Shown here: positions 1 to 64,000 of the stretch, piece by piece | Layout of the letters: the number at the start of each line of letters is the position of its first letter | How positions within the stretch are numbered: position 1 is the stretch's first letter | Assembly: GCA_964653805.1 (NCBI GenBank) | Contig: CAZZFS010000001.1 | Span: 74,911 to 138,910, forward strand | Length of the DNA stretch: 64,000 bases | DNA from: an uncultured Clostridiaceae bacterium | GTDB taxonomy: Bacteria > Bacillota > Clostridia > TANB77 > CAG-465 | Direction: 5' to 3' | Notes under the pieces: model-generated | What the model was told of the DNA's origin: nothing | The model's database searches: none | Seen by the model: the letters and a program-made list of their open reading frames with translations, nothing else | Program-made: the position numbers and the translations under genes

Positions 1-351
1 AATTATGATCTTCATACACCAGCTGCTGTTTCAAATGCTTATGATAATTATGGTATAACAACAACTACTACTGGAGGAGCTAGATTACCATACTATGGGG
101 TTAAAGATCTTATAACTGAAGCAAATAATGTTTTATTAACTGCTGCAGATGATGTAACTTATTTTTCACAAGTAACACCAGCAATAGCTACAGTTTCAGG
201 ATTTGCTACAAATCAATCATTATTAACATTAACAGCAGGTATTACAAAAGTAAGAGTATATATGTATGTTGAAGGTCAAGATGTTGACTGTGAAAACAAT
301 GCTTCTGGATCAGATATAACATTTGATTTACAAGTAACTACAAATACATAA
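1..351 (+). CDS. 3' end (116 codons) of a CDS cut by the window edge. Thr/Ala/Gly/Val-rich, nearly uncharged tail ending ...ITKVRVYMYVEGQDVDCENNASGSDITFDLQVTTNT. Probably a secreted or structural protein; family not recognised
   Basis: Frame 1 is open from base 1 to TAA at 349-351. Composition resembles surface or fibre proteins. A strong hairpin terminator follows. Absent from the ORF track because its start lies outside the window. Confidence 0.55.
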   Translation, partial: NYDLHTPAAVSNAYDNYGITTTTTGGARLPYYGVKDLITEANNVLLTAADDVTYFSQVTPAIATVSGFATNQSLLTLTAGITKVRVYMYVEGQDVDCENNASGSDITFDLQVTTNT

Positions 352-382
352 TATTGAAAAAATATATTAATTAGAAATTTAA

Positions 383-412
383 AAGAAGCAATTTGAATTG
401 CTTCTTTTTTCT
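383..412 (+). terminator. Rho-independent terminator
   Basis: 11-bp stem aagaagcaatt / aattgcttctt with loop tga, followed by a T-run. Confidence 0.7.
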
Positions 413-557
413 TTTGTGTTTTAAATATATTTATATAATATAATTACTAGTAAAAATTTCAAAAAAATGCAACAAATTTCTCTTAAATAATGTTATTAAT
501 TATTGTTATATGATATAATATTGCAATAGTTATAATGAGTATTAAGAGGTAAATATT

Positions 558-677
558 ATGGATAAAAAATTAAGTAATCAAGAATTAATAGATTTATATA
601 AAAAAAATCAAGAATTTATAAATTACATAGAAAAAGAAATGAAAGAAATTGAAAAATTGAGGGATAGTAATGAATAA
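558..677 (+). CDS. 39-aa acidic/basic helical miniprotein (MDKKLSNQELIDLYKKNQEFINYIEKEMKEIEKLRDSNE)
   Basis: AAGAGG Shine-Dalgarno at 544-549, 8 nt before the ATG. Its stop overlaps the ATG of the next gene (ATGAATAA at 670-677), suggesting translational coupling. Below the ORF-track size cut-off. Confidence 0.35.
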   Translation: MDKKLSNQELIDLYKKNQEFINYIEKEMKEIEKLRDSNE

Positions 678-2220
678 ATTTGAAGAAGAAATTGAAAAAA
701 TAAAAGTAGAAAAAGAAATATTAGAAGTTTTACCTAGAAATAATATAAGGAATATAAAAAAAACATATGAAAAATATGAAGAAATACATAACGAATTTTT
801 AGAAAAAAGAGAAAATATTATAAAAGAAATTGAAAAAAGATTTTATAAAGAAAAAAATGTAGAAAAAAATAATGATATACAAAAATTAGAGTTAAAAATA
901 AATAAAATCGAAGAAAAATTAATTTTTTTAAATAATATTACAACTTCATATGAAAAAATAGGTATAAGTGAAAATATTCATAATTTAAAATATTTTTATA
1001 TGAAAGATTTAAATCTTGTAAATCAAAATATTTTAGAATGTATAGAAAAATTTAAAAAAATAGGTATTGTATTAACAGCAGAAGATTTTACATATAATAA
1101 ATATGTAAATGACTATTTAAAAGTTTTTTTTGAAAATATAAAAGATTTAACATCTTCGAATATAAAAGAAGTTTTTGAAAAAGTATATTGGAAATGTCCT
1201 GAAATAATAACATATATTGAATTAAATATAAGATATTTGTTTTTTAAAAATGAAAAGAAAATAGAAAAAATTTATGAAGAACAAAATCAAAAAAATATAA
1301 AAGATAAAAACAATATTTTAGAAGAATATAATGTTTTAAAATATGAGTTAAGAGAAAAAAGAATTTTAGACCAAACTGTTATTATAGAAGCTTTTTTAAG
1401 TGGGGAATTAAATTCTAAAGATTATACAAAAGAAAAACTATTAATGGATCTTTCTAAGTTTATATCAAAAGATATATTAGATGAATTAAATGAAACACAA
1501 ATAGAAGATTTAGTTTTAGAAATGATTAAATTTCAGGAAACATTAAAAGAATATAAAATATACAGTAAATATAAATTTATTATTGATAATGTGCATGATG
1601 TTTATAAAAAGAAAGAACATAATAAAAAAATATATGAAAAATTAAAAAAAGAAATAAGTAAAAAAGAAATAAAAGTTTTAAAATTAAATAAAAAAGGTTT
1701 ATTTAAAAAATCAGAAGAAAAAAAATTAACCAAACAAACAGCAATAGTTTTAGAAATTAAAGATTTATATGATAAATTAGACAAGTATAAAGTTTATTAT
1801 AAAATTGAAACGAAAATTAATGATAACTCAACATTATTTGATCTTTTATATTTAGGTAGTTCATTTTATGATTATATGTTTGATTGTATTAGTGAATTTA
1901 ATAAAGAAATTTTAGAAGATGAAATAAAATTAATGATAGAAGAGTTGATTTTTGCTATTAAAGATATTAATTATAATATTATAAATAATATTACAATCAA
2001 CGAAAATAAAAACATTATTCATATTATAAAAGATAAATATCAATTATCTAATATAACAATAAGTAAAGAAGAATTAGATGAAGCTAATACAGATAACTTA
2101 GATAATTTAATAATTTCTTTAAAAAAATATGAATGTTATTATAATGTAATAAAAAATAAAATAGATTCAAAAGAAATAAATGAGTTATATGAGTTTAATA
2201 AAATAATAAATAATAAATAA
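670..2220 (+). CDS. 516-aa Lys/Glu/Ile/Asn-rich protein, predicted coiled coil, no TM segment or signal peptide; function unknown
   Basis: Long ORF on the same strand as the downstream giant gene, 30-42 nt upstream of it. Heptad-like charged repeats. No motif I recognise. Confidence 0.7.
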   Translation: MNKFEEEIEKIKVEKEILEVLPRNNIRNIKKTYEKYEEIHNEFLEKRENIIKEIEKRFYKEKNVEKNNDIQKLELKINKIEEKLIFLNNITTSYEKIGISENIHNLKYFYMKDLNLVNQNILECIEKFKKIGIVLTAEDFTYNKYVNDYLKVFFENIKDLTSSNIKEVFEKVYWKCPEIITYIELNIRYLFFKNEKKIEKIYEEQNQKNIKDKNNILEEYNVLKYELREKRILDQTVIIEAFLSGELNSKDYTKEKLLMDLSKFISKDILDELNETQIEDLVLEMIKFQETLKEYKIYSKYKFIIDNVHDVYKKKEHNKKIYEKLKKEISKKEIKVLKLNKKGLFKKSEEKKLTKQTAIVLEIKDLYDKLDKYKVYYKIETKINDNSTLFDLLYLGSSFYDYMFDCISEFNKEILEDEIKLMIEELIFAIKDINYNIINNITINENKNIIHIIKDKYQLSNITISKEELDEANTDNLDNLIISLKKYECYYNVIKNKIDSKEINELYEFNKIINNK

Positions 2221-2250
2221 TAAATTTTTAAAACAAAGTTTGGGTATATA

Positions 2251-5200
2251 ATGAGGAAAGATATGAAAAAAAATAATTTAAGAAAGTATTTGATTTTAAC
2301 CATATTAGTATTAATAATTATTGTTGAAATTATAACATGGGGGAATTCTAAAGCAGAAAATGTTATACAAATACAAGCGAGTGTTTCTGATAATAATAAT
2401 TTACTACAAACACAAACGGCTACGTTATCTGCAACTGATGGTGGAGCTAGTGGTTATTATATTAATTTGCCTAGAGTTTTAAATACAAAGATTATATCTA
2501 AATATTATATAGAAGAAAGAACAATTGATCCACAAACACAAGAAGAAATAATTACATATGTTGAAAAAAATTATGGTGATGTAATATATTTAACTAGTGA
2601 TCAAACAACAAATCTTTCAATGAGTTTTAAAGTAGCATATGACACAAAAGTAGTTAATACAACAACTTTATATAAAAAAGTGTTAGAACATTCAATAGAT
2701 GAATCAAATAGTATAAAACTTGAAGGATATATGCCAGAAGCAGCAATTGCAAATGTAAGTGCTATTAACAATATTGTTGCAGATGAAATTATTAATGCAT
2801 ATCCAGGTATTTTAAAATCTGCTTATGATTTAAAAATAACAAATAACGGAACACCTTATTTGTGTGCAGACTATAGTGAAACAATAAAAATAATATATAA
2901 CAATATTGCTAATGATGTTACTTATCAATTGATATCTTTAGATGATAGTAGTAATGCGCAAAGTACAAGAGAAGATTTAACTTCTGCTTGTACAATAAAT
3001 GTACCTGAATTATCAGTTAATGTATCAATATTAAAATCATATTTTTTAATTGATAAAACGCCAGGTCAAAGTACAGCAGTTGAAACACTTCCTGCTACGG
3101 ATGTAATTAATATAACAAATGTTTTACAAGCTGGTGGGAAATGGGATGGAACAACATCTCCAGCTTTTGCTTATGGAACAGGAACTAGTATAGATCCATA
3201 TTTAATTGCGACAGGTTCTGATTTAGCATATTTAGCTTCTCAAGTAAACGCTGGGCAAACTTATGAGGGTGTATATTTTAATTTGGTAAATGATATAGAT
3301 TTGGACAATAGAGCGTGGTCTCCAATAGGTAATTACGATAATTCTTTTAGAGGTGTTTTTGATGGTGCAGGACATTCTATAAAAAACTGTACAATTACAA
3401 CTAGTAGTACTTTTCCAACGGATACGATGTATACATATGGTATATTTGGTTCTATTGGTGGAGGAACAGGTACTAGAACAGAAGTTAAAAATACACAATT
3501 TGATAATATAGATATTTCAATTACATCAACAGGTACTATGACAGGAACAGTTCAAAGAGGATATAGTATTGGATTTGTTACAGGAACTATGTTTAAAAAT
3601 TCTACTGTTTCTAATGTTGTTGTTAAAGGTTCAACAGTAAATGCAAATAATAATATTAGTATTAGAAGTAATTATCAAAGAGTGTTAGTAGGTGGGATTG
3701 CTGGTGAAACCTTAGGTGATGCTACAATGTCTACAGCTCCTAGTGATCCGGGTTCTTCGCTTTGGTATTCTATAGATAATTGTTATGTTAAAGCTGATTT
3801 TACCTTAGCAAGAATAACAACAAGTAGTAGAACATATGCAGCTCAATATAGTATTGGTGGAATAATAGGTAGAATAAGAACTCAAGGAGTATGGCCTACA
3901 AACTGTTTATATGAAGGGAATATAAATGCATATGGTTTTATAGGACCTTTATTTGGTACATTACTAACTTCTTCTTCTTATGGTACAGCTCAGTATGATG
4001 GTATGTGGAATGGTAATAATTATGGTAATTTAACATCAAACAGTTATTATACTAATTATAATGCAAATAGTAGAAATTTCACATCAAGTGTTACAAGTGG
4101 AACAGCAGGATATAATACTAATTATAGATATAGTTCAAATTCTACTAATATTGGTTACGTACAAGGTGTAAATAAAGGAACGTATATAAGTGATACAGGC
4201 TCTTTACTTGCTGGTTTTAATACTAGAGCTGGAGGAACAGTTTTATGGAATTATGAAAATGGAGAGTTTTCTTTGGTTCCTAGAATAACAGCTGCAATAG
4301 ATGAGCCAACAAATTTTAATTATAAAATATATATAGCAGATAGTTATGATACAGGAACATATACATATAAATGGTATATAGATGGTGTTTTTAATTCAAG
4401 CATAACAGGAAGTACAGCTGCGATATATAATACTTCACTTACAACTGATAAAAATGTTGTGGTTTTAATATCAGATGGTACATATAATACTATTGTAAAA
4501 TTCACAGTACCAAAAATAACTATAAATATAGCTTTTAATATTGATAGGACAAATAATATTGCAACAGCAAGTTTTACTGGAACAGGTGCTAGATATGCTG
4601 TAGATTCAGATTATACCTTTGAATGGTATAAAGAAGATATTACTGGTTTAGATAGTGGTAAAATAGATGGGGCTACAACAAAAGTCTTAACAGGAATATC
4701 ACCTGATTATGATTATAGATTAGTAGCTACAAACAATAAAAATTCACAGTTATCCACTGAAGGTAGATTTTCATATTATGATAGAACAGTAATATATGTT
4801 GATTATACTTGGGGATATGATACAAATGATGGCTTAAGTGAAGATACACCAGTTAAAACTATGAAAAAAGCATATGAAAAATTAGATATAAATGGTAACG
4901 TACATTCAAATATAATAGTAGTTATGAGAGATTATATGACAAATGATTATTTATATACAACATCTTCTACATATGCAACAGTACAAGCTAATTTTTCAAA
5001 AAAAGCAACTGTTACAGGATTATACAAATCAACAAATTATAATACAGCTTGGTATTTAGGAATAGCAGATGTAAATAATACAGGTAATTTGTTATTTGAT
5101 GATACTAGGTTTATGTATTTAAAAATGTATGGTAGTACGAGTTCAACAGGTCAAGGAGCTTCATATATTTATACACAAGGTCATAATTTAACAATGGGTG

Positions 5201-8200
5201 AAGGTATTGTTATGCAAAGATATGCTGTATCTAGTACAGGTTATGCACTTGCAAGTGGTAATGCGCCAGATTTTCATTTGGTTTGTGGTTTTTTAAATTA
5301 TAACTGGAGTAGTATACCAGAAGCAAATAATAACGGTACAGTTACAATAAATAGCGGTACATACTCAAGAATTTTAAGTGGTTCTAGAAATAGTGTTCTA
5401 AATTCAACATCTCATAATATAACAGGATCACTTGCTAATCCATATAAGATAAAACTTGTAATAGATATAAAAAATTCAACTACAAATACAGCGTCTTATC
5501 CAAATGATATAAATTCTATATTTGGAGGGCAAACAGATGGTAATATATATAATGATTATGAACTTACTGTAAATAATGGTGAAATAGGAAGAGTTGTTGG
5601 AGGAAGTATAGGATATAACAGAACAATAACAGGATATCCATGTAATTCATATTTTGGAAAAAGCAAACTTAATGTAAATGGTGGAACTATAAATGAGTTA
5701 TATGGTGGTTCTTTAGGAAGAAATAAAAGTGATGTATATTATTATGGTGAAATCGAAATAAACATAAATGGTGGAACTATATATAGTAATATATATGGAG
5801 CGGGAGCTGGTGGTGTTACTGGATATGATGCTACATCAACAGATCCATACAAATCATATGGTCAAAGTATAGCAACTAAATCTACAGTTAATGTAAATGG
5901 CGGAACAATTAATGGTAATATATATGGAGCTGGGTATGGATATTCACCATATTTAGATAGTACAAGTATTGCAACAGATGGAGGAGCTTTATATGGTAAT
6001 TCATTTGTAAATATAAATGGTGGTACAGTAACAGGTAATATATATGGAGCAGGTAGAGGTTATTCTGGATATTCTGGAAAAACAACTCTTGCTAGAATGA
6101 AAGGTAATACAAGCATTAATATTAAAAATACACCTGTAATAAGTGGAAGTATATATGGAGCAGGTGAAGGTGTATCAGGATATGCAGAAACAGCAAAACT
6201 TACAGGTAATTCGAATATTATTAATGAATCAAATTTTTCAAACAATATCTATGCAGGTGGTAATATATCAAGTAGTGTTGGGGATACAAATATAGATATA
6301 AATAATGGTAATTTAACAGGAGAAATATATGGTGGAGGAAATTTAGGATCAGTTACTGGTAATACAAATATTAATTTAAATGCTGGAACTATTAATGCCG
6401 TATATGGTGGAGGAAAATCTGCTGGAATAACAAATTCAAATATAGCTTTAAAAGGTTCAACTGTTACAACTATTTATGGTGGTTCAAATGTTACAGGAAA
6501 TGTAACAAGTAGTAATTTATTATTAACAAGTGGAACAGTAAGTACTGTATATGGTGGAAATAATTTAGGTGGAACAACAACAACAACAAACATTAATTTA
6601 AATGGAGCAACCATTACAAGTGATTTATATGGCGGAGGAAACCAAGCAAATTGTTCAACATCTAATTTAAATTTAGAAAATTCACCAAATTTAGTGCCTA
6701 ATGTATATGGCGGAGGAAATAGAGCTGGTGTTACTAATACGATATTAAATTGTAAAGGCGTAAATATAACAAAATTATTTGGTGGTTCAAATACTACAGG
6801 TAATGTATTAAATAGTTTATTAAATATATATAATGGAACAATAGGTGACATATATGGTGGAAATAATTTAGGTGGAACAACAACTAATACAAATATAAAT
6901 GTTATTGGTGGAAATATAACAAATATATATGGTGGTGGTGAACAAGTAGCTAGTACAACATCAAATATAAAAGTTGCATCTGGAAATATAACTAACATAT
7001 ATGGTGGTGGAAATCAAGCAGGAATAAATACGTCTAATTTAGATATAATTGGTGGACAAGTAGGAAGTTTATTTGGTGGTGCTAATGTCAGTGGTGATGT
7101 TAATCAAACAAATGTAAAAACAAAAGATACTGTTAAAATAAATACAACATCGGCTAGTACAACAGATGACGGTTTAATTATAAATACCACATGTTCTGCT
7201 GCTAGTACAACATGGCAAAGCTCAACATATCCAACTATTGCTACTATTAATGTAACTATTTCAAATCTAACTGCAAGTAATATTGATACGTGGAATGGTA
7301 AAATAATTGCTAAAGATTCAGTAATGTATAATAATTATAGTTCAACAAATATTACTGAAAATAATGGAGAATTTTCATTTAATCAAGTAAATAAATATTA
7401 TGGAATAAATTCTATACCAAGTAATGGGAATTATTCATTTAGCTTTGAAGTTCTTTCAATGCAATCAGTTGAAAGTTTTAATGTAGATAAATTTATAAAT
7501 GATTTTATGGTTATAAACAACAAGCAATTAAATATACAAAATGTATATGGTGGAAATAATTTAGGTGGAACAACAGGGAATTCATTAGTTGATTTAAAAT
7601 ATGGAACTGTTAATACTGTATATGGCGGAGGAAATCAAGCTATAACAACAACAACTAATTTGAATGTATCAAATAATATAACTGGTTGTGTATATGGTGG
7701 AGGTAATCAAGCAAATGTTAATGTTACAAATTTAAATTTAACTAATGCGAGTGTTTTAGATAATGTATATGGTGGAGGAAATGAAGGTTCTGTAACTACA
7801 AACACAAATGTACATGTGAAAAATTCTACTTTAAGTAATAGTTTATATGCTGGTGGAAATGGAACATATGCAACTGTTCATGGAAATACTAATTTAATAA
7901 TGGATGGTACATCAAATTCAGTAACAAATAATGTTTTTGGTGGAGGAAATAAAGCTGAAACAGGAGAAGATGCTTTAAGAAATTCAATATGTACTGTAAA
8001 TATAGCTGGAGCGACTATAGGTAAAAATGTATATGGAGGAGCTAACACATCAGTTGTTTATGGTACAACACAAACAAATATTGGTTATGACGCTGTAAAT
8101 AATAATACTTTAGAAAAAGGTAATGTTAAAATAACTGGAACTGTATTTGGTGGTGGTGAAGCAAACGAAGCGGGTTCTGAAATTTATGACTTTTCATTTA

Positions 8201-10884
8201 TTAGTGTTACAAATGGAATAAATATAAATATAAATGGAAATTCACATACAGAATTTTATATAAGAGGTAGTATTTTTGGTTCGGGTAATGCATCAAGTAC
8301 AAGTGGAACAAGTCATATTAATATAAAAAATTATGGCAATATAGATTTACCTCAAAAAAATGTATCTATTCAAAGAGCAACAGAAGTAGTTTTAGATAAC
8401 TCAGCTATTGTTTTAAGTGGAGCTAAAGATAGAACAAATGAATATTCTAATGTTAATTTTTCAATAAGTAGAGTAAAAGCACTAAAATTAAAAAACAATT
8501 CAACGTTATATTTAAATTGTGGTGTAAATTTATTAGAAAATTTACATAGTTTGGTTGATATAGGTGAAACAGAAACATTAGGTGCTGCAACAATAAATCC
8601 AGATACAGGAGATACTGTTAAAAATGTAGATAATAGAGTGTATATGTATGAAGGAAAAGTATTAAATATAGCAACTAATGAACAAGTTACAGCATACGGT
8701 AAAGTTTATGGAATGACATTTTTAGGAATGTATACTAATACTACAAATCCAAGTACAAGTACAGGTTTATATAATCATACTTTTGAAAATGGCGAAGAAA
8801 TCACTAACATGGGAACATTTTCATCAAACTCTTATGTACTTGCAGAACATAAAGCAAATCATGATACAAGTATAGATGGTTTTTATACAAATATAAATAA
8901 TGAAGGATATGCAAAAACAAAATATATTGATGTTGCACCACAAGATGATTTATATTATATTTGGTCTGTTGGTGAAGCTTTAGATGTTACAAATTTTGAT
9001 TTAACACTTACAGCTTCAAAATATGCAACACTTGGTACATATGAATTATCATTAACTGGTTTTTCAAATCCTAATACAAAATTTTTAATATCAGGTTTTT
9101 CATCTGGTCTTAATGATAATATATCATTAGTTGATAAATCACAAATTGATGCAATAGATGAAACTAATCAATTAGCTGATAAAGAATTTGGACTTAGTAT
9201 GAAAAGTGGAAAAAATGGATGGTCAACTAATAGTGAAACTAATTTTTATGCAGATGGTGGAGCAACTTATAGTGGTAGTGGACAATATTTAAGTGATAAC
9301 TCTACACATACACCAACATTATCGTTTTGCTTTTATCATGCACAGAACTTAACATTAGAACAGGCTTTAGGTAATGTTAAAATAAGGTTGCAGGTGTTGA
9401 CACCAATAGATGATTTGACATATGGAATCTCATATATAGATATAAATATAAATTTACTTACTGCTTTATTCCAAGATGATTATTATGAAGCAGCTATTAC
9501 ACCAGGTGAAGAATTTGGATTGTTTAATACAACTGAAACGTCTATAACAAACAAGAGTAAATTTTCAACATATTACTCGTTATTTATACCTGATTTTAGT
9601 ACAAGTAAATATTTTTCAAATTTTGCTAATGATGAAAGAGTAATTGTATCTAGAACCTCCGATAATCAGAATTTGGTATATAAAGAAAATACTAAGATAA
9701 CAATGATAGATCTAGTTACAAATATGACATATTATTATAATGTGACAGCTCAAGATGAGCAAAGTGGAAAAAATTCATACAAAATATCAGAGTTTAAAAA
9801 AATGGGTAGTACAAATGAATATTATGATAAAACATATGCAAATAGTATGTATTATGATACAGCACAAAATATTGAATATGAAAGTTTTGTATTTCAAGTA
9901 GATTTTAGTCAATCTAATCAAAATACCGAAATATCAAATTCAACATTATTTATTGAATTACAAGATCAAGGTAATCAAACTTTAATTGGTGTTTTAGGTA
10001 TACAAAGAGATTCATGTAAATATAGTGTATATCCAAATAAAGATTCTGTAATAGATGTAAATGCAACTCTTAGTACAAATACAGTATATTTAGGACAAAT
10101 ATTTAATTTAGATGTTGCAACAGATTATAAACAGCAAGTTATAAATTCAAAAATAGTTTATGATACAAAATATTTCCAACAACAAATGGGTATTAAAATA
10201 ACTTGTTTTGATAGTAATTTAAATCAATTAAATGCAGATAGTTTATTAGGTGTTAAGTTTATTTTAGATGGTAAAACCTATTATCCAAGAATTGATGGTA
10301 CAGTTAGAATAAATATTGCTGAAAGAGTATCAAATGTAATATCAAAAATAAAATTTGATACAACAAAAAACACTACACTTGCAACAGGTAAATATACAAT
10401 AAAAGTAGAAAGTTTTGGTTCGCCAGATGGTGTATATTATGGACTTACATCTTCTGATTTTGTTACAAAAGATATTAACATTATAAATGGAGCATATGGA
10501 TTAAAAGTTTGGTTTGATGATAAAACAAAAATTGTTGATAAAGAAACAGGTAATACTTTGTATGGAAATAATACTTTATTAACAAATATAAATTATAGTT
10601 CAGCAATTGCAAATCCTACTATAACAGTTTCTTTGGAAAGAAGAGATTATAGCGCAATATATTCTTTAAATTATAATAAACTTGATTTAAAAGAATATAT
10701 GACAAATACATTAACAGAATTTAAAACAAATGAATATATTGTTTCAACTTCTCCACAAGCAAGTTCTACATTTTTCTTAAATGTAAAACCTCAAATTAAA
10801 ACAGGTACATATAAAGTGTTATACAAAGTTTATGATGGTACAACATATATAGGAGAAGCTTCGGAATATTTTATAGTGAAATAA
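2251..10884 (+). CDS. Giant (2,877 aa) secreted beta-helix / adhesin-like protein. It has an N-terminal signal or anchor, a 'DPYLI...DIDL...W.PIG..F.G.FDG.GH.I' beta-helix cap module, Ig-like modules, about 28 [YF]GGGN-type coils, and a C-terminal region of about 850 aa with no repeats
   Basis: Uninterrupted 8.6-kb ORF. The likely true start is ATG 2263 (MKKNN), with AGGAAAG 5 nt upstream. Hydrophobic segment YLILTILVLIIIVEIITWG, then SKA/EN. The cap motif lies at about nt 3163-3391. Repeats span nt 5518-8300. No C-terminal LPXTG. Confidence 0.9.
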   Translation: MRKDMKKNNLRKYLILTILVLIIIVEIITWGNSKAENVIQIQASVSDNNNLLQTQTATLSATDGGASGYYINLPRVLNTKIISKYYIEERTIDPQTQEEIITYVEKNYGDVIYLTSDQTTNLSMSFKVAYDTKVVNTTTLYKKVLEHSIDESNSIKLEGYMPEAAIANVSAINNIVADEIINAYPGILKSAYDLKITNNGTPYLCADYSETIKIIYNNIANDVTYQLISLDDSSNAQSTREDLTSACTINVPELSVNVSILKSYFLIDKTPGQSTAVETLPATDVINITNVLQAGGKWDGTTSPAFAYGTGTSIDPYLIATGSDLAYLASQVNAGQTYEGVYFNLVNDIDLDNRAWSPIGNYDNSFRGVFDGAGHSIKNCTITTSSTFPTDTMYTYGIFGSIGGGTGTRTEVKNTQFDNIDISITSTGTMTGTVQRGYSIGFVTGTMFKNSTVSNVVVKGSTVNANNNISIRSNYQRVLVGGIAGETLGDATMSTAPSDPGSSLWYSIDNCYVKADFTLARITTSSRTYAAQYSIGGIIGRIRTQGVWPTNCLYEGNINAYGFIGPLFGTLLTSSSYGTAQYDGMWNGNNYGNLTSNSYYTNYNANSRNFTSSVTSGTAGYNTNYRYSSNSTNIGYVQGVNKGTYISDTGSLLAGFNTRAGGTVLWNYENGEFSLVPRITAAIDEPTNFNYKIYIADSYDTGTYTYKWYIDGVFNSSITGSTAAIYNTSLTTDKNVVVLISDGTYNTIVKFTVPKITINIAFNIDRTNNIATASFTGTGARYAVDSDYTFEWYKEDITGLDSGKIDGATTKVLTGISPDYDYRLVATNNKNSQLSTEGRFSYYDRTVIYVDYTWGYDTNDGLSEDTPVKTMKKAYEKLDINGNVHSNIIVVMRDYMTNDYLYTTSSTYATVQANFSKKATVTGLYKSTNYNTAWYLGIADVNNTGNLLFDDTRFMYLKMYGSTSSTGQGASYIYTQGHNLTMGEGIVMQRYAVSSTGYALASGNAPDFHLVCGFLNYNWSSIPEANNNGTVTINSGTYSRILSGSRNSVLNSTSHNITGSLANPYKIKLVIDIKNSTTNTASYPNDINSIFGGQTDGNIYNDYELTVNNGEIGRVVGGSIGYNRTITGYPCNSYFGKSKLNVNGGTINELYGGSLGRNKSDVYYYGEIEININGGTIYSNIYGAGAGGVTGYDATSTDPYKSYGQSIATKSTVNVNGGTINGNIYGAGYGYSPYLDSTSIATDGGALYGNSFVNINGGTVTGNIYGAGRGYSGYSGKTTLARMKGNTSINIKNTPVISGSIYGAGEGVSGYAETAKLTGNSNIINESNFSNNIYAGGNISSSVGDTNIDINNGNLTGEIYGGGNLGSVTGNTNINLNAGTINAVYGGGKSAGITNSNIALKGSTVTTIYGGSNVTGNVTSSNLLLTSGTVSTVYGGNNLGGTTTTTNINLNGATITSDLYGGGNQANCSTSNLNLENSPNLVPNVYGGGNRAGVTNTILNCKGVNITKLFGGSNTTGNVLNSLLNIYNGTIGDIYGGNNLGGTTTNTNINVIGGNITNIYGGGEQVASTTSNIKVASGNITNIYGGGNQAGINTSNLDIIGGQVGSLFGGANVSGDVNQTNVKTKDTVKINTTSASTTDDGLIINTTCSAASTTWQSSTYPTIATINVTISNLTASNIDTWNGKIIAKDSVMYNNYSSTNITENNGEFSFNQVNKYYGINSIPSNGNYSFSFEVLSMQSVESFNVDKFINDFMVINNKQLNIQNVYGGNNLGGTTGNSLVDLKYGTVNTVYGGGNQAITTTTNLNVSNNITGCVYGGGNQANVNVTNLNLTNASVLDNVYGGGNEGSVTTNTNVHVKNSTLSNSLYAGGNGTYATVHGNTNLIMDGTSNSVTNNVFGGGNKAETGEDALRNSICTVNIAGATIGKNVYGGANTSVVYGTTQTNIGYDAVNNNTLEKGNVKITGTVFGGGEANEAGSEIYDFSFISVTNGINININGNSHTEFYIRGSIFGSGNASSTSGTSHINIKNYGNIDLPQKNVSIQRATEVVLDNSAIVLSGAKDRTNEYSNVNFSISRVKALKLKNNSTLYLNCGVNLLENLHSLVDIGETETLGAATINPDTGDTVKNVDNRVYMYEGKVLNIATNEQVTAYGKVYGMTFLGMYTNTTNPSTSTGLYNHTFENGEEITNMGTFSSNSYVLAEHKANHDTSIDGFYTNINNEGYAKTKYIDVAPQDDLYYIWSVGEALDVTNFDLTLTASKYATLGTYELSLTGFSNPNTKFLISGFSSGLNDNISLVDKSQIDAIDETNQLADKEFGLSMKSGKNGWSTNSETNFYADGGATYSGSGQYLSDNSTHTPTLSFCFYHAQNLTLEQALGNVKIRLQVLTPIDDLTYGISYIDININLLTALFQDDYYEAAITPGEEFGLFNTTETSITNKSKFSTYYSLFIPDFSTSKYFSNFANDERVIVSRTSDNQNLVYKENTKITMIDLVTNMTYYYNVTAQDEQSGKNSYKISEFKKMGSTNEYYDKTYANSMYYDTAQNIEYESFVFQVDFSQSNQNTEISNSTLFIELQDQGNQTLIGVLGIQRDSCKYSVYPNKDSVIDVNATLSTNTVYLGQIFNLDVATDYKQQVINSKIVYDTKYFQQQMGIKITCFDSNLNQLNADSLLGVKFILDGKTYYPRIDGTVRINIAERVSNVISKIKFDTTKNTTLATGKYTIKVESFGSPDGVYYGLTSSDFVTKDINIINGAYGLKVWFDDKTKIVDKETGNTLYGNNTLLTNINYSSAIANPTITVSLERRDYSAIYSLNYNKLDLKEYMTNTLTEFKTNEYIVSTSPQASSTFFLNVKPQIKTGTYKVLYKVYDGTTYIGEASEYFIVK
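5518..8300 (+). repeat. Intragenic coil repeats of about 25 aa, consensus x[IVL][YF]GG[GSNA]N..G....[ST]N[IL]N. Block A is 5518-7110, an insert of about 140 aa follows at 7111-7530, and block B is 7531-8300
   Basis: I counted about 28 [YF]G[GA][GSN] motifs by eye. The 30-nt string tatggtggaaataatttaggtggaacaaca recurs in frame at 6550, 6853 and 7546. Confidence 0.85.
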
Positions 10885-10896
10885 AAAAGGTGTAAA

Positions 10897-11478
10897 ATGG
10901 GATATAATAAAAATTTAATTGAAAAAAGTAATAATTTTAAAAAAAGTATTTTGAAATTTTTAAAAATAATTATATTTAGTATTGTTATAATTATAGTATA
11001 TAATATATTTTTAGTTCTCTTGTCAGCTTCGGCTGACAAAGAGACTTCAAATATATTTGGCTATAGTGCATACATAATAACAACGGATAGTATGAAGCCA
11101 ACATTGAATGTTAGTGATGTTGTTATTATAAAAAAAGTGAATGCTAAAACTTTAAAAAAAGATGATATTATAACGTTTAAAAAAGAATCAAAAATAATAA
11201 CTCACCGAATAATAATTAAAAATGAAGATGAATATACTACAAAAGGTGATAATAATAATGTTGAAGATTCTTTTATTGTTAAAGAATCTGATATATTAGG
11301 TATGAAAATTTTTAAAATTCCTTTTTTAGGAAAAATAGTTAAAATAATAAATAATGTTTTTTATATTTTTATAATAGCGATAACTTTAATTACAATATAT
11401 TTGTATAGTAGAAGAAAAAATCGTAAAAAAATAATAAGAAGAAAGAAAAAAAGGTTAGAAGATGAAAAAAATAAATGA
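10897..11478 (+). CDS. sipW: ER/archaeal-type signal peptidase I (S26B), SipW-like
   Basis: N-terminal TM, then FGYSAYIITTDSMKPTL (catalytic Ser box), ITHRI (His box), TKGDNN (Asp box), and a C-terminal TM followed by a basic tail RRKNRKKIIRRKKKR. Starts 12 nt after the giant gene. Confidence 0.85.
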   Translation: MGYNKNLIEKSNNFKKSILKFLKIIIFSIVIIIVYNIFLVLLSASADKETSNIFGYSAYIITTDSMKPTLNVSDVVIIKKVNAKTLKKDDIITFKKESKIITHRIIIKNEDEYTTKGDNNNVEDSFIVKESDILGMKIFKIPFLGKIVKIINNVFYIFIIAITLITIYLYSRRKNRKKIIRRKKKRLEDEKNK

Positions 11479-12004
11479 AAATAAAAAAATAAATATAAAA
11501 ATGATTTTACTTGTAATTGTTTTTTTTATACTAATATATAATGTGTTGTATCAAATATTTGGAATACAGATACCATTTGTTGTTCAAACTGATTCAATGA
11601 AAACTGATATAAATAAGTATGATGTTTTGTTTTTGAAAAAATCTAATTATGAAAAAAATGATATAGTTGTTTTTAAAGATAATGATCAAACTAAAATAGC
11701 AAAAGTAATGAATAAAATAGAAGATAATTATATTTTAAAATCTAATCAAAATTTATATTATATTGAGAATATAAAAGAAAGTGAAATAATTGGGAAAGTT
11801 ACAAAAAAAATAAGTTTTATAGGAATTATTTTTTTAATACTTCGATCTAAAATTATAACATTTATATTTTTAAGTATATTTTTAATTAATTTTATAATCA
11901 ATGAAAGAAAAAGAAAAAGTAGCCTTTTTAGAAAAAAGAAAAAACATATATTAAAAAATAAAGAATATTTATCAAAAGAAAAAATTAAAAATAATGATAA
12001 ATAA
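11462..12004 (+). CDS. SipW paralogue with degenerate catalytic boxes (candidate pseudo-peptidase)
   Basis: Same architecture: N-terminal TM, FG..VVQTDSMK, DIVVFK, C-terminal TM and basic tail. In an ungapped alignment from the shared FK, the His box THRI becomes IAKV and TKGDNN becomes LKSNQN. Overlaps sipW by 17 nt. Confidence 0.6.
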   Translation: MKKINENKKINIKMILLVIVFFILIYNVLYQIFGIQIPFVVQTDSMKTDINKYDVLFLKKSNYEKNDIVVFKDNDQTKIAKVMNKIEDNYILKSNQNLYYIENIKESEIIGKVTKKISFIGIIFLILRSKIITFIFLSIFLINFIINERKRKSSLFRKKKKHILKNKEYLSKEKIKNNDK

Positions 12005-12073
12005 TGATAAATAATGATAAATAATAATAAAAATAAAATAGTAGATAAAGAAAAAGTTATTAAAGTCATAAAA

Positions 12074-12110
12074 AATAAGTATTGATAAAAGTATCAATAC
12101 TTATTTTTTT
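12074..12110. terminator. Bidirectional rho-independent terminator between convergent genes
   Basis: Perfect 14-bp stem aataagtattgata / tatcaatacttatt with loop aaag, an A-run upstream and a T-run downstream. Confidence 0.75.
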
Positions 12111-12120
12111 ATTTTATAAT

Positions 12121-13038
12121 TTAAAGATTGTTTTTTGTTGTATAAGGTGAAATTTTAAATTCTGTTTTAAAGAAATTAAAATCATCTAATTCATTATATT
12201 CAAGACAAGATAAATAAACATCTAATTCGTTTAAATTTTTGCAAGCTGTTATAACAGCAGGATGTAAATTATAATTAGAAAATAATTCAATACTAAGTTC
12301 TAAAGCTTGTATTATAGAACCTTTTTCTTTTTCTCTTACTAATTTATAAGCTTCTTTAAATCTTGATATCGAAGAAGCTTTATATTTTGTATGAGGTAAA
12401 GTATAGTATTTATCTATAATTTCTTGTTCATTTTTAAAATCAAGATTAGGATTTCTTAAGATAGAAATAATTTCAGTATTTTGATATGGAAGTAAAACCT
12501 TATTGTCAATTTCAGAAATTATTAAAGTTTTTTCTGGGTAATCTATATTTAAAGATTGACTTGCTAACTCTAATTCTTTAATATCACCTAAATTATTTTC
12601 TTCATCATTATTAACACAATTTTTATTAATGAAAAATTGTATACTATTATTATTTATAGATACATCTGAAAATGTAGCTGTATATAGTTTATTATAATCT
12701 TCTAATTTGTTATCTAAAATTTTTAAATCAACATCTTGTTCTAAACAATGTTCATTACAAATTTCATCTAAGTTATTAATTAAAATATTCAAAGACGAAA
12801 TGTTATAATTTGAAATTTTTAATATTTTTGATATGTTATCTAAACAATCCACTTTGTTATTTTCGTCTTCTTGTGATGAATCACTATTAATAGAATTAAC
12901 AAAAAGTTTTAAATGTAAAAGTAATTTTTTCTTAAAGTTTTCTTGTGTTTCTATTGATTCATTTATATGTTTTTTTTCGATATTTACAAAATCTAAAAAA
13001 GTTAGATTATCAATAATTTCTTTCGTTAATTTTATCAT
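12121..13038 (-). CDS. Hypothetical 305-aa acidic protein
   Basis: Long ORF with GGAGGA Shine-Dalgarno upstream (ggaggatataaATG on the minus strand). No recognisable motifs. Confidence 0.6.
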   Translation of the reverse strand: MIKLTKEIIDNLTFLDFVNIEKKHINESIETQENFKKKLLLHLKLFVNSINSDSSQEDENNKVDCLDNISKILKISNYNISSLNILINNLDEICNEHCLEQDVDLKILDNKLEDYNKLYTATFSDVSINNNSIQFFINKNCVNNDEENNLGDIKELELASQSLNIDYPEKTLIISEIDNKVLLPYQNTEIISILRNPNLDFKNEQEIIDKYYTLPHTKYKASSISRFKEAYKLVREKEKGSIIQALELSIELFSNYNLHPAVITACKNLNELDVYLSCLEYNELDDFNFFKTEFKISPYTTKNNL

Positions 13039-13370
13039 TTATATCCTCCATAATGTACATATTAAATTATACAATATTTAACTAAAAATATGCAATAGTT
13101 TTTTACTATAATTTGGTTTTTAGTTAAATTTAGCTTTTATTTTTATAAAATAAAAATGCTATATTGAAATTTTGTACAAAATTATAAAATTCATCTGATA
13201 TAAATCAGTTTTTTTATAATTTTATCAATAACTTTTGATAATGTCAATGGTAGAATGGATTTTTACTGAAAAAATGTTATTCTTTTAGTATATTTGGCTT
13301 AAAAAATAAAATAAAATAAAAATAAATAACATAAAATAGTGTTTAAAATTAACAAATATTAGAAAAACAC

Positions 13371-13398
13371 TTGTATATATTTTTTTATATGTTATAAT
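13371..13398 (+). promoter_or_regulatory. Sigma-A-type promoter (TTGTAT-16 nt-TATAAT)
   Basis: Hexamers at 13371-13376 and 13393-13398, about 115 nt upstream of the zinc-ribbon gene. Confidence 0.4.
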
Positions 13399-13432
13399 GT
13401 TAGTATAAGTTCATTAGAAAGTTTAAATATTA

Positions 13433-13502
13433 TCCTTTAAGAAAAAGTATTTTTAAAGTTAATTTTAAAGTCTAGCTAATAACTATTATATTTCTTAAAG
13501 GA
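13433..13502 (+). promoter_or_regulatory. Long-range 12-bp stem in the 5' UTR that occludes the Shine-Dalgarno sequence
   Basis: tcctttaagaaa (13433-13444) is perfectly complementary to tttcttaaagga (13491-13502). The latter overlaps AGGAGG at 13499-13504. Confidence 0.3.
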
Positions 13503-13511
13503 GGAAAAATA

Positions 13512-13670
13512 ATGCAAGATAAAACAATATTATGTAAAGATTGTGGAACAGAATTTACTTTTACAGTAGCTGAACAAGAATTTTATGCAGAAAAAGGATT
13601 TACAAATGATCCAGTAAGATGTAAAGATTGTAGAATGGCTAAAAAAGCTAGAAACAACAGAAATTACTAA
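13512..13670 (+). CDS. 52-aa zinc-ribbon protein (CxxC...CxxC, zf-trcl-like)
   Basis: MQDKTILCKDCGTEFTFTVAEQEFYAEKGFTNDPVRCKDCRMAKKARNNRNY. AAAGGAGG Shine-Dalgarno 7 nt upstream. A hairpin terminator follows at about 13681-13718. Below the ORF-track cut-off. Confidence 0.75.
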   Translation: MQDKTILCKDCGTEFTFTVAEQEFYAEKGFTNDPVRCKDCRMAKKARNNRNY

Positions 13671-13765
13671 GATAAAAAATAAAGAAGTAAATGGTTAATC
13701 CATTTGCTTCTTTATTTTTTTGTTATTCTTGTATTTTTTAAAACTTTAGATTTTTAAATTATTTG

Positions 13766-14011
13766 TTATTTAAAATAATTTAAAAGTTGCATTAAATTTT
13801 TTTTGTAATGATTTACAACTCCAAGCATAGTTGCTTTGTCAGCTTGTTTTGCAAGTTCAAAATTTTCTAGAAATGCTACTCCATTTTTATCAAGCCAGTT
13901 GTTCCGTATAAACATAATTTGAGTGTCAAAGTTATTATCACCCATGTTTATTTTTTTTATAAGAATGTTCAAAGAGTTGACTACACCGTCAAAATCGTTA
14001 ATTTTTACCAT
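13766..14011 (-). CDS. Hypothetical 81-aa protein
   Basis: ORF with GGAGGA Shine-Dalgarno upstream on the minus strand (aggaggattttataATG). No recognised family. Confidence 0.5.
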   Translation of the reverse strand: MVKINDFDGVVNSLNILIKKINMGDNNFDTQIMFIRNNWLDKNGVAFLENFELAKQADKATMLGVVNHYKKNLMQLLNYFK

Positions 14012-14217
14012 TATAAAATCCTCCTAAAAATTTAAGATTATAGCAACTCATATAATAAATGAGTTAATATATATTATTTTGTTATAAGTATATCACACAA
14101 ACACTTTTATGTCAACTTACTTTCTTTTTTTGAATATTGAAATTATTGTGTGTTTTTTGCATTTAAAAAAGTAATGATATTGCTTAAAAAATTAAAGTTT
14201 CTTATTAGAAAAATGTA

Positions 14218-14246
14218 TTGAAAAAGATATATATTTTTGGTATAAT
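14218..14246 (+). promoter_or_regulatory. Sigma-A-type promoter (TTGAAA-17 nt-TATAAT) for mutS
   Basis: Hexamers at 14218-14223 and 14241-14246. Confidence 0.5.
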
Positions 14247-14321
14247 AATACTTACAAAATAAAAGTAAAAAATTAATAAAAAATAATATATTAATATGAA
14301 AAATTAATGGAGGATATAAAT

Positions 14322-16934
14322 ATGGCACTTACACCTATGATGCAACAGTATGTAGAATTAAAAGAAAAATACAAAGATTGTATTTTGTTTTATAGATTAG
14401 GAGATTTTTATGAAATGTTTTTTGAAGATGCAAAAACATGTAGTAAAGAATTAGAATTAACATTAACAGGAAAAGATTGTGGTTTAGAAGAAAGAGCACC
14501 AATGTGTGGAATACCACATCATGCTGCTAATACATATATTCCAAAATTAATTGAAAAAGGATATAAAATAGCTATATGTGAACAAATAGAAGATCCTAAA
14601 GAAGTTAAAGGAATTGTAAAAAGAGATGTTGTTAAAATAGTTACACCGGGTACTATTACTGAACTTACAATGTTAGATGAGAAAAAAAATAATTATATAT
14701 TAGCTATAATGTATGGTGTTAAAAAAAGTTTCATTTCTTTTTGTGATATTTCAACTGGTGAATTTTATATATCAAAAATAGAAGATATAGATATGGATCA
14801 AGTTTTGATTAATGAGATTTTTAGAATATCTCCATCTGAGATTGTTCTTTTTGATGAAAATAAAATAGTTAATAGTTTTGAACAAAAAATAATTAAAAAT
14901 TTTAATATATATATATCAAAATATAATAACATAGAAGAAAATAAATTTTTTAATAAATTACTTAAAGAAAATAATGATATAAACTATGGTGATAATTGTT
15001 TTGAAAAAGAAGAAGTTCTTGTTGCTAAATTTTTAATAAATTATTTAGAAGAAACACAAAAAACAAGTATAAATCAAATAAATAAGTTAAATAAATATGA
15101 ATCAAATAAATTTATGCAATTAGATTTTGCTACAAGAAAAAATCTTGAAATTTTAGAATCAAATAGAGAAAAAACAAAAAAAGGAAGTCTTCTTTGGGTT
15201 TTAGATCAAACTGTTACAGCAATGGGTGGAAGATGTTTAAGAAAATGGGTTGAATCACCTCTTTTAAATAAAGAAGAAATAGAAAAAAGACAAAATGCAG
15301 TTGAGATTTTAGTTAAAGATAATATAACTAGAAATGAAATGCAAGAAGTTTTAAAAACTATATATGATATAGAGCGTTTAATTGCTAAAATAGTTGGTGC
15401 TAATGCAAATGCAAGAGAATTGTTAGCGTTAAAAAATTCTTTAAAAAAATTACCTAATTTAAAAGATTTAATTAATCAAATTGTAATAAAAACAAATAAC
15501 CAATTATTTAATGAGTTTTTAGAAAAAATTGATTTGTTAGAAGATATTTATGAATTAATTGAAAAAGCAATAGATGAAGAAGGTAAAATAACTATAAAAG
15601 ATGGTGGGATAATTAAGACTGGATACAATAGCGATGTTGATGAGTATAGAAGAGTATCTTTAGAGGGCCAAAATTGGCTAATGGAGCTAGAATCAAAAGA
15701 AAGAGATATCACAGGTATAAAAGGTCTTAAAATTGGCTATAATAGAGTTTTTGGATATTATATAGAAATAACAAATTCATATAAAAATTTAGTTCCAGAA
15801 GGTAGATATGTTAGAAAGCAAACTTTATCTGGTGCTGAAAGATATATATCAGAAGATTTAAAAGAAATTGAAAATAAAATACTTGGTGCAAAAGATAAAT
15901 TAGTTGAAATAGAATATGAATTATTTTGTCAAGTAAGGGATCATATTGCTTCTCAAGTTGTTAGAATTCAAAAAACTGCAAATATAATATCAGTTTTAGA
16001 TGTTTTATGTTCTTTTGCAAGTGTAGCCGTTAAAAATAATTATATAAAACCAGAGATTTTATTAGATGGAAATATTGAAATAATAAATGGTAGACATGCT
16101 GTAGTTGAAAAAGCTTTAAAAGATGAAGAATTTATTTCAAATGATACTGTTTTAGACAATAATAAAAATAGATTTTTAATAATAACTGGACCAAATATGG
16201 CTGGTAAATCTACATATATGAGACAAGTTGCATTATCAACATATATGGCACAACTCGGTAGTTTTATTCCAGCTGAAAGTGCAAAAATATCTATAGTTGA
16301 TAGGATTTTTACTAGAATAGGTGCTTCAGATGATTTGTCTATGGGGCAATCTACATTTATGGTTGAAATGAAAGAATTATCAAATATTTTAGAAAATGCT
16401 ACTAAAAATAGTTTAATTATATTAGATGAAATAGGTAGAGGAACATCAACATATGATGGTCTTGCAATAGCTTGGGCAACAGTTGAATATATTGCAAATG
16501 CTGAAAATATAGGGGCAAAAACGTTATTTGCAACTCATTATCATGAATTGACAGAACTTGAAGAAAAAATAGATGGTGTAAAAAATTATTCTGTTGAAGT
16601 TAAAGAAAAAGGTGACGAAATAATTTTTTTAAGAAAAATAATACCAGGTGGAGCAGATGAATCTTATGGGATATATGTTGCAAAATTAGCTGGAATATCT
16701 AAATCTGTAATTAAAAGAGCAAAAGAGATTTTAAAAGAATTAGAAAATATTGATTTGGCAAAAAAACATATAGATTCTAAAAAGAAAAAAATAACAACAG
16801 AAGAAATTCAAGTTGATATGTTTAATTATAAAATGGCAGAAGTATCTAAAATACTTGAAAAAACAGATTTAGATGAGCTTACACCAAAAGAAGCTTTAGA
16901 AATATTATATAGATTAAAAGAAAAACTAGATTAA
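14322..16934 (+). CDS. mutS: DNA mismatch repair protein MutS
   Basis: MALTPMMQQYVELKEKYKDCILFYRLGDFYEMFFEDA at the N-terminus, Walker A GPNMAGKST, and DEIGRGTSTYDG. GGAGG lies 8 nt before ATG 14322; the ORF track begins at 14307. Confidence 0.97.
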   Translation: MALTPMMQQYVELKEKYKDCILFYRLGDFYEMFFEDAKTCSKELELTLTGKDCGLEERAPMCGIPHHAANTYIPKLIEKGYKIAICEQIEDPKEVKGIVKRDVVKIVTPGTITELTMLDEKKNNYILAIMYGVKKSFISFCDISTGEFYISKIEDIDMDQVLINEIFRISPSEIVLFDENKIVNSFEQKIIKNFNIYISKYNNIEENKFFNKLLKENNDINYGDNCFEKEEVLVAKFLINYLEETQKTSINQINKLNKYESNKFMQLDFATRKNLEILESNREKTKKGSLLWVLDQTVTAMGGRCLRKWVESPLLNKEEIEKRQNAVEILVKDNITRNEMQEVLKTIYDIERLIAKIVGANANARELLALKNSLKKLPNLKDLINQIVIKTNNQLFNEFLEKIDLLEDIYELIEKAIDEEGKITIKDGGIIKTGYNSDVDEYRRVSLEGQNWLMELESKERDITGIKGLKIGYNRVFGYYIEITNSYKNLVPEGRYVRKQTLSGAERYISEDLKEIENKILGAKDKLVEIEYELFCQVRDHIASQVVRIQKTANIISVLDVLCSFASVAVKNNYIKPEILLDGNIEIINGRHAVVEKALKDEEFISNDTVLDNNKNRFLIITGPNMAGKSTYMRQVALSTYMAQLGSFIPAESAKISIVDRIFTRIGASDDLSMGQSTFMVEMKELSNILENATKNSLIILDEIGRGTSTYDGLAIAWATVEYIANAENIGAKTLFATHYHELTELEEKIDGVKNYSVEVKEKGDEIIFLRKIIPGGADESYGIYVAKLAGISKSVIKRAKEILKELENIDLAKKHIDSKKKKITTEEIQVDMFNYKMAEVSKILEKTDLDELTPKEALEILYRLKEKLD

Positions 16935-17043
16935 TAAAAAATAAAAGAATAAAAAATAAAAGAATAAAAAATAATAAATTATAAAAGGAATAAAAAAATA
17001 AAAATAAAATAAACTAAAAAACTACTATGATAGGGGGTATAAA

Positions 17044-19030
17044 ATGGGAAGTATAGTGCTACTTGATGAACATACAATAAATAAAATAGCAGCTGGTGAA
17101 GTTGTAGATAGACCAGCATCTATTGTTAAAGAATTAGTTGAAAATTCAATAGATGCAAAAGCAACTTCAGTAACTATAGAAATAAAAAATGGACGGAATT
17201 AAATATATTAAAATAATAGATAATGGCGTTGGTTTTGAAGCTGATGATGTTGAAATGGCATTTGAAAGACATGCCACAAGTAAAATTAGAAAAGAAGAAG
17301 ATTTACTTACAGTAAAATCTATGGGATTTAGAGGTGAAGCTTTAGCTTCTGTTGCAGCTATTTCTAGAGTAAGTTTAATAACTAAAAATAAAAATGAAAA
17401 TACTGGAGTTAAAGCTATTGTAGAAGCAGGTAAAATACTTTCTATTGAATCTATTGCATCAAATGTAGGAACAAAATTAGAAATAAGAGATGTATTTTTT
17501 AATGTTCCAGCAAGATTTAAATTTTTAAAAAAAGATTATACTGAAGCTGGATATATAGAAGATGTAGTAAGAAGAATAGCTCTTGCTAATCCACATATTA
17601 GTTTTAAATTTATAAATAATAATAAATCAGTAATTCAAACAACAGGTAGTGGAGAATTAAAAACAACAATTTATGAATTATTTGGTAAAGAAATTTATGA
17701 TAATATAATACCTATAGAATATGAACATGAAAATATAAAAATAAAAGGTATGGCAGGACTTTCAAGTATCGCTCGTTCAACTAGAATGAATCAATATACT
17801 TTTTTAAATTCAAGATATATAAAAGATAAAATAATTAATTCAGCTATAGATAAAGCATATACTGAAAAATTAGGTATAAACAAATTTGCTTTTATTGTTT
17901 TAAATTTAGATGTAAATCCTGCAAATATTGATGTAAATGTACATCCAGCTAAATTAGAAGTTAAATTTGATAATGAAAATCAGATTTTTAATTGTGTATA
18001 TTTTGGGGTAAAAACAGCTTTAGAAAATAATAATAAAAAAACTAATCCATTTACTATTGCTGCAGAAAAAGAAATTAGTAATACTTTAAATATTCAAGAA
18101 GTTATAGAAAGTAAAGTTGTAGATAAAATATTAAGAGAAAAAGAAATAGAAAAAAATATTGATTTTAATAAAAAATTTGATTTTGAAAAAACAAAAATTA
18201 ATTTGGAAAATATAAATTCTTCAAATGTAATAAAAAATACAACTGTTAATAATGTGGAAAATTTAGAATTGAAAAATGAAAAAAGCAATGAAAATATAGA
18301 AAAAAATATAACATTAACTAATGATATTTTAGAAGAAAACAAAGAAGAAATTTTTGAAGAAGTCATAGAAGAAAATTATAATGGAAATAGTAATGAAAAA
18401 GAAATAGAAAACATTTTTTATGAAGAACAAGAAATAAAACACGAAAATGTAGAAAAAATAGTATATAAATATATTGGTCAAGTTTTTGATACATATATTA
18501 TAATTCAAATAGATGAAAAAATGTATATAATAGATCAACATGCAGCACATGAAAGACTTTTGTATGAACAAATAAAAGAAAGTTATAATTCAAAAGATAA
18601 ACAAACTCAAATGATGTTAATCCCGCTTCTTATTGAATTAACATCAAAAGAAAAAAACATCGTTATGCAAAACATAGAAATGTTTGAAAAAAGTGGTTTT
18701 ATTTTAGAAGAATTTGGTGATACAACAATAAAAATATCGGGTGTTCCAAATATAGGTTATGATATTGAATATAAAGGTATGTTTATAGATATAGTAGATG
18801 AATTACTTGGAGCTTCAAAAACACAACAACAAGAAAAAGAGTTTAGATTTATAGCAACACTTGCTTGTAAAGCAGCTGTAAAAGGTAATATGAGACTTAG
18901 TGAAGTTGAACAAAAATCATTAATAGCAGATATGATGAAACTTGAAAATCCTTTTACTTGTCCACATGGAAGACCTACTGCTTATGAAATATCTAAATAT
19001 GAAATTGAAAAAAGATTTTTAAGAAAGTAG
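17044..19030 (+). pseudogene. mutL: DNA mismatch repair protein MutL, split by a +1 frameshift near 17194
   Basis: Frame 1 from ATG 17044 gives [52 protein letters not shown] and stops at 17200-17202. Frame 2 continues (D)[14 protein letters not shown]... to 19030. Deleting C17194 restores the canonical ...[15 protein letters not shown]. The C-terminal FTCPHGRP motif is present. Confidence 0.8.
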
Positions 19031-19038
19031 ATGTTAAT

Positions 19039-19971
19039 ATGAAACAAAAAATTATATGTATTGTAGGTGCTACAGCATCTGGAAAAACAGGACTTGGCGT
19101 TGAACTTGCTAAGAAAATAAATGGTGAAATAATATCTGCAGATTCGATGCAAATATATAAAAATTTAGATATAGCAACAGCAAAGGTAACAGAAGAAGAA
19201 AAAGAAGGTATTATACATCATTTAATTGATATATGTGATGTAAAAGATAATTTTAGTGTTGTAGATTTTAAAAATATGTGTTATGATAAAATAGAAGAAA
19301 TATTAAAAAAGGGTAAAACACCTATAGTTGTTGGTGGAACAGGGTTATATATAAATTCAATTGTTTATGATATGAATTTTGAAGAAGAAAAAATAGATTT
19401 AGAGTATAGAAATGAACTAATTAAATTAAGTGAATTACATTCAAAAGAGTATGTTTATGAAATGTTAAAAGAAGTAGATTTTGAAACATCCAAAGAAATA
19501 CACCCAAATAATTTAAAAAGAGTAATTCGTGCTTTAGAAATGGCTAAAAATAATGAGAAATTAAAATCTGAGCATATGGAAGATGAAAAAACAAGAATAA
19601 AAACTAAAGAAAACAAATATGATTTTAAAGTTTTTTTATTAAATCAACAAAGAGATGTTTTATATGAAAGAATAAATAAAAGAGTAGATTTAATGATTGA
19701 AAATGGGGTATTAGAAGAAGCAAAAAAAGTATATGAATTAAATTTACCAAATGATAATACTTGTATGCAAGCAATAGGTTATAAAGAATTTTTTCCATAC
19801 TTTAAAGGAGAAAATACTTTAGAAGAAGTTTTAGAAAACTTAAAACAAAATACTAGGAAATATGCAAAAAGACAGATAACTTGGTTTAAAAATAAATTAG
19901 ATACTTACGAGTTAGATGGTAGTAAAACTAAAGATGAATTAGTAGAAGATATTATTAAGTTTATAAAATAG
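19039..19971 (+). CDS. miaA: tRNA dimethylallyltransferase MiaA
   Basis: P-loop IVGATASGKTGL, ISADSMQIYKNLDIATAK, and conserved YAKRQITWF. Confidence 0.95.
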   Translation: MKQKIICIVGATASGKTGLGVELAKKINGEIISADSMQIYKNLDIATAKVTEEEKEGIIHHLIDICDVKDNFSVVDFKNMCYDKIEEILKKGKTPIVVGGTGLYINSIVYDMNFEEEKIDLEYRNELIKLSELHSKEYVYEMLKEVDFETSKEIHPNNLKRVIRALEMAKNNEKLKSEHMEDEKTRIKTKENKYDFKVFLLNQQRDVLYERINKRVDLMIENGVLEEAKKVYELNLPNDNTCMQAIGYKEFFPYFKGENTLEEVLENLKQNTRKYAKRQITWFKNKLDTYELDGSKTKDELVEDIIKFIK

Positions 19972-19991
19972 AGATAAATAGAGGTAAATAT

Positions 19992-21215
19992 ATGAAACTA
20001 AAAAAAGATAAAAAGTCAAAAAAAACAAAAAATATTATTATATTATCTTTATTTGTGATAGTATTAATTTTTGGAGCAAAACCATTATATAAAAGTTTTG
20101 TAAAATCACAAGTTACATACAATATAGTTAATGGTTATGTTGAAAAAACATCCAGTACAACAGCATATATAGTAAAAAAAGAAACAGTTTTAGATATAGA
20201 TAAAACAAGTTCAACAGTACCTATAGTTGAACAATATAAAAGGACTTCAAAAGGTGATATTATAGCTGTATACAAAAATAATAAATACGAAGAATATTTA
20301 AAAAAGATTGAAAGTATGGATAAAGAAATACAAACTTTAATAAAAGATTTACCTGTAACTTATTCTAATGAAGTCGAAAGTATAGATGATGAAATAGCGA
20401 AATTATCTAAAGAGTTAGTAAATGTAAATTCATATGTTAAAATGCAAGAATATAAAAGTAAAATAGATGAATTATCATATAAAAAGGTTATAACTTTAGG
20501 TGAAATAAGTCCAGCTGGTTCTAAAATAAAAGAATATATTGAACAAAGAAAAGCAGTAGAAGAAGAAAGTAAAAAATCTTCTGATAGTATAAAAGCAACA
20601 GCTTCAGGATCTGTAACATATAAAGTTGATAGTTTAGAAAATATAGTTGATATTGACAAATTATTAAATAGTTCAGATACAGAAATAGAAAAATTAATTG
20701 AAAAATATAATCAAAATGTAGATAGTAATTATGGTATAAAAATAGTAGATAATTTTAAAGCATATATAATTATTAAAGAACCGATTGGAAAAAATGATGA
20801 TTATATTAAAGAAAAAAATAATTATGAATTTAAAATGCTTGATAAAGAAAAAGAAATTTTTACAGGTAAATTGGTTAAAAATATAAAAAATAGTTCATAT
20901 AATTATTGTATATTTGAAATTAATGAAGGTATAGAAAAAATTATAGATTTAAGAAATTTAAATGTTGAAATTACATGGACAAAAGTTAAAGGTACAGCAG
21001 TACTTTTAGAAGGTATAAAAAAAGATTCTAATACTGGATATGAATATATAAATATTTTAAAAACAGGGAAATATCTTAAAGTACCGGTAGTTATTAAAAT
21101 ATCTAGTGATGGTATAGCTATAATCGAAAATATGTCTAATGAAAAAAGAAAAGAATTAAAGATAGAAAATACAGATACTTTTAGTTTATATGATCAAGTT
21201 ATAATACAAGAATAA
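19992..21215 (+). CDS. Membrane-anchored coiled-coil protein with HlyD/membrane-fusion-like architecture (tentative)
   Basis: N-terminal TM, a split lipoyl-like hairpin (VNGYVEK... / IKATASGSVTY), and a central coiled coil. Family assignment is by eye only. Confidence 0.4.
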   Translation: MKLKKDKKSKKTKNIIILSLFVIVLIFGAKPLYKSFVKSQVTYNIVNGYVEKTSSTTAYIVKKETVLDIDKTSSTVPIVEQYKRTSKGDIIAVYKNNKYEEYLKKIESMDKEIQTLIKDLPVTYSNEVESIDDEIAKLSKELVNVNSYVKMQEYKSKIDELSYKKVITLGEISPAGSKIKEYIEQRKAVEEESKKSSDSIKATASGSVTYKVDSLENIVDIDKLLNSSDTEIEKLIEKYNQNVDSNYGIKIVDNFKAYIIIKEPIGKNDDYIKEKNNYEFKMLDKEKEIFTGKLVKNIKNSSYNYCIFEINEGIEKIIDLRNLNVEITWTKVKGTAVLLEGIKKDSNTGYEYINILKTGKYLKVPVVIKISSDGIAIIENMSNEKRKELKIENTDTFSLYDQVIIQE

Positions 21216-21256
21216 TTTAAATAAATTAAAAATAATAAATAATAAATAATAAAATG

Positions 21257-21287
21257 AAAGAAGGTGATTTAAAAAATCACCTTCTTT
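21257..21287. terminator. Bidirectional hairpin terminator
   Basis: 14-bp stem aaagaaggtgattt / aaatcaccttcttt with loop aaa. Overlaps the 3' end of the minus-strand gene. Confidence 0.6.
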
Positions 21288-21853
21288 ATATATTTTTTAC
21301 CAGTTCTTTTATTTTTTAAAACTTTTATATTATCTTCTTGTTTTTGAACAGAAAAAATCTTTTTTTGTTCGCCTAAAATAAGTAAAAGTTGGTATAATTC
21401 ATAGTTTGTAAAATATGAAGAATCTAACATTTCATTTATAAATTTTTCATAATAATATTCTTTTGAACTTTCTACTAGTAGAGGAAAGTCTCTTAATTTG
21501 TTATATATAAATATATTTTCTGGTAAAATAGAAGAATATATAAGTGCTAAAGGTTCTTCAAAATCACCTAATGTATATTTAGTAATACAACAAGTAAAAT
21601 CTTTTAAAACATCATTTTTTTCACATATTTTGTTGTAAATTATAACTTTTAAATCTTTTGTAAGTATTCTTAAACAAGTATAATTTTCATTAGGGTATAA
21701 TATAGAATCTTTTGGTGATAAATAAGCAGTCACACCTCTTTTTTCTTGTTCTTTTACTGTTAATATTTTATTAGCATATTCAGATAATTTTATCCCATAT
21801 TTTAAAATAAAATCAACTTTTTCATTTTCAATATATATATATAAATTTTCCAA
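21269..21853 (-). CDS. Hypothetical 194-aa protein
   Basis: Long ORF with AGGAGAG Shine-Dalgarno upstream on the minus strand. No recognised motif. Confidence 0.6.
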   Translation of the reverse strand: MENLYIYIENEKVDFILKYGIKLSEYANKILTVKEQEKRGVTAYLSPKDSILYPNENYTCLRILTKDLKVIIYNKICEKNDVLKDFTCCITKYTLGDFEEPLALIYSSILPENIFIYNKLRDFPLLVESSKEYYYEKFINEMLDSSYFTNYELYQLLLILGEQKKIFSVQKQEDNIKVLKNKRTGKKYIKKVIF

Positions 21854-21990
21854 TTTAACACTCTCCTAATTGTTAATCTATTATAGCATATTTTTTATAA
21901 AAAGTTAATACATAAAGTAAAAACAATAATATTTATAAAAAAGATAATTAAATAAAAACAACAAAAATCTATTTTGTTTTACATAAAACA

Positions 21991-22019
21991 TTGACGGGGG
22001 GGTAAATAAATAGTATAAT
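21991..22019 (+). promoter_or_regulatory. Near-consensus sigma-A promoter TTGACG-17 nt-TATAAT with a G7 homopolymer across the -35/spacer junction
   Basis: TTGACG at 21991-21996, G-run at 21996-22002, TATAAT at 22014-22019. Confidence 0.55.
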
Positions 22020-22077
22020 GTATAGTATGTTAAAAATAATAAAAATAAAATGATTATTTTATGGGAGGATTTTTATT

Positions 22078-22554
22078 ATGAAGAAAAACAAAGGAGATTT
22101 GTTTCAGTTTGAAAGCGAGGGTGAATTTTATTTAAATGAAATCCTGACTAACTGTAATGAACTTCAAGTATTGGCAGATCAAGAGGAGAGATCTGTAACC
22201 GCTGTTTTTGGTGAAATATGTGAACACATATTGTTGATGGGAGAGGAAAAACAAATAAGTATTTTAGATGAAATGTTTGTTTCTAAAAAATTTTCTATTT
22301 TCTTTACTCTAACAAGAGAAACCTTAATAAAGAAGGAGTTGGGGGTTCAATTTGATGAAATAAAGAAAAGTATAAGAAAAAAATTTGGTGTACCAACACA
22401 TTATTTAAAATATGTAGAATTGTTATCAAAATCAATACTTTTAAAAAAGGAAGTAAGTAAATATTTTGAACTTTGGAGTGGAATTCCAATTGATTATGAT
22501 TCAAAGAAACGTAGCACTTCAGGATACCAAACAGTACATGCGTCACATTATTGA
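22078..22554 (+). CDS. Hypothetical 158-aa protein, paralogue A of a tandem pair; possible C-terminal HTH
   Basis: GGGAGG Shine-Dalgarno. Aligns with the next ORF (ISILDEMFVSKKFSIFFTLTRETL / LYLLDKMYLSNKFVVFFQAAREKL; YLKYVELLSKSILLKK / YLKNYELISKSPLLQK). Sampled lines give about 28-40% GC. Confidence 0.7.
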   Translation: MKKNKGDLFQFESEGEFYLNEILTNCNELQVLADQEERSVTAVFGEICEHILLMGEEKQISILDEMFVSKKFSIFFTLTRETLIKKELGVQFDEIKKSIRKKFGVPTHYLKYVELLSKSILLKKEVSKYFELWSGIPIDYDSKKRSTSGYQTVHASHY

Positions 22555-22574
22555 ACTAAGGAGGATAAAAAAAG

Positions 22575-23009
22575 ATGGTACAGGGAGAATACTGTCTAGA
22601 TGTTTTATTAAAGTATCCAGAGGTTACATTGTTAAAAGTAGCAGACGGACAGCTTAAATCCGAAACATATATTTTCAATAAAATATGTGAATTCGTTGAT
22701 GGATTACGTGAAGAAGACAAGTTATATCTGTTAGACAAAATGTATTTATCTAATAAGTTTGTGGTGTTTTTTCAGGCAGCTCGGGAGAAGTTGCAAGGAA
22801 AAAGTGAAGTGGAAATAAAAAAAAGATTGGGTGTTGGAAAAACATATTTGAAAAATTATGAACTAATATCAAAATCACCACTTTTACAAAAAAGCTTAGA
22901 TATTTTATATTTCTCATGGGATATAGACCGAGAAGGCGGAAGTTTACATCGAACTAAATACTTAACTTCCAAGAAAACTAAATATTGTAGATCAAAGGCA
23001 TTTGTTTGA
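22575..23009 (+). CDS. Hypothetical 144-aa protein, paralogue B of the tandem pair
   Basis: AAGGAGG Shine-Dalgarno 8 nt upstream. Paralogous to 22078-22554. Elevated GC. Confidence 0.7.
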   Translation: MVQGEYCLDVLLKYPEVTLLKVADGQLKSETYIFNKICEFVDGLREEDKLYLLDKMYLSNKFVVFFQAAREKLQGKSEVEIKKRLGVGKTYLKNYELISKSPLLQKSLDILYFSWDIDREGGSLHRTKYLTSKKTKYCRSKAFV

Positions 23010-23028
23010 ACTTGAATACAATTATAAA

Positions 23029-23066
23029 AAAGAAGTAAATAATTAATTTTATTTGCTTCTTTTTTT
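23029..23066 (+). terminator. Rho-independent terminator
   Basis: 12-bp stem aaagaagtaaat / atttgcttcttt (one G-U pair), a 10-nt loop, and a T-run. Confidence 0.65.
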
Positions 23067-23105
23067 GTCGAAAAAACACTTAAATTAGCACCTTTTGTCG
23101 AAAAA
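23063..23105 (+). repeat. Two direct copies of TTTTGTCGAAAAA spaced 30 nt apart (candidate operator/activator sites)
   Basis: Identical 13-mers at 23063-23075 and 23093-23105, just upstream of the -35 element at 23117. Confidence 0.4.
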
Positions 23106-23116
23106 CGATATAGTTA

Positions 23117-23145
23117 TTGACTATTAAAAAAAGAGGTGTTAAAAT
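23117..23145 (+). promoter_or_regulatory. Sigma-A-type promoter TTGACT-17 nt-TAAAAT
   Basis: Hexamers at 23117-23122 and 23140-23145, 22 nt upstream of the ATG at 23167. Confidence 0.45.
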
Positions 23146-23166
23146 CTGTTTTAAGGTGGTTTAGTT

Positions 23167-25035
23167 ATGCTTTTTATTATAGAGTTTTTAATCTATTTAT
23201 CGTATTTTATATATAAGCTATATATTTTTATTGATAGTGAATATATATATTCAAATAATGGTAGTAAATTAAAAAAATATTTACTTCAATCAGATTTATT
23301 ATCTAAAGAAAATTTATTAAATAATAAAGATTTAAATGGTAAAAATAATAAATTTTCTATAATAAAAAACAATAAAACTATTTTAAAAAACTTTTTTTCA
23401 ATAAAACAAATTATATATTTTCTTTTGATTTTTATTTCTATTTTAATTTTTAAATTTAGTATTTCATATGAGTTTTTTCAAACAAATTTTTTATACATTA
23501 ATATCTTAAATAAAAATATTGATATTATATCATTTCTTTCAAATAATAGTATTATTTTTAAATTATTATATTATTTTTTGTTTTCTTTTTTTGTAATAAA
23601 TATAATGTTTAAAATAAGTATATATATATTAAAAGAAAATTCAAAAAAAGAGTCTTTAAAGTTAAAAGATATAGATGAATCATGCAAATTAAATATTAAT
23701 ATTGGAGTAAATGAAAATTTAGAAGATGTTAATATTTTAGAAAATGGACTTTTTCAAAATATTTTAATTACAGGAAGTATAGGCAGTGGAAAGACAAGTA
23801 CTGCTATAACTAATATATTAAATGGCCTAATAAAAAACAACGTATTTGGTATTGTTATAGATGTAAAAGGTAGCTATATTAATATATTAAAAGAGTTAAT
23901 AAAAAGAAGTGGTAGGGCTGTTGATTTAACTGAAATTTCAATAGATAGTAAATTTAAATATAATCCTATTGATAAACCAAATTTAAGTAGTATTGAACTT
24001 GCAAATAGGATAAAAAAAGTTTTAGTATTACTTTCAAATGAAAACAATTCAGATTCTTTTTGGCTTGATAAATCAGAAGTATATATTCAATATTTTATAA
24101 CTATAATTAGAGCATATAAAAAATATGTTGATTTTTATGAGTTACATACACTCGTCATTGATAGTAATTATTTAGATAAAAAAATAAATATTATTAAAAA
24201 TAAAATAGTAAATAATGAATATAGTGATAGTGAGTTATTTAATATAAATTCTGCTATTATAAATATAAAAAACGAATATTTAAAATTAGATGATAGAACT
24301 TTAAATATAATAAAAGCGGAGATAACTAGAGTGACAAATGTGTTTGTTAGTGATGATAAAATATATAATCAATTTTGTCAAAAATCAAGTGATTTTAATA
24401 TAAATGAAGATAAAATAATTGTACTTTGTATTAGTATTGGTGAAAATGAAAAATTAGCTAAAATAATATCAACATATTTAAAGTTGGATTTTCAAAAACA
24501 AGTGTTATCAAATAATAAAGAAGATAAAAAAACAACGTTTTTTGTATGTGATGAATATCAAGTTTTTGCAAATTCGGAAGATGCTGAATTCTTTTCACTG
24601 TCTAGGGAATATAAATGTATAAATGTAGTTAGTATGCAAAGTTATACCTCACTTGTTAATAGTATGAAAAACAGACATTCTGCATATGTTATAATACAAA
24701 ATTTAGTAAATAAAATATGGTTTAGAAATGATGATTTAGAAACTGTTAATCAAATAATAAAACAAGTAGGAAAAAGTATGGTTGAAAATAAAAGTTTGAA
24801 TTTTAGTGAAACAGGACAAAACACAAAATATAATTTTTTATCAAAAGGATTTAAAGAATATAAATCAGGGCTTTCACAAAGCTATAGTTTAAGTGAAAAA
24901 TTAGAATATATTGTAGATGAAAAATATATAATGCAAGATTTAAAAACTTTTGAAGCAATATGTATGTTGTCAGATGGAAATAGCATTAATTTTGAAAAGA
25001 AAATAAAAATGAAAAGGTGGGATGAAAATGAATAA
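23167..25035 (+). CDS. Membrane-anchored type IV coupling protein-like ATPase (TraD/VirD4/TcpA-like)
   Basis: About 170 aa of N-terminal TM segments. Walker A ITGSIGSGKTST, then VIDVKGS, YNPID and SDSFWLDKS (the FW motif of T4CPs). Walker B FFVCDEYQVF. SMQSYTSL. Confidence 0.7.
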   Translation: MLFIIEFLIYLSYFIYKLYIFIDSEYIYSNNGSKLKKYLLQSDLLSKENLLNNKDLNGKNNKFSIIKNNKTILKNFFSIKQIIYFLLIFISILIFKFSISYEFFQTNFLYINILNKNIDIISFLSNNSIIFKLLYYFLFSFFVINIMFKISIYILKENSKKESLKLKDIDESCKLNINIGVNENLEDVNILENGLFQNILITGSIGSGKTSTAITNILNGLIKNNVFGIVIDVKGSYINILKELIKRSGRAVDLTEISIDSKFKYNPIDKPNLSSIELANRIKKVLVLLSNENNSDSFWLDKSEVYIQYFITIIRAYKKYVDFYELHTLVIDSNYLDKKINIIKNKIVNNEYSDSELFNINSAIINIKNEYLKLDDRTLNIIKAEITRVTNVFVSDDKIYNQFCQKSSDFNINEDKIIVLCISIGENEKLAKIISTYLKLDFQKQVLSNNKEDKKTTFFVCDEYQVFANSEDAEFFSLSREYKCINVVSMQSYTSLVNSMKNRHSAYVIIQNLVNKIWFRNDDLETVNQIIKQVGKSMVENKSLNFSETGQNTKYNFLSKGFKEYKSGLSQSYSLSEKLEYIVDEKYIMQDLKTFEAICMLSDGNSINFEKKIKMKRWDENE

Positions 25036-25486
25036 AATAATTGACAAAATAATAATTAAAAAAATAAATAAAATAGATAATAAAATAACAGAAAAAGTTA
25101 TACCTAAAACAACTGTTGAAAGTGTGGAAAACATAGCATCAATAGAAAACAAAAGATTAAAATTAATAAAAAATATAATAATTTTTCTAACAATAATAAT
25201 ATGTTTAAGTATTGTTTTATCTACAATTTATGGAGCTACAACAACACCGACTTTAGTAAATAAATTAAACTCTGCTTTTAAAAAGATTCAAGAATATTTA
25301 GTTAAACTTGCCACTCCAACAGCTGGGATTGCAATAGCTACAGGAGTTATGATGAGGAAGTTAAGTTTTGGCGATGAAGAAAAAATGGTAAAAGGTAAAA
25401 AAGTTATAGTAAATGCAATTGTAGGATATGCAATAATAATTTCTATAGATTTAATTATTAAATTTGTAAGTTCGGTATTAGACTAA
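25022..25486 (+). CDS. VirB2/TrbC-pilin-like small membrane protein (tentative)
   Basis: Charged leader of about 50 aa, a signal-like TM ending ...STIYGA/TTT, then a two-helix hairpin with a second TM near the C-terminus. ATG 25028 is probably the real start (AAGGTGGG Shine-Dalgarno). Overlaps the T4CP stop. Confidence 0.4.
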   Translation: MKMNKIIDKIIIKKINKIDNKITEKVIPKTTVESVENIASIENKRLKLIKNIIIFLTIIICLSIVLSTIYGATTTPTLVNKLNSAFKKIQEYLVKLATPTAGIAIATGVMMRKLSFGDEEKMVKGKKVIVNAIVGYAIIISIDLIIKFVSSVLD

Positions 25487-25487
25487 T

Positions 25488-26327
25488 ATGGAAGTTCAAA
25501 ATTTATTAAATAGTTTAAATGTGATTTCAGAAAAATTATTTAAAGCAGTAGAAGGGCAAGTATACGAAGTGCTAGATAATATTGTTATAATTGAGCCAGA
25601 TATTTTGACAACAGAACCTTTAAAAAATATATTTTTTGAAGATAAAATAAACGGTATTGTTATAATAGCTAATGCATTAATAATGTTTTACGTAGTGCAT
25701 TATATTTTTACACAATTAATAGCTGTATATAATGGAAATCAAGCTGAAAATATTTATCATTTTATATTAAAAACAATTATAATAACGTTAGTGGTAAATA
25801 ATAGTTATTTTTTGTGTCAACAAATTTTAGAAATAACAGATGCTCTAACTACTGGTATTTCAATATTTACAAGTGAATTATCAAAACAAGAAATAAGTTT
25901 TACTAATTTAAAAGAAAACATTATTTCAATGAAAGATTTTATGAATAGTGAATTATTAAGTTTAGATGGTTTAATAAAAGGAATAATTTCTTTTGGAGCA
26001 GTATCTATTTTGCTTAATTTTTCTATAAGATATGTTACAATTATATTTTTAATAATAATATCACCACTTGCTTTAGTAACGCTTTGCAATAGTTTAACAA
26101 GTGGTATTTGTAAATCATGGTTTAAAATTTTAATAGTTAATTTAAGTATACAACTTTTTGTTAAGTTAATTATATTAATACCGATAATGTATAAAGATGT
26201 TAATAATATAATGTATAAAATAATACTAGTTGGAACTATCTATATATTATATAAAATAAATAATTTTACAAAAGAATTTCTAGTTAAAATATCTTCAGAA
26301 GTACAGATGAAAAATATATTTAAATAA
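25488..26327 (+). CDS. Polytopic membrane protein, VirB6/TrbL-like (tentative)
   Basis: At least 5 hydrophobic helices. Starts 1 nt after the preceding stop. Position within a T4SS-like gene string. Confidence 0.35.
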   Translation: MEVQNLLNSLNVISEKLFKAVEGQVYEVLDNIVIIEPDILTTEPLKNIFFEDKINGIVIIANALIMFYVVHYIFTQLIAVYNGNQAENIYHFILKTIIITLVVNNSYFLCQQILEITDALTTGISIFTSELSKQEISFTNLKENIISMKDFMNSELLSLDGLIKGIISFGAVSILLNFSIRYVTIIFLIIISPLALVTLCNSLTSGICKSWFKILIVNLSIQLFVKLIILIPIMYKDVNNIMYKIILVGTIYILYKINNFTKEFLVKISSEVQMKNIFK

Positions 26328-26419
26328 TTAGAAAATTAAAAAACAAAATAAATTGTATTAAAAATAGAATATAAATATAAGTTATAAAAAAGATAAGTTA
26401 TAAAGGAAAAGGTATTTAA

Positions 26420-26767
26420 ATGGAAGAAATAAATGATAAAAAAAATATATATATGAATTATATAAGACAAAATAAATGGTTAGGTATAATAGATTATAAA
26501 TCATTGGTATGTATTTTAATCTATACATTTGGTATAATATATTTTTTAAGTTTAGTTAATATTAATTTAGAAATTCGTATATATATATTCTTTGTTTTAG
26601 TTATACCAATAGTTGCTTTGTTTTGTTTAAACACAAATAATCAAAATATAAGTACAGTAGATATTTTAATCATAATTTTAAAATATAAGTTTAATAGCAA
26701 GATATATGTAGATATAGATTCAAAAAAATATTTTGGACCTATAAAATATATAAAATATGACAAATAA
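26420..26767 (+). CDS. 115-aa two-TM protein, TcpE/VirB3-like (tentative)
   Basis: Short cytoplasmic N-terminus followed by two adjacent TM helices. Size and topology match VirB3/TcpE-type components. Confidence 0.3.
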   Translation: MEEINDKKNIYMNYIRQNKWLGIIDYKSLVCILIYTFGIIYFLSLVNINLEIRIYIFFVLVIPIVALFCLNTNNQNISTVDILIIILKYKFNSKIYVDIDSKKYFGPIKYIKYDK

Positions 26768-26920
26768 TGTTGATGTATTTTAATATATATGGTATAGTAT
26801 AAGATATATAAAAATACGGAAGATAAAAATAAAATTTGAAAAAAAGATTTAAATATAAATGAAATTAAAAAATAAGAGATATAATTATCAAAAAATGTTT
26901 TAAGTGTGGGAGAAATTATT

Positions 26921-27892
26921 ATGAAATTTGTACAAAAAAATAAAGTTGAATTAAGCGATACGTTATTACCTGATTTATTTATAACGAATTCTATGTTATC
27001 GTTACAAGAAGTAGATATTAAGTTATATTTATATATACTTTTTTTAAGTAAATCATCAAAAGAATTAGATCTTTTAGCAATAGCAAAAAAAATAGGCTTT
27101 TCTGAGCAAGAATTAAATTTAAGTTTTGATAGATTACAATCAGAAGAACTTTTAATTAAGACAACAGGTGGGTTTAATATAGTAGATTTAAAAGAATCTG
27201 AAATAAATAAATCATATATACCAAAAATAGAACCTAGAAGAACCAAAGTACAAACTGAACAAGAAAGAAAAAGAATTGCTGCTGCAACAGCTATAAATGA
27301 AAGCTTTTTTCAAGGTATAATGTCTTTAAGTTGGTATACAGATATAAGTTCAATGTTTGAAAATTATAAATTTACAGAAGAAGTAATGATAGCACTTTTT
27401 CATTATTGTCAAGAAAAAAAAGCATTAAATAAAAAGTATGTTCATGCAGTTGCAGAAACTTGGTACAAAGGCAATGTAAAAGCATTTGAAGATTTAGAAA
27501 AATTCTTAGAAAATTATGATAATATATTAAAAATAAAGCAAAAAATATCAAAAGCTTTAAGAATGAGTAGAAATTTCACCAAATATGAAGAACAATATAT
27601 TGATGTTTGGATTAAAGAATATAATTACGATTTTAATATGATAGAAGAAGCTTTAAAAAGGACAGTTTCTAAAGCTAATCCGACAATAAGCTATATAAAT
27701 GGAATACTTTCTAATTGGTATAAAAAAGGATATAAAGAAGTAAAAGATTTAGAAGATGATTTAAAAAATACTGCTGAAAAATATAAAACAATAGGAAATA
27801 AGTCGAATGCAAATCAAAATTCAAAATCAAAATATCAAAATTATGAACAAAGAAGTTATGATGATTTAGAATCTTTTTATGATAATATGTAA
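26921..27892 (+). CDS. DnaD-domain replication initiation / membrane attachment protein (Bacillus DnaB/DnaD family)
   Basis: Two DnaB_2-type repeats (SWYTDISSMFENYKFTEEVMIALFHYCQE...AETWYKGNV and YIDVWIKEYNYDFNMIEEALKRTV...ISYINGILSNWYKKGY). GGGAG Shine-Dalgarno before ATG 26921. Confidence 0.8.
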   Translation: MKFVQKNKVELSDTLLPDLFITNSMLSLQEVDIKLYLYILFLSKSSKELDLLAIAKKIGFSEQELNLSFDRLQSEELLIKTTGGFNIVDLKESEINKSYIPKIEPRRTKVQTEQERKRIAAATAINESFFQGIMSLSWYTDISSMFENYKFTEEVMIALFHYCQEKKALNKKYVHAVAETWYKGNVKAFEDLEKFLENYDNILKIKQKISKALRMSRNFTKYEEQYIDVWIKEYNYDFNMIEEALKRTVSKANPTISYINGILSNWYKKGYKEVKDLEDDLKNTAEKYKTIGNKSNANQNSKSKYQNYEQRSYDDLESFYDNM

Positions 27893-27981
27893 TTTGAATT
27901 GAAAATAAAAGAGTAAATAAAAAACAAACAAATATTATAAAAGAAAAAGATGATTTTTAAATTGTCAAAAAGGGGGATAGT

Positions 27982-28995
27982 ATGGATAATTATATTTTTA
28001 AACAAATAAAGAGAGAATATGATATAAAAAGACAAAAGAAAATAAAAGAAGCAACTAAAAAAAAAGAAGAAATATATACTAATATCCCTAAATTAAGTCA
28101 AATAGAAGAAGAAATTAATTTATTAGCAATAAAATCAGCTAAAATGATGCTAAATGCAGATGAATTAACAAAACAAATAGAACAAGAAAAGATAGAAAAT
28201 AGTTTAAAAAAATTAGAAGAACAAAAAGAAAAAGAATTAAAGAAAAATGGCATTAAAAATATAGATTTTGAACCAGATTTTGATTGTAAAACATGTAAAG
28301 ATACAGGTATTATAATTGAAAAAGGTAAAACAAAATATTGTGCATGTTTTACACAAGAAATTATAAACAATACATATAAACAGTCAAATATGTTAAAGTT
28401 GGATGAAGAAAATTTTGAAACTTTTGATATTTGTTATTATTCTAAAAAAGCTGATAAAGAAAAATATGGCATAGAAAGATCACCTATAGAAAATATAGAA
28501 TGTATAAAAAAAGTTTCAAAAGATTTTTGTGATAATATAAGTAATAGAGAACAAAAAAATCTGCTATTTACAGGTAATACAGGACTTGGAAAAAGTTTTT
28601 TAGCTAATTGTATAGCAAAAGAATTAATTGAAAAAGGTAAAACGGTAGTATATCAAACAGCCCCAATACTTATGGATAAAGTTATAGAATATAAATTTTC
28701 ATATAATAAAACAGGTGTAGAAAAAGAACAATATGAAAAAATATTTGAAGTGGATTTATTAATAATAGATGATTTAGGAACTGAAACAATGAGTAATGTT
28801 AAATTTACTGAATTGTTTAATATAATAAATACTAGATTATTAAGAAATAAAAAAATATTAATATCAACAAATCTTACTCTAAATCAATTATATAAAGAAT
28901 ATGATGAAAGAGTTATTTCTAGACTTATTGGTAATTTTACTATATGTAAATTTGTTGGTGATGATATTAGATTAAAGAAAAAAAGAATAGAATAG
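27982..28995 (+). CDS. DnaI/DnaC-like replicative helicase loader (AAA+)
   Basis: Zn-binding CKTCKDTG...YCAC, Walker A FTGNTGLGKSFLANCIA, Walker B DLLIIDDLGTE, and ISTNL sensor. Confidence 0.8.
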   Translation: MDNYIFKQIKREYDIKRQKKIKEATKKKEEIYTNIPKLSQIEEEINLLAIKSAKMMLNADELTKQIEQEKIENSLKKLEEQKEKELKKNGIKNIDFEPDFDCKTCKDTGIIIEKGKTKYCACFTQEIINNTYKQSNMLKLDEENFETFDICYYSKKADKEKYGIERSPIENIECIKKVSKDFCDNISNREQKNLLFTGNTGLGKSFLANCIAKELIEKGKTVVYQTAPILMDKVIEYKFSYNKTGVEKEQYEKIFEVDLLIIDDLGTETMSNVKFTELFNIINTRLLRNKKILISTNLTLNQLYKEYDERVISRLIGNFTICKFVGDDIRLKKKRIE

Positions 28996-29022
28996 TTAAT
29001 AGAATATAAAATATAAAAAATA

Positions 29023-29059
29023 AAAAGTAAAGAAATTGTATGTGGTTTCTTTACTTTTT
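29023..29059 (+). terminator. Rho-independent terminator
   Basis: Perfect 13-bp stem aaaagtaaagaaa / tttctttactttt with a 10-nt loop. Confidence 0.7.
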
Positions 29060-29145
29060 ATTTGTATATAAAATTTATGAATAAAAAAACACATTAAATT
29101 CATAAATCATACATAATAACAAGGTATAATATAAGTATTATATAT

Positions 29146-29174
29146 TTGCAAAAAGTGTTAAAATTTGGTATAAT
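29146..29174 (+). promoter_or_regulatory. Sigma-A-type promoter TTGCAA-17 nt-TATAAT
   Basis: Hexamers at 29146-29151 and 29169-29174. Confidence 0.5.
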
Positions 29175-29253
29175 GGAACTAATAAACAAAAAGAATAACT
29201 ATATAAAAACAAATACACTTGATTATAAAAAATATTAGAAGGGAGTGTTAGAA

Positions 29254-29916
29254 ATGAAACTTTTAGTTATAGATGATGATATTGATTTAAGAGAGATAAT
29301 AGTAGAATATGCTAAATATGAAAATTATGAAATACTTGAAGCAGAAGATGGAATAAAAGGAATAGAATTAATTAAAGAAAATGATTTTGATTTAATTATA
29401 GTTGATGTAATGATGCCAAAAATTGATGGATTTACTACAGTAAAGGAAATAAAAAAAATAAAAGATATCCCTATAATTATGCTATCAGCTAGAAGTGAAG
29501 AGTATGATAAACTTTATGGATATGAAATAGGTATTGTTGATTATATGACAAAACCATTTAGTCCAAGAGAACTTATGGCAAAAATAAAAGTAGCAACAAG
29601 AAAAAATGAAAATTTAAGTTCTAAATATATGTTTTCAAATGTTGTTATAAATACTGATTCTCGCAAAGTAATGGTTGATGATAATGTAGTTGAATTTACA
29701 CTAAAGGAATATGATGTTTTGCTTTATTTAGTAAAAAATAAAGGTATTGTTTTATCAAGAGAACAAATATTAAATGGAGTGTGGGGTTATGAATATTATG
29801 GTGTAGATAGAACAGTAGATACACATATAAAATTAATAAGAAATAAATTAGATAAATATAAGGAGCATATAAAAACGTTGAGAGGAGTTGGTTATAAATT
29901 TGATGAAAAAATTTAA
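29254..29916 (+). CDS. OmpR-family response regulator
   Basis: MKLLVIDDD, DLIIVDVMMPKIDGF, a receiver Lys box, and a C-terminal winged helix (RTVDTHIKLIRNKL...LRGVGYKF). AAGGGAG Shine-Dalgarno before ATG 29254. Confidence 0.9.
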   Translation: MKLLVIDDDIDLREIIVEYAKYENYEILEAEDGIKGIELIKENDFDLIIVDVMMPKIDGFTTVKEIKKIKDIPIIMLSARSEEYDKLYGYEIGIVDYMTKPFSPRELMAKIKVATRKNENLSSKYMFSNVVINTDSRKVMVDDNVVEFTLKEYDVLLYLVKNKGIVLSREQILNGVWGYEYYGVDRTVDTHIKLIRNKLDKYKEHIKTLRGVGYKFDEKI

Positions 29917-31270
29917 TAGTTTAAACACAAAACTTATTTTTAATTTTTTATTTTTCTCAATATCTATATTACTTATAATATGGTTTATGCAAGCTATAAT
30001 GTTAAAAACAACATATGAATCTATAAGGAAAAATGAAATAAATAGTATGTCATATACAGCTGAAAAGATATATAATAATATTGATAAATTAAATGAATTA
30101 GCATATAAATATGATGTGAAAATTTTAATTTTAGATGATGATTTAACAACAATAGTAGCAACAGATGATAATATAGGAAGTTTACCAAGATCATTTAATA
30201 TGCAAATAGCTCAAGTTTTAAATAATTTAAAAAATGAAAATGAAATAAATCATGATATAACTACTAATAAATTTAATACAATTTTAAATGTTTATGCAAG
30301 AAGTATAGGAGATGGTAAATATATAGCAGTAATTTCGACTATAAATCCAATATCGTCAACCGTAAGGGTAATGACAATACAATTAGTATATATAACAATA
30401 TTTTCTTTAATTTTTGCTGTTGTAGTTGCTATTATATTATCAAAAAAATTATCAAAACCTATATATGATATAAATGAAAAGGCAAAGGAATTAGAAAAGG
30501 GGAACTTCGATATCAATTTTAAACAAGGTTATTATACAGAAATAGATGAGTTATCATCCACTTTAAATAATGCGTCAGAGAAACTTAAAATAACTAATAG
30601 ATTGAGAAAAGAAGTTATTGCAAATGTTTCACATGATTTAAAAACTCCTTTAGCTACTATAAAAGGTTATTCAGAGATGTTACAAGATATTTCTGGAGGA
30701 GTTAAAGAAAAAAGAGATGTTCAATTAAAGAAGATTTCAAAAGAAGTAGATAATTTGAATTTATTAATTTCAGATATGCTAAACTTATCAAAATTAGAAA
30801 CAGTAGATAACGGATTAGAATTAAAAGAAATTAATTTAATAGATATTGTTTATGATGTTATAGCAAGATTTGATCATATATGTGAAAAAACAAATGTTAA
30901 AATAGAATTTAAAAAAGATATAGAAAATATAACAATAAAAGCAGACAAAATAAAATTATCACAAGTTATATATAATTTAATTGCAAATGCTATAAGTTTT
31001 GTAGGAGAAGATAAAACGGTATATGTAATAGTTAAAAAAACAAATGATAAAATAAAGGTAGAAGTAAAAGATAATGGAAAGGGTATAAGTGAAGAAAATC
31101 AAAAGTATATATTTGAAAGATATTATAAAACAAATGATAAATTTAGAAAACTAGGTATATCAACAGGGCTTGGACTTTCTATTGTTAAAAATTTATTAGA
31201 AAAACATAATTTTAAATATGGAATAATATCAAAAGAAAATTGTGGAACGATTTTTTGGTTTGAAATTTAG
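29903..31270 (+). CDS. Sensor histidine kinase (2 TM, HAMP, HisKA, HATPase_c)
   Basis: H-box SHDLKTPLATIKGYSEM, N-box LIANAISF, G-boxes DNGKGI and GLGLSIV. Overlaps the regulator stop by 14 nt. Confidence 0.9.
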   Translation: MKKFNSLNTKLIFNFLFFSISILLIIWFMQAIMLKTTYESIRKNEINSMSYTAEKIYNNIDKLNELAYKYDVKILILDDDLTTIVATDDNIGSLPRSFNMQIAQVLNNLKNENEINHDITTNKFNTILNVYARSIGDGKYIAVISTINPISSTVRVMTIQLVYITIFSLIFAVVVAIILSKKLSKPIYDINEKAKELEKGNFDINFKQGYYTEIDELSSTLNNASEKLKITNRLRKEVIANVSHDLKTPLATIKGYSEMLQDISGGVKEKRDVQLKKISKEVDNLNLLISDMLNLSKLETVDNGLELKEINLIDIVYDVIARFDHICEKTNVKIEFKKDIENITIKADKIKLSQVIYNLIANAISFVGEDKTVYVIVKKTNDKIKVEVKDNGKGISEENQKYIFERYYKTNDKFRKLGISTGLGLSIVKNLLEKHNFKYGIISKENCGTIFWFEI

Positions 31271-31357
31271 ATTAATGTGACGAAAAAAACATATTATATT
31301 CATCAACACTTCAAATAACAATAGTAAAATATAGTTATGAAAAGTGAGGTGATAAAA

Positions 31358-31699
31358 ATGAAAAAAATAGCGATGTTAGCATTAGGTATTGTATTAGTTA
31401 CTGTAACAGTAGGTGGTGTATACGCAACTACAGTTGATACTGAAACTAAAACAAATGCTAATTGCAATGTATCAATTGAATCAAAAACTGAAACATTAAA
31501 AAAATATGTAGCAGATGGAAAAATAACACAAGAAAAAGCTGATGAAATATTAAAACAATTAGAAAATTGTGATGGTACTGGAAATGCTAAAATTGGTCAA
31601 ACTAACGGAATAAAATTTGGTAGTGGTAATGGCCAAGGTGAAGGCAAAGGTAGAGGAATAAAAAATATGAATTGTGAAAATTGTACATCAGAACAATAA
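31358..31699 (+). CDS. Small secreted protein (113 aa) with a signal peptide and Cys pairs; possibly DUF2680-like
   Basis: MKKIAMLALGIVLVTVTVGGVYA signal. KITQEKADEILKQLENC. Gly-rich tail. AGTGAGGTGA Shine-Dalgarno before ATG 31358. Confidence 0.55.
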   Translation: MKKIAMLALGIVLVTVTVGGVYATTVDTETKTNANCNVSIESKTETLKKYVADGKITQEKADEILKQLENCDGTGNAKIGQTNGIKFGSGNGQGEGKGRGIKNMNCENCTSEQ

Positions 31700-31751
31700 A
31701 TAAAAACAAAAACAAACAAAAACAAACAAAAATAAACAAAATATAAAATTA

Positions 31752-31789
31752 AAAAGTCTTGGTAGATTTAAAAAATACCAAGACTTTTT
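31752..31789 (+). terminator. Rho-independent terminator
   Basis: 13-bp stem aaaagtcttggta / taccaagactttt followed by T's. Confidence 0.7.
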
Positions 31790-31862
31790 GTTGTGTTTTG
31801 GATAGTTAGAATAGTAAGGGAGAAAGTATTTAAAAATATAATCATAAAATTAATTATATTTT

Positions 31863-32372
31863 TTATATTTTAAAATCAATTATGTTTTTTGTAATATAAT
31901 CTATTGTTTCGTTTACTGTTAAGTTAGAAGTATCAATTATGTTACTTTCGTTATATTCATTATTTTTAAAATCATGTAATAAAGTTAAACAACGATCACC
32001 CATTTGACAATCTATTGGTCTATAACTATCTCTTTTTAAAAGTGTTTTTTCATCGACCATTAAAATAATAAAATGTACATCAAAATTTAAAAAAGAATCT
32101 TTTAATAATTCTAATCTTTCTAAAGGTATTATATAATTAAAAACAACATCATAACCATTATTTAAATATATTTTTATAGTATTAATACAAATATCAAAAA
32201 AACATATTAAGATGATTACCATCTTCCTAAGGACAAGTATATCCACCTACAACTTGATGATATATTTCATCTCCCGCTATAACAGCCGACTTAGATTTCG
32301 TGTTAGAGATTTTTTTGTTATAGTACTTTTTCCAACACCAGTTGGACCTGTTATTATATATAAATTAGCCAT
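31863..32372 (-). pseudogene. Decayed P-loop kinase/ATPase (AAA_33 / small nucleotide-kinase-like) carrying three lesions
   Basis: AAAGGAGGA Shine-Dalgarno, then MANLYIITGPTGVGKSTITKK. The frame is then lost at an A7 run (plus-strand T-run 32310-32316). The next frame gives ISNTKSKSAVIAGDEIYHQVVGGYTCP and an in-frame TAG (32227-32229) where Trp (TGG) is expected. A T7 run (plus-strand A-run 32196-32202) shifts the frame again into the 127-aa ORF of the track. Confidence 0.7.
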
Positions 32373-32626
32373 AATTATCCTCCTTTTAATATATGTATAT
32401 TGTAGCATAAAAAAGTAAAAAAAATTAATTTTAATAAAAAAACATGTTAAATTTTAAAAAAATCTGGTTTTAAAGTTTTTTTAAAATATTTATTGTAATA
32501 ATAAGTATTTAATAGTATAATTTGGTATAAAAGATGTATAAGTATTTAATATTTTGATTAATAAGGACTTATACTTATACTTATATTTTATCTAATTCAA
32601 AAAACATAATAAAAGAGGAGTGTAAT

Positions 32627-33334
32627 ATGAAGAAAAATTTAAAAAAAGGAAGAGTTAATAGAGTAGTGTTTTTAATTATTTTAATTGTTATTGCTATAAT
32701 AACAATAATAGGCCTTTTAAATAATAAAGGAAAAAATAATAGTGATGTTGAAACATATGGAGATAAAGAAATAAAAGCTTTATTAATAAAAGGTTTTGAT
32801 AATATGAAAAATTTTTCAGCTGAAGAATTTTCTGCGCAAACAGAATCATTAAATAAAAAGATAACTATTAAAGATAATATTAGGAAAATAAGTACCAAAG
32901 ATACAGAGGGATATTTATTAATAGATTTAAATTCAGAAAAAGAAGTTGTTGTTAATACAAATAAAAAAAATGCTATACAAATAAAAATAGCAGAAATAGG
33001 AAGTATAAATGATTTCAAATATAGTCCGTTTGTAACTGAATTAGAGTTGACTGTAAAAGTAAAATATGAATATTTAAAAAAAGAACAATATAAAAATAAA
33101 GAGTGCATTGTTGTAAAACAAATATATAATAACAATTCAAATAAAACATTAATTCAAAATATATATCGTGTTTTTTGGATAGAAGAAAAAACAGGGTATA
33201 TAATAGGAATAGGTGAAATTTATAATACAAAAGATGAGATTGTGGAAAATGTGTATTATGATAATATAAAAATTAATGAATTAAAAGATAGTGATTTTGA
33301 AATTCCAAAAGATTATAAAATTACTGAAAAATAA
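32627..33334 (+). CDS. Membrane-anchored 235-aa protein, possibly LolA/DUF4367-like fold
   Basis: AGAGGAG Shine-Dalgarno, N-terminal TM, C-terminal ...DSDFEIPKDYKITEK. Family guess is weak. Confidence 0.5.
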   Translation: MKKNLKKGRVNRVVFLIILIVIAIITIIGLLNNKGKNNSDVETYGDKEIKALLIKGFDNMKNFSAEEFSAQTESLNKKITIKDNIRKISTKDTEGYLLIDLNSEKEVVVNTNKKNAIQIKIAEIGSINDFKYSPFVTELELTVKVKYEYLKKEQYKNKECIVVKQIYNNNSNKTLIQNIYRVFWIEEKTGYIIGIGEIYNTKDEIVENVYYDNIKINELKDSDFEIPKDYKITEK

Positions 33335-33368
33335 AATATTATAGAATTGAAAAATCAAGTAATTTTAA

Positions 33369-34298
33369 TTAATTACTTGATTTTTCTTCTAATTTTAATA
33401 TTTGTTCGTAAAGCTTTTCTTCTCTATCTGATATTTTTTTAGGCATTTCAATAATTATTTTTAGTAATAAATCGCCTCTATTTCCTTCTTCAGAAATATA
33501 TCCTTTATGGGTAATTGTTACTATTTCATTGTTTTTTAAATGTTTTGGTAATGAAACAACTATATTTTCATCAAATAATGTTAGTTTATATTTACCACCA
33601 ATAGCTGCTTTTGCAGGTGTTATAGTTATTGTTTTTGATAAATTAATACCATCTAATTTATAATTACTTTGGTCTTTTACACTAACATGTATTATTAAAT
33701 CACCGTTTTTACCACCGTTTTTACCTGGATTACCTAGTGCAGCAAGGCGGATTTTATCCCCATGTTGTATACCAATAGGTATATTTACAGAGAATGTTTT
33801 CATACCTGTTTTGTGTGATTTTATAACAATTTTTTTCTCTACTCCAAAGAAACCTTCTTCTAATGAAACTTCTAAATTTGTTATTATATCAGTTCCTTTA
33901 GTAGCTTTTTGTTTTATTCTTTTATCTTCTGAATCATCAGTTTTTGTTTCTTCAATGTTTTGAACATCATCTTTTTTAAATCCAAGTAAAGTGTTTAACA
34001 AATCATTTATTACAGTAACACTAGATTTTATTTCATACTTTACATTTGTTAAACTAGAATCACCTTCTACGATACCATAACCAAGTTTAGAAACTTGTCT
34101 ATCATATTTTCTTCTTTTTTCTTCGTTTGTAAGTGTATCGTAGGCTTCAGTAATATCTTTAAATTTAGTTTCAGCTTCGATATTTTTATTTGTATCAGGA
34201 TGATATCTTTTCGCTAATTTTCTATATGCTAATTTTATTTCTTCTTTAGAACTTTTTCTATTAACTTCTAAAATTTCATAATAATTTTTGTATTTCAT
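33369..34298 (-). CDS. J-domain co-chaperone of the CbpA/DnaJ-like class (no zinc-finger region)
   Basis: YYEILEVNRKSSKEEIKLAYRKLAKRYHPDTN with the HPD motif. DnaJ C-terminal beta domains. No CxxCxGxG repeats. Confidence 0.85.
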   Translation of the reverse strand: MKYKNYYEILEVNRKSSKEEIKLAYRKLAKRYHPDTNKNIEAETKFKDITEAYDTLTNEEKRRKYDRQVSKLGYGIVEGDSSLTNVKYEIKSSVTVINDLLNTLLGFKKDDVQNIEETKTDDSEDKRIKQKATKGTDIITNLEVSLEEGFFGVEKKIVIKSHKTGMKTFSVNIPIGIQHGDKIRLAALGNPGKNGGKNGDLIIHVSVKDQSNYKLDGINLSKTITITPAKAAIGGKYKLTLFDENIVVSLPKHLKNNEIVTITHKGYISEEGNRGDLLLKIIIEMPKKISDREEKLYEQILKLEEKSSN

Positions 34299-34380
34299 TT
34301 TATGCTCCTTTTAATCTTTGATAATTATTTTAGATTTATTACATTATAACATATTATTAGGATTTTTCAAGGAGTTTAAC

Positions 34381-34409
34381 TTGCATTTTTATTTTTTTTC
34401 TAGTATAAT
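34381..34409 (+). promoter_or_regulatory. Sigma-A-type promoter TTGCAT-17 nt-TATAAT for gyrA
   Basis: Hexamers at 34381-34386 and 34404-34409. Confidence 0.5.
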
Positions 34410-34438
34410 AAGGTAGTAATTAAATTGGAGGTATAAAA

Positions 34439-36895
34439 ATGGATGAAGATAATTTTTTAGAGGCACAAAACATTGTACCCGTAAAAATAGAAGATGAAAT
34501 GAAGAGATCATATATAGATTATGCGATGAGTGTTATCGTTGCACGTGCTCTTCCTGATGTAAGGGATGGATTAAAACCAGTACATAGAAGAATACTATAT
34601 GTAATGAGTGAACTTTCATTATGGCCTGAAAAACCATTTAGAAAATCTGCAAGTATTGTCGGAGATGTAATGGGTAATTACCATCCACATGGTGATACTG
34701 CAATTTATGATTCACTAGTACGTTTAGCTCAAGATTTTTCACTTAGATATCCTGTTGTAAATGGACATGGTAACTTTGGTTCAATAGATAACGATCCACC
34801 AGCGGCAATGAGGTATACAGAAGCTAAACTTCATAAAATATCACTGGAAATGTTAGCTGATTTAGATAAAAATACAGTTGATTTTGTAGCAAACTATGAT
34901 GATAGGTTAAAAGAACCAACTGTATTACCAGCAAAATTACCTAATCTTTTAATAAATGGAGCTTATGGTATTGCTGTAGGTATGGCTTGTAATATACCGC
35001 CACATAATTTGACAGAAGTTATAAATGGAATAATAGCTCAAATAGAAAATCCAGATATAACAAATGAAGAATTAAATGTACATATAAAAGGACCAGATTT
35101 TCCAACAGGAGCTATAATACTTGGAAAAGAAGGAATAAAAGATGCATATGCAACTGGTAGAGGTAAAGTTTATGTAAGAGCAACTGCTGAAATAGAAGAA
35201 GATAGCAAAGGTAGATTTAAAATAATTGTTACAGAAATACCTTATCAAGTAAATAAAGCAGCTTTAATTCAAAATATAGCTAAATTAGTTGGATTAAAAA
35301 CAATAGAAGGAATATCTGATTTAAGAGATGAATCTGATAGAACAGGATTAAGAATTGTAATAGAATTAAAAAGAGATGCAAATCCAAATGTTGTTTTAAA
35401 CTTGTTATATAAACATACACAATTACAAACAACTCAAAGTATGTTAATGTTAGCACTAGTTAATGGGCAACCAAAAGTTTTAGCGTTAAGAGAAATACTT
35501 TATAATTATATTGAACATAGAAAACAAATTGTTACAAGAAGAACTAAATTTGATTTAGATAAAGCTTTAGCAAGATTGCATATTTTAGAAGGTTTAAGAA
35601 TAGCTCTTGATCATATTGATGAAATAATAGCAATAATTAGATCAGCTTATGATGATGCACAAGGAAAATTAATGCAAGCTTTTGGTCTTTCAGAAATTCA
35701 AGCAACTGCAATTTTAGAAATGAGACTTAGAACATTACAAGGATTACAAAGAGAAAAAATCGAAAATGAATATAAAGATTTGATTGATTTAATTAAACAT
35801 TTAAAAGAAATTCTTGATAATGAACATTTAGTAATGGATATAATAAAAGAAGAATTACTTGAAATAAAAGAAAAATTTGGTGATGAAAGAAAAACAATAA
35901 TAACACATGGTGAAGGTGATATTGATATTGAAAGCTTAATAAAAGAAGAAACAAATATCGTTACTTTAACAAATTGTGGATATATTAAAAGAATAGCAGC
36001 AGATGTTTATAGAAGTCAAAAAAGAGGTGGAAAAGGCCTTACAGCTATGAATACTCGTGAAGAAGATTTTGTTGAACATTTATTTGTTACATCTACACAT
36101 AATTATATAATGTTCTTCACTAATATGGGTAAAGCATTTAAATTAAAAGCATATGAATTACCTGAATCAGGAAGAACTGCAAAAGGAACTGCAATTGTTA
36201 ATTTACTGCAATTATCACAAGGTGAAAAAATAGCAGCAGTTATTCCAGTGGCAGATTTCAAATCAGAACAATATGTTCTTATGGCTACAAGAAATGGTCT
36301 TATTAAGAAAACAAAATTAGAAGAATATTGTAATATAAGAAAAACAGGTATTCAAGGTATAACTTTAAAAGAAGATGATGAATTAATTGATGTAAGACTT
36401 ACAGATGGAAATAACGATATTATTATGGTTACAAGAAAAGGTCTTTCAATAAGATTCGCTGAAGATGAAGTTAGAGCAGTTGGAAGAACATCAATGGGTG
36501 TAAAAGGAATATCATTATCTAAAGAAGATAAAGTTATTGGAATGGAACCTATAAATACTGATAAAAATTATATTTTAGCAATAACAGAAAATGGTTTTGG
36601 AAAAAGAACAGAAGTAGAAGAATATAGACAACAAGCAAGAGCTGGAAAAGGTGTTCTTACATACAAAACTACTCAAAAAACAGGACATATTATAGGTGTT
36701 AAAATAGTAAATGATTTAGATGATATAATGTTAATAACAGATACTGGGGTAGTAATAAGACTTAATGTAAGTGAAATAAGTGTGCTTGGTAGAAATACTC
36801 AAGGTGTTACACTTATGAGAACTTCAGATGGTGGTAAAGTTATTAATATTGCAAAAATAGTAAAAGATGAAGAAAATGAAGAGGTTGAAAGTTAA
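34439..36895 (+). CDS. gyrA: DNA gyrase subunit A
   Basis: [24 protein letters not shown], active-site [12 protein letters not shown]-region [10 protein letters not shown], and C-terminal beta-pinwheel repeats. Confidence 0.97.
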
Positions 36896-36937
36896 GAATC
36901 ATAAGGGTAAGAAGAAAAAAAGAAGGATGATGATATA

Positions 36938-37147
36938 ATGAAAGAAGAAATTATTGAAAATAGTATGGATTCATTAGGAATATCAAAGAAAACTTATGAT
37001 AAATTAAAAGAAAAAAACATTAATGATATAAAAGATCTTTGTCAAATTAAAAAGAAAGATCTAAAAAAAATAGGGTTTTTACAAAAAGAAATTTTAGAAG
37101 TTGAAATAAAATTACAACTAAAAGGTTTTAATTTGAAAATCAGATAA
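36938..37147 (+). CDS. Stand-alone 69-aa helix-hairpin-helix protein resembling the RNA polymerase alpha C-terminal domain
   Basis: LGISKKTYDKLKEKNINDIKDLCQIKKKDLKKIGFLQKEILEVEIKLQLKGFNL aligns by eye with alpha-CTD (L.lS.R..n.Lk...I.ti.dL......dL.kv.n.G.KSl.Ev...L...G). Confidence 0.5.
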   Translation: MKEEIIENSMDSLGISKKTYDKLKEKNINDIKDLCQIKKKDLKKIGFLQKEILEVEIKLQLKGFNLKIR

Positions 37148-37150
37148 AAT

Positions 37151-37194
37151 AAAACAACCAAAAATATAGATTAAACTATGTTTTTGGTTGTTTT
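37151..37194 (+). terminator. Rho-independent terminator
   Basis: 19-bp stem (one mismatch) aaaacaaccaaaaatatag / ctatgtttttggttgtttt. Confidence 0.7.
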
Positions 37195-37207
37195 ATTATT
37201 TATAAAC

Positions 37208-37382
37208 AAAAAAAGTTAGTTATATTGTAACTAACGATAAAACCCTTTTATCAAAGGTGGTAATCTTGTTATATCTTTTAGGATCCTCTAGTTAAAAAAG
37301 AGTCTTCAACACAAGATACAGTATTCCCGATTCCCTATCGCAATCTTGTAGATTTTTCATAACATTACAATATATCTAACTA
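37208..37382 (-). ncRNA. Candidate stand-alone small RNA of about 173 nt with a rod-like, 6S-like fold; family unassigned
   Basis: It has its own promoter (37388-37416, minus strand). The first 17 nt (37380-37364) pair with the 17 nt (37231-37215) immediately before a U7 tract (16 of 17 pairs). Inner helices leave a large asymmetric central bubble. No ORF and no downstream minus-strand gene. Confidence 0.4.
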
Positions 37383-37387
37383 TATAT

Positions 37388-37416
37388 ATTATATCACTAA
37401 ATTTGCAAATAGTAAA
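37388..37416 (-). promoter_or_regulatory. Promoter TTTACT-17 nt-(TGa)TATAAT on the minus strand
   Basis: Minus-strand read is catatTTTACTatttgcaaatttagTGaTATAATatatata. The extended -10 TG is present. Confidence 0.4.
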
Positions 37417-37515
37417 TATGTTTTGTATAAAATTAATAATGATTTTATTTATATTAAATTTTTAATTAATTATAGCAATTTAAATAAAGAGTATGAAGAA
37501 AATATAATTAAAATT

Positions 37516-37544
37516 TTGCATTTTTAATATAAATATGATATACT
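37516..37544 (+). promoter_or_regulatory. Promoter TTGCAT-17 nt-(TGa)TATACT for rnpB
   Basis: Hexamers at 37516-37521 and 37539-37544. The predicted start at about 37551 coincides with the P1 helix. Confidence 0.55.
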
Positions 37545-37548
37545 TATA

Positions 37549-37881
37549 TTAAGTATTTCAAATAGTCGCGTATAGAAATATATGAGGAAAGTCCGGACAC
37601 TATAGGGTAAGGGTGCTAGATAACGTCTAGTGGGAGTGATCCTAAGGAAAGTGCAACAGAAAATAACCGCCAAGTTTTTTGGTAAGGGTGAAAATGTGAG
37701 GTAAGAGCTCACAAACAACTTTGGAGACTTAGTTGTTCGTGTAAACCCCACCTAGTGCAACACTAAGAATTAAAGATTAAGGTGACCCGCCGTCTTTTAA
37801 GTTAGTGGCTTGAGGTATATGGTGACATGTATCCCAGATAAATGACTATTTAAAACAGAATCCGGCTTATGAGATGCTTAA
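37549..37881 (+). ncRNA. rnpB: RNase P RNA (bacterial, compact B-type-like)
   Basis: Universal P4 elements GAGGAAAGTCCGG (about 37583) and ACAGAATCCGGCTTA (about 37855). ACAGAAAATAACCGCC. P1 pairing ttaagtatttca (37549-37560) / tgagatgcttaa (37870-37881). P2 aatagtc / gactatt. Confidence 0.9.
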
Positions 37882-37910
37882 TGTCTATTATTTTTAATAG
37901 GCATTTTTTT
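37882..37910 (+). terminator. Rho-independent terminator of rnpB
   Basis: Stem atgtctatt / aataggcat (one G-U pair) followed by T7. Confidence 0.65.
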
Positions 37911-37978
37911 ATGTTTATTTTAATAGTTCAAAATTTTTTTATATACTATAAAACTATAAAAACTAAATAATTTTTAAT

Positions 37979-38022
37979 AAAGCAAAAGAATATTATTGTT
38001 ATATAATATTCTTTTGCTTTTT
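37979..38022 (+). terminator. Orphan perfect 17-bp hairpin (terminator-like) with no CDS upstream
   Basis: aaagcaaaagaatatta (37979-37995) / taatattcttttgcttt (38004-38020), 8-nt loop, T-rich tail. Confidence 0.5.
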
Positions 38023-38046
38023 GATTTTAAATAAGAGTGCTTTTTA

Positions 38047-38075
38047 TTGACATTTTTTACTTTTTATATTATACT
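38047..38075 (+). promoter_or_regulatory. Sigma-A-type promoter TTGACA-17 nt-TATACT
   Basis: Hexamers at 38047-38052 and 38070-38075. Confidence 0.5.
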
Positions 38076-38138
38076 TAACGTAACATAATTTACTTAATAA
38101 TAAATTATAAAAAATATGTGGAGAAAGAAGGTAACGAT

Positions 38139-38834
38139 ATGGAATTTAAAACAAATCCAGGTAAAAAAATAGAAATAGAAGTTGATGGTGAAAATTATCA
38201 AAGAGGAGCAATAGAAACACACTATGTTCAAATAGGTGAAAATTATATAGATATAGTTGAAAAGTATGTAAAACCAATATATCAAGAAGGTGACATACTT
38301 TCAATAAGTGAAAAAATTATAGGTCTTTGTCAAAAAAGAGTTGTATATAAAAAAGATGTTAAAATTAGTGCTTTAGCAAAATTTTTATCTAAATTTGCTA
38401 TGAAAAGTGATGCTGGTGTAGGAGTTGATAATCCGTATAAAATGCAATTTGCTATAAATTTATGCGGAAGTTTTAAAGTTATTTATGCTGCTATTGCTGG
38501 TGGTTTTGGTAAATTATTTGGTAAAAAAGGAGTTTTTTATGAAATAGTAGGGCCAGAAATTAGTGGTTTAGATGGTTTTTATGGAGATGTTTTTGAAGAT
38601 TATGCTGAATTTGGCATAAGAATACCTGAAAATTCTACAGGTGTTTGTAATGAAATATATGAACAATTAGGTATTAAATCTATGATTGTTGATGCAAATG
38701 ATTTTAATGTTGAGATACTTGGTAAAGCTGATGCTATAGAAATAGAAGATAAAAAACTTGCTGCAATGATAAAAGATAATCCAGCTGGTCAAGCAAAAAC
38801 ACTAACTCCATTAGTACTTGTAAGAAAAAAATAA
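38139..38834 (+). CDS. F420-0:gamma-glutamyl ligase (CofE)-like family protein (tentative)
   Basis: GDILSISEKIIGLCQKR and the C-terminal DNPAGQAKTLTPLVLVRK resemble PF01996-type proteins of Firmicutes. GGAGAAAGAAGG Shine-Dalgarno before ATG 38139. Confidence 0.5.
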   Translation: MEFKTNPGKKIEIEVDGENYQRGAIETHYVQIGENYIDIVEKYVKPIYQEGDILSISEKIIGLCQKRVVYKKDVKISALAKFLSKFAMKSDAGVGVDNPYKMQFAINLCGSFKVIYAAIAGGFGKLFGKKGVFYEIVGPEISGLDGFYGDVFEDYAEFGIRIPENSTGVCNEIYEQLGIKSMIVDANDFNVEILGKADAIEIEDKKLAAMIKDNPAGQAKTLTPLVLVRKK

Positions 38835-38972
38835 TAACTAAAAATATAAAAAACGTTAAAAAATTAAAAGACATTAAAATTTTTTAACTATTACAAATAA
38901 AATTAAAAAGGAAAGCCAATATAATTAGAGGCTAAAAATAACAAATAAAATTGAAAACATTTGGAGGCGGTT

Positions 38973-40898
38973 ATGGCAAATAGAAGAATAAAGAAAAAAA
39001 ACAAAAGAAATGAATATACAGAAGAAGTAAGAGTAACTAATGAAGAATTAAAAGAAAATGAAATTGAATTAAATGAAGATGTTGAAAATTTAGAAAACAA
39101 TCAAGATGATTTGATTAAAGAAAATATAGAGAGAGAAGTTTTAAATAAAAACGAAAATATTCAAGAAAAGAAAAAAGATTTTCTTGATTCTATAATAAAA
39201 ACAGATCTTATTAAAATTAATTTAAAAAATAAATTTAAAAAAAATAGTGACTTGAACGGAAAAAACAAGAAAGAAAATTCATATAATGGAGATAATAGTT
39301 ATAATAACAATTCAAATGAAGTTATTATAAGTAAAGTTCATAAAAAAAAGAAAAAGATTTTTCTTTTTTCTTTTGTTATTTTAATACTTTTAATTGTTAT
39401 TGTCTTTAGTACTTTTGTTATTTCAAATAAATTAAATTCAAATGTATATAAAAATATTAAATGTTTAGATGTTGATTTTTCAAATAAAACTGCTGAAGAA
39501 GTTTCTAAAATTTTAGAAGAAAAGTCAGCTGGAACTACAGCTGCTAGAATAGTAGAAGTTTTTCAAAAAGATGAAAAAATATATGTTGTAAAAAGTGAAG
39601 AAGTAGATTTAGCTATTGATGTACAACAAACAAGTAAAAAAATATTTGAATTTGGTAGAAATGGTAATATATTAGAAAACTCATATAATATTTTTAAAAA
39701 TCTTTTTGTAACTACAAGTATAGAACCTGTTTATAAATATAACGAAGAAAAATTAGATAATATAATAAAAAATATTGATTTAAGTATAAAAGACAGATTT
39801 GTAGATGATAGTTATAATTTAGATGAAAAAACAAATAAAATTATAATAAAAAGAGGTACTTCTGGAAATACAATTGAGTACGATAAAGAAAAGGGTAAAA
39901 TTTTTGAAGCTTTAAGTAAAAATAAAAGTTTAATAGAGATTGAAACAATAACACAAAAACCGGCTGAAATAGATGTAGATAAAATATATAGCGAAGTAAA
40001 AAAAGATCCTACTGATGCATATATGGATAGAACATCTTCGCCTGTTAAGTTTGTTAATGAAAAAACAGGTTATGATTTTGATAAAGCTGATTTAACTAAG
40101 GTTTTAAATCAAGAAGAAAATAAATCTGAAGGAAAAGTTATTGAATATGCTTTAACAGTATTACAACCTAAAGTAAAACTTACGGATATAACATATACTT
40201 TGTATAAAGATAAATTAGCTGGATATACAACATACTTTGATCCGGGTGGGCCTAGAGCAAATAATTTAAATATAGCTCTTAATTATTTAAATGATAAAAT
40301 AATTATGCCAGGAGAAACTTTTTCATATAATCAAGCAATAGGCGATACAACTGCTTCAAAAGGATATAAAGAAGCGGCTACATTTAAAGCTGGAAAAGTT
40401 GTCATGGAAATGGGTGGTGGAATATGTCAAACAACATCTACCCTATATAATGTTGCATTGATGGCAAATATGGAAATAGTTGAAAGACATCAACATGGCT
40501 TACCAGTAGGTTATGTACCACCAAGTAGAGATGCAACTGTATATTCTCCAGTGTTAGATTTTAAATTTAAAAACACAAGAAATTATCCAGTAAAAATATC
40601 TACATCTTTTAGTGGTTCTGGAAGTCTAAACATTAGTATTTTTGGGACAAAAGAAGAAAAAGAATATGAAGTGGTTTTAAGTAGTAGTTATTTAAGTACA
40701 ATTCCATTTACAGTACAATATGTAAATGATAATACAATTCCAGTTGGACAACAAGTTGTTTCTAGTCCTGGAGTAAATGGTTATACATCAGAAGCATATA
40801 TAACAAAAAAATTAAATGGAGTGGTGGTAAGTCAAACATTACTTTCTAAAGATTCATATAGTGCACAAGCTAGAGTTATAAAGGTTGGAGTTCAATAA
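38973..40898 (+). CDS. VanW-family protein with N-terminal TM anchor and C-terminal G5-like domain
   Basis: VanW core YFDPGGPRANNL...GETFSYN...GGGICQTTSTLYNVAL...ERHQH. C-terminal ...VSSPGVNGYTSEAYITKK...VIKVG. GGAGG before ATG 38973. Confidence 0.85.
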   Translation: MANRRIKKKNKRNEYTEEVRVTNEELKENEIELNEDVENLENNQDDLIKENIEREVLNKNENIQEKKKDFLDSIIKTDLIKINLKNKFKKNSDLNGKNKKENSYNGDNSYNNNSNEVIISKVHKKKKKIFLFSFVILILLIVIVFSTFVISNKLNSNVYKNIKCLDVDFSNKTAEEVSKILEEKSAGTTAARIVEVFQKDEKIYVVKSEEVDLAIDVQQTSKKIFEFGRNGNILENSYNIFKNLFVTTSIEPVYKYNEEKLDNIIKNIDLSIKDRFVDDSYNLDEKTNKIIIKRGTSGNTIEYDKEKGKIFEALSKNKSLIEIETITQKPAEIDVDKIYSEVKKDPTDAYMDRTSSPVKFVNEKTGYDFDKADLTKVLNQEENKSEGKVIEYALTVLQPKVKLTDITYTLYKDKLAGYTTYFDPGGPRANNLNIALNYLNDKIIMPGETFSYNQAIGDTTASKGYKEAATFKAGKVVMEMGGGICQTTSTLYNVALMANMEIVERHQHGLPVGYVPPSRDATVYSPVLDFKFKNTRNYPVKISTSFSGSGSLNISIFGTKEEKEYEVVLSSSYLSTIPFTVQYVNDNTIPVGQQVVSSPGVNGYTSEAYITKKLNGVVVSQTLLSKDSYSAQARVIKVGVQ

Positions 40899-40972
40899 AT
40901 AATAAAAAAACAGTTTAAAATACATATTTTTATGTAAATTAAACTGTTTTTTTATTTTAATTTGTTAAAATA

Positions 40973-41001
40973 TTGCAATTTTTTTTTTGATGTAGTATAA
41001 T
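40973..41001 (+). promoter_or_regulatory. Consensus-like promoter TTGCAA-17 nt-TATAAT
   Basis: Hexamers at 40973-40978 and 40996-41001. A hairpin terminator lies just upstream at about 40908-40956. Confidence 0.5.
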
Positions 41002-41047
41002 ATTAATATAAGTAGATGAAAATCTAAAAAAGAAAGAGGTATGATAT

Positions 41048-41581
41048 ATGGAACCTTTAGTACAAATGAATAAATTTGAAATAATTGATATGCCTGGTAT
41101 GAATACAATAGCTTTTGTTGTTGAAAAAAATGAACAAAGTGGTAAAAATGGCGAAGCTTTTTTATCTTTACAAAAAATAGAATGTATTGATAGTCAAGAA
41201 GATGGAAAAATAAAAAAGACTTTTAATGTTATCAATACCGAAGAAGATGATAAACAACTTGTTGTTTTACTTACTTTAACTAATTCTAAAGCAATAATTA
41301 GTACGGGAGAATTGTCTAAAGAAGGCTTTAAAACAACAGAAAGAAATGTACCTTTAAGTTATGGTACAATATTTAATCAAGAAGGTGTGGAATACAAAGA
41401 AGTTGAATATACACCTAACATGAAAAGACATTTTTCAATAATTGACATACAAACAGGTGATGAAATAAAACCTGTATTATATAAAGATGAAATATCAGGT
41501 GCTATAAAAGGCAGATGTAAATTACTACCGAACAAACCATATATTGTTTTAGAGTTAAGATTTGAAGAACAAAAAGATTAA
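41048..41581 (+). CDS. Hypothetical 177-aa soluble protein
   Basis: AAGAGG Shine-Dalgarno. No recognised motif. First gene of the operon containing the VirD4-like ATPase. Confidence 0.6.
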   Translation: MEPLVQMNKFEIIDMPGMNTIAFVVEKNEQSGKNGEAFLSLQKIECIDSQEDGKIKKTFNVINTEEDDKQLVVLLTLTNSKAIISTGELSKEGFKTTERNVPLSYGTIFNQEGVEYKEVEYTPNMKRHFSIIDIQTGDEIKPVLYKDEISGAIKGRCKLLPNKPYIVLELRFEEQKD

Positions 41582-41648
41582 TAATAAAATTCAAATATTA
41601 TAGTAATTGTAGTAATAGATGTAGTAAATATAAAAGGAGGAATTTATT

Positions 41649-41825
41649 ATGGGTAATGTTATAGTTAAAGCTAACGCAGCTGTATTTAAAGATAATGGAA
41701 GAGGTAAACTTGAAATAACAGGTGGAGAACCAATTTCAGTTATAGTAGGAGATTTATCTAGAAATATAGAAAATAAAACTGTTGAGAAAAAAACAAGAAA
41801 TCAAGAAGATGAAATGATTGTTTAG
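41649..41825 (+). CDS. Hypothetical 58-aa protein (MGNVIVKANAAVFKDNGRGKLEITGGEPISVIVGDLSRNIENKTVEKKTRNQEDEMIV)
   Basis: AAAGGAGG Shine-Dalgarno 8 nt upstream of ATG 41649. Below the ORF-track cut-off. Confidence 0.5.
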   Translation: MGNVIVKANAAVFKDNGRGKLEITGGEPISVIVGDLSRNIENKTVEKKTRNQEDEMIV

Positions 41826-41880
41826 AATATAAATTTTTAATGTTTTTTAATATATATATTTATATGAGAAGAGGATAAGT

Positions 41881-43818
41881 ATGAAAAATAAACTAATGAA
41901 GATGAAAAGAGAATTTAAACCATTTTTAATAGCCTATATATTATTTGATATAATAATTATAGGCTCTTTGGTTGTTAGTGCATCAAGTATTCCAGAAGGT
42001 ACAACAAATAGTTTTAAACAATTTGAACATATTTTTCAAAATATTGTACCAAATATGATTAATTTTAAATTTATAACTGCTATATTTGTAGACTTTTTTA
42101 AATTTGTAAATTATTCGTTTTGGACTTTTGTAGCCACAATAGTACTATTTATTGTTTGGAAAATAAAAATGGGTGGCGGTAGTGAGTACGAAGGTAAAGA
42201 AAGTGGATCAAGTGATTGGAGTAAAAGTGGCGAAGAATATTCAAAATTAGAAGATGGCAGTGAAGTTTTAAATAAAAAAGAAGGTTTTATTTTAAGTACA
42301 AAACATTACTTAAATACAGATTTACGAAAAGTTAAAATAAATAAAAATATACTTGTTTTTGGTGGATCTGGTACTGGTAAATCAGCATGTTATATAAAAC
42401 CAAATATATTACAATGTTTAGGTTCTTATGTTATAACAGATCCAAAAGGTGAGTTATATAGAGAAACAGCTAATTTTTTAAAAGCACAAGGATATAAAGT
42501 AAGAGCTTTTAATTTAGTAGATGCAGAATTTAGTGATAAATATAATCCTTTAGCACATATAAAAGATCATTCAGATATTGATACGATAGCTCATAGTATT
42601 ATTGAAGGTGGTGGTGAAGGTAAATCTTCAGATCCATTTTGGGATAACACAGCTAAAATGCTTTTAAAAGCTTGTATATATTATGTTATATCTGTATTGC
42701 CAGAAGAAGAACAAAATTTATCTAGTTGTTTAAATATAGTAAGAGCAGGTGGATCAGATGATTCAGTTTTAGATAGATTATTTATTGATGAATTAACACC
42801 AGAACATCCAGGTAGAAAAGAATATGAGGGAATTAGATTTGGTGCTGATAAAACAAAACAAAGTATAGCAATATCTTTAGTTTCTAAATTATCACATTTT
42901 GATACACCAAATATAAAGAAAATAACAACAACTAATGACATAGATTTTCAAGAATTAGGTAATGAAAAAACAGCTATATTTGTAATAACTCCAGCTGATC
43001 ACAGTACTTATGATTATATATTAACAATATTTTTTAGTCAGTTATTGCAAACACTATATGCACAAGCAAATAAAAATGGTGGAACATTAAGAAATCAAGT
43101 TTATTTATTATTAGATGAATTTGCAAATATTGGACAAATACCTGATTTCAATAGAAAATTAAGTACAACTAGAAGTTTAGGTATAAGTGTATCAATTATA
43201 GTACAAAGTTTGGATCAATTAGAAGGACTATATAAAGATACGTATGAAAATATATTAGGTAACTGTGATACGCAAATATTTTTAGGAAGTCAATCATTAA
43301 AAACTTGTGAATATTTTTCAAAAAGTTTAGGACAAAAAACAATTAAATTTCATTCTGTTTCTGTTACAGAAGCAAAAGGAGATGGTGATAAACCAAGTAA
43401 ATCTAAAAGTGAACAAAGACAAGGTAGAGATTTAATGACAGTTGATGAATTAAAAAGAATGCCTTTTGATGAAGAAATTATATTAGTTAGAGGTTTAAAA
43501 CCAATAAGAACAAAGAAAGCATGGTATTTTAAATATCATCCATTAAAAGATATTATAGGTAATTATTTAATAAAAGATCATACTCAAATGCCAAGACCAA
43601 AACCAGTTGAAGTAAAAACTATGGATGTTGAGAAACATATAGAAGAAAGAGTTAATTTGGCAAAAAAAATGATACAAGAAAAAGAAGAAATCAAAGAAAA
43701 AGCTAAAAATAAAGTTGAAGAAAAAATATCTTTGAAAGAACAAGAAGAAAACTTTGATTTACAAGCAGAATTAGAAAAAAAATTTAATGAATTATTTGGT
43801 GAAACAGATAATCATTAA
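41881..43818 (+). CDS. Type IV secretion coupling protein, VirD4/TraG family
   Basis: Two N-terminal TMs. Walker A VFGGSGTGKSACYIKPN, then ITDPKGE, YNPL and DPFWDNTAKMLL. Walker B YLLLDEFANIGQIP. IVQSLDQL. Acidic Glu/Lys-rich C-terminal tail. Confidence 0.85.
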   Translation: MKNKLMKMKREFKPFLIAYILFDIIIIGSLVVSASSIPEGTTNSFKQFEHIFQNIVPNMINFKFITAIFVDFFKFVNYSFWTFVATIVLFIVWKIKMGGGSEYEGKESGSSDWSKSGEEYSKLEDGSEVLNKKEGFILSTKHYLNTDLRKVKINKNILVFGGSGTGKSACYIKPNILQCLGSYVITDPKGELYRETANFLKAQGYKVRAFNLVDAEFSDKYNPLAHIKDHSDIDTIAHSIIEGGGEGKSSDPFWDNTAKMLLKACIYYVISVLPEEEQNLSSCLNIVRAGGSDDSVLDRLFIDELTPEHPGRKEYEGIRFGADKTKQSIAISLVSKLSHFDTPNIKKITTTNDIDFQELGNEKTAIFVITPADHSTYDYILTIFFSQLLQTLYAQANKNGGTLRNQVYLLLDEFANIGQIPDFNRKLSTTRSLGISVSIIVQSLDQLEGLYKDTYENILGNCDTQIFLGSQSLKTCEYFSKSLGQKTIKFHSVSVTEAKGDGDKPSKSKSEQRQGRDLMTVDELKRMPFDEEIILVRGLKPIRTKKAWYFKYHPLKDIIGNYLIKDHTQMPRPKPVEVKTMDVEKHIEERVNLAKKMIQEKEEIKEKAKNKVEEKISLKEQEENFDLQAELEKKFNELFGETDNH

Positions 43819-43900
43819 AAGTAATAAAAAAACAACAATATATTTTGTTGTTTTTTTTTATTTAATATAGTATAATAATATTATAATTTTGGAGGTTGTA

Positions 43901-44650
43901 ATGAAAAAGAGGAGAAATATTAGTATTATTATAGTTATAATTGTATCATTAGCTTTAATAATCGGTATAAGTATTAAATTATTAGATAATACAGGTAAAA
44001 TAAATCAAGGTAATTATAGATTAAATGATATGGTTATAACTTCAAAGATTGAAGCTATAGAATCAAAATCAGCAAAAGAAACTACAACAAGCACAGATAC
44101 TACAGCTACAAATACTGATACAACTACAGCTAATGCTGAAAAAACTAATATAAATAAATTAAATTTTGATTTATCACAAAAAAACACGATAGATTTACTT
44201 ATTACAAAAGATATAGAAGCTAAAGAAGTATATATAAATAATGTTTCTTTAAGTGAACCTTCAAAAAAAGGTGAAATACTTTTAAGTATAAATGGCGAAA
44301 ATCAAACAATTGATTCATCAAAAAAAGATATAACTTTAAAAGAAAAAGATGATCAATATTATCTTGAAATAAAAATTGAAAATAATAATTTTGTTAAAGA
44401 AGCTAAAATTCCAGAAGGTACAAATAAAATATCTCTTGATGGAACAATACTTGATATTTTAAATATAAAATTAAGCGATATTGCACTTGAACTAAGATTT
44501 GATTTAAATATAGTAGACTCATCAGGTAAAAATAACGTTTGTAAATTAAAATTTAAAATGCCAACAGAAGCTTTAATTACAGAAGGTATAAGCGTTACAA
44601 GAGAAGATAAAACTAATTATATATTTTCATTAAGAGAAAATAATAATTAA
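43901..44650 (+). CDS. Membrane-anchored 249-aa protein with a Thr-rich linker; function unknown
   Basis: GGAGG before ATG 43901. N-terminal TM. ETTTSTDTTATNTDTTTANAEKT linker. Confidence 0.6.
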   Translation: MKKRRNISIIIVIIVSLALIIGISIKLLDNTGKINQGNYRLNDMVITSKIEAIESKSAKETTTSTDTTATNTDTTTANAEKTNINKLNFDLSQKNTIDLLITKDIEAKEVYINNVSLSEPSKKGEILLSINGENQTIDSSKKDITLKEKDDQYYLEIKIENNNFVKEAKIPEGTNKISLDGTILDILNIKLSDIALELRFDLNIVDSSGKNNVCKLKFKMPTEALITEGISVTREDKTNYIFSLRENNN

Positions 44651-44705
44651 TAAAATATGTATTTTATATTAAAGATGATATATGAATAAATAAAATAATA
44701 AACTA

Positions 44706-44734
44706 TTGATTTTTAGAGTTAAATAGTGTATAAT
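44706..44734 (+). promoter_or_regulatory. Promoter TTGATT-17 nt-(TGt)TATAAT for SRP RNA
   Basis: Hexamers at 44706-44711 and 44729-44734. Confidence 0.5.
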
Positions 44735-44739
44735 TAAGG

Positions 44740-44824
44740 CACCACTAAACGATAGAGTACTGCAAACCTTGTCAGATCCGGAAGGAAGCAGCAATACGCA
44801 TCATACTCTATGTGTTTAGTGGAT
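44740..44824 (+). ncRNA. ffs: Signal recognition particle RNA, small (4.5S-like) type
   Basis: Conserved domain IV GTCAGATCCGGAAGGAAGCAGC. Closing helices ccactaaac / gtttagtgg and atagagta / tactctat. T-run follows. The classic ffs-dnaX-ybaB-recR context. Confidence 0.85.
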
Positions 44825-44842
44825 TTTTTATGAGGTGATAAA

Positions 44843-46435
44843 ATGTCATACATAGCATTATATAGAAAATATAGACCTATAACTTTTAGTGAAATTGTAG
44901 GGCAAGAAAATGTTACAAAAGTTTTAAAAAATCAAATAAAATCAAATAAAATTTCTCACGCATATATTTTTAGTGGTAGTAGAGGAACCGGGAAAACCAG
45001 TGCTGCAAAAGTTTTTTCAAGGGCAATAAACTGTTTAAATATAGTAGATGGTGAACCTTGTAATGAATGTAGTGTTTGTAAAAGTATAATAGAAGGTAAT
45101 ATGACTGATGTTATAGAAATGGACGCTGCTTCAAATAATAGTGTTGAAAACATTAGACAAATAAGGCAAGAGGTAGTTTATGCTACAATAGATGTAAAAT
45201 ATAGAGTATATATAATAGATGAAGTACACATGCTAACAACAAGTGCTTTTAATGCATTACTTAAAACATTAGAAGAACCACCAAAAAATGTTGTGTTTAT
45301 ATTAGCTACAACAGAACAGCATAAGATACCAGTTACGATACTCTCTAGATGCTTGAAATTTGATTTTAACAGAGTTTCTAACCAAGATATAATAATGAGA
45401 CTAGAATACGTATTAAAAGAAGAAAAAATCGAATATGAACAAGAAGCATTAGAATATATAGCTAAGCTTGCTGATGGAGCATTAAGAGATGCTTTAAGTA
45501 TTTTAGATAGATGTTTAAGTGAATCAAAAGAAATACTTAAATATGAAAATATAGTTGAAATAGTAGGTGCGATTGATAAAAATTTAATAAAAGAATTAAC
45601 AGAAAGCATATATGAATTTAAATCAAATGACGCTTTAAAAATAATAGATGGAGTAATACGAAAAGGTAAAGATTTAAGACAATTAGTTTTGCAAGTTACA
45701 GAATCATTTTTAGATGTTTTAACAAATGAGAATGTAGATGAAAGTAAAAATAAAAAAAGAACTATTCAAATAATAGATAGATTATCTAAATTAGATAATG
45801 ATCTAAAACAAACAACAAAACCAGAAATTGTTTTAAAAGCTACAATTGTAGAACTATGTAATTTAAAAACTACAATTCAAATAGATAATTTAAATTCTCA
45901 AGATGGAAATCAAAATATAAATTCAAATAATGAATATATAGAAGCATTAAATAAAAAGATAGAAAATTTAGAAAAAACTGTAGGAGAACTTAAGAATCAA
46001 AGAAATACACAAACTAATTTTTCTACTAATGCAAGTGTTCAAAATAGTAGCTCGCAACAAATTAAACAAAACAATACCTCTAAAACAAATAATTTGAATA
46101 ATTTAGATGTTGATTCACTTAATGAATTTGAAGCTGTTGATGAATTTAAAAAAGAAATAGTACAAAGAGGTAAATTAAAAGCTTTTTCAGCTTTAGCAGG
46201 TGCAAAAATATATAATTTAGAAAATAATATTTTAATTACTACAGAAAATAAATTTGCATATAATATATTAAGATTAGATGAAACAATAACTTCTATTGCA
46301 GAGGTTTTTAGAGATAAATATAATATACAAAAGCAAATAAATATAAATTTAAAAAATAGTAATGAACAAACACAAAGTAATAAAATAGAAGAAGTTTTAA
46401 AAAAAAATGATGTAAAATATACAAATATGGATTGA
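44843..46435 (+). CDS. dnaX: DNA polymerase III subunit gamma/tau
   Basis: YRKYRP..F.EIVGQ, Walker A GSRGTGKTS, Zn module CNECSVC, and IIDEVHML. Confidence 0.95.
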   Translation: MSYIALYRKYRPITFSEIVGQENVTKVLKNQIKSNKISHAYIFSGSRGTGKTSAAKVFSRAINCLNIVDGEPCNECSVCKSIIEGNMTDVIEMDAASNNSVENIRQIRQEVVYATIDVKYRVYIIDEVHMLTTSAFNALLKTLEEPPKNVVFILATTEQHKIPVTILSRCLKFDFNRVSNQDIIMRLEYVLKEEKIEYEQEALEYIAKLADGALRDALSILDRCLSESKEILKYENIVEIVGAIDKNLIKELTESIYEFKSNDALKIIDGVIRKGKDLRQLVLQVTESFLDVLTNENVDESKNKKRTIQIIDRLSKLDNDLKQTTKPEIVLKATIVELCNLKTTIQIDNLNSQDGNQNINSNNEYIEALNKKIENLEKTVGELKNQRNTQTNFSTNASVQNSSSQQIKQNNTSKTNNLNNLDVDSLNEFEAVDEFKKEIVQRGKLKAFSALAGAKIYNLENNILITTENKFAYNILRLDETITSIAEVFRDKYNIQKQININLKNSNEQTQSNKIEEVLKKNDVKYTNMD

Positions 46436-46499
46436 AAAAAATAAATAAATATAGTATACTAATTAACATGATTTAAATATGAAAGGTAGGATGAAAAAA

Positions 46500-46835
46500 A
46501 TGGGTAAATTTGGAGGATTTCCAGGCGGCGGAGGCATGGGTAATATGCAAAATTTAGTAAAACAAGCAAAAAAAATGCAAGAGGATATGCAAAAAAAACA
46601 AGCTGAAGTAGCTTCTAAAGAAATAGAAACTTCTGCAGGTGGCGGTGCTGTTATAGTAAGAGCTACTGGAGATAAAGTTATAAAAGAAATTATAATAAAA
46701 CCTGAAGTTGTGGATGCAAATGATATTGAAATGTTACAAGATTTAGTTCTTAGCGCTGTAAATGAAGCATTAAATAAAGCAGATACAATGATGCAATCTC
46801 AACTTGGTGATTTTAATGTTCCAGGATTATTTTAG
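46500..46835 (+). CDS. ybaB: YbaB/EbfC nucleoid-associated protein
   Basis: [24 protein letters not shown]...GGGAVIV...[24 protein letters not shown] Shine-Dalgarno 9 nt before ATG 46500; the ORF is also open from 46479/46491. Confidence 0.9.
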
Positions 46836-46843
46836 GCTATAAT

Positions 46844-47437
46844 ATGTATTCAGAAACTGTAAAAAAATTAATAAATCAGTTTGAAAAATTACCTGGAATA
46901 GGTCATAAAACAGCAGTAAGGTTAGCATTTCATATTTTAGAAACATCTTTAGAAGATGTTGAAGAAATGTCTAAAGTGTTAATAGAAGCTAAACAAAAAG
47001 TTAAATTTTGTTCACAATGTTTCAATTTAACGGAAGAAGATCCTTGCAATATATGTTCTAATACAAAAAGAGATGAATCAATACTTTGTGTTGTTGAAGG
47101 TGTAAAAGATGTAATTGCAATGGAAAGAACTCATGAATTTAGAGGTAAATACCATGTATTGCATGGTTCAATATCTCCAATGAATAATAAAACAGCTGGT
47201 GATATAAAAATAAAAGAATTATTAGAAAGATTAAAAGATGATGCTATAAAAGAAGTTATATTAGCAACAAATCCTACAGTAGAAGGAGAAGCAACTGCAA
47301 TGTATATATCAAGACTTATTAAACCACTTGGTATAAGTGTTACTAGAATAGCACATGGTATACCAGTAGGTGGAGATTTAGAATATACAGATGAAATAAC
47401 TTTAATAAAAGCATTAGAAGGTAGAAGACAATTTTAA
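46844..47437 (+). CDS. recR: Recombination protein RecR
   Basis: [16 protein letters not shown] HhH, C4 zinc finger CSQCFNL...CNIC, and a Toprim domain. Confidence 0.95.
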
Positions 47438-47474
47438 AAAAAATATAAATAATATTTTATAATATATAAAGACA

Positions 47475-47513
47475 AAAATAGTATAGATTCATAATTTGAA
47501 TCTATACTATTTT
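47475..47513. terminator. Bidirectional terminator between recR and dut
   Basis: Perfect 16-bp stem aaaatagtatagattc / gaatctatactatttt with a 7-nt loop. Confidence 0.75.
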
Positions 47514-47519
47514 TATTTG

Positions 47520-48038
47520 TTATTTACCTGTACTACCAATTCCGCCAAGTCTTTCACCACTTGCATTATCGTTATCAGTAATTAAGAATTTTTGAAAATA
47601 AGCTTGTCCAATTCTATCACCTTTTTTTATTGTAATATCAGTTGGGAAAAAGTTATAAAATTGAAATATAATGTTTCCATCATTATCAGGATTTTCATAA
47701 TAATCACATTCAAATATTCCAATTGAATTAGACATTACAAGACCTACTTTAGAAGGTCCAGAACTTCTATTTGCTATTGTCATAACTTCATCTTCTTGGA
47801 AATATGCTTTTATACCAGTAAATACTTTAGTTGGTTTTATATCAAAATTCTCACTACTTTCTTTTGAAAAGAAAGGCAAGTTTTTAAAAACTGATTTCCA
47901 TATAGAAGGTATAACTATATCTTCTGGTGCACAGAAATCATATCCAACAGAATTTTTTGTACTTCTAACTGGTAATATTAAATTTTTATCTTCATATCCT
48001 TTACAAATTTCAAATCCTCTAGTTTTTTTTGTATTCAT
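47520..48038 (-). CDS. dut: dUTP diphosphatase (trimeric dUTPase family)
   Basis: SVGYDF, ANRSS, GDRIGQ and the C-terminal GERLGGIGSTG motifs. Confidence 0.8.
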   Translation of the reverse strand: MNTKKTRGFEICKGYEDKNLILPVRSTKNSVGYDFCAPEDIVIPSIWKSVFKNLPFFSKESSENFDIKPTKVFTGIKAYFQEDEVMTIANRSSGPSKVGLVMSNSIGIFECDYYENPDNDGNIIFQFYNFFPTDITIKKGDRIGQAYFQKFLITDNDNASGERLGGIGSTGK

Positions 48039-48093
48039 AATATTTTGTTCTCCTTTTAGCTATAATTTTTAGAAAATATAAAAAGTTAAATAA

Positions 48094-48978
48094 TTAATTT
48101 ATATTTTCTAAACGACTTATTCTATCCTCTATAGGAGGATGTGTTGAAAATAAACTATTTTGTTTTTTATCTTTGCTTTTTGCTTTTAATGGATTTACTA
48201 TGTACATGTGAGCAGTTGCTTTATTTGCGCTTTCTAAAGGACTACTGATTTCAGATAATTTTTGTAAAGCTGAAATTAATCCTTCTGGATTTCTAGTCAT
48301 TTCAACAGAACTAGCATCAGCTAAATATTCTCTTTTTCTTGATACAGCAAGCTGTATCATTGTAGAAAATATAGGTGAAAGTATTAAGAATACTAAACCT
48401 ATTAAGAGAACAATAGGATTGCTATTTTTATTATCAGAACCTCTAAAAAATATTGCTCTAGTTGCAATGTCAGATAAAATAACTATAAATCCTACAAAAA
48501 CAGATATTACAGTGGATAATAAAATATCATAATTTTTTATATGAGATAATTCGTGAGCCATAACTCCTTCTAATTCATATTTATTCATTTTTTCTATTAA
48601 TCCAGTTGTAAAACAGATTACTGCATTTTCAGGATTCCTACCAGTTGCAAAAGCATTTGGTGAAGGATCGTCAATTACATATAACTTTGGTCTTGGTAAA
48701 CCAGAAGCAATACATAAATTATCTAATATTGAACTAAGTAATTTATCTTGTTCTTCTGTAGCTGGTCTTGCATTAGAAATACCAAGAACTATTTTATCAC
48801 AATTATAGTATGAAATAAATGCTGAAAAACTAGCAAATATAATTGCAATAACAGCTGCAAAAGCACCTAAATCAAAAGCTACACAAATAAAATAAGTTGC
48901 TAACATTACTATTAATATAAATAAAGAAATAATAAAATAAGAATTTATTTTATTATCTCTAACTGATTTTAATATCAT
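48094..48978 (-). CDS. htpX: M48-family zinc metalloprotease HtpX
   Basis: Four TM segments, HELSHIKNYD (HExxH), and a downstream EYLAD. Confidence 0.85.
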   Translation of the reverse strand: MILKSVRDNKINSYFIISLFILIVMLATYFICVAFDLGAFAAVIAIIFASFSAFISYYNCDKIVLGISNARPATEEQDKLLSSILDNLCIASGLPRPKLYVIDDPSPNAFATGRNPENAVICFTTGLIEKMNKYELEGVMAHELSHIKNYDILLSTVISVFVGFIVILSDIATRAIFFRGSDNKNSNPIVLLIGLVFLILSPIFSTMIQLAVSRKREYLADASSVEMTRNPEGLISALQKLSEISSPLESANKATAHMYIVNPLKAKSKDKKQNSLFSTHPPIEDRISRLENIN

Positions 48979-48983
48979 AACGA

Positions 48984-49544
48984 TTAATCCTTACTAAAAT
49001 CAACAGCTACAGCTTCTTTTTGAGCAGCTTCTGTTATTTCGAAGAATTTTTCTTCTGTAAAATTAAACATTTTCGCAAAAATATTTCCTGGGAATGTCAT
49101 TATAGCTGTATTGTACATTTGAACAGTATCATTATAAAATTGTCTAGAGTATGCAATTTTATCTTCAGTTGAAGAAAGTTCCACTTGAAGTGCAGCAAAA
49201 TTTTCGTTTGCTTTTAAATCAGGGTAAGCTTCTGCAACAGCAAATAAAGATTTTAAAGTTCCAGTTAAAGCATTGTTTGCTTCAGCTTTAGAACCTACAT
49301 CAGAAGCATTTGAATAGTTGTTTCTAGCTTCAATAACTTCTCTTAATGTGTTTTCTTCATGTACCATATATCCTTTTACTGTTTCTACTAGATTTGGTAT
49401 AAGATCAAATCTTCTTTTTAATTGGGTATCAATTTGCGCCCACGCATTTTTTACTCTCATTTTTAATTGTACTAAATTGTTGTATAAAGCAATTACTAAA
49501 AAAATAAGAATTGCAATTATTCCTAAAATAATCCAAAATGTCAT
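48984..49544 (-). CDS. lemA: LemA family protein
   Basis: N-terminal TM, then [49 protein letters not shown] Shine-Dalgarno before the Met at 49544; the ORF track starts at 49565. Confidence 0.85.
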
Positions 49545-49793
49545 AAATATACACCTTCCTTTCATATATCATTTGATAATGTACTTCTATATTTTAACAT
49601 GTAAATAAAATATATGCAATATATTGGGTGAAAAATTTAGAGAAATTATATTGAAAATAAAAATAAAAAATATTAATAAAATAAAAATAAAAAATAGAGT
49701 TTTTATATAGAAAATTAACTAAATATTGATAAAAATAAAATTATATGCTAGAATAGAATTGTAATATAAAACAAAAGAAAAAGTGGTGGTAAA

Positions 49794-51479
49794 ATGGAAG
49801 CTATAAAAATAGATAAACCTGTTGTAAAAAAGGTTGGAAATGATGGTAAAATAAACTATTATAAAAAAGTAGATTATTATATGAATATATATTATACAAA
49901 GTTATCTCAAAATATATATAAACAATTAGGAATAGATTTATTGAAAAATAAAACTTATATTGATGGAAAAGATAAATATATTATTACAGAAAAAAAAAAC
50001 ATGTATAACGAAATATATTTAGGTAGTGATATAACGTCTAATTTAGAATTATCAAAAATAAAAATTGATTTAAAAGATTTTTTGTTAAAAAATAGTATTG
50101 ATGAAGAAAATATTTCATATATTTGGAAAGAATTTTTAAAAATGAATTTGGCCGATATATATACTTTAAATACAAATAAAAATAACTCTGATTGGGGGAT
50201 TTTAATATTAGATAACAAGGCAAAACTTATTTATTGTTTTGATTATGATAATACATTTTTCCAAAATGCTTATCCAATGATAGGTATATCAGAAGCAATT
50301 GAAAATAAAAATATAACTAATAAAATGGTGCAAAAGTATAATATTAGAAAATATAAAAATATTTTAAGTGATGTTGTTGAACATATTGGTTTTGATATTG
50401 GAGAAGGAAGAAGATTTGTATTAAATAAAGATTTAAATATAAAAAAATATAGTATAAAAGAAACTATTAAATATATAATGCAAGAACTAGGTAATAAGGA
50501 ATATAAAGAATTAGAAAGAAAAATAAATATTCAAAAAGCTTTGCCTATTATTGATGATGAATTTGAAAATAAACAAGAACTTGAATTTTATGGATTACTT
50601 GCAAAATTACATATTTGTGTTATAAAAGCTAAATTGTTAAATATATGTTTTTTGGAACAAGAAATAAAAAATATAAATTTTTTATTAAGTATTAACAGTA
50701 AAATGTTTTCAAAATACGAAAGTTATGAATTAATAGAATTAATAAAAAAATTAGATATTAAAAAAGATGTAAAAGGTGCAGAAATATATATTGAAATGAA
50801 AAATGAAGAAGAAAGAAAATATGGTACTGAATTTGTAAAAGAAATGAAAAAACATAATTGGATATTACAGATACATTCAGCAAGTATCTATGATTTAACT
50901 AAAGAAGAAATTATAGATTATTTAGAATACTATAATAGTTTAGCATTAATATATAATAAAAAAATAAAATTAACTATTCATCCGGCTGAAGAAAAATGTT
51001 TAGATTTATCAATAGAAAAAACAATAGAAGGTATGAATTTTGTATCAAAATATATAAATGAAAATGATTTAAAATTAGAAATATTACTTGAAAACTTGAA
51101 TGAATTAAACAAAAAAAAAAGATGTAACATATATAAAACATATGAAGCATTAGAAAAGTTAAAGAAAATAGGAAATACTTTTGATGTAGGGCATTTTGTT
51201 TATGATTATTCAAATGATTATAAGGAATTAATAAAAGAACATATGGAAAAAACAAAAAATGTACATATACATGATATAAGTGATGATAGAGTGGATCATT
51301 ATCCTTTTTACTATAATAATGTTAAATTAAGCAAAATAGTGAAGTATTTAGAATTAATAAATTATAAAGGTAACGTTGTATTAGAGTATGGATTAGAATA
51401 TTTAAAAGGTAATAAATTTGAAGATAAAATAGATGAATATATAAAACAGATTGAACTAGTAAAAGAAAGTTTTGTATAA
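49794..51479 (+). CDS. 561-aa fusion: unknown N-terminal domain of about 330 aa plus a C-terminal xylose-isomerase-like TIM barrel (AP endonuclease 2 / sugar-phosphate isomerase fold)
   Basis: C-terminal motifs LQIHSAS, LTIHPAE, ILLENLNE, FDVGHF, VHIHDI..DRVDHYPF and VVLEY fit the metal-binding pattern of that fold. Confidence 0.55.
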   Translation: MEAIKIDKPVVKKVGNDGKINYYKKVDYYMNIYYTKLSQNIYKQLGIDLLKNKTYIDGKDKYIITEKKNMYNEIYLGSDITSNLELSKIKIDLKDFLLKNSIDEENISYIWKEFLKMNLADIYTLNTNKNNSDWGILILDNKAKLIYCFDYDNTFFQNAYPMIGISEAIENKNITNKMVQKYNIRKYKNILSDVVEHIGFDIGEGRRFVLNKDLNIKKYSIKETIKYIMQELGNKEYKELERKINIQKALPIIDDEFENKQELEFYGLLAKLHICVIKAKLLNICFLEQEIKNINFLLSINSKMFSKYESYELIELIKKLDIKKDVKGAEIYIEMKNEEERKYGTEFVKEMKKHNWILQIHSASIYDLTKEEIIDYLEYYNSLALIYNKKIKLTIHPAEEKCLDLSIEKTIEGMNFVSKYINENDLKLEILLENLNELNKKKRCNIYKTYEALEKLKKIGNTFDVGHFVYDYSNDYKELIKEHMEKTKNVHIHDISDDRVDHYPFYYNNVKLSKIVKYLELINYKGNVVLEYGLEYLKGNKFEDKIDEYIKQIELVKESFV

Positions 51480-51571
51480 AAATAAATATTATAAAATTGA
51501 ATAAATAATGAAAAAAATAAAGGTTAAATATGATTAAATGAAATTATATTTAACTTTTTTATATAATATTG

Positions 51572-51600
51572 TTGATTTTTTATGTAAAATGATATATAAT
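51572..51600 (+). promoter_or_regulatory. Promoter TTGATT-17 nt-TATAAT
   Basis: Hexamers at 51572-51577 and 51595-51600. Confidence 0.5.
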
Positions 51601-51660
51601 ATTCCGTATTAAAAGATTAAATATAAAGCTAATTAGCTGAATTTGAAAGTGAGGATTAAA

Positions 51661-51879
51661 ATGGCACGTAGAAAAAAGAAAGTAAGTGATTTCCAAATGT
51701 TTGATCAAAACGGGATTCATAAAATAACTGGAACTCGGTTTGATGAGGATGGTTATGATTGGGAAGGTTTTGATGTAGATGGTTTTGACCTGGAAGGAAA
51801 ACATATTAGTACTGGTAAAAAATATAATGCCTCGGGTTATGATTCGGAAGGTTATGATAAATATGGAAACTCAAAATAA
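51661..51879 (+). CDS. 72-aa miniprotein with a basic N-terminus and six or seven G-[YF]-D pentapeptide repeats
   Basis: MARRKKKVSDFQMFDQNGIHKITGTRFDEDGYDWEGFDVDGFDLEGKHISTGKKYNASGYDSEGYDKYGNSK. GTGAGGA Shine-Dalgarno before ATG 51661. Elevated GC (about 33-37% on sampled lines). Confidence 0.6.
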   Translation: MARRKKKVSDFQMFDQNGIHKITGTRFDEDGYDWEGFDVDGFDLEGKHISTGKKYNASGYDSEGYDKYGNSK

Positions 51880-52489
51880 GCGGTTAGAAGTAAATGAAGT
51901 TGACAAAGCTTTTAAAAAACTGCCGAAATTAAGAGGAGAGGTACAAAGTTATGAAGAATATTTGGAAGTTATAGCTGAATATTATGAATTAAATTGTTCC
52001 AAAAATTCTTTTTTTGAGAGAAAGGGTATAAATCAACATAAGTTTAATAGAATAGAAGCTTTTATGAAAAAGTATTTTTCTGTTAAAATTGAAGAAGCTG
52101 TTGTGAAAAGAAAAGAATATATGAAGAAAAAAAATGAACATCATATTTTAAATTTTCCAATTGTTATTAAGCAAATTAATGATGAAAATCTTGATATTGC
52201 TAGATTTTTAAATGGTGATTTAGATATTGAATGTTTAATTGAACTTACTTCTAGAAATTCAGCATATAAAAAGCATTTGAAAAAGCTTCATACAATTAGA
52301 GTGAATTTAAAAAAATACAAAGAACCATTCGACTTAAAGTCATATTTGTCAATGAATATACAAATTGCGGGTGTTAAAATCACACAGGAATTTGTAGAGG
52401 AAACTTTGGAATACATGAATGAAAACAGCATATTTATATGTAATTATACTGTTCAGGATTGTATAAGAAAAAGAATAAATGAAAAATAA
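51863..52489 (+). CDS. Hypothetical 208-aa protein, possible HTH (ERKGINQHKFNRIE)
   Basis: ATG 51863 overlaps the preceding stop by 17 nt. The upstream extension in the ORF track (51779) lies inside the previous gene. Elevated GC. Confidence 0.6.
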   Translation: METQNKRLEVNEVDKAFKKLPKLRGEVQSYEEYLEVIAEYYELNCSKNSFFERKGINQHKFNRIEAFMKKYFSVKIEEAVVKRKEYMKKKNEHHILNFPIVIKQINDENLDIARFLNGDLDIECLIELTSRNSAYKKHLKKLHTIRVNLKKYKEPFDLKSYLSMNIQIAGVKITQEFVEETLEYMNENSIFICNYTVQDCIRKRINEK

Positions 52490-52512
52490 AACGTAAAAAA
52501 TAATAAAAAGAG

Positions 52513-52543
52513 AAAGCATTGTAAATTTACAATGTTTTTTTTT
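52513..52543 (+). terminator. Rho-independent terminator
   Basis: Palindrome aaagcattgtaaa / tttacaatgtttt followed by a T-run. Confidence 0.7.
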
Positions 52544-52718
52544 GATTTTTATATATTATTTTGGTATTAAATAATATATTTGTAAAAATAAATAAAAATA
52601 TGTAAAAAATTGCTTTTTGTGTAAAAAAGAAGTATAATAAATTTAATTTAAATAAGGTAACCTAATAAAAAGATGAATAGTATATATAACAAAATTAATC
52701 AAAGAAGGAGATTAAGTT

Positions 52719-53246
52719 ATGAAAAAATTAATAATCTATAAATCAAAAACAGGATATACAGAAAAATATGCAAAATGGATAGCTTCGGAAACGGATGCCG
52801 AAATCTTTAGGTTAAAAGATGTTGATATAGATATAGTTAGAGACTATGATGTAGTTGTGTATTGTGGTGGGCTTTATGCAGGTGGAATACTTGGTTTTTC
52901 TTTTATAAAGAAAAATTTTAAAAAATTAGAAAACAAGAAAATAATAGTTGTTGCGGTAGGTGCAACTATAAAAAAAGAAGAGGCTGAAAAAGAAGTTAAA
53001 AATAAAAACTTATTACCTGAAATGGAAAATCAAATAGAATTTTTTTTACTTAGAGGTGGTTTGAATTACAAAAGAATGAATTTTTTTGATAAAGTATTAA
53101 TGTTTTTTTTGTTACAATCTAAAAAAATAAAAAGAAAAGATGAATTAGATGAGGAATCGAAAGGTTTGATTGCTACCTATGGAAAAACAGTAGATTTTAC
53201 AGATAAAAAATCCATTAATCCAATACTTAAATTGATGGAAGAATAA
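52719..53246 (+). CDS. Flavodoxin-like domain protein
   Basis: MKKLIIYKSKTGYTEKYAKWIA FMN-binding start. GAAGGAG Shine-Dalgarno. Confidence 0.7.
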   Translation: MKKLIIYKSKTGYTEKYAKWIASETDAEIFRLKDVDIDIVRDYDVVVYCGGLYAGGILGFSFIKKNFKKLENKKIIVVAVGATIKKEEAEKEVKNKNLLPEMENQIEFFLLRGGLNYKRMNFFDKVLMFFLLQSKKIKRKDELDEESKGLIATYGKTVDFTDKKSINPILKLMEE

Positions 53247-53393
53247 AAATTTAAAGTAATTAAATAAAAAAATAATGTATACATTTAATTTGATGTTATG
53301 CATTATTTTTTTATTTATATATATGTTTTTATATATGTTTTTATATATTTTTTAATTGTTTGTGTTGTTTATGTGAAATTTTAAAAAATGTTA

Positions 53394-53422
53394 TTGAAAT
53401 AAGTTTTTTTTTGCTATATAAT
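53394..53422 (+). promoter_or_regulatory. Promoter TTGAAA-17 nt-TATAAT
   Basis: Hexamers at 53394-53399 and 53417-53422. Confidence 0.5.
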
Positions 53423-53467
53423 TTGAATATAGGTTGGATAAATTAATCTAACAATAGGAGGTATAAT

Positions 53468-54625
53468 ATGTTAAAATCTAAAGTTGGATACAGTATAAAT
53501 GCTGATCCTTATGAAGCAGGTATGGAAACTGCTAAAATGGCAACAGATGGTATGAAAGGAAAATTTGCTTTTGTTTTTAATTCCGCTGGATATGATCAAG
53601 TTGAATTTATTAAAGGAATAAAAAAAGCTACACCAAAATTATCTTTTGTTGGTTGTACATCATTTGATGCAATTATTGTTCCAGATGGAGTTATAACTTC
53701 AGAAAATGGTTTTGCCGGAATGTTAGCTTTTGATGGTGATATAAGTGTTTCAACAGCTGCTGCAGCAAAATCAAACGATGCTAGAAAAACTGGTGCAAAA
53801 GTTGCAATGGATGCAATGAAAGCTTCAAAAAAACGTACTAAACCAGATTATTTTTTTATGAGTGCTAACCCTGCTGAAGAAGAGGAATATTTAAAAGGGA
53901 TTCAAGATGTTATAGGTAGAGTACCTTTTTTCGGTGGAAGTGCAGCAGATAATGATTTATCTGGAAAATGGAAAGTTTTTCACCAAGATGGTATTACAAA
54001 TGATGGTGTTGCAGTAGCATTTTTTTATACTGATAAAGAAGTAGTAACAACATATACAGGAGCATATAGAGAAACAACAGATGTTGGTGTTATAACTAAA
54101 GTTTCTGGAAATAGAATTTTAGAAGAAATAGATAATATAAAAGCAGTTGAAAAATATGCAAGTTGGAGAAAAATGGATACAAAAGATTTAATGGGTGGCG
54201 CTTTACTTACAGCTACTATTACTTCACCACTTGGTGTTAAAGATAGACTTGGGGATTTAGCTGTTATAAGACATCCAATGGGTGGAAATGAAGATTTATC
54301 TATGAATATAGGGAATAAACTTGCAGTTGGTACAGCAGTTGTTAGAATGGAAGCTACAGTTGATGAACTTGTAGAATCTACAAAAAACACTTTAAATGAA
54401 ACTAAAGAAAAATTAAATGATCCAGCTGCATATATGTTAATTCATTGTGGTGGAAGAAAAATTGGTATTGGAAATAGAATAAATGAAGTTCATGCTAATT
54501 TAAAAGAAGTTGCTGGTGATGTTCCATTTATAACTGCATTTACTTTTGGTGAATATGGTTATGGAGATGATCAAGCAAATGCTTGTGGAGGATTAATGCT
54601 ATCTTTTACAGGATTTGAGAAGTAG
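53468..54625 (+). CDS. Stand-alone FIST-domain (FIST_N + FIST_C) protein (tentative)
   Basis: 385 aa. Layout and the C-terminal ...PFITAFTFGEYGY... resemble FIST_C. Assignment by eye. Confidence 0.5.
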   Translation: MLKSKVGYSINADPYEAGMETAKMATDGMKGKFAFVFNSAGYDQVEFIKGIKKATPKLSFVGCTSFDAIIVPDGVITSENGFAGMLAFDGDISVSTAAAAKSNDARKTGAKVAMDAMKASKKRTKPDYFFMSANPAEEEEYLKGIQDVIGRVPFFGGSAADNDLSGKWKVFHQDGITNDGVAVAFFYTDKEVVTTYTGAYRETTDVGVITKVSGNRILEEIDNIKAVEKYASWRKMDTKDLMGGALLTATITSPLGVKDRLGDLAVIRHPMGGNEDLSMNIGNKLAVGTAVVRMEATVDELVESTKNTLNETKEKLNDPAAYMLIHCGGRKIGIGNRINEVHANLKEVAGDVPFITAFTFGEYGYGDDQANACGGLMLSFTGFEK

Positions 54626-54633
54626 GTGGGAAA

Positions 54634-56070
54634 ATGAAAAATTTAATAGGTGATAATTGGTGCGAATCAAGTGATAATGCAAAACTTGATGTTGTAAATC
54701 CAGCAACTGGTGAAGTTATAGATACTGTACCAGAAACAGCTGTAGAAGATGTAGATTTAGTAGTAAATGTTGCAAGAGAAGGATATAAAACATGGTCAAA
54801 TAGACCTATGCATGAACGTGGTGAAATATTATTAAAATTCACTAAGCTAGTTTTAGAAAAAAAAGATGAACTTGCAAAATTATTAAGTGATGAAACTGGG
54901 AAACCAATAAAAGAAGCTATAGGAGAAATAGCAAATATTCAAATAGGAGTACCTTCTTTTGTTGAAAGAGCAAAACATGAATATGGTAATTTGATTTTTA
55001 ATGGACAAGAAAAAGGACAAGAAAATACTATTCAATATACAACACAATCTCCAGTTGGAGTTGTAGTTGCAATAATTCCTTTTAACTTTCCTTGTGATTT
55101 GTTTTGTCAAAAGGTTCCTAGTGCATTAATAATGGGGAATGCTGTTATATTAAAACCATCAGGACATAATCCTTTAACTTTAATAAAATTAGTTGAATTA
55201 TTAGTAGAAGCCGGTGTAGATAAAGGTGCTATAAATGTAATAAATGGAGCTGGTGCTCCTGTTGCACAAGCATTAGCTGCGCATAAAGGTGTAAATTTAG
55301 TTAGTTTAACAGGTTCAACAAAAGCAGGAATGCAAGTTATGGAAATATGTAGTAAGAATTTAACTCATGTTACTTTAGAATTAGGCGGAAATGATGCCTT
55401 TATTTTAGATGAAGATGGAGATATTGATTTAGCAGTAGAAGAAACAATTTGGGGAAGATTATATAATACAGGACAAGTTTGTTGTGCTAGTAAAAGATTT
55501 TTAATAAATAATAAAGTTAAAAAAGAATATATACAAAAATTAATAGTAAGAATTGATAAAATGAAACTTGGAATGCCATCTGAAATGGATGTTGAATTAG
55601 GTTGTTTAATAAGTGAACAGGCTGCTAAAATGGTTGAAGAACAAGTAAATAAAACTATTGAACAAGGTGCTAAACTTTTAATAGGTGGAGTACGTAAAGG
55701 TGCTTTTTATCCTCCTACTATAATAGATGAAGTAACAGCAGATATGGATGTTGCAAAAGATATGGAGATATTTGGACCGGTTATTTCAATAATTGGATTT
55801 GATGATATAGATGAAGCTGTGAAAATAGCAAATCAATCTTCATATGGGTTATGTGGATCTATAATTTCAAGAGATATGAATAAATGTTTTAAAGTTGCAA
55901 ATGCTTTAGAATGTGGTGGTTCTGTTATAAATGGAGCTAGTTTCTTTAGATCATTTGAAATGCCTTTTGGAGGATGGAAACATTCTGGAATAGGTAATGA
56001 AGGTGTATCTTCAACATTAAAAGAAATGTCAAAAACAAAAACGATTGTTTTGAAAAATGTTTTAAAATAA
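54634..56070 (+). CDS. NAD(P)+-dependent aldehyde dehydrogenase family protein
   Basis: FNFP, TLELGGNDAF (catalytic Glu), GQVCCASKRF (catalytic Cys), and EIFGPV. AGGTGGG Shine-Dalgarno; starts 9 nt after the FIST gene. Confidence 0.9.
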   Translation: MKNLIGDNWCESSDNAKLDVVNPATGEVIDTVPETAVEDVDLVVNVAREGYKTWSNRPMHERGEILLKFTKLVLEKKDELAKLLSDETGKPIKEAIGEIANIQIGVPSFVERAKHEYGNLIFNGQEKGQENTIQYTTQSPVGVVVAIIPFNFPCDLFCQKVPSALIMGNAVILKPSGHNPLTLIKLVELLVEAGVDKGAINVINGAGAPVAQALAAHKGVNLVSLTGSTKAGMQVMEICSKNLTHVTLELGGNDAFILDEDGDIDLAVEETIWGRLYNTGQVCCASKRFLINNKVKKEYIQKLIVRIDKMKLGMPSEMDVELGCLISEQAAKMVEEQVNKTIEQGAKLLIGGVRKGAFYPPTIIDEVTADMDVAKDMEIFGPVISIIGFDDIDEAVKIANQSSYGLCGSIISRDMNKCFKVANALECGGSVINGASFFRSFEMPFGGWKHSGIGNEGVSSTLKEMSKTKTIVLKNVLK

Positions 56071-56455
56071 ATTAAAAAGATTTGATGAATAAAAAATAAA
56101 AGTGTTAACATTAATTTTGTTAATGCTTTTGTTTTTTTTTTGTTAAAAAACATTAAAAAACATAATAAATTAGATAATAAAAAAAATACAAAAAAACATC
56201 TTGAAAAAAAATACAATATATGTTAACATTATACATGTAGAATATATAGGAGGTTGTTTTATGCAGATTATCATTACACATCTAAAAATTATTATGGAGA
56301 TAATTTGAAATAATCAATAATAAAAATATTTAAAATAATTAAAAATACAACAAAAAAATAAGAGTTGAATATGAAAATATAAGTTATATGGTTGAGAGCA
56401 TGATGTTTAAAAAGTATTTAGATGTTATGCCTTTTTTTGAAATGAGGTAAATATT

Positions 56456-57031
56456 ATGGAAGAAATAGAATTAACTTTTAGATTAGAAAATACTCGTGAA
56501 GAAATAGAAGAAATATTAAAAAAAGACGAATTTAAGTTTGTAAAAAAATATACAGTAAGAGACATATATATGTGTCTTGATTGTGTAGATATTATTAATA
56601 CAAAAAATAGAGATATCTTAAAAGATAGTATAATAATTAGAAGTGCTGAAGATAAAGTAGCTGTTATATATAAAAAGAAAATATATGATGAAAAAGGTTC
56701 AACTATATATCGTGAAAGATATGATATGGGTGTTGACAATGTTGATAATGCTTTAAAAATATTTAAAAATATTGGATATAAAGAATTAATTACTATGACA
56801 GACTCAATTTCAGAATATAAGTATAAAAATACAAAATTATTTTTAGAAGAAGTTGATGATTTAGGTTCTTTCTTAGAAATAGAATTAGATGCCGGTAATT
56901 CAAAAGATAGTTTTTTAGAACAAGCTGTGTATAATTTAAGAAGATCTGAATTTAAATTTAATGAAAAACTATTTGATGTGAAAAAAGCAGAAGAAATGAT
57001 TAATTTTAAATATAAAAAAAATGAAGAGTAA
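56456..57031 (+). CDS. CYTH-domain protein (class IV adenylate cyclase / triphosphate tunnel metalloenzyme family)
   Basis: N-terminal EIELTFRL (ExExK-type), beta-barrel spacing, and FLEIEL near the C-terminus. Confidence 0.65.
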   Translation: MEEIELTFRLENTREEIEEILKKDEFKFVKKYTVRDIYMCLDCVDIINTKNRDILKDSIIIRSAEDKVAVIYKKKIYDEKGSTIYRERYDMGVDNVDNALKIFKNIGYKELITMTDSISEYKYKNTKLFLEEVDDLGSFLEIELDAGNSKDSFLEQAVYNLRRSEFKFNEKLFDVKKAEEMINFKYKKNEE

Positions 57032-57152
57032 AAATGAAATAAATTTAAATAAAGTAACTAAAGTGTTAATTAAATGAATAATGTTTTAGTTGCTTTTTTA
57101 TTAGAAAATATGTAGTGGATTTTGAATGTTATAGAAAAAGTAGGTGTGATTA

Positions 57153-58193
57153 ATGTCAATTAATAAAGAAAAACTATTGGTTTTTTGTTTAATCTTAAGT
57201 GTTTTAATCTTAATTAGTGTAGTGGTATATTACATTTTAAATATAGAAGATAAAAGTGTTGAAAAGGTTAATATTAATAATGAAATAAATCGAAATGAAG
57301 ATACAATAAATGTTGAAGAAGGTAAACAGAGTGAAAAAGAGAGTATTTCGAATATTTATGATAAATATTCGAAGTTTGAATTTAAAAGAACAACAAAAAT
57401 TGAATTTTTAAATGATAAAATTGAAATAGAAAATGGTAAATTATATTACACAACAAATGATACAAAAACATTAGTTACCTCTGTTATGGGAACACCCAAA
57501 TATATAGCTGGTTTTTTAGAAGGTGGAACAATAGGGTATCAAATTGTTATTACTGAAGAAGGTACTATATGGAAAGCAGAAGAAAAAAGTACTGCTAATA
57601 ATTTATCTATTGATTTTAAAAAAGTAGAAATTGATGGTACGGTAATTGAAATGACTACAGGAATTGAAGGTGTAAAATTTCAAAGCGGGCCATATTTTCT
57701 TATTAAAGAAGGTAAACTTTTAAATGATACAGGAAAAACATATGAAGAAATTAATGGTGATCATATAGATTCTTACGGTACAGTTTGGGAAGAAATATAT
57801 ATAAGCGAAGATAAAACGATTTCAAAATATATATCTAAAACTGATTATGTTAAAGTTAAAGATGAAAAAGGTAATTTAGTTAAAGTAAAACAAATTTTTG
57901 GTCAAAATATACTTGAGGGATATAGATTTTATATAATAACTACGGATGATAAATTTTTATATATAGATTATAAATCATTAGTTTCTGTAAACGCGATTGA
58001 AGAATATATAGCAAAAGAATATCAAGAAACATTAGGTGAAAAAGTAAAAAAATTTGATTTTATAAAAATACCACTTCAAAGTGGCGGTTCAAAAGAAAAT
58101 TTAAAATTAGAATTGCAAAATGGTAATGTAGTAGAAATAATGGATATAAATAATGAGTATTACGATATGTTAGTAAAAAAACATATATATTAA
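57153..58193 (+). CDS. Membrane-anchored 346-aa protein of unknown function
   Basis: AGGTGTGA Shine-Dalgarno, a single N-terminal TM, and a large extracytoplasmic domain. Confidence 0.6.
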   Translation: MSINKEKLLVFCLILSVLILISVVVYYILNIEDKSVEKVNINNEINRNEDTINVEEGKQSEKESISNIYDKYSKFEFKRTTKIEFLNDKIEIENGKLYYTTNDTKTLVTSVMGTPKYIAGFLEGGTIGYQIVITEEGTIWKAEEKSTANNLSIDFKKVEIDGTVIEMTTGIEGVKFQSGPYFLIKEGKLLNDTGKTYEEINGDHIDSYGTVWEEIYISEDKTISKYISKTDYVKVKDEKGNLVKVKQIFGQNILEGYRFYIITTDDKFLYIDYKSLVSVNAIEEYIAKEYQETLGEKVKKFDFIKIPLQSGGSKENLKLELQNGNVVEIMDINNEYYDMLVKKHIY

Positions 58194-58547
58194 TATTTAA
58201 GATAGTGGTTGTAATGTACAACTGCTATTTTTTTTCGTTTTTGTGAATAAAAATTGAATGTAATTGTGTAGTTAAAAATACTTTAATAAATCTTTTAAAA
58301 ATATTTGAATTTTGTTGAAAAATTATTTTGTATATGATAATATTTATGTGTAAGTTATATATTGTTTATATTTAAATAATTAAATCTAGTATAAACAAAA
58401 TAAAATAAAACTCCAGAAGTGCTAATAATAGTGTGTTTTCAATGCTTTTTTAACTTTGAATTGGTTTGTAATTAAATTAATCGAATTTGACAAAGTAGTA
58501 AAAATATAGTATAATTACACTACCGTATAATTAAGGGAGGAAAGTTT

Positions 58548-59621
58548 GTGAAAGAAGACAAAGCTCATATATTAAGACGATTTGTTATAGTTATAACACT
58601 TATTTTAATATTTGTAACAGCCGGTCTAGTGTTGGTAAGTATGCAACTAAACACAATAACTTTAAATTACTTTGGTGATATAAAAAGAATAAAAACAGTT
58701 TCAACAACAGTTGATAGTTTTTTAATTGAAAATAAAATATACATAGGCGAAAACATGGAAGTATTTCCAAGTAAAAATACATTAATAGAAAATGGAACTG
58801 AGATAACAATTTGCTCAAAAGATAGTTTAAGTAAAATAGATGTTGTGGCTATAAAAGAAGAACATAGTCCTACTGTTATAAAAGTAGAGGAAATTATTAC
58901 TCCAATAGCTTTTGTTGAAGAAAAACGTGAAAATCCAACTTTAACTAGAGGGAAATCACAAGTTTCTCAAGAAGGTGTTGAAGGACAAAAATCTACAAAA
59001 TATATGGTAACATATGATAGCGAAGGTAAAGAAGTGGCAAGAGAAGAATTAAATTCTTCAGTTGTTAAGCCTTGTATTAATAAAATAATTGACGTTGGAA
59101 CAAAATTAGATGCAACAATATCTAGAAGTCAAGTTGTTCAAAATGTTGCTGCACAAGTAGCTCCAGAAGGCTTTAAAAAATATAATATAAAATTACCTGA
59201 AGAACAACAAGTTTATGCATATAATATATCAAAAAAATATGGAATTCAATATGAATTATTCTTAGCAGTGATGTATAAAGAAAGTGGATTTAATCCAAAT
59301 GCCTTTGGTGGTGGTAATTCATATGGTCTTTGTCAAATCCATATATCTAATCATTCAAATTTAAGAAATGTTTTAGGTGTTAGTGATTTCTTTAATCCGT
59401 ATGATAATATGACAGCAGGTGCATATTTACTTTCTAAATATTTTGGTACTGCAAGAACTCAAGTTTCTGGTGATTCAGTAGAAGTTTATGCTTTAAATGC
59501 ATATAATATGGGTGAAGGTGCTTATTATAATACTTGTTTTAGTCAAGGTATTTTACATAGATCATACAGTAACTCTATTGTTGGTATAAGAAATTCTTTG
59601 ATCTCAAAGGGTGGAATTTAA
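58548..59621 (+). CDS. DUF348-G5-lytic transglycosylase (SLT) cell-wall protein (YabE/RpfB-like architecture)
   Basis: GTG start after AGGGAGG. TM. G5 segment (RGKSQVSQEGVEGQKSTKYMVTYDSEGKEVAREEL). SLT catalytic region AVMYKESGFNPNA...YGLCQI. Confidence 0.8.
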   Translation: MKEDKAHILRRFVIVITLILIFVTAGLVLVSMQLNTITLNYFGDIKRIKTVSTTVDSFLIENKIYIGENMEVFPSKNTLIENGTEITICSKDSLSKIDVVAIKEEHSPTVIKVEEIITPIAFVEEKRENPTLTRGKSQVSQEGVEGQKSTKYMVTYDSEGKEVAREELNSSVVKPCINKIIDVGTKLDATISRSQVVQNVAAQVAPEGFKKYNIKLPEEQQVYAYNISKKYGIQYELFLAVMYKESGFNPNAFGGGNSYGLCQIHISNHSNLRNVLGVSDFFNPYDNMTAGAYLLSKYFGTARTQVSGDSVEVYALNAYNMGEGAYYNTCFSQGILHRSYSNSIVGIRNSLISKGGI

Positions 59622-59757
59622 TAAAATAAAAACTATAATAATAAAGATATATAGATAATAAAAAATGAATAAATAAAAATAGAATTGTCAGGTATCTGGC
59701 AATTTTATTGTATATAGAATATTTTATAATAAAAAAATATTTTTGGAAGGAAAAAGT

Positions 59758-60624
59758 ATGGAAATAAATACATTAAATATAACTAAAAAAATAATGCAAC
59801 AAAATAATATAGTACCTACAAAAAGATTTGGACAAAATTTTTTAATAGATGATTTAGTATTAGAAGGTATTGCTGTTAAATCTGAAATAACTAAAGATGA
59901 TTTAGTTATTGAAATAGGACCTGGTATAGGTAATTTAACAGAATATTTATTAGATAGAACAGGTTTTGCTATTTTAGTTGAAATAGATAGAAAAATGATA
60001 GACGTAATAAATAATAGATTTGAAAACAGAAGTAATTATTTACTTTTAAACGAAGATGTTTTAAAAGTTGATTTGGACAATATAATAAATGAAGTTGAAG
60101 AACAAAACAATGTTAAGTATAAAAATGTTAAAGTTATAGCTAATTTACCTTATTATATTACTACACCAATTATTTTTAAATTATTACAAGATTCAAAAAG
60201 AGTATCAGAAATTGTTGTAATGGTTCAAAAAGAAGTAGCAAATAGAATGGTAGCTAATTTTAAAACAAAAGATTATGGTATTTTAACATTGATGGTTGAA
60301 TATTTATCGAGTGCAAAAATAGAAATAGATGTTCCTAGGGATTGTTTTATTCCAGCACCAAATGTTGATTCATCAGTTATTTCTTTGAAAAAAGGTAAAA
60401 AATATGAATTAGATGAAAAAAAAGAAAAATTATTATTTGATTTAATACACAAAGCTTTTTCTCAAAGAAGAAAAAAAATGATTAATTCGTTATTTTCAAA
60501 TTCATTTGGTAATAAATCAAAAGAAGAATTGGAAAAAATAATCCAAAAATGTGATTTAAGTTTAAATTCTAGAGCAGAAGAGTTAGAATTAAATGATTAT
60601 ATAAAAATCATTAATGAATTTTAA
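59758..60624 (+). CDS. rsmA: 16S rRNA (adenine1518/1519-N6)-dimethyltransferase
   Basis: KRFGQNFLID, EIGPGIGNLT, and NLPYYITTPI. Confidence 0.95.
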   Translation: MEINTLNITKKIMQQNNIVPTKRFGQNFLIDDLVLEGIAVKSEITKDDLVIEIGPGIGNLTEYLLDRTGFAILVEIDRKMIDVINNRFENRSNYLLLNEDVLKVDLDNIINEVEEQNNVKYKNVKVIANLPYYITTPIIFKLLQDSKRVSEIVVMVQKEVANRMVANFKTKDYGILTLMVEYLSSAKIEIDVPRDCFIPAPNVDSSVISLKKGKKYELDEKKEKLLFDLIHKAFSQRRKKMINSLFSNSFGNKSKEELEKIIQKCDLSLNSRAEELELNDYIKIINEF

Positions 60625-60755
60625 AAAAATAAAAAAACATCTTGCTCATAAATATAAAAACAAGGTTTTGTGTACATAAAAAAGACAAAATTTTGCATAT
60701 ATTTTTTTTAGAAATATAAAAGTTTTCAATTTTAAATTAAATTTTTAAAAAAGTG

Positions 60756-60784
60756 TTGACAATTTAAAAAAAGTATAGTATTAT
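60756..60784 (+). promoter_or_regulatory. Promoter TTGACA-17 nt-TATTAT for the tRNA cluster
   Basis: Hexamers at 60756-60761 and 60779-60784. Confidence 0.5.
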
Positions 60785-60804
60785 ATATGAGCAATACATT
60801 TTAT

Positions 60805-60880
60805 GGGCTATTAGCTCAGCTGGCAGAGCACTTGACTTTTAATCAAGTTGTCCCGCGTTCGAACCGCGGATAGCTCACCA
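60805..60880 (+). tRNA. tRNA-Lys (anticodon UUU), CCA encoded
   Basis: Cloverleaf folded by hand. Acceptor gggctat / atagctc. Anticodon arm cttga-cTTTTaa-tcaag. T-arm ccgcg-ttcgaac-cgcgg. Confidence 0.92.
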
Positions 60881-60886
60881 TAAAAT

Positions 60887-60961
60887 GGCCCGTTGGTCAA
60901 TCGGTTAAGACATCGCCCTTTCACGGCGAAGTGAGGAGTTCGACTCTCCTACGGGTCACCA
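60887..60961 (+). tRNA. tRNA-Glu (anticodon UUC), CCA encoded
   Basis: ggcccgttggtc... Anticodon arm tcgcc-cTTTCac-ggcga. T-arm aggag-ttcgact-ctcct. Confidence 0.92.
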
Positions 60962-60977
60962 AAAATATATTGCATTT

Positions 60978-61053
60978 GCTGGAATAGCTCAGCTGGTAGA
61001 GCAGCGGTCTTGTAAACCGCAGGTCGTCAGTTCAATTCTGACTTTCAGCTCCA
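60978..61053 (+). tRNA. tRNA-Thr (anticodon UGU), CCA encoded
   Basis: gctggaatagctcagc... Anticodon arm gcggt-cTTGTaa-accgc. T-arm gtcag-ttcaatt-ctgac. Confidence 0.92.
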
Positions 61054-61065
61054 TGAAAATGGTTT

Positions 61066-61101
61066 AAAGCAAGATAATCTTAATGGTTATCTTGCTTTTT
61101 T
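61066..61101 (+). terminator. Rho-independent terminator after the tRNA cluster
   Basis: 12-bp stem aaagcaagataa / ttatcttgcttt, 9-nt loop, T-run. Confidence 0.7.
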
Positions 61102-61270
61102 GTTTTTGTAAATATTTTGTAGTGAAAAAAGTTAAAAAAATTATAAATATAAAAAACAAAGGTGTTTACATAATAGTTGTGTTTTTGTTTAAGATATGTT
61201 ATAATATTAATATTATAATATTTGTTTTAGAAAATAATTTATATTAAATTTATTTATAAGGAGTTTAATT

Positions 61271-61519
61271 ATGACTACAATAAAAATCACACACGAAAAA
61301 CCAAAAGTAATAAACGCTTTTAATGTAATTGATTTGGATACATTAGTGATGAATGTAGCTAAAAAATTCTTTTGTGAAAGCAAAGATCAAGAGGTAATGG
61401 TTATTTGTAATGGTATTGATTATCTAATAAGTAAACGGTTTGTGGAAATGTATAATTTTTTAGAAGATGCAATTTGTAAAAGACAATTTTTCAATAAGCA
61501 TTTTTCTGAAAATTGTTGA
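61271..61519 (+). CDS. Hypothetical 82-aa protein
   Basis: AAGGAG Shine-Dalgarno. A hairpin terminator follows (aatggaagtgaatt / aattcacttccatt, about 61528-61566). Confidence 0.5.
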   Translation: MTTIKITHEKPKVINAFNVIDLDTLVMNVAKKFFCESKDQEVMVICNGIDYLISKRFVEMYNFLEDAICKRQFFNKHFSENC

Positions 61520-61762
61520 GATTTAAATAATGGAAGTGAATTCAAAATTCACTTCCATTATTTTTGCTTTAATGTGCTTTTATTTATGAACCATTTGTTA
61601 AATGAAGTTTGTTTAAAAACACACATAGAGTTGGTAATTAAAATTTACTACTTCAAATTCAAAATCCATCTATTGTTTTGCAAACCTTGTGGTAATATAC
61701 TTGCAAAACAAATAAATATATGATAAAATAAAACAAAAGTTCTGTTTTGTGAGGTGGGTAGT

Positions 61763-62477
61763 ATGGCTATTTGGAATTTATGGCATGGATGTCATAAATT
61801 AAGCGAAGGTTGTAAAAATTGTTATGTATATAGGACAGATTTAAAATATGAAAAAGATTCTTCAAAAGTATATAAAACGGGTAATTTTAATTTGCCACTA
61901 AAAAAAGATAGAAAAGGCGAATATAAGATTAAATCTGGTGAATTAGTATATACTTGTTTTACATCAGATTTTTTCTTAGAAGATGCAGATCAGTGGAGAG
62001 AAGAAGCTTGGAGTATTATTAAAGAAAGAAGTGATCTTAAATTTCTTATTGTAACAAAAAGAATAGATAGATTTAATATTGCTTTGCCAAATGATTGGGG
62101 AAGTGGCTATGATAATGTTGGAATTTGTTGTACTGTTGAAAATCAAGATAGAGCAGATTATAGGTTGCCTATATTTTTAAAATTACCTATTAAGAAAAAA
62201 AGTATAATATGTGAGCCTTTACTTAGTGAAATTGATTTAAATAAATATTTAAGCAATGATATTAATCAAGTTGTATGTCGGTGGAGAATCAGGAAATAAT
62301 GCTAGAGTTTGTGATTTTAATTGGATAATGAATATTAGGGAACAATGCTTAAATAAAAATATTAAATTTTATTTTAAACAAACCGGAGCTAGATTTTTAA
62401 AAGATGGTAAATTATATAAAATTGAAAGAAAATATCAACATTCAAATGCAAAAAAAGCAAATATTAACATAGAATAG
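61763..62477 (+). pseudogene. DUF5131 (phage Gp37/Gp68-like) protein gene interrupted by a +1 frameshift near 62276
   Basis: MAIWNLWHGCHKLSEGCKNCY N-terminus. The frame ends ...INQVVCRWRIRK* at 62299. The overlapping frame continues (V)GGESGNNARVCDFNWIMNIREQC...FYFKQTG. Removing one T at about 62276 restores INQVVVGGESG. Confidence 0.75.
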
Positions 62478-62642
62478 TTAATATTAATATATAAAAATTG
62501 TAAAAAAGTATTAAAATAAAGACTTTTTGCTGTAATTTGCTATTTTTATATCTAATTTAAAAGATATTTTATAAAAAATATAGAAAAAAAAAAACTTACA
62601 TGATATAATAGAAATATATTTAGAGTTATGGGGTGTATATAT

Positions 62643-63344
62643 ATGAATGATAAAAAAATTTTAATTGTTGATGACGAAAAACCAATAGTAGATATTTTAA
62701 AATTCAATTTAGAAAAAGAAGGTTTTTCTACAGCAGTTGCGTACGATGGTGAGGAAGCTATTAATTTAGCTCTAAGCATAGAGCCAGATCTTATTTTGTT
62801 AGATTTAATGTTACCAAAAGTAGATGGTTTTAATGTATGTAAAGAATTAAGAAAGAAATTAGTTTGTCCTATAATAATGCTTACAGCAAAAGAAGAAGTT
62901 GTAGATAAAATAATAGGCCTTGAAATTGGTGCGGATGACTATATGACAAAACCTTTTAGTATAAGAGAAGTTATTGCTAGAGTAAAAGCTAATTTAAGAA
63001 AGCATACAATTCTAGAAGCTGGTGATAAAGAAAATAAAGAAAAATCAAAAATTGTTATAGATGATTTAACAATTGATCCAGAAAGATATGTAGCATTAAT
63101 AGGGGATAAGGTGATTGATCTTACAATAAAAGAATTTGAATTGTTAAAAATGTTATCATCTTCGCCTAACCAAGTTTTTACTAGAGAACAAATTTTAAGA
63201 AAAGTTTGGGGCTATGATTTCTATGGTGATGTTAGAACAGTTGACGTTGCTATAAGACGTTTAAGAGAAAAAATAGAATCAAATTCTATAGATCATAAAT
63301 ACATTCAAACAAAGAGAGGTATGGGATATTTTGTATCTATTTAA
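62643..63344 (+). CDS. walR: OmpR-family response regulator, WalR/YycF-like
   Basis: MNDKKILIVDDEKPIVDILKFNLEKEGF, DLILLDLMLPKVDGF, and C-terminal RTVDVAIRRLREKIE...KRGMGY. Confidence 0.75.
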   Translation: MNDKKILIVDDEKPIVDILKFNLEKEGFSTAVAYDGEEAINLALSIEPDLILLDLMLPKVDGFNVCKELRKKLVCPIIMLTAKEEVVDKIIGLEIGADDYMTKPFSIREVIARVKANLRKHTILEAGDKENKEKSKIVIDDLTIDPERYVALIGDKVIDLTIKEFELLKMLSSSPNQVFTREQILRKVWGYDFYGDVRTVDVAIRRLREKIESNSIDHKYIQTKRGMGYFVSI

Positions 63345-63360
63345 ATTTTAGGTGAAACAT

Positions 63361-64000
63361 ATGAAAAATTCTATAAAATTTAGCATAAGATTTTTAAGTT
63401 TATTTACAGTAGTAATAAGTTATACTACTGTAATACTTTTAGCCTCAAAAATGATTGATACAGTTAATATATTTGCTGTATCTAATCTTTTGATTTTAGC
63501 TATATTAATGATTCTTGCACTTTTTGCTAGTGGTATCATAGCTAAGATGATAGTATTTCCTTTGAAAAAAGTTGAAAAAGGAATGAGAGCTATTGCAGAA
63601 GGTAAGATATTAGATATAAAACATTTAAGTCAGTACAATGATTTTGAAGAAATTAAAAATTTAATAGAAGCATATATATTAATGGTTCAACTTATTAAAA
63701 AAAATAATTTTGATTTAAATAGTCAGCAAAGTAAAACAGAGATAATTCTGGAACATATGGCTGACGGAGTTATAGCTTTTTCTATAACTAGACAAGTAGT
63801 TCATATTAATAAATCTGCTATGAGATTATTAGGTATAAAATCCGATTTAGATACTTTTGATGAAATAATAAAAAAAATAGGTGTTAATGTAGAATTTGAT
63901 AAAATAATGTACTTACCTAATTATAAAAGTATTGAAACAAAAATAACAGTTGAGGATAATACTTTAAATATAGTTTTTGTACCATTTTTTAGTGATATAC
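63361..64000 (+). CDS. walK: Sensor histidine kinase, WalK-like, N-terminal part (runs off the window)
   Basis: ATG 63361 after AGGTGA. Two TMs, a HAMP-like linker and a PAS start (TEIILEHMADGVIAFS...INKSAMRLLG). Open to the window end, so absent from the ORF track. Confidence 0.7.
   Translation, partial: MKNSIKFSIRFLSLFTVVISYTTVILLASKMIDTVNIFAVSNLLILAILMILALFASGIIAKMIVFPLKKVEKGMRAIAEGKILDIKHLSQYNDFEEIKNLIEAYILMVQLIKKNNFDLNSQQSKTEIILEHMADGVIAFSITRQVVHINKSAMRLLGIKSDLDTFDEIIKKIGVNVEFDKIMYLPNYKSIETKITVEDNTLNIVFVPFFSDI

Follow-up and report, generated by a model that had tools for sequence, protein, structure and literature searches.

A conserved gene module of uncultured gut Clostridia joins a SipW-type signal peptidase and its pseudo-peptidase paralogue to a giant candidate surface protein

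Five consecutive + strand genes in the window, by which we mean the whole stretch of 64,000 nucleotides that was analyzed, on balance appear to work as a module dedicated to exporting and maturing a giant surface protein (an adhesin or fibril) that is attached non-covalently. The peptidase, the giant and a 516-aa protein stay linked far more consistently than chance would allow. Our survey comprised 85 loci (30 to 100% identity), and the operon is conserved in many uncultured gut Clostridia. A SipW gene lies 3' of the 516-aa gene in 78 of the 85 loci, the other 7 being contigs that end too early, and the giant is present in 74. Gene order differs between lineages, and the same partners are retained together. 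The first-pass annotation had staked its proposal on conservation of this neighborhood, and the synteny survey indeed finds the partners together in several gene orders across the 85 loci. A few loci (L075, L084) count against the export-module reading, as the ~10 kb downstream of their 516-aa gene contains SipW copies without the giant. No described system of such composition was found in Pfam, NCBIfam, PHROGs, the PDB or the searched literature, in agreement with what had been presumed earlier.

The five open reading frames (558 to 677, 670 to 2220, 2251 to 10884, 10897 to 11478 and 11462 to 12004) were found again and encode products of 39, 516, 2,877, 193 and 180 aa, separated by -8, 30 (42 when the giant is taken to start at the ATG at 2263), 12 and -17 nt. 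Upstream, a terminator-like hairpin with a T-run (381 to 408, + strand) was called by the terminator scan at the end of a subunit gene (-12.3 kcal/mol, z = -3.4). Downstream, a strong AT-rich hairpin assigned to neither strand (12070 to 12110; -18.7 kcal/mol, z = -6.8) is matched in folding by 0 of 200 shuffles, and escapes the scan because it is too AT-rich. Since an A-run precedes it and a T-run follows it, this hairpin can serve both convergent genes, and it probably ends transcription in both directions, that of the operon and that of the gene facing it. The scan detected no terminator-like site within 558 to 12004. The gene layout, the spacings and both flanking hairpins described in the first-pass annotation were thus confirmed to the base, and its proposal of a single operon is borne out by the tight spacings, the lack of an internal terminator in the scan and the hairpin on each side. 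A candidate extended -10 element, TGaTATAAT (511 to 519, + strand), was read from the sequence outside the ranking of the consensus scan; we infer that it may be the operon promoter, and its appearance is sigma-A-like. A putative ribosome-binding site, AAGAGG (544 to 549, + strand), was likewise read by eye from the sequence. The GC content is 26% in the operon region and 22 to 26% in the remaining window, where MutS, MutL, MiaA and GyrA are neighbors, which we count toward a native locus.

The 193-aa protein (10897 to 11478, + strand) is predicted to be an active signal peptidase of the ER/archaeal type (SipW-like, S26B). It scores 88.6 bits against TIGR02228 (cutoff 51.85), carries the motifs TDSMKPT, ITHRI and TKGDNN, and has transmembrane segments at its N- and C-terminal ends with a basic cytoplasmic tail. 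Ser, His and Asp are retained in all 51 of its 51 positional orthologues, and the corresponding triad of B. subtilis SipW (Ser47/His87/Asp106) is essential (PMC8767453). Its earlier assignment as a SipW-type peptidase, made from these motifs and the C-terminal transmembrane segment with basic tail, therefore stands, and the TIGR02228 search, which could have excluded an S26B peptidase, is passed. The equivalog model for Bacillus SipW gives 82.7 bits, below its cutoff of 190, and this counts against the export-module reading.

The 180-aa protein (11462 to 12004, + strand) is a conserved SipW pseudo-peptidase paralogue of the same topology, recognized from a TIGR02228 score under the cutoff (29.5 bits), from alignment and from the residues of its orthologues. 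Pairwise alignment of the window protein shows TDSMKT with Ser kept, His replaced by Ala and Asp replaced by Asn. Of 33 orthologues, 31 have lost the His and 16 carry Leu in place of Ser; despite this loss of catalytic residues, the reading frame is intact in 33 loci at ~38% mutual identity. In the window, the first 17 nt of the gene are shared with the SipW gene, and an overlap is also seen in relatives. The classes of SipW-like proteins are old orthologous groups, with identities of 0.38 to 0.52 within a class and 0.21 to 0.31 between classes. By its residues the paralogue is non-catalytic, and conservedly so; the non-catalytic SipW copy suspected from the window, where His and Asp are missing, is thereby extended to a recurrent loss in 33 orthologues.

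The giant begins with a signal peptide (residues 1 to 35; 2251 to 2355, + strand) that ends in ...IITWGNSKA|EN, with cleavage predicted after A35 from a logo of 30 non-redundant giants. In this logo, P-7 is Ala in 21/30, P-6 aromatic in 26/30, P-3 Ser in 26/30, P-2 Arg or Lys in 26/30 and P-1 Ala in 27/30, giving the conserved motif A-F-x-N-S-R-A|. The cleavage site is 87 to 90% conserved, versus ~33% identity in the surrounding N-terminal region. NCBIfam TIGR04088 ("SipW-dependent-type signal peptide") does not match the giant's signal peptide, which weighs against the export-module reading. The N-terminal two-thirds of the mature protein (2356 to 8730, + strand) is variable (~30 to 40% identity, many indels) and contains glycine-rich repeats of ~25 residues (YGGGN type), with 13 [YF][GA]GG motifs mostly 24 to 26 residues apart. 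AlphaFold2 (AF2) models residues 1850 to 2160 as solenoid-like short strands, and no Pfam beta-helix model matches. The repeat region is thus indirectly supported as a beta-solenoid shaft: of the beta-helix proposed in the first-pass annotation, the motif spacing and the modeled strands speak in favor, and the Pfam search did not bear it out.

The C-terminal third (8731 to 10884, + strand) is conserved (~60% identity among homologues versus ~30% for the N-terminal part) and is predicted to consist of tandem Ig-like/beta-sandwich domains forming a stalk (AF2, pLDDT 82, pTM 0.70). In Foldseek, the best match of this model is to the Ig-like domains of PrgB (8beg, E = 7e-11); complement MG domains, integrin leg domains and RbmA are also matched. 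In its modeled architecture, the giant agrees with the fibrillar adhesins of Gram-positive bacteria, among which PrgB likewise has an Ig-like stalk. It has no sequence match in Pfam, NCBIfam or the PDB, and no toxin or enzymatic domain was found in the searches, which included these three. An LPXTG search was negative, and no transmembrane or C-terminal hydrophobic segment is present, so that both the N-terminal signal and the missing C-terminal LPXTG described earlier hold. Two further results count against the export-module reading: no LPXTG, transmembrane segment or recognized wall-binding domain was found by which the giant might be retained, and profile comparison found in it no pilin-like domain that would link it physically to a fiber.

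The first gene of the operon (558 to 677, + strand) encodes a conserved, helical 39-aa micro-protein, and its last 8 nt are shared with the beginning of the 516-aa gene. In ~72 of the 85 loci the 516-aa gene is immediately preceded by a homologous ORF of 32 to 52 aa that has the motif ELIxLYxKIxxFxxFLEKE and often overlaps it by 4 to 14 nt. The 39-aa protein has no sequence match in Pfam, NCBIfam, PHROGs or the PDB. The 516-aa protein (670 to 2220, + strand) belongs to a new, widespread family of cytoplasmic all-alpha proteins: a word-indexed search gave 80 homologues, and an exhaustive search gave 771 representatives at 50% clustering, all of about 480 to 560 aa. No Pfam model matches any of 18 members, and the 516-aa protein of the window has no Pfam, NCBIfam or PDB sequence match. 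The protein has neither a transmembrane segment nor a signal peptide. AF2 predicts a compact fold of 25 helices (pLDDT 86, pTM 0.80) that matches no fold in the PDB or BFVD. The earlier description as a coiled-coil-like protein without a transmembrane segment is thus retained in its second part only, the model being a compact all-alpha globule and not a coiled coil. No homologue of known function was found for either the 516-aa or the 39-aa protein, which again counts against the export-module reading.

The operon is one transcription unit inside a larger conserved locus, and not the self-contained system that had been proposed; the first-pass annotation missed that the window edge cuts through this locus. 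Positions 1 to 351 (+ strand) are the 3' end (last 116 codons) of a gene for a secreted subunit of 324 aa. The complete protein (P0211), from the same 163,454-nt contig as the 516-aa protein of the window, is identical over its last 116 residues to the product of 1 to 351 and has a SipW-style signal peptide (...LLISSSYAWFTSNQ). Its family comprises 1,842 clusters and, in type A loci, lies directly upstream of the module; the 324-aa protein is probably the major subunit of a neighboring fiber cluster. In relatives, this adjoining cluster of ~10 kb, hitherto undescribed, contains pilin-like proteins, a membrane-bound McrB-like ATPase and further SipW paralogues of two classes, A and B, the former fully catalytic. 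Module and cluster are adjacent in either order, depending on the genome. Because the fiber cluster carries SipW paralogues of its own, the class C/D pair would go with the giant. On the other side of the operon, a convergent gene (12121 to 13038, - strand) encodes a cytoplasmic protein of 305 aa without a family match in Pfam, NCBIfam or PHROGs, and its C-terminal domain (residues ~170 to 300) is recurrent beside the module. In 18 loci of several architectures, homologues immediately follow the SipW genes and are encoded on the other strand, and in two relatives one stands between module and fiber cluster. Judged by this recurrence, the 305-aa protein is a sixth conserved partner of the module.

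We propose that the giant would be synthesized with an N-terminal Sec-type signal peptide and cut after A-F-x-[N/D]-S-[R/K]-A by the cognate ER-type 193-aa peptidase. The translationally coupled, dead 180-aa paralogue may be the membrane partner of the active enzyme in a heterodimer, contributing substrate specificity, substrate holding or a docking site. For the 516-aa protein and the coupled 39-aa protein our guess is a cytoplasmic role toward the very long precursor, for instance that of a chaperone, a targeting factor or a regulator, which they may exert via the basic cytoplasmic tails of both peptidase-like proteins. The module may cooperate with the adjoining fiber cluster, which has SipW paralogues of its own and whose small subunits bear SipW-style signal peptides. 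The conserved C-terminal stalk would be the likely contact with the cell envelope or fiber, and the variable N-terminal part would be exposed. We regard the giant as an adhesin or fibril because a beta-solenoid shaft is predicted on a stalk of Ig-like domains.

Both SipW-like proteins might instead serve the small fiber subunits of the neighboring cluster, the giant being a co-located cargo of the housekeeping P-type peptidase. The known SipW substrates TasA, TapA and BsaA are small fiber subunits (PMC8767453; bioRxiv 10.1101/2024.11.04.621531), one such subunit, bearing an SSSYAWF signal, is the product of the gene that immediately precedes the operon, and TIGR04088 does not match the giant. 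We nevertheless consider this unlikely: the cluster has its class A and B paralogues, classes C and D are distinct orthologous groups, the C/D pair comes after the giant even in genomes whose cluster flanks the module at its other end, and the cleavage motif of the giant is strongly conserved.

The giant might also be a matrix, S-layer-like or toxin-delivery protein that is released into the medium, and not a cell-attached adhesin working with the fiber; this would fit its lack of an LPXTG motif, a transmembrane segment and a recognized wall-binding domain. Signal-peptide cleavage would set it free, and extracellular matrix is the product of BsaA/TasA-type systems (bioRxiv 10.1101/2024.11.04.621531). 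Such release is quite unlikely in our estimation, as no toxin or enzymatic domain was detected in the searches above, the most conserved part is the C-terminal Ig-like stalk, as in cell-attached adhesins, and the variability of the distal part points to selection acting on an exposed tip. It is also conceivable, and in our judgment very unlikely, that the module builds a spore-surface structure (exosporium fiber or appendage) expressed in the mother cell during sporulation. One clade of 12 loci has a YabG-like Peptidase_U57 gene directly upstream on the same strand, beside which a SpoIIID-like HTH gene lies divergently in the four loci of this clade that have a Pfam annotation (L001 to L004), and incorporation of TasA into B. 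subtilis spores needs active SipW (PMC8767453). The YabG-like neighbor, however, occurs in only these 12 of 85 loci and is absent from the window, where no sporulation promoter or gene was identified beside the operon and the candidate promoter is sigma-A-like.

The export module that we favor resembles B. subtilis tapA-sipW-tasA in that an ER-type SipW gene lies beside genes for secreted structural proteins thought to be processed, and in the C-terminal transmembrane segment and basic cytoplasmic tail of the peptidase; the tail of B. subtilis SipW has a second, non-proteolytic function (PMC8767453). One small subunit from the fiber cluster of a relative weakly matches TIGR04087 (TapA) below threshold (21 bits versus a cutoff of 80), and none of the proteins matches TasA/Peptidase_M73 in searches that included Pfam. 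The present cargo is a multidomain protein of 2,877 aa, whereas that of tapA-sipW-tasA is a subunit of ~260 aa, and the conserved, catalytically dead second peptidase and the 39- and 516-aa cytoplasmic proteins set our module apart from that operon. The C. perfringens sipW-bsaA-bsaB-bsaC operon is likewise clostridial and SipW-linked, with extracellular polymer proteins lacking LPXTG and several paralogous subunits in one locus, and its BsaC (~70 kDa, VWA domain) is a larger, non-fiber cargo in the same operon as SipW (bioRxiv 10.1101/2024.11.04.621531). Our locus differs from it in lacking a VWA protein and any detectable homology to TasA, and in having a cargo four times larger, the pseudo-peptidase, the 39/516-aa pair and, in place of a dependence on type IV pilus genes, a membrane-bound McrB-like ATPase in the neighboring cluster.

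Heteromeric S26 complexes, in which two membrane-bound subunits of the S26 family or associated with it act together and partners stabilize the enzyme or shape its specificity, are formed by mitochondrial Imp1/Imp2 and by eukaryotic SEC11 with its non-catalytic subunits. Imp1 and Imp2 are both catalytic, and the partners of SEC11 are not peptidase paralogues; unlike in these complexes, the putative partner in the proposed complex is a paralogue stripped of catalytic residues. In Enterococcus PrgB as in the giant, a signal peptide is followed by a distal region that varies and by tandem Ig-like domains that make up a conserved stalk, whereas the giant has no LPXTG/sortase anchor, has a predicted glycine-rich solenoid shaft and is encoded in one operon with a signal peptidase pair of its own. 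A Tad-type pilus cluster is conserved in the uncultured gut order TANB77 (PMC11680825) and, like the present locus, represents conserved surface-appendage genes in uncultured, low-GC, small-genome gut Clostridia. In contrast to that cluster, with its TadZ/CpaE, TadA/CpaF, TadB/C and type IV-like pilins, none of which is present here, this locus is built around SipW paralogues.

The ORF list places five plus-strand genes in close succession, encoding a 39-aa protein (558-677), a 516-aa protein (670-2220), a giant protein of 2,877 aa (2251-10884), a 193-aa SipW-like peptidase (10897-11478), and a 180-aa paralogue of the peptidase (11462-12004), with intergenic distances of -8, 30 (42 if counted from the second ATG), 12, and -17 nt. 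The genes are flanked by an upstream hairpin with a T-run (381-408; called by the terminator scan; fold -12.3 kcal/mol, z = -3.4) and a downstream hairpin (~12070-12110; fold -18.7 kcal/mol, z = -6.8, matched by no shuffle). The terminator scan misses the latter, which is too AT-rich for it, and calls no terminator-like site within the operon. Because the downstream hairpin is preceded by an A-run and followed by a T-run, it can serve as a terminator for the operon as well as for the facing gene (12121-13038). The five-ORF set, the spacings, and both flanking hairpins of the first-pass annotation were thus reproduced by the ORF list, the terminator scan, and folding. A candidate extended -10 element (TGaTATAAT, 511-519) and a candidate ribosome-binding site (AAGAGG) can be read 5' of the first gene. 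A 10-bp unit, AAATAATGAT, is found in 4.3 tandem copies at 11989-12031, spanning the stop codon of the 180-aa gene; a change in copy number would change the C-terminal tail or the stop of this protein.

GC content is ~26% in the operon region versus 22 to 26% in the remainder of the window, and the neighboring genes include MutS, MutL, MiaA, and GyrA. With this native composition and these housekeeping neighbors, the operon region is native and chromosomal, and a mobile-element origin of the operon was rejected. Elsewhere in the window, DnaB_2 and IstB/DnaA-like ATPase genes occur close to one for a TraG/TrwB-type coupling protein (23167-25035 and 26906-28995); this region may belong to an integrated conjugative or mobilizable element unrelated to the operon. 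At 13512-13670, an ORF of 52 aa encodes two CxxC pairs (MQDKTILCKDCGTEF...VRCKDCRMAKKARNNRNY) and has a good ribosome-binding site; a terminator-like hairpin with a 20-bp stem follows (13675-13719).

A scan with the 516-aa family, one genome per species, gave 121 loci, the best 80 of which were kept and read. Together with four loci from metagenome contigs and the window itself, these make up a set of 85. The 80 loci read are nearly all from metagenome-assembled genomes (MAGs) of uncultured gut Clostridia of human, sheep, goat, rabbit, and chicken origin; a single locus lies on a closed 1.55-Mb chromosome. Among the 85 loci (including the best 80 of 121), a SipW gene follows the 516-aa gene in 78, the seven exceptions being contigs that end too early, and the giant is present in 74. 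The gene order differs (39-516-giant-SipW-pseudoSipW, subunit-516-SipW-(convergent gene)-giant, or giant-39-516-SipW), and the same partners remain together. A lack of such conservation in related genomes had been named as a refuting condition in the first-pass proposal; the synteny survey shows that the neighborhood is strongly conserved.

The product of the convergent minus-strand gene (12121-13038) is a cytoplasmic protein of 305 aa without family matches. Its C-terminal domain (~130 residues) is seen again in 18 related loci, encoded on the opposite strand immediately past the SipW genes, where it is joined to N-terminal parts that vary widely in length (200 to 700 aa). In one clade of 12 loci (L001, positions 8554-9751; L002 to L004, L010, L011, L014, L015, L017, L018, L020, and L040), the 39-aa gene is directly preceded by a YabG-like Peptidase_U57 gene. 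A divergent SpoIIID-like HTH gene adjoins the latter in L001 to L004, the loci with precomputed Pfam annotation. TnpV is found near the module in L001 and L003, and Mob_Pre in L001. These neighbors are hints of sporulation-linked expression or mobility in that lineage.

The 193-aa protein had been assigned to the ER/archaeal-type (S26B) signal peptidases by its motifs TDSMKPT, ITHRI, and TKGDNN, and the family model bears this out: it scores 88.6 bits against TIGR02228 (ER/archaeal-type signal peptidase I; cutoff, 51.85), aligning to model positions 4 to 151 of 158, with the triad present. The corresponding residues of Bacillus subtilis SipW, Ser47, His87, and Asp106, are essential (PMC8767453), and Ser, His, and Asp are kept in all 51 positional orthologues of the 193-aa protein. 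The score against the Bacillus SipW equivalog NF046067 lies below its cutoff (82.7 bits versus 190), so the protein is SipW-like and not a strict orthologue. Both the 193-aa and 180-aa proteins have basic C-terminal tails; the cytoplasmic C-terminal tail of B. subtilis SipW has a second, nonproteolytic role (PMC8767453).

The 180-aa protein is 32% identical to the 193-aa protein (E = 6e-13) and falls under all family cutoffs (29.5 bits versus 51.85 for TIGR02228). Its catalytic His is replaced by Ala and its Asp by Asn, with Ser kept. Judged by score and residues, it is homologous to the S26B family but not an active member. SipW homologues gathered from the 85 related loci were sorted by gene position into four classes. 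Class C, the first gene after the giant, is that of the 193-aa protein. In class D, the second gene after the giant, Ser is changed to Leu in 16 of 33 members and kept in 11 (window included), His is absent in 31 of 33, and Asp is mostly Asn. The other two classes belong to a neighboring fiber cluster: class A is fully catalytic, and class B (L064 6047-6664, for example, and 39 other loci) keeps Ser and His, but at the Asp position of GDNN all 40 of 40 members have Ile, Val, or a different residue (Leu, Thr, or Lys). Since this Asp is reported to be essential in B. subtilis SipW, class B enzymes may be impaired or work differently.

Identity is 0.38 to 0.52 within classes versus 0.21 to 0.31 between them; the classes are old orthologous groups that are maintained separately, not decaying copies. 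The "degenerate paralogue" of the first-pass annotation has thus lost catalytic residues, as described, but instead of decaying it belongs to a separate orthologous group, which makes it a conserved pseudopeptidase. Overlap of its gene start with the SipW gene suggests translational coupling. A Ser/Lys dyad in this protein, read by eye from IAKVM versus ITHRI, was rejected, as in the BLASTP and MAFFT alignments the catalytic His is matched by Ala, and Lys falls on the Arg next to it. Most class D orthologues are also without Ser, and the rejection holds for the family, not fully for the window copy. To our knowledge, the conserved pseudopeptidase would be the first case in bacteria of an S26 paralogue that is catalytically dead yet retained as a partner.

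Homologues of the 39-aa protein (32 to 52 aa, motif ELIxLYxKIxxFxxFLEKE) are encoded directly 5' of the 516-aa gene, frequently overlapping it, in ~72 of the 85 loci (including the best 80 of 121). This conservation of a homologous ORF marks the 39-aa ORF as a real gene. The 516-aa family counted 80 homologues in a word-indexed search and 771 representatives at 50% clustering, nearly all of 480 to 560 aa, in an exhaustive profile search. No meaningful Pfam, NCBIfam, or PHROGs match was found for the 39-aa, 516-aa, giant, and 305-aa proteins, nor any match in PDB sequences for the first three; single-sequence and profile searches of PDB sequences gave nothing significant for the 516-aa family, the giant, its C-terminal part, or the family of the neighboring fiber subunit. 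The 516-aa protein has neither a signal peptide nor a transmembrane (TM) segment and is therefore cytoplasmic. Its earlier description as a coiled coil was inaccurate: the AlphaFold2 model is all-alpha with 25 helices (pLDDT 86, pTM 0.80), with no fold analogue (best E = 1.2 in PDB and 0.17 in BFVD). In L075, L079, L080, and L084, the 516-aa gene is followed by two or three SipW-like genes, with no giant within ~10 kb downstream in L075 and L084 and, in L084, a homologue of the 305-aa protein on the plus strand. The 516-aa family may serve other cargos in these four loci.

The signal peptide at the start of the giant combines a basic n-region with a hydrophobic core, and its predicted cleavage site follows Ala35. 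Among 30 non-redundant homologues, this site has Ala at P-7 (21/30), Phe, Trp, or Tyr at P-6 (26/30), Ser at P-3 (26/30), Arg or Lys at P-2 (26/30), and Ala at P-1 (27/30), in an N-terminal region that is only ~33% identical. Such conservation would be the pattern expected of a dedicated recognition site. The N terminus does not match TIGR04088 (SipW-dependent-type signal peptide). Glu26 (2326-2328) lies in the hydrophobic core at P-10, where 19 of the 30 homologues have Glu or Gln; such a residue is uncommon in Sec signal peptides and may provide a contact for a membrane partner.

The N-terminal two-thirds of the giant is variable and indel-rich, with glycine-rich YGGGN-type motifs mostly every 24 to 26 residues, and the last ~1,000 residues are ~60% identical across homologues. 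The AlphaFold2 model of residues 1850 to 2877 (pLDDT 82, pTM 0.70) predicts ~310 residues of short, regularly spaced, solenoid-like strands (1850 to 2160; the main repeat region spans residues 1100 to 1850), followed by tandem beta-sandwich domains. The term "beta-helix giant" used at first is in keeping with the ~25-residue repeats and these strands; no beta-helix or solenoid family in Pfam, NCBIfam, or PDB sequences matched the protein. The best Foldseek match of the model is the Ig-like stalk of Enterococcus PrgB (E = 7e-11), with further matches to complement MG domains, integrin leg domains, and RbmA. A regex search confirmed that the giant has no LPXTG, as annotated; its C terminus (...GEASEYFIVK) is not hydrophobic, and there is no C-terminal TM segment. 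We read this predicted architecture as that of a fibrillar adhesin with a variable distal shaft and a conserved proximal stalk.

Many relatives encode the giant in two to four separate ORFs (L049 11599-20149, L063, L071, L047, L018, and others; proteins P0085 to P0140). A C-terminal piece of 1,691 aa, which would be without a signal peptide, occurs at identical size in dozens of independent contigs. No homopolymer tracts, looked for with phase variation in mind, were found at the junctions in seven relatives; candidate causes are a real two-gene arrangement, recoding, and assembly error.

The first-pass annotation was right about the five genes of the operon, but the window cuts a larger locus. 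Window positions 1-351 encode the last 116 residues of a subunit whose full-length form on the same 163,454-nt contig, P0211 (324 aa), begins with a SipW-style signal peptide (MIKKSKKKNLKANLLLLFITATLLISSSYAWFTSNQ). P0211 carries SSSYAWFTSNQ yet has no TIGR04088 match; a member in L064 scores 18.1 bits against a cutoff of 19. The subunit family comprises 1,842 clusters with no annotation. In most related loci its gene is the last of a conserved ~10-kb cluster that encodes a catalytic SipW, two pilin-like proteins, a 333-aa protein, a 508-aa membrane protein, a DUF2357 protein, the Asp-less SipW, and three more pilin-like proteins. The cluster is found in full in L064 (299-9857), L087 (269-10975), and L088 (11781-19752), with two to three further SipW paralogues, and six or seven of its small proteins have signal peptides of the form xYAWF, IYAKYL, or ARYES. 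In two relatives the order is reversed (module, convergent gene, fiber cluster); the module and the fiber cluster are thus linked in either order.

The 508-aa membrane protein, with 78% mean column identity, has an AAA+ domain that matches Escherichia coli McrB (E = 5e-4, positions 192 to 371; family profile versus PDB), and the product of the adjacent gene matches DUF2357 (McrC N-terminal; E = 2.7e-12). No nuclease domain was identified in this pair, which lies in the cluster of relatives, outside the window. A McrBC-like pair with an apparent membrane tether is unexpected within a fiber cluster. Some cluster subunits are remotely similar to each other, and one has a weak, subthreshold match to the TapA model. 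None of 16 subunit family members had any Pfam match, to TasA/camelysin (Peptidase_M73) or otherwise, and the family profile found no TasA, CalY, or AbpA among PDB sequences. The giant was also considered as a fiber tip subunit with a pilin-like domain; this was rejected, as no probability exceeded 3.3% when eight segments of the giant were compared with the subunit family by hhalign. A physical link between giant and fiber is therefore not supported at the sequence level.

From the observed anatomy, conservation, and residue patterns, we infer the enzymology, complex formation, and what the 39-aa and 516-aa proteins do, as follows. The giant would be exported through Sec and cleaved at the conserved motif by its cognate SipW-like enzyme; the dead paralogue would be a membrane partner for specificity, holding, or docking; the 516-aa and 39-aa pair would act on the cytoplasmic side; and the mature giant would work with the neighboring fiber at the cell surface. 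Taken as a whole, this is the most likely mechanism, though we favor it only slightly. If the SipW/pseudo-SipW pair instead served small subunits only, the fiber cluster would hardly be expected to have SipW paralogues of its own, and it does. The giant could also be a released matrix or toxin-like protein; against this, no toxin or enzyme domain was detected in it. A module that builds a spore-surface structure would account for the YabG-like neighbor in 12 loci and the SpoIIID-like gene beside it in four Pfam-annotated ones, the sole observations that point that way.

Beyond export and cleavage of the giant by its cognate enzyme, a broader reading, which we offer tentatively and consider rather unlikely, is that the operon is one arm of an undescribed surface-filament apparatus of ~20 to 30 kb in uncultured gut Clostridia. 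The proposed parts would be four to five specialized SipW paralogues (two fully catalytic classes, one Asp-less, and one dead); six or seven small subunits whose signal peptides are SipW-style; as a motor, a McrB-like AAA+ ATPase, highly conserved and tethered to the membrane, together with its DUF2357 partner; and a giant solenoid adhesin with its own peptidase/pseudopeptidase pair and a new cytoplasmic chaperone-like family. In such an apparatus, the pseudopeptidase would be a signal-peptide receptor or anchor, not an enzyme.

SipW-type peptidases are known to be dedicated to small biofilm-fiber subunits, and the mechanism, if true, would extend this principle to a giant adhesin cargo. The locus offers a concrete candidate substrate-enzyme pair for the specificity of bacterial ER-type signal peptidases. 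Three sizeable families, the 516-aa protein (771 representatives), the giant, and the 324-aa subunit (1,842 clusters), gain a genomic context. The source organisms are abundant uncultured gut Clostridia of humans, ruminants, rabbits, and chickens, and their surface structures are a likely interface with the host and with neighbors.

Literature searches found no published description of this gene set, in agreement with the initial remark that no described system of this composition was known. The Tad-type pilus cluster of the uncultured gut order TANB77, a clade whose pilus has been linked to immune stimulation (PMC11680825), is a different system. The closest known systems are tapA-sipW-tasA of Bacillus (PMC8767453) and sipW-bsaA-bsaB-bsaC of Clostridium perfringens (bioRxiv 10.1101/2024.11.04.621531), which share with this operon a dedicated ER-type peptidase beside secreted structural proteins without LPXTG. 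In contrast to both, this locus has no detectable TasA homology and a neighboring cluster with a McrB-like ATPase, and the operon has a giant cargo, a conserved pseudopeptidase, and two new cytoplasmic proteins.
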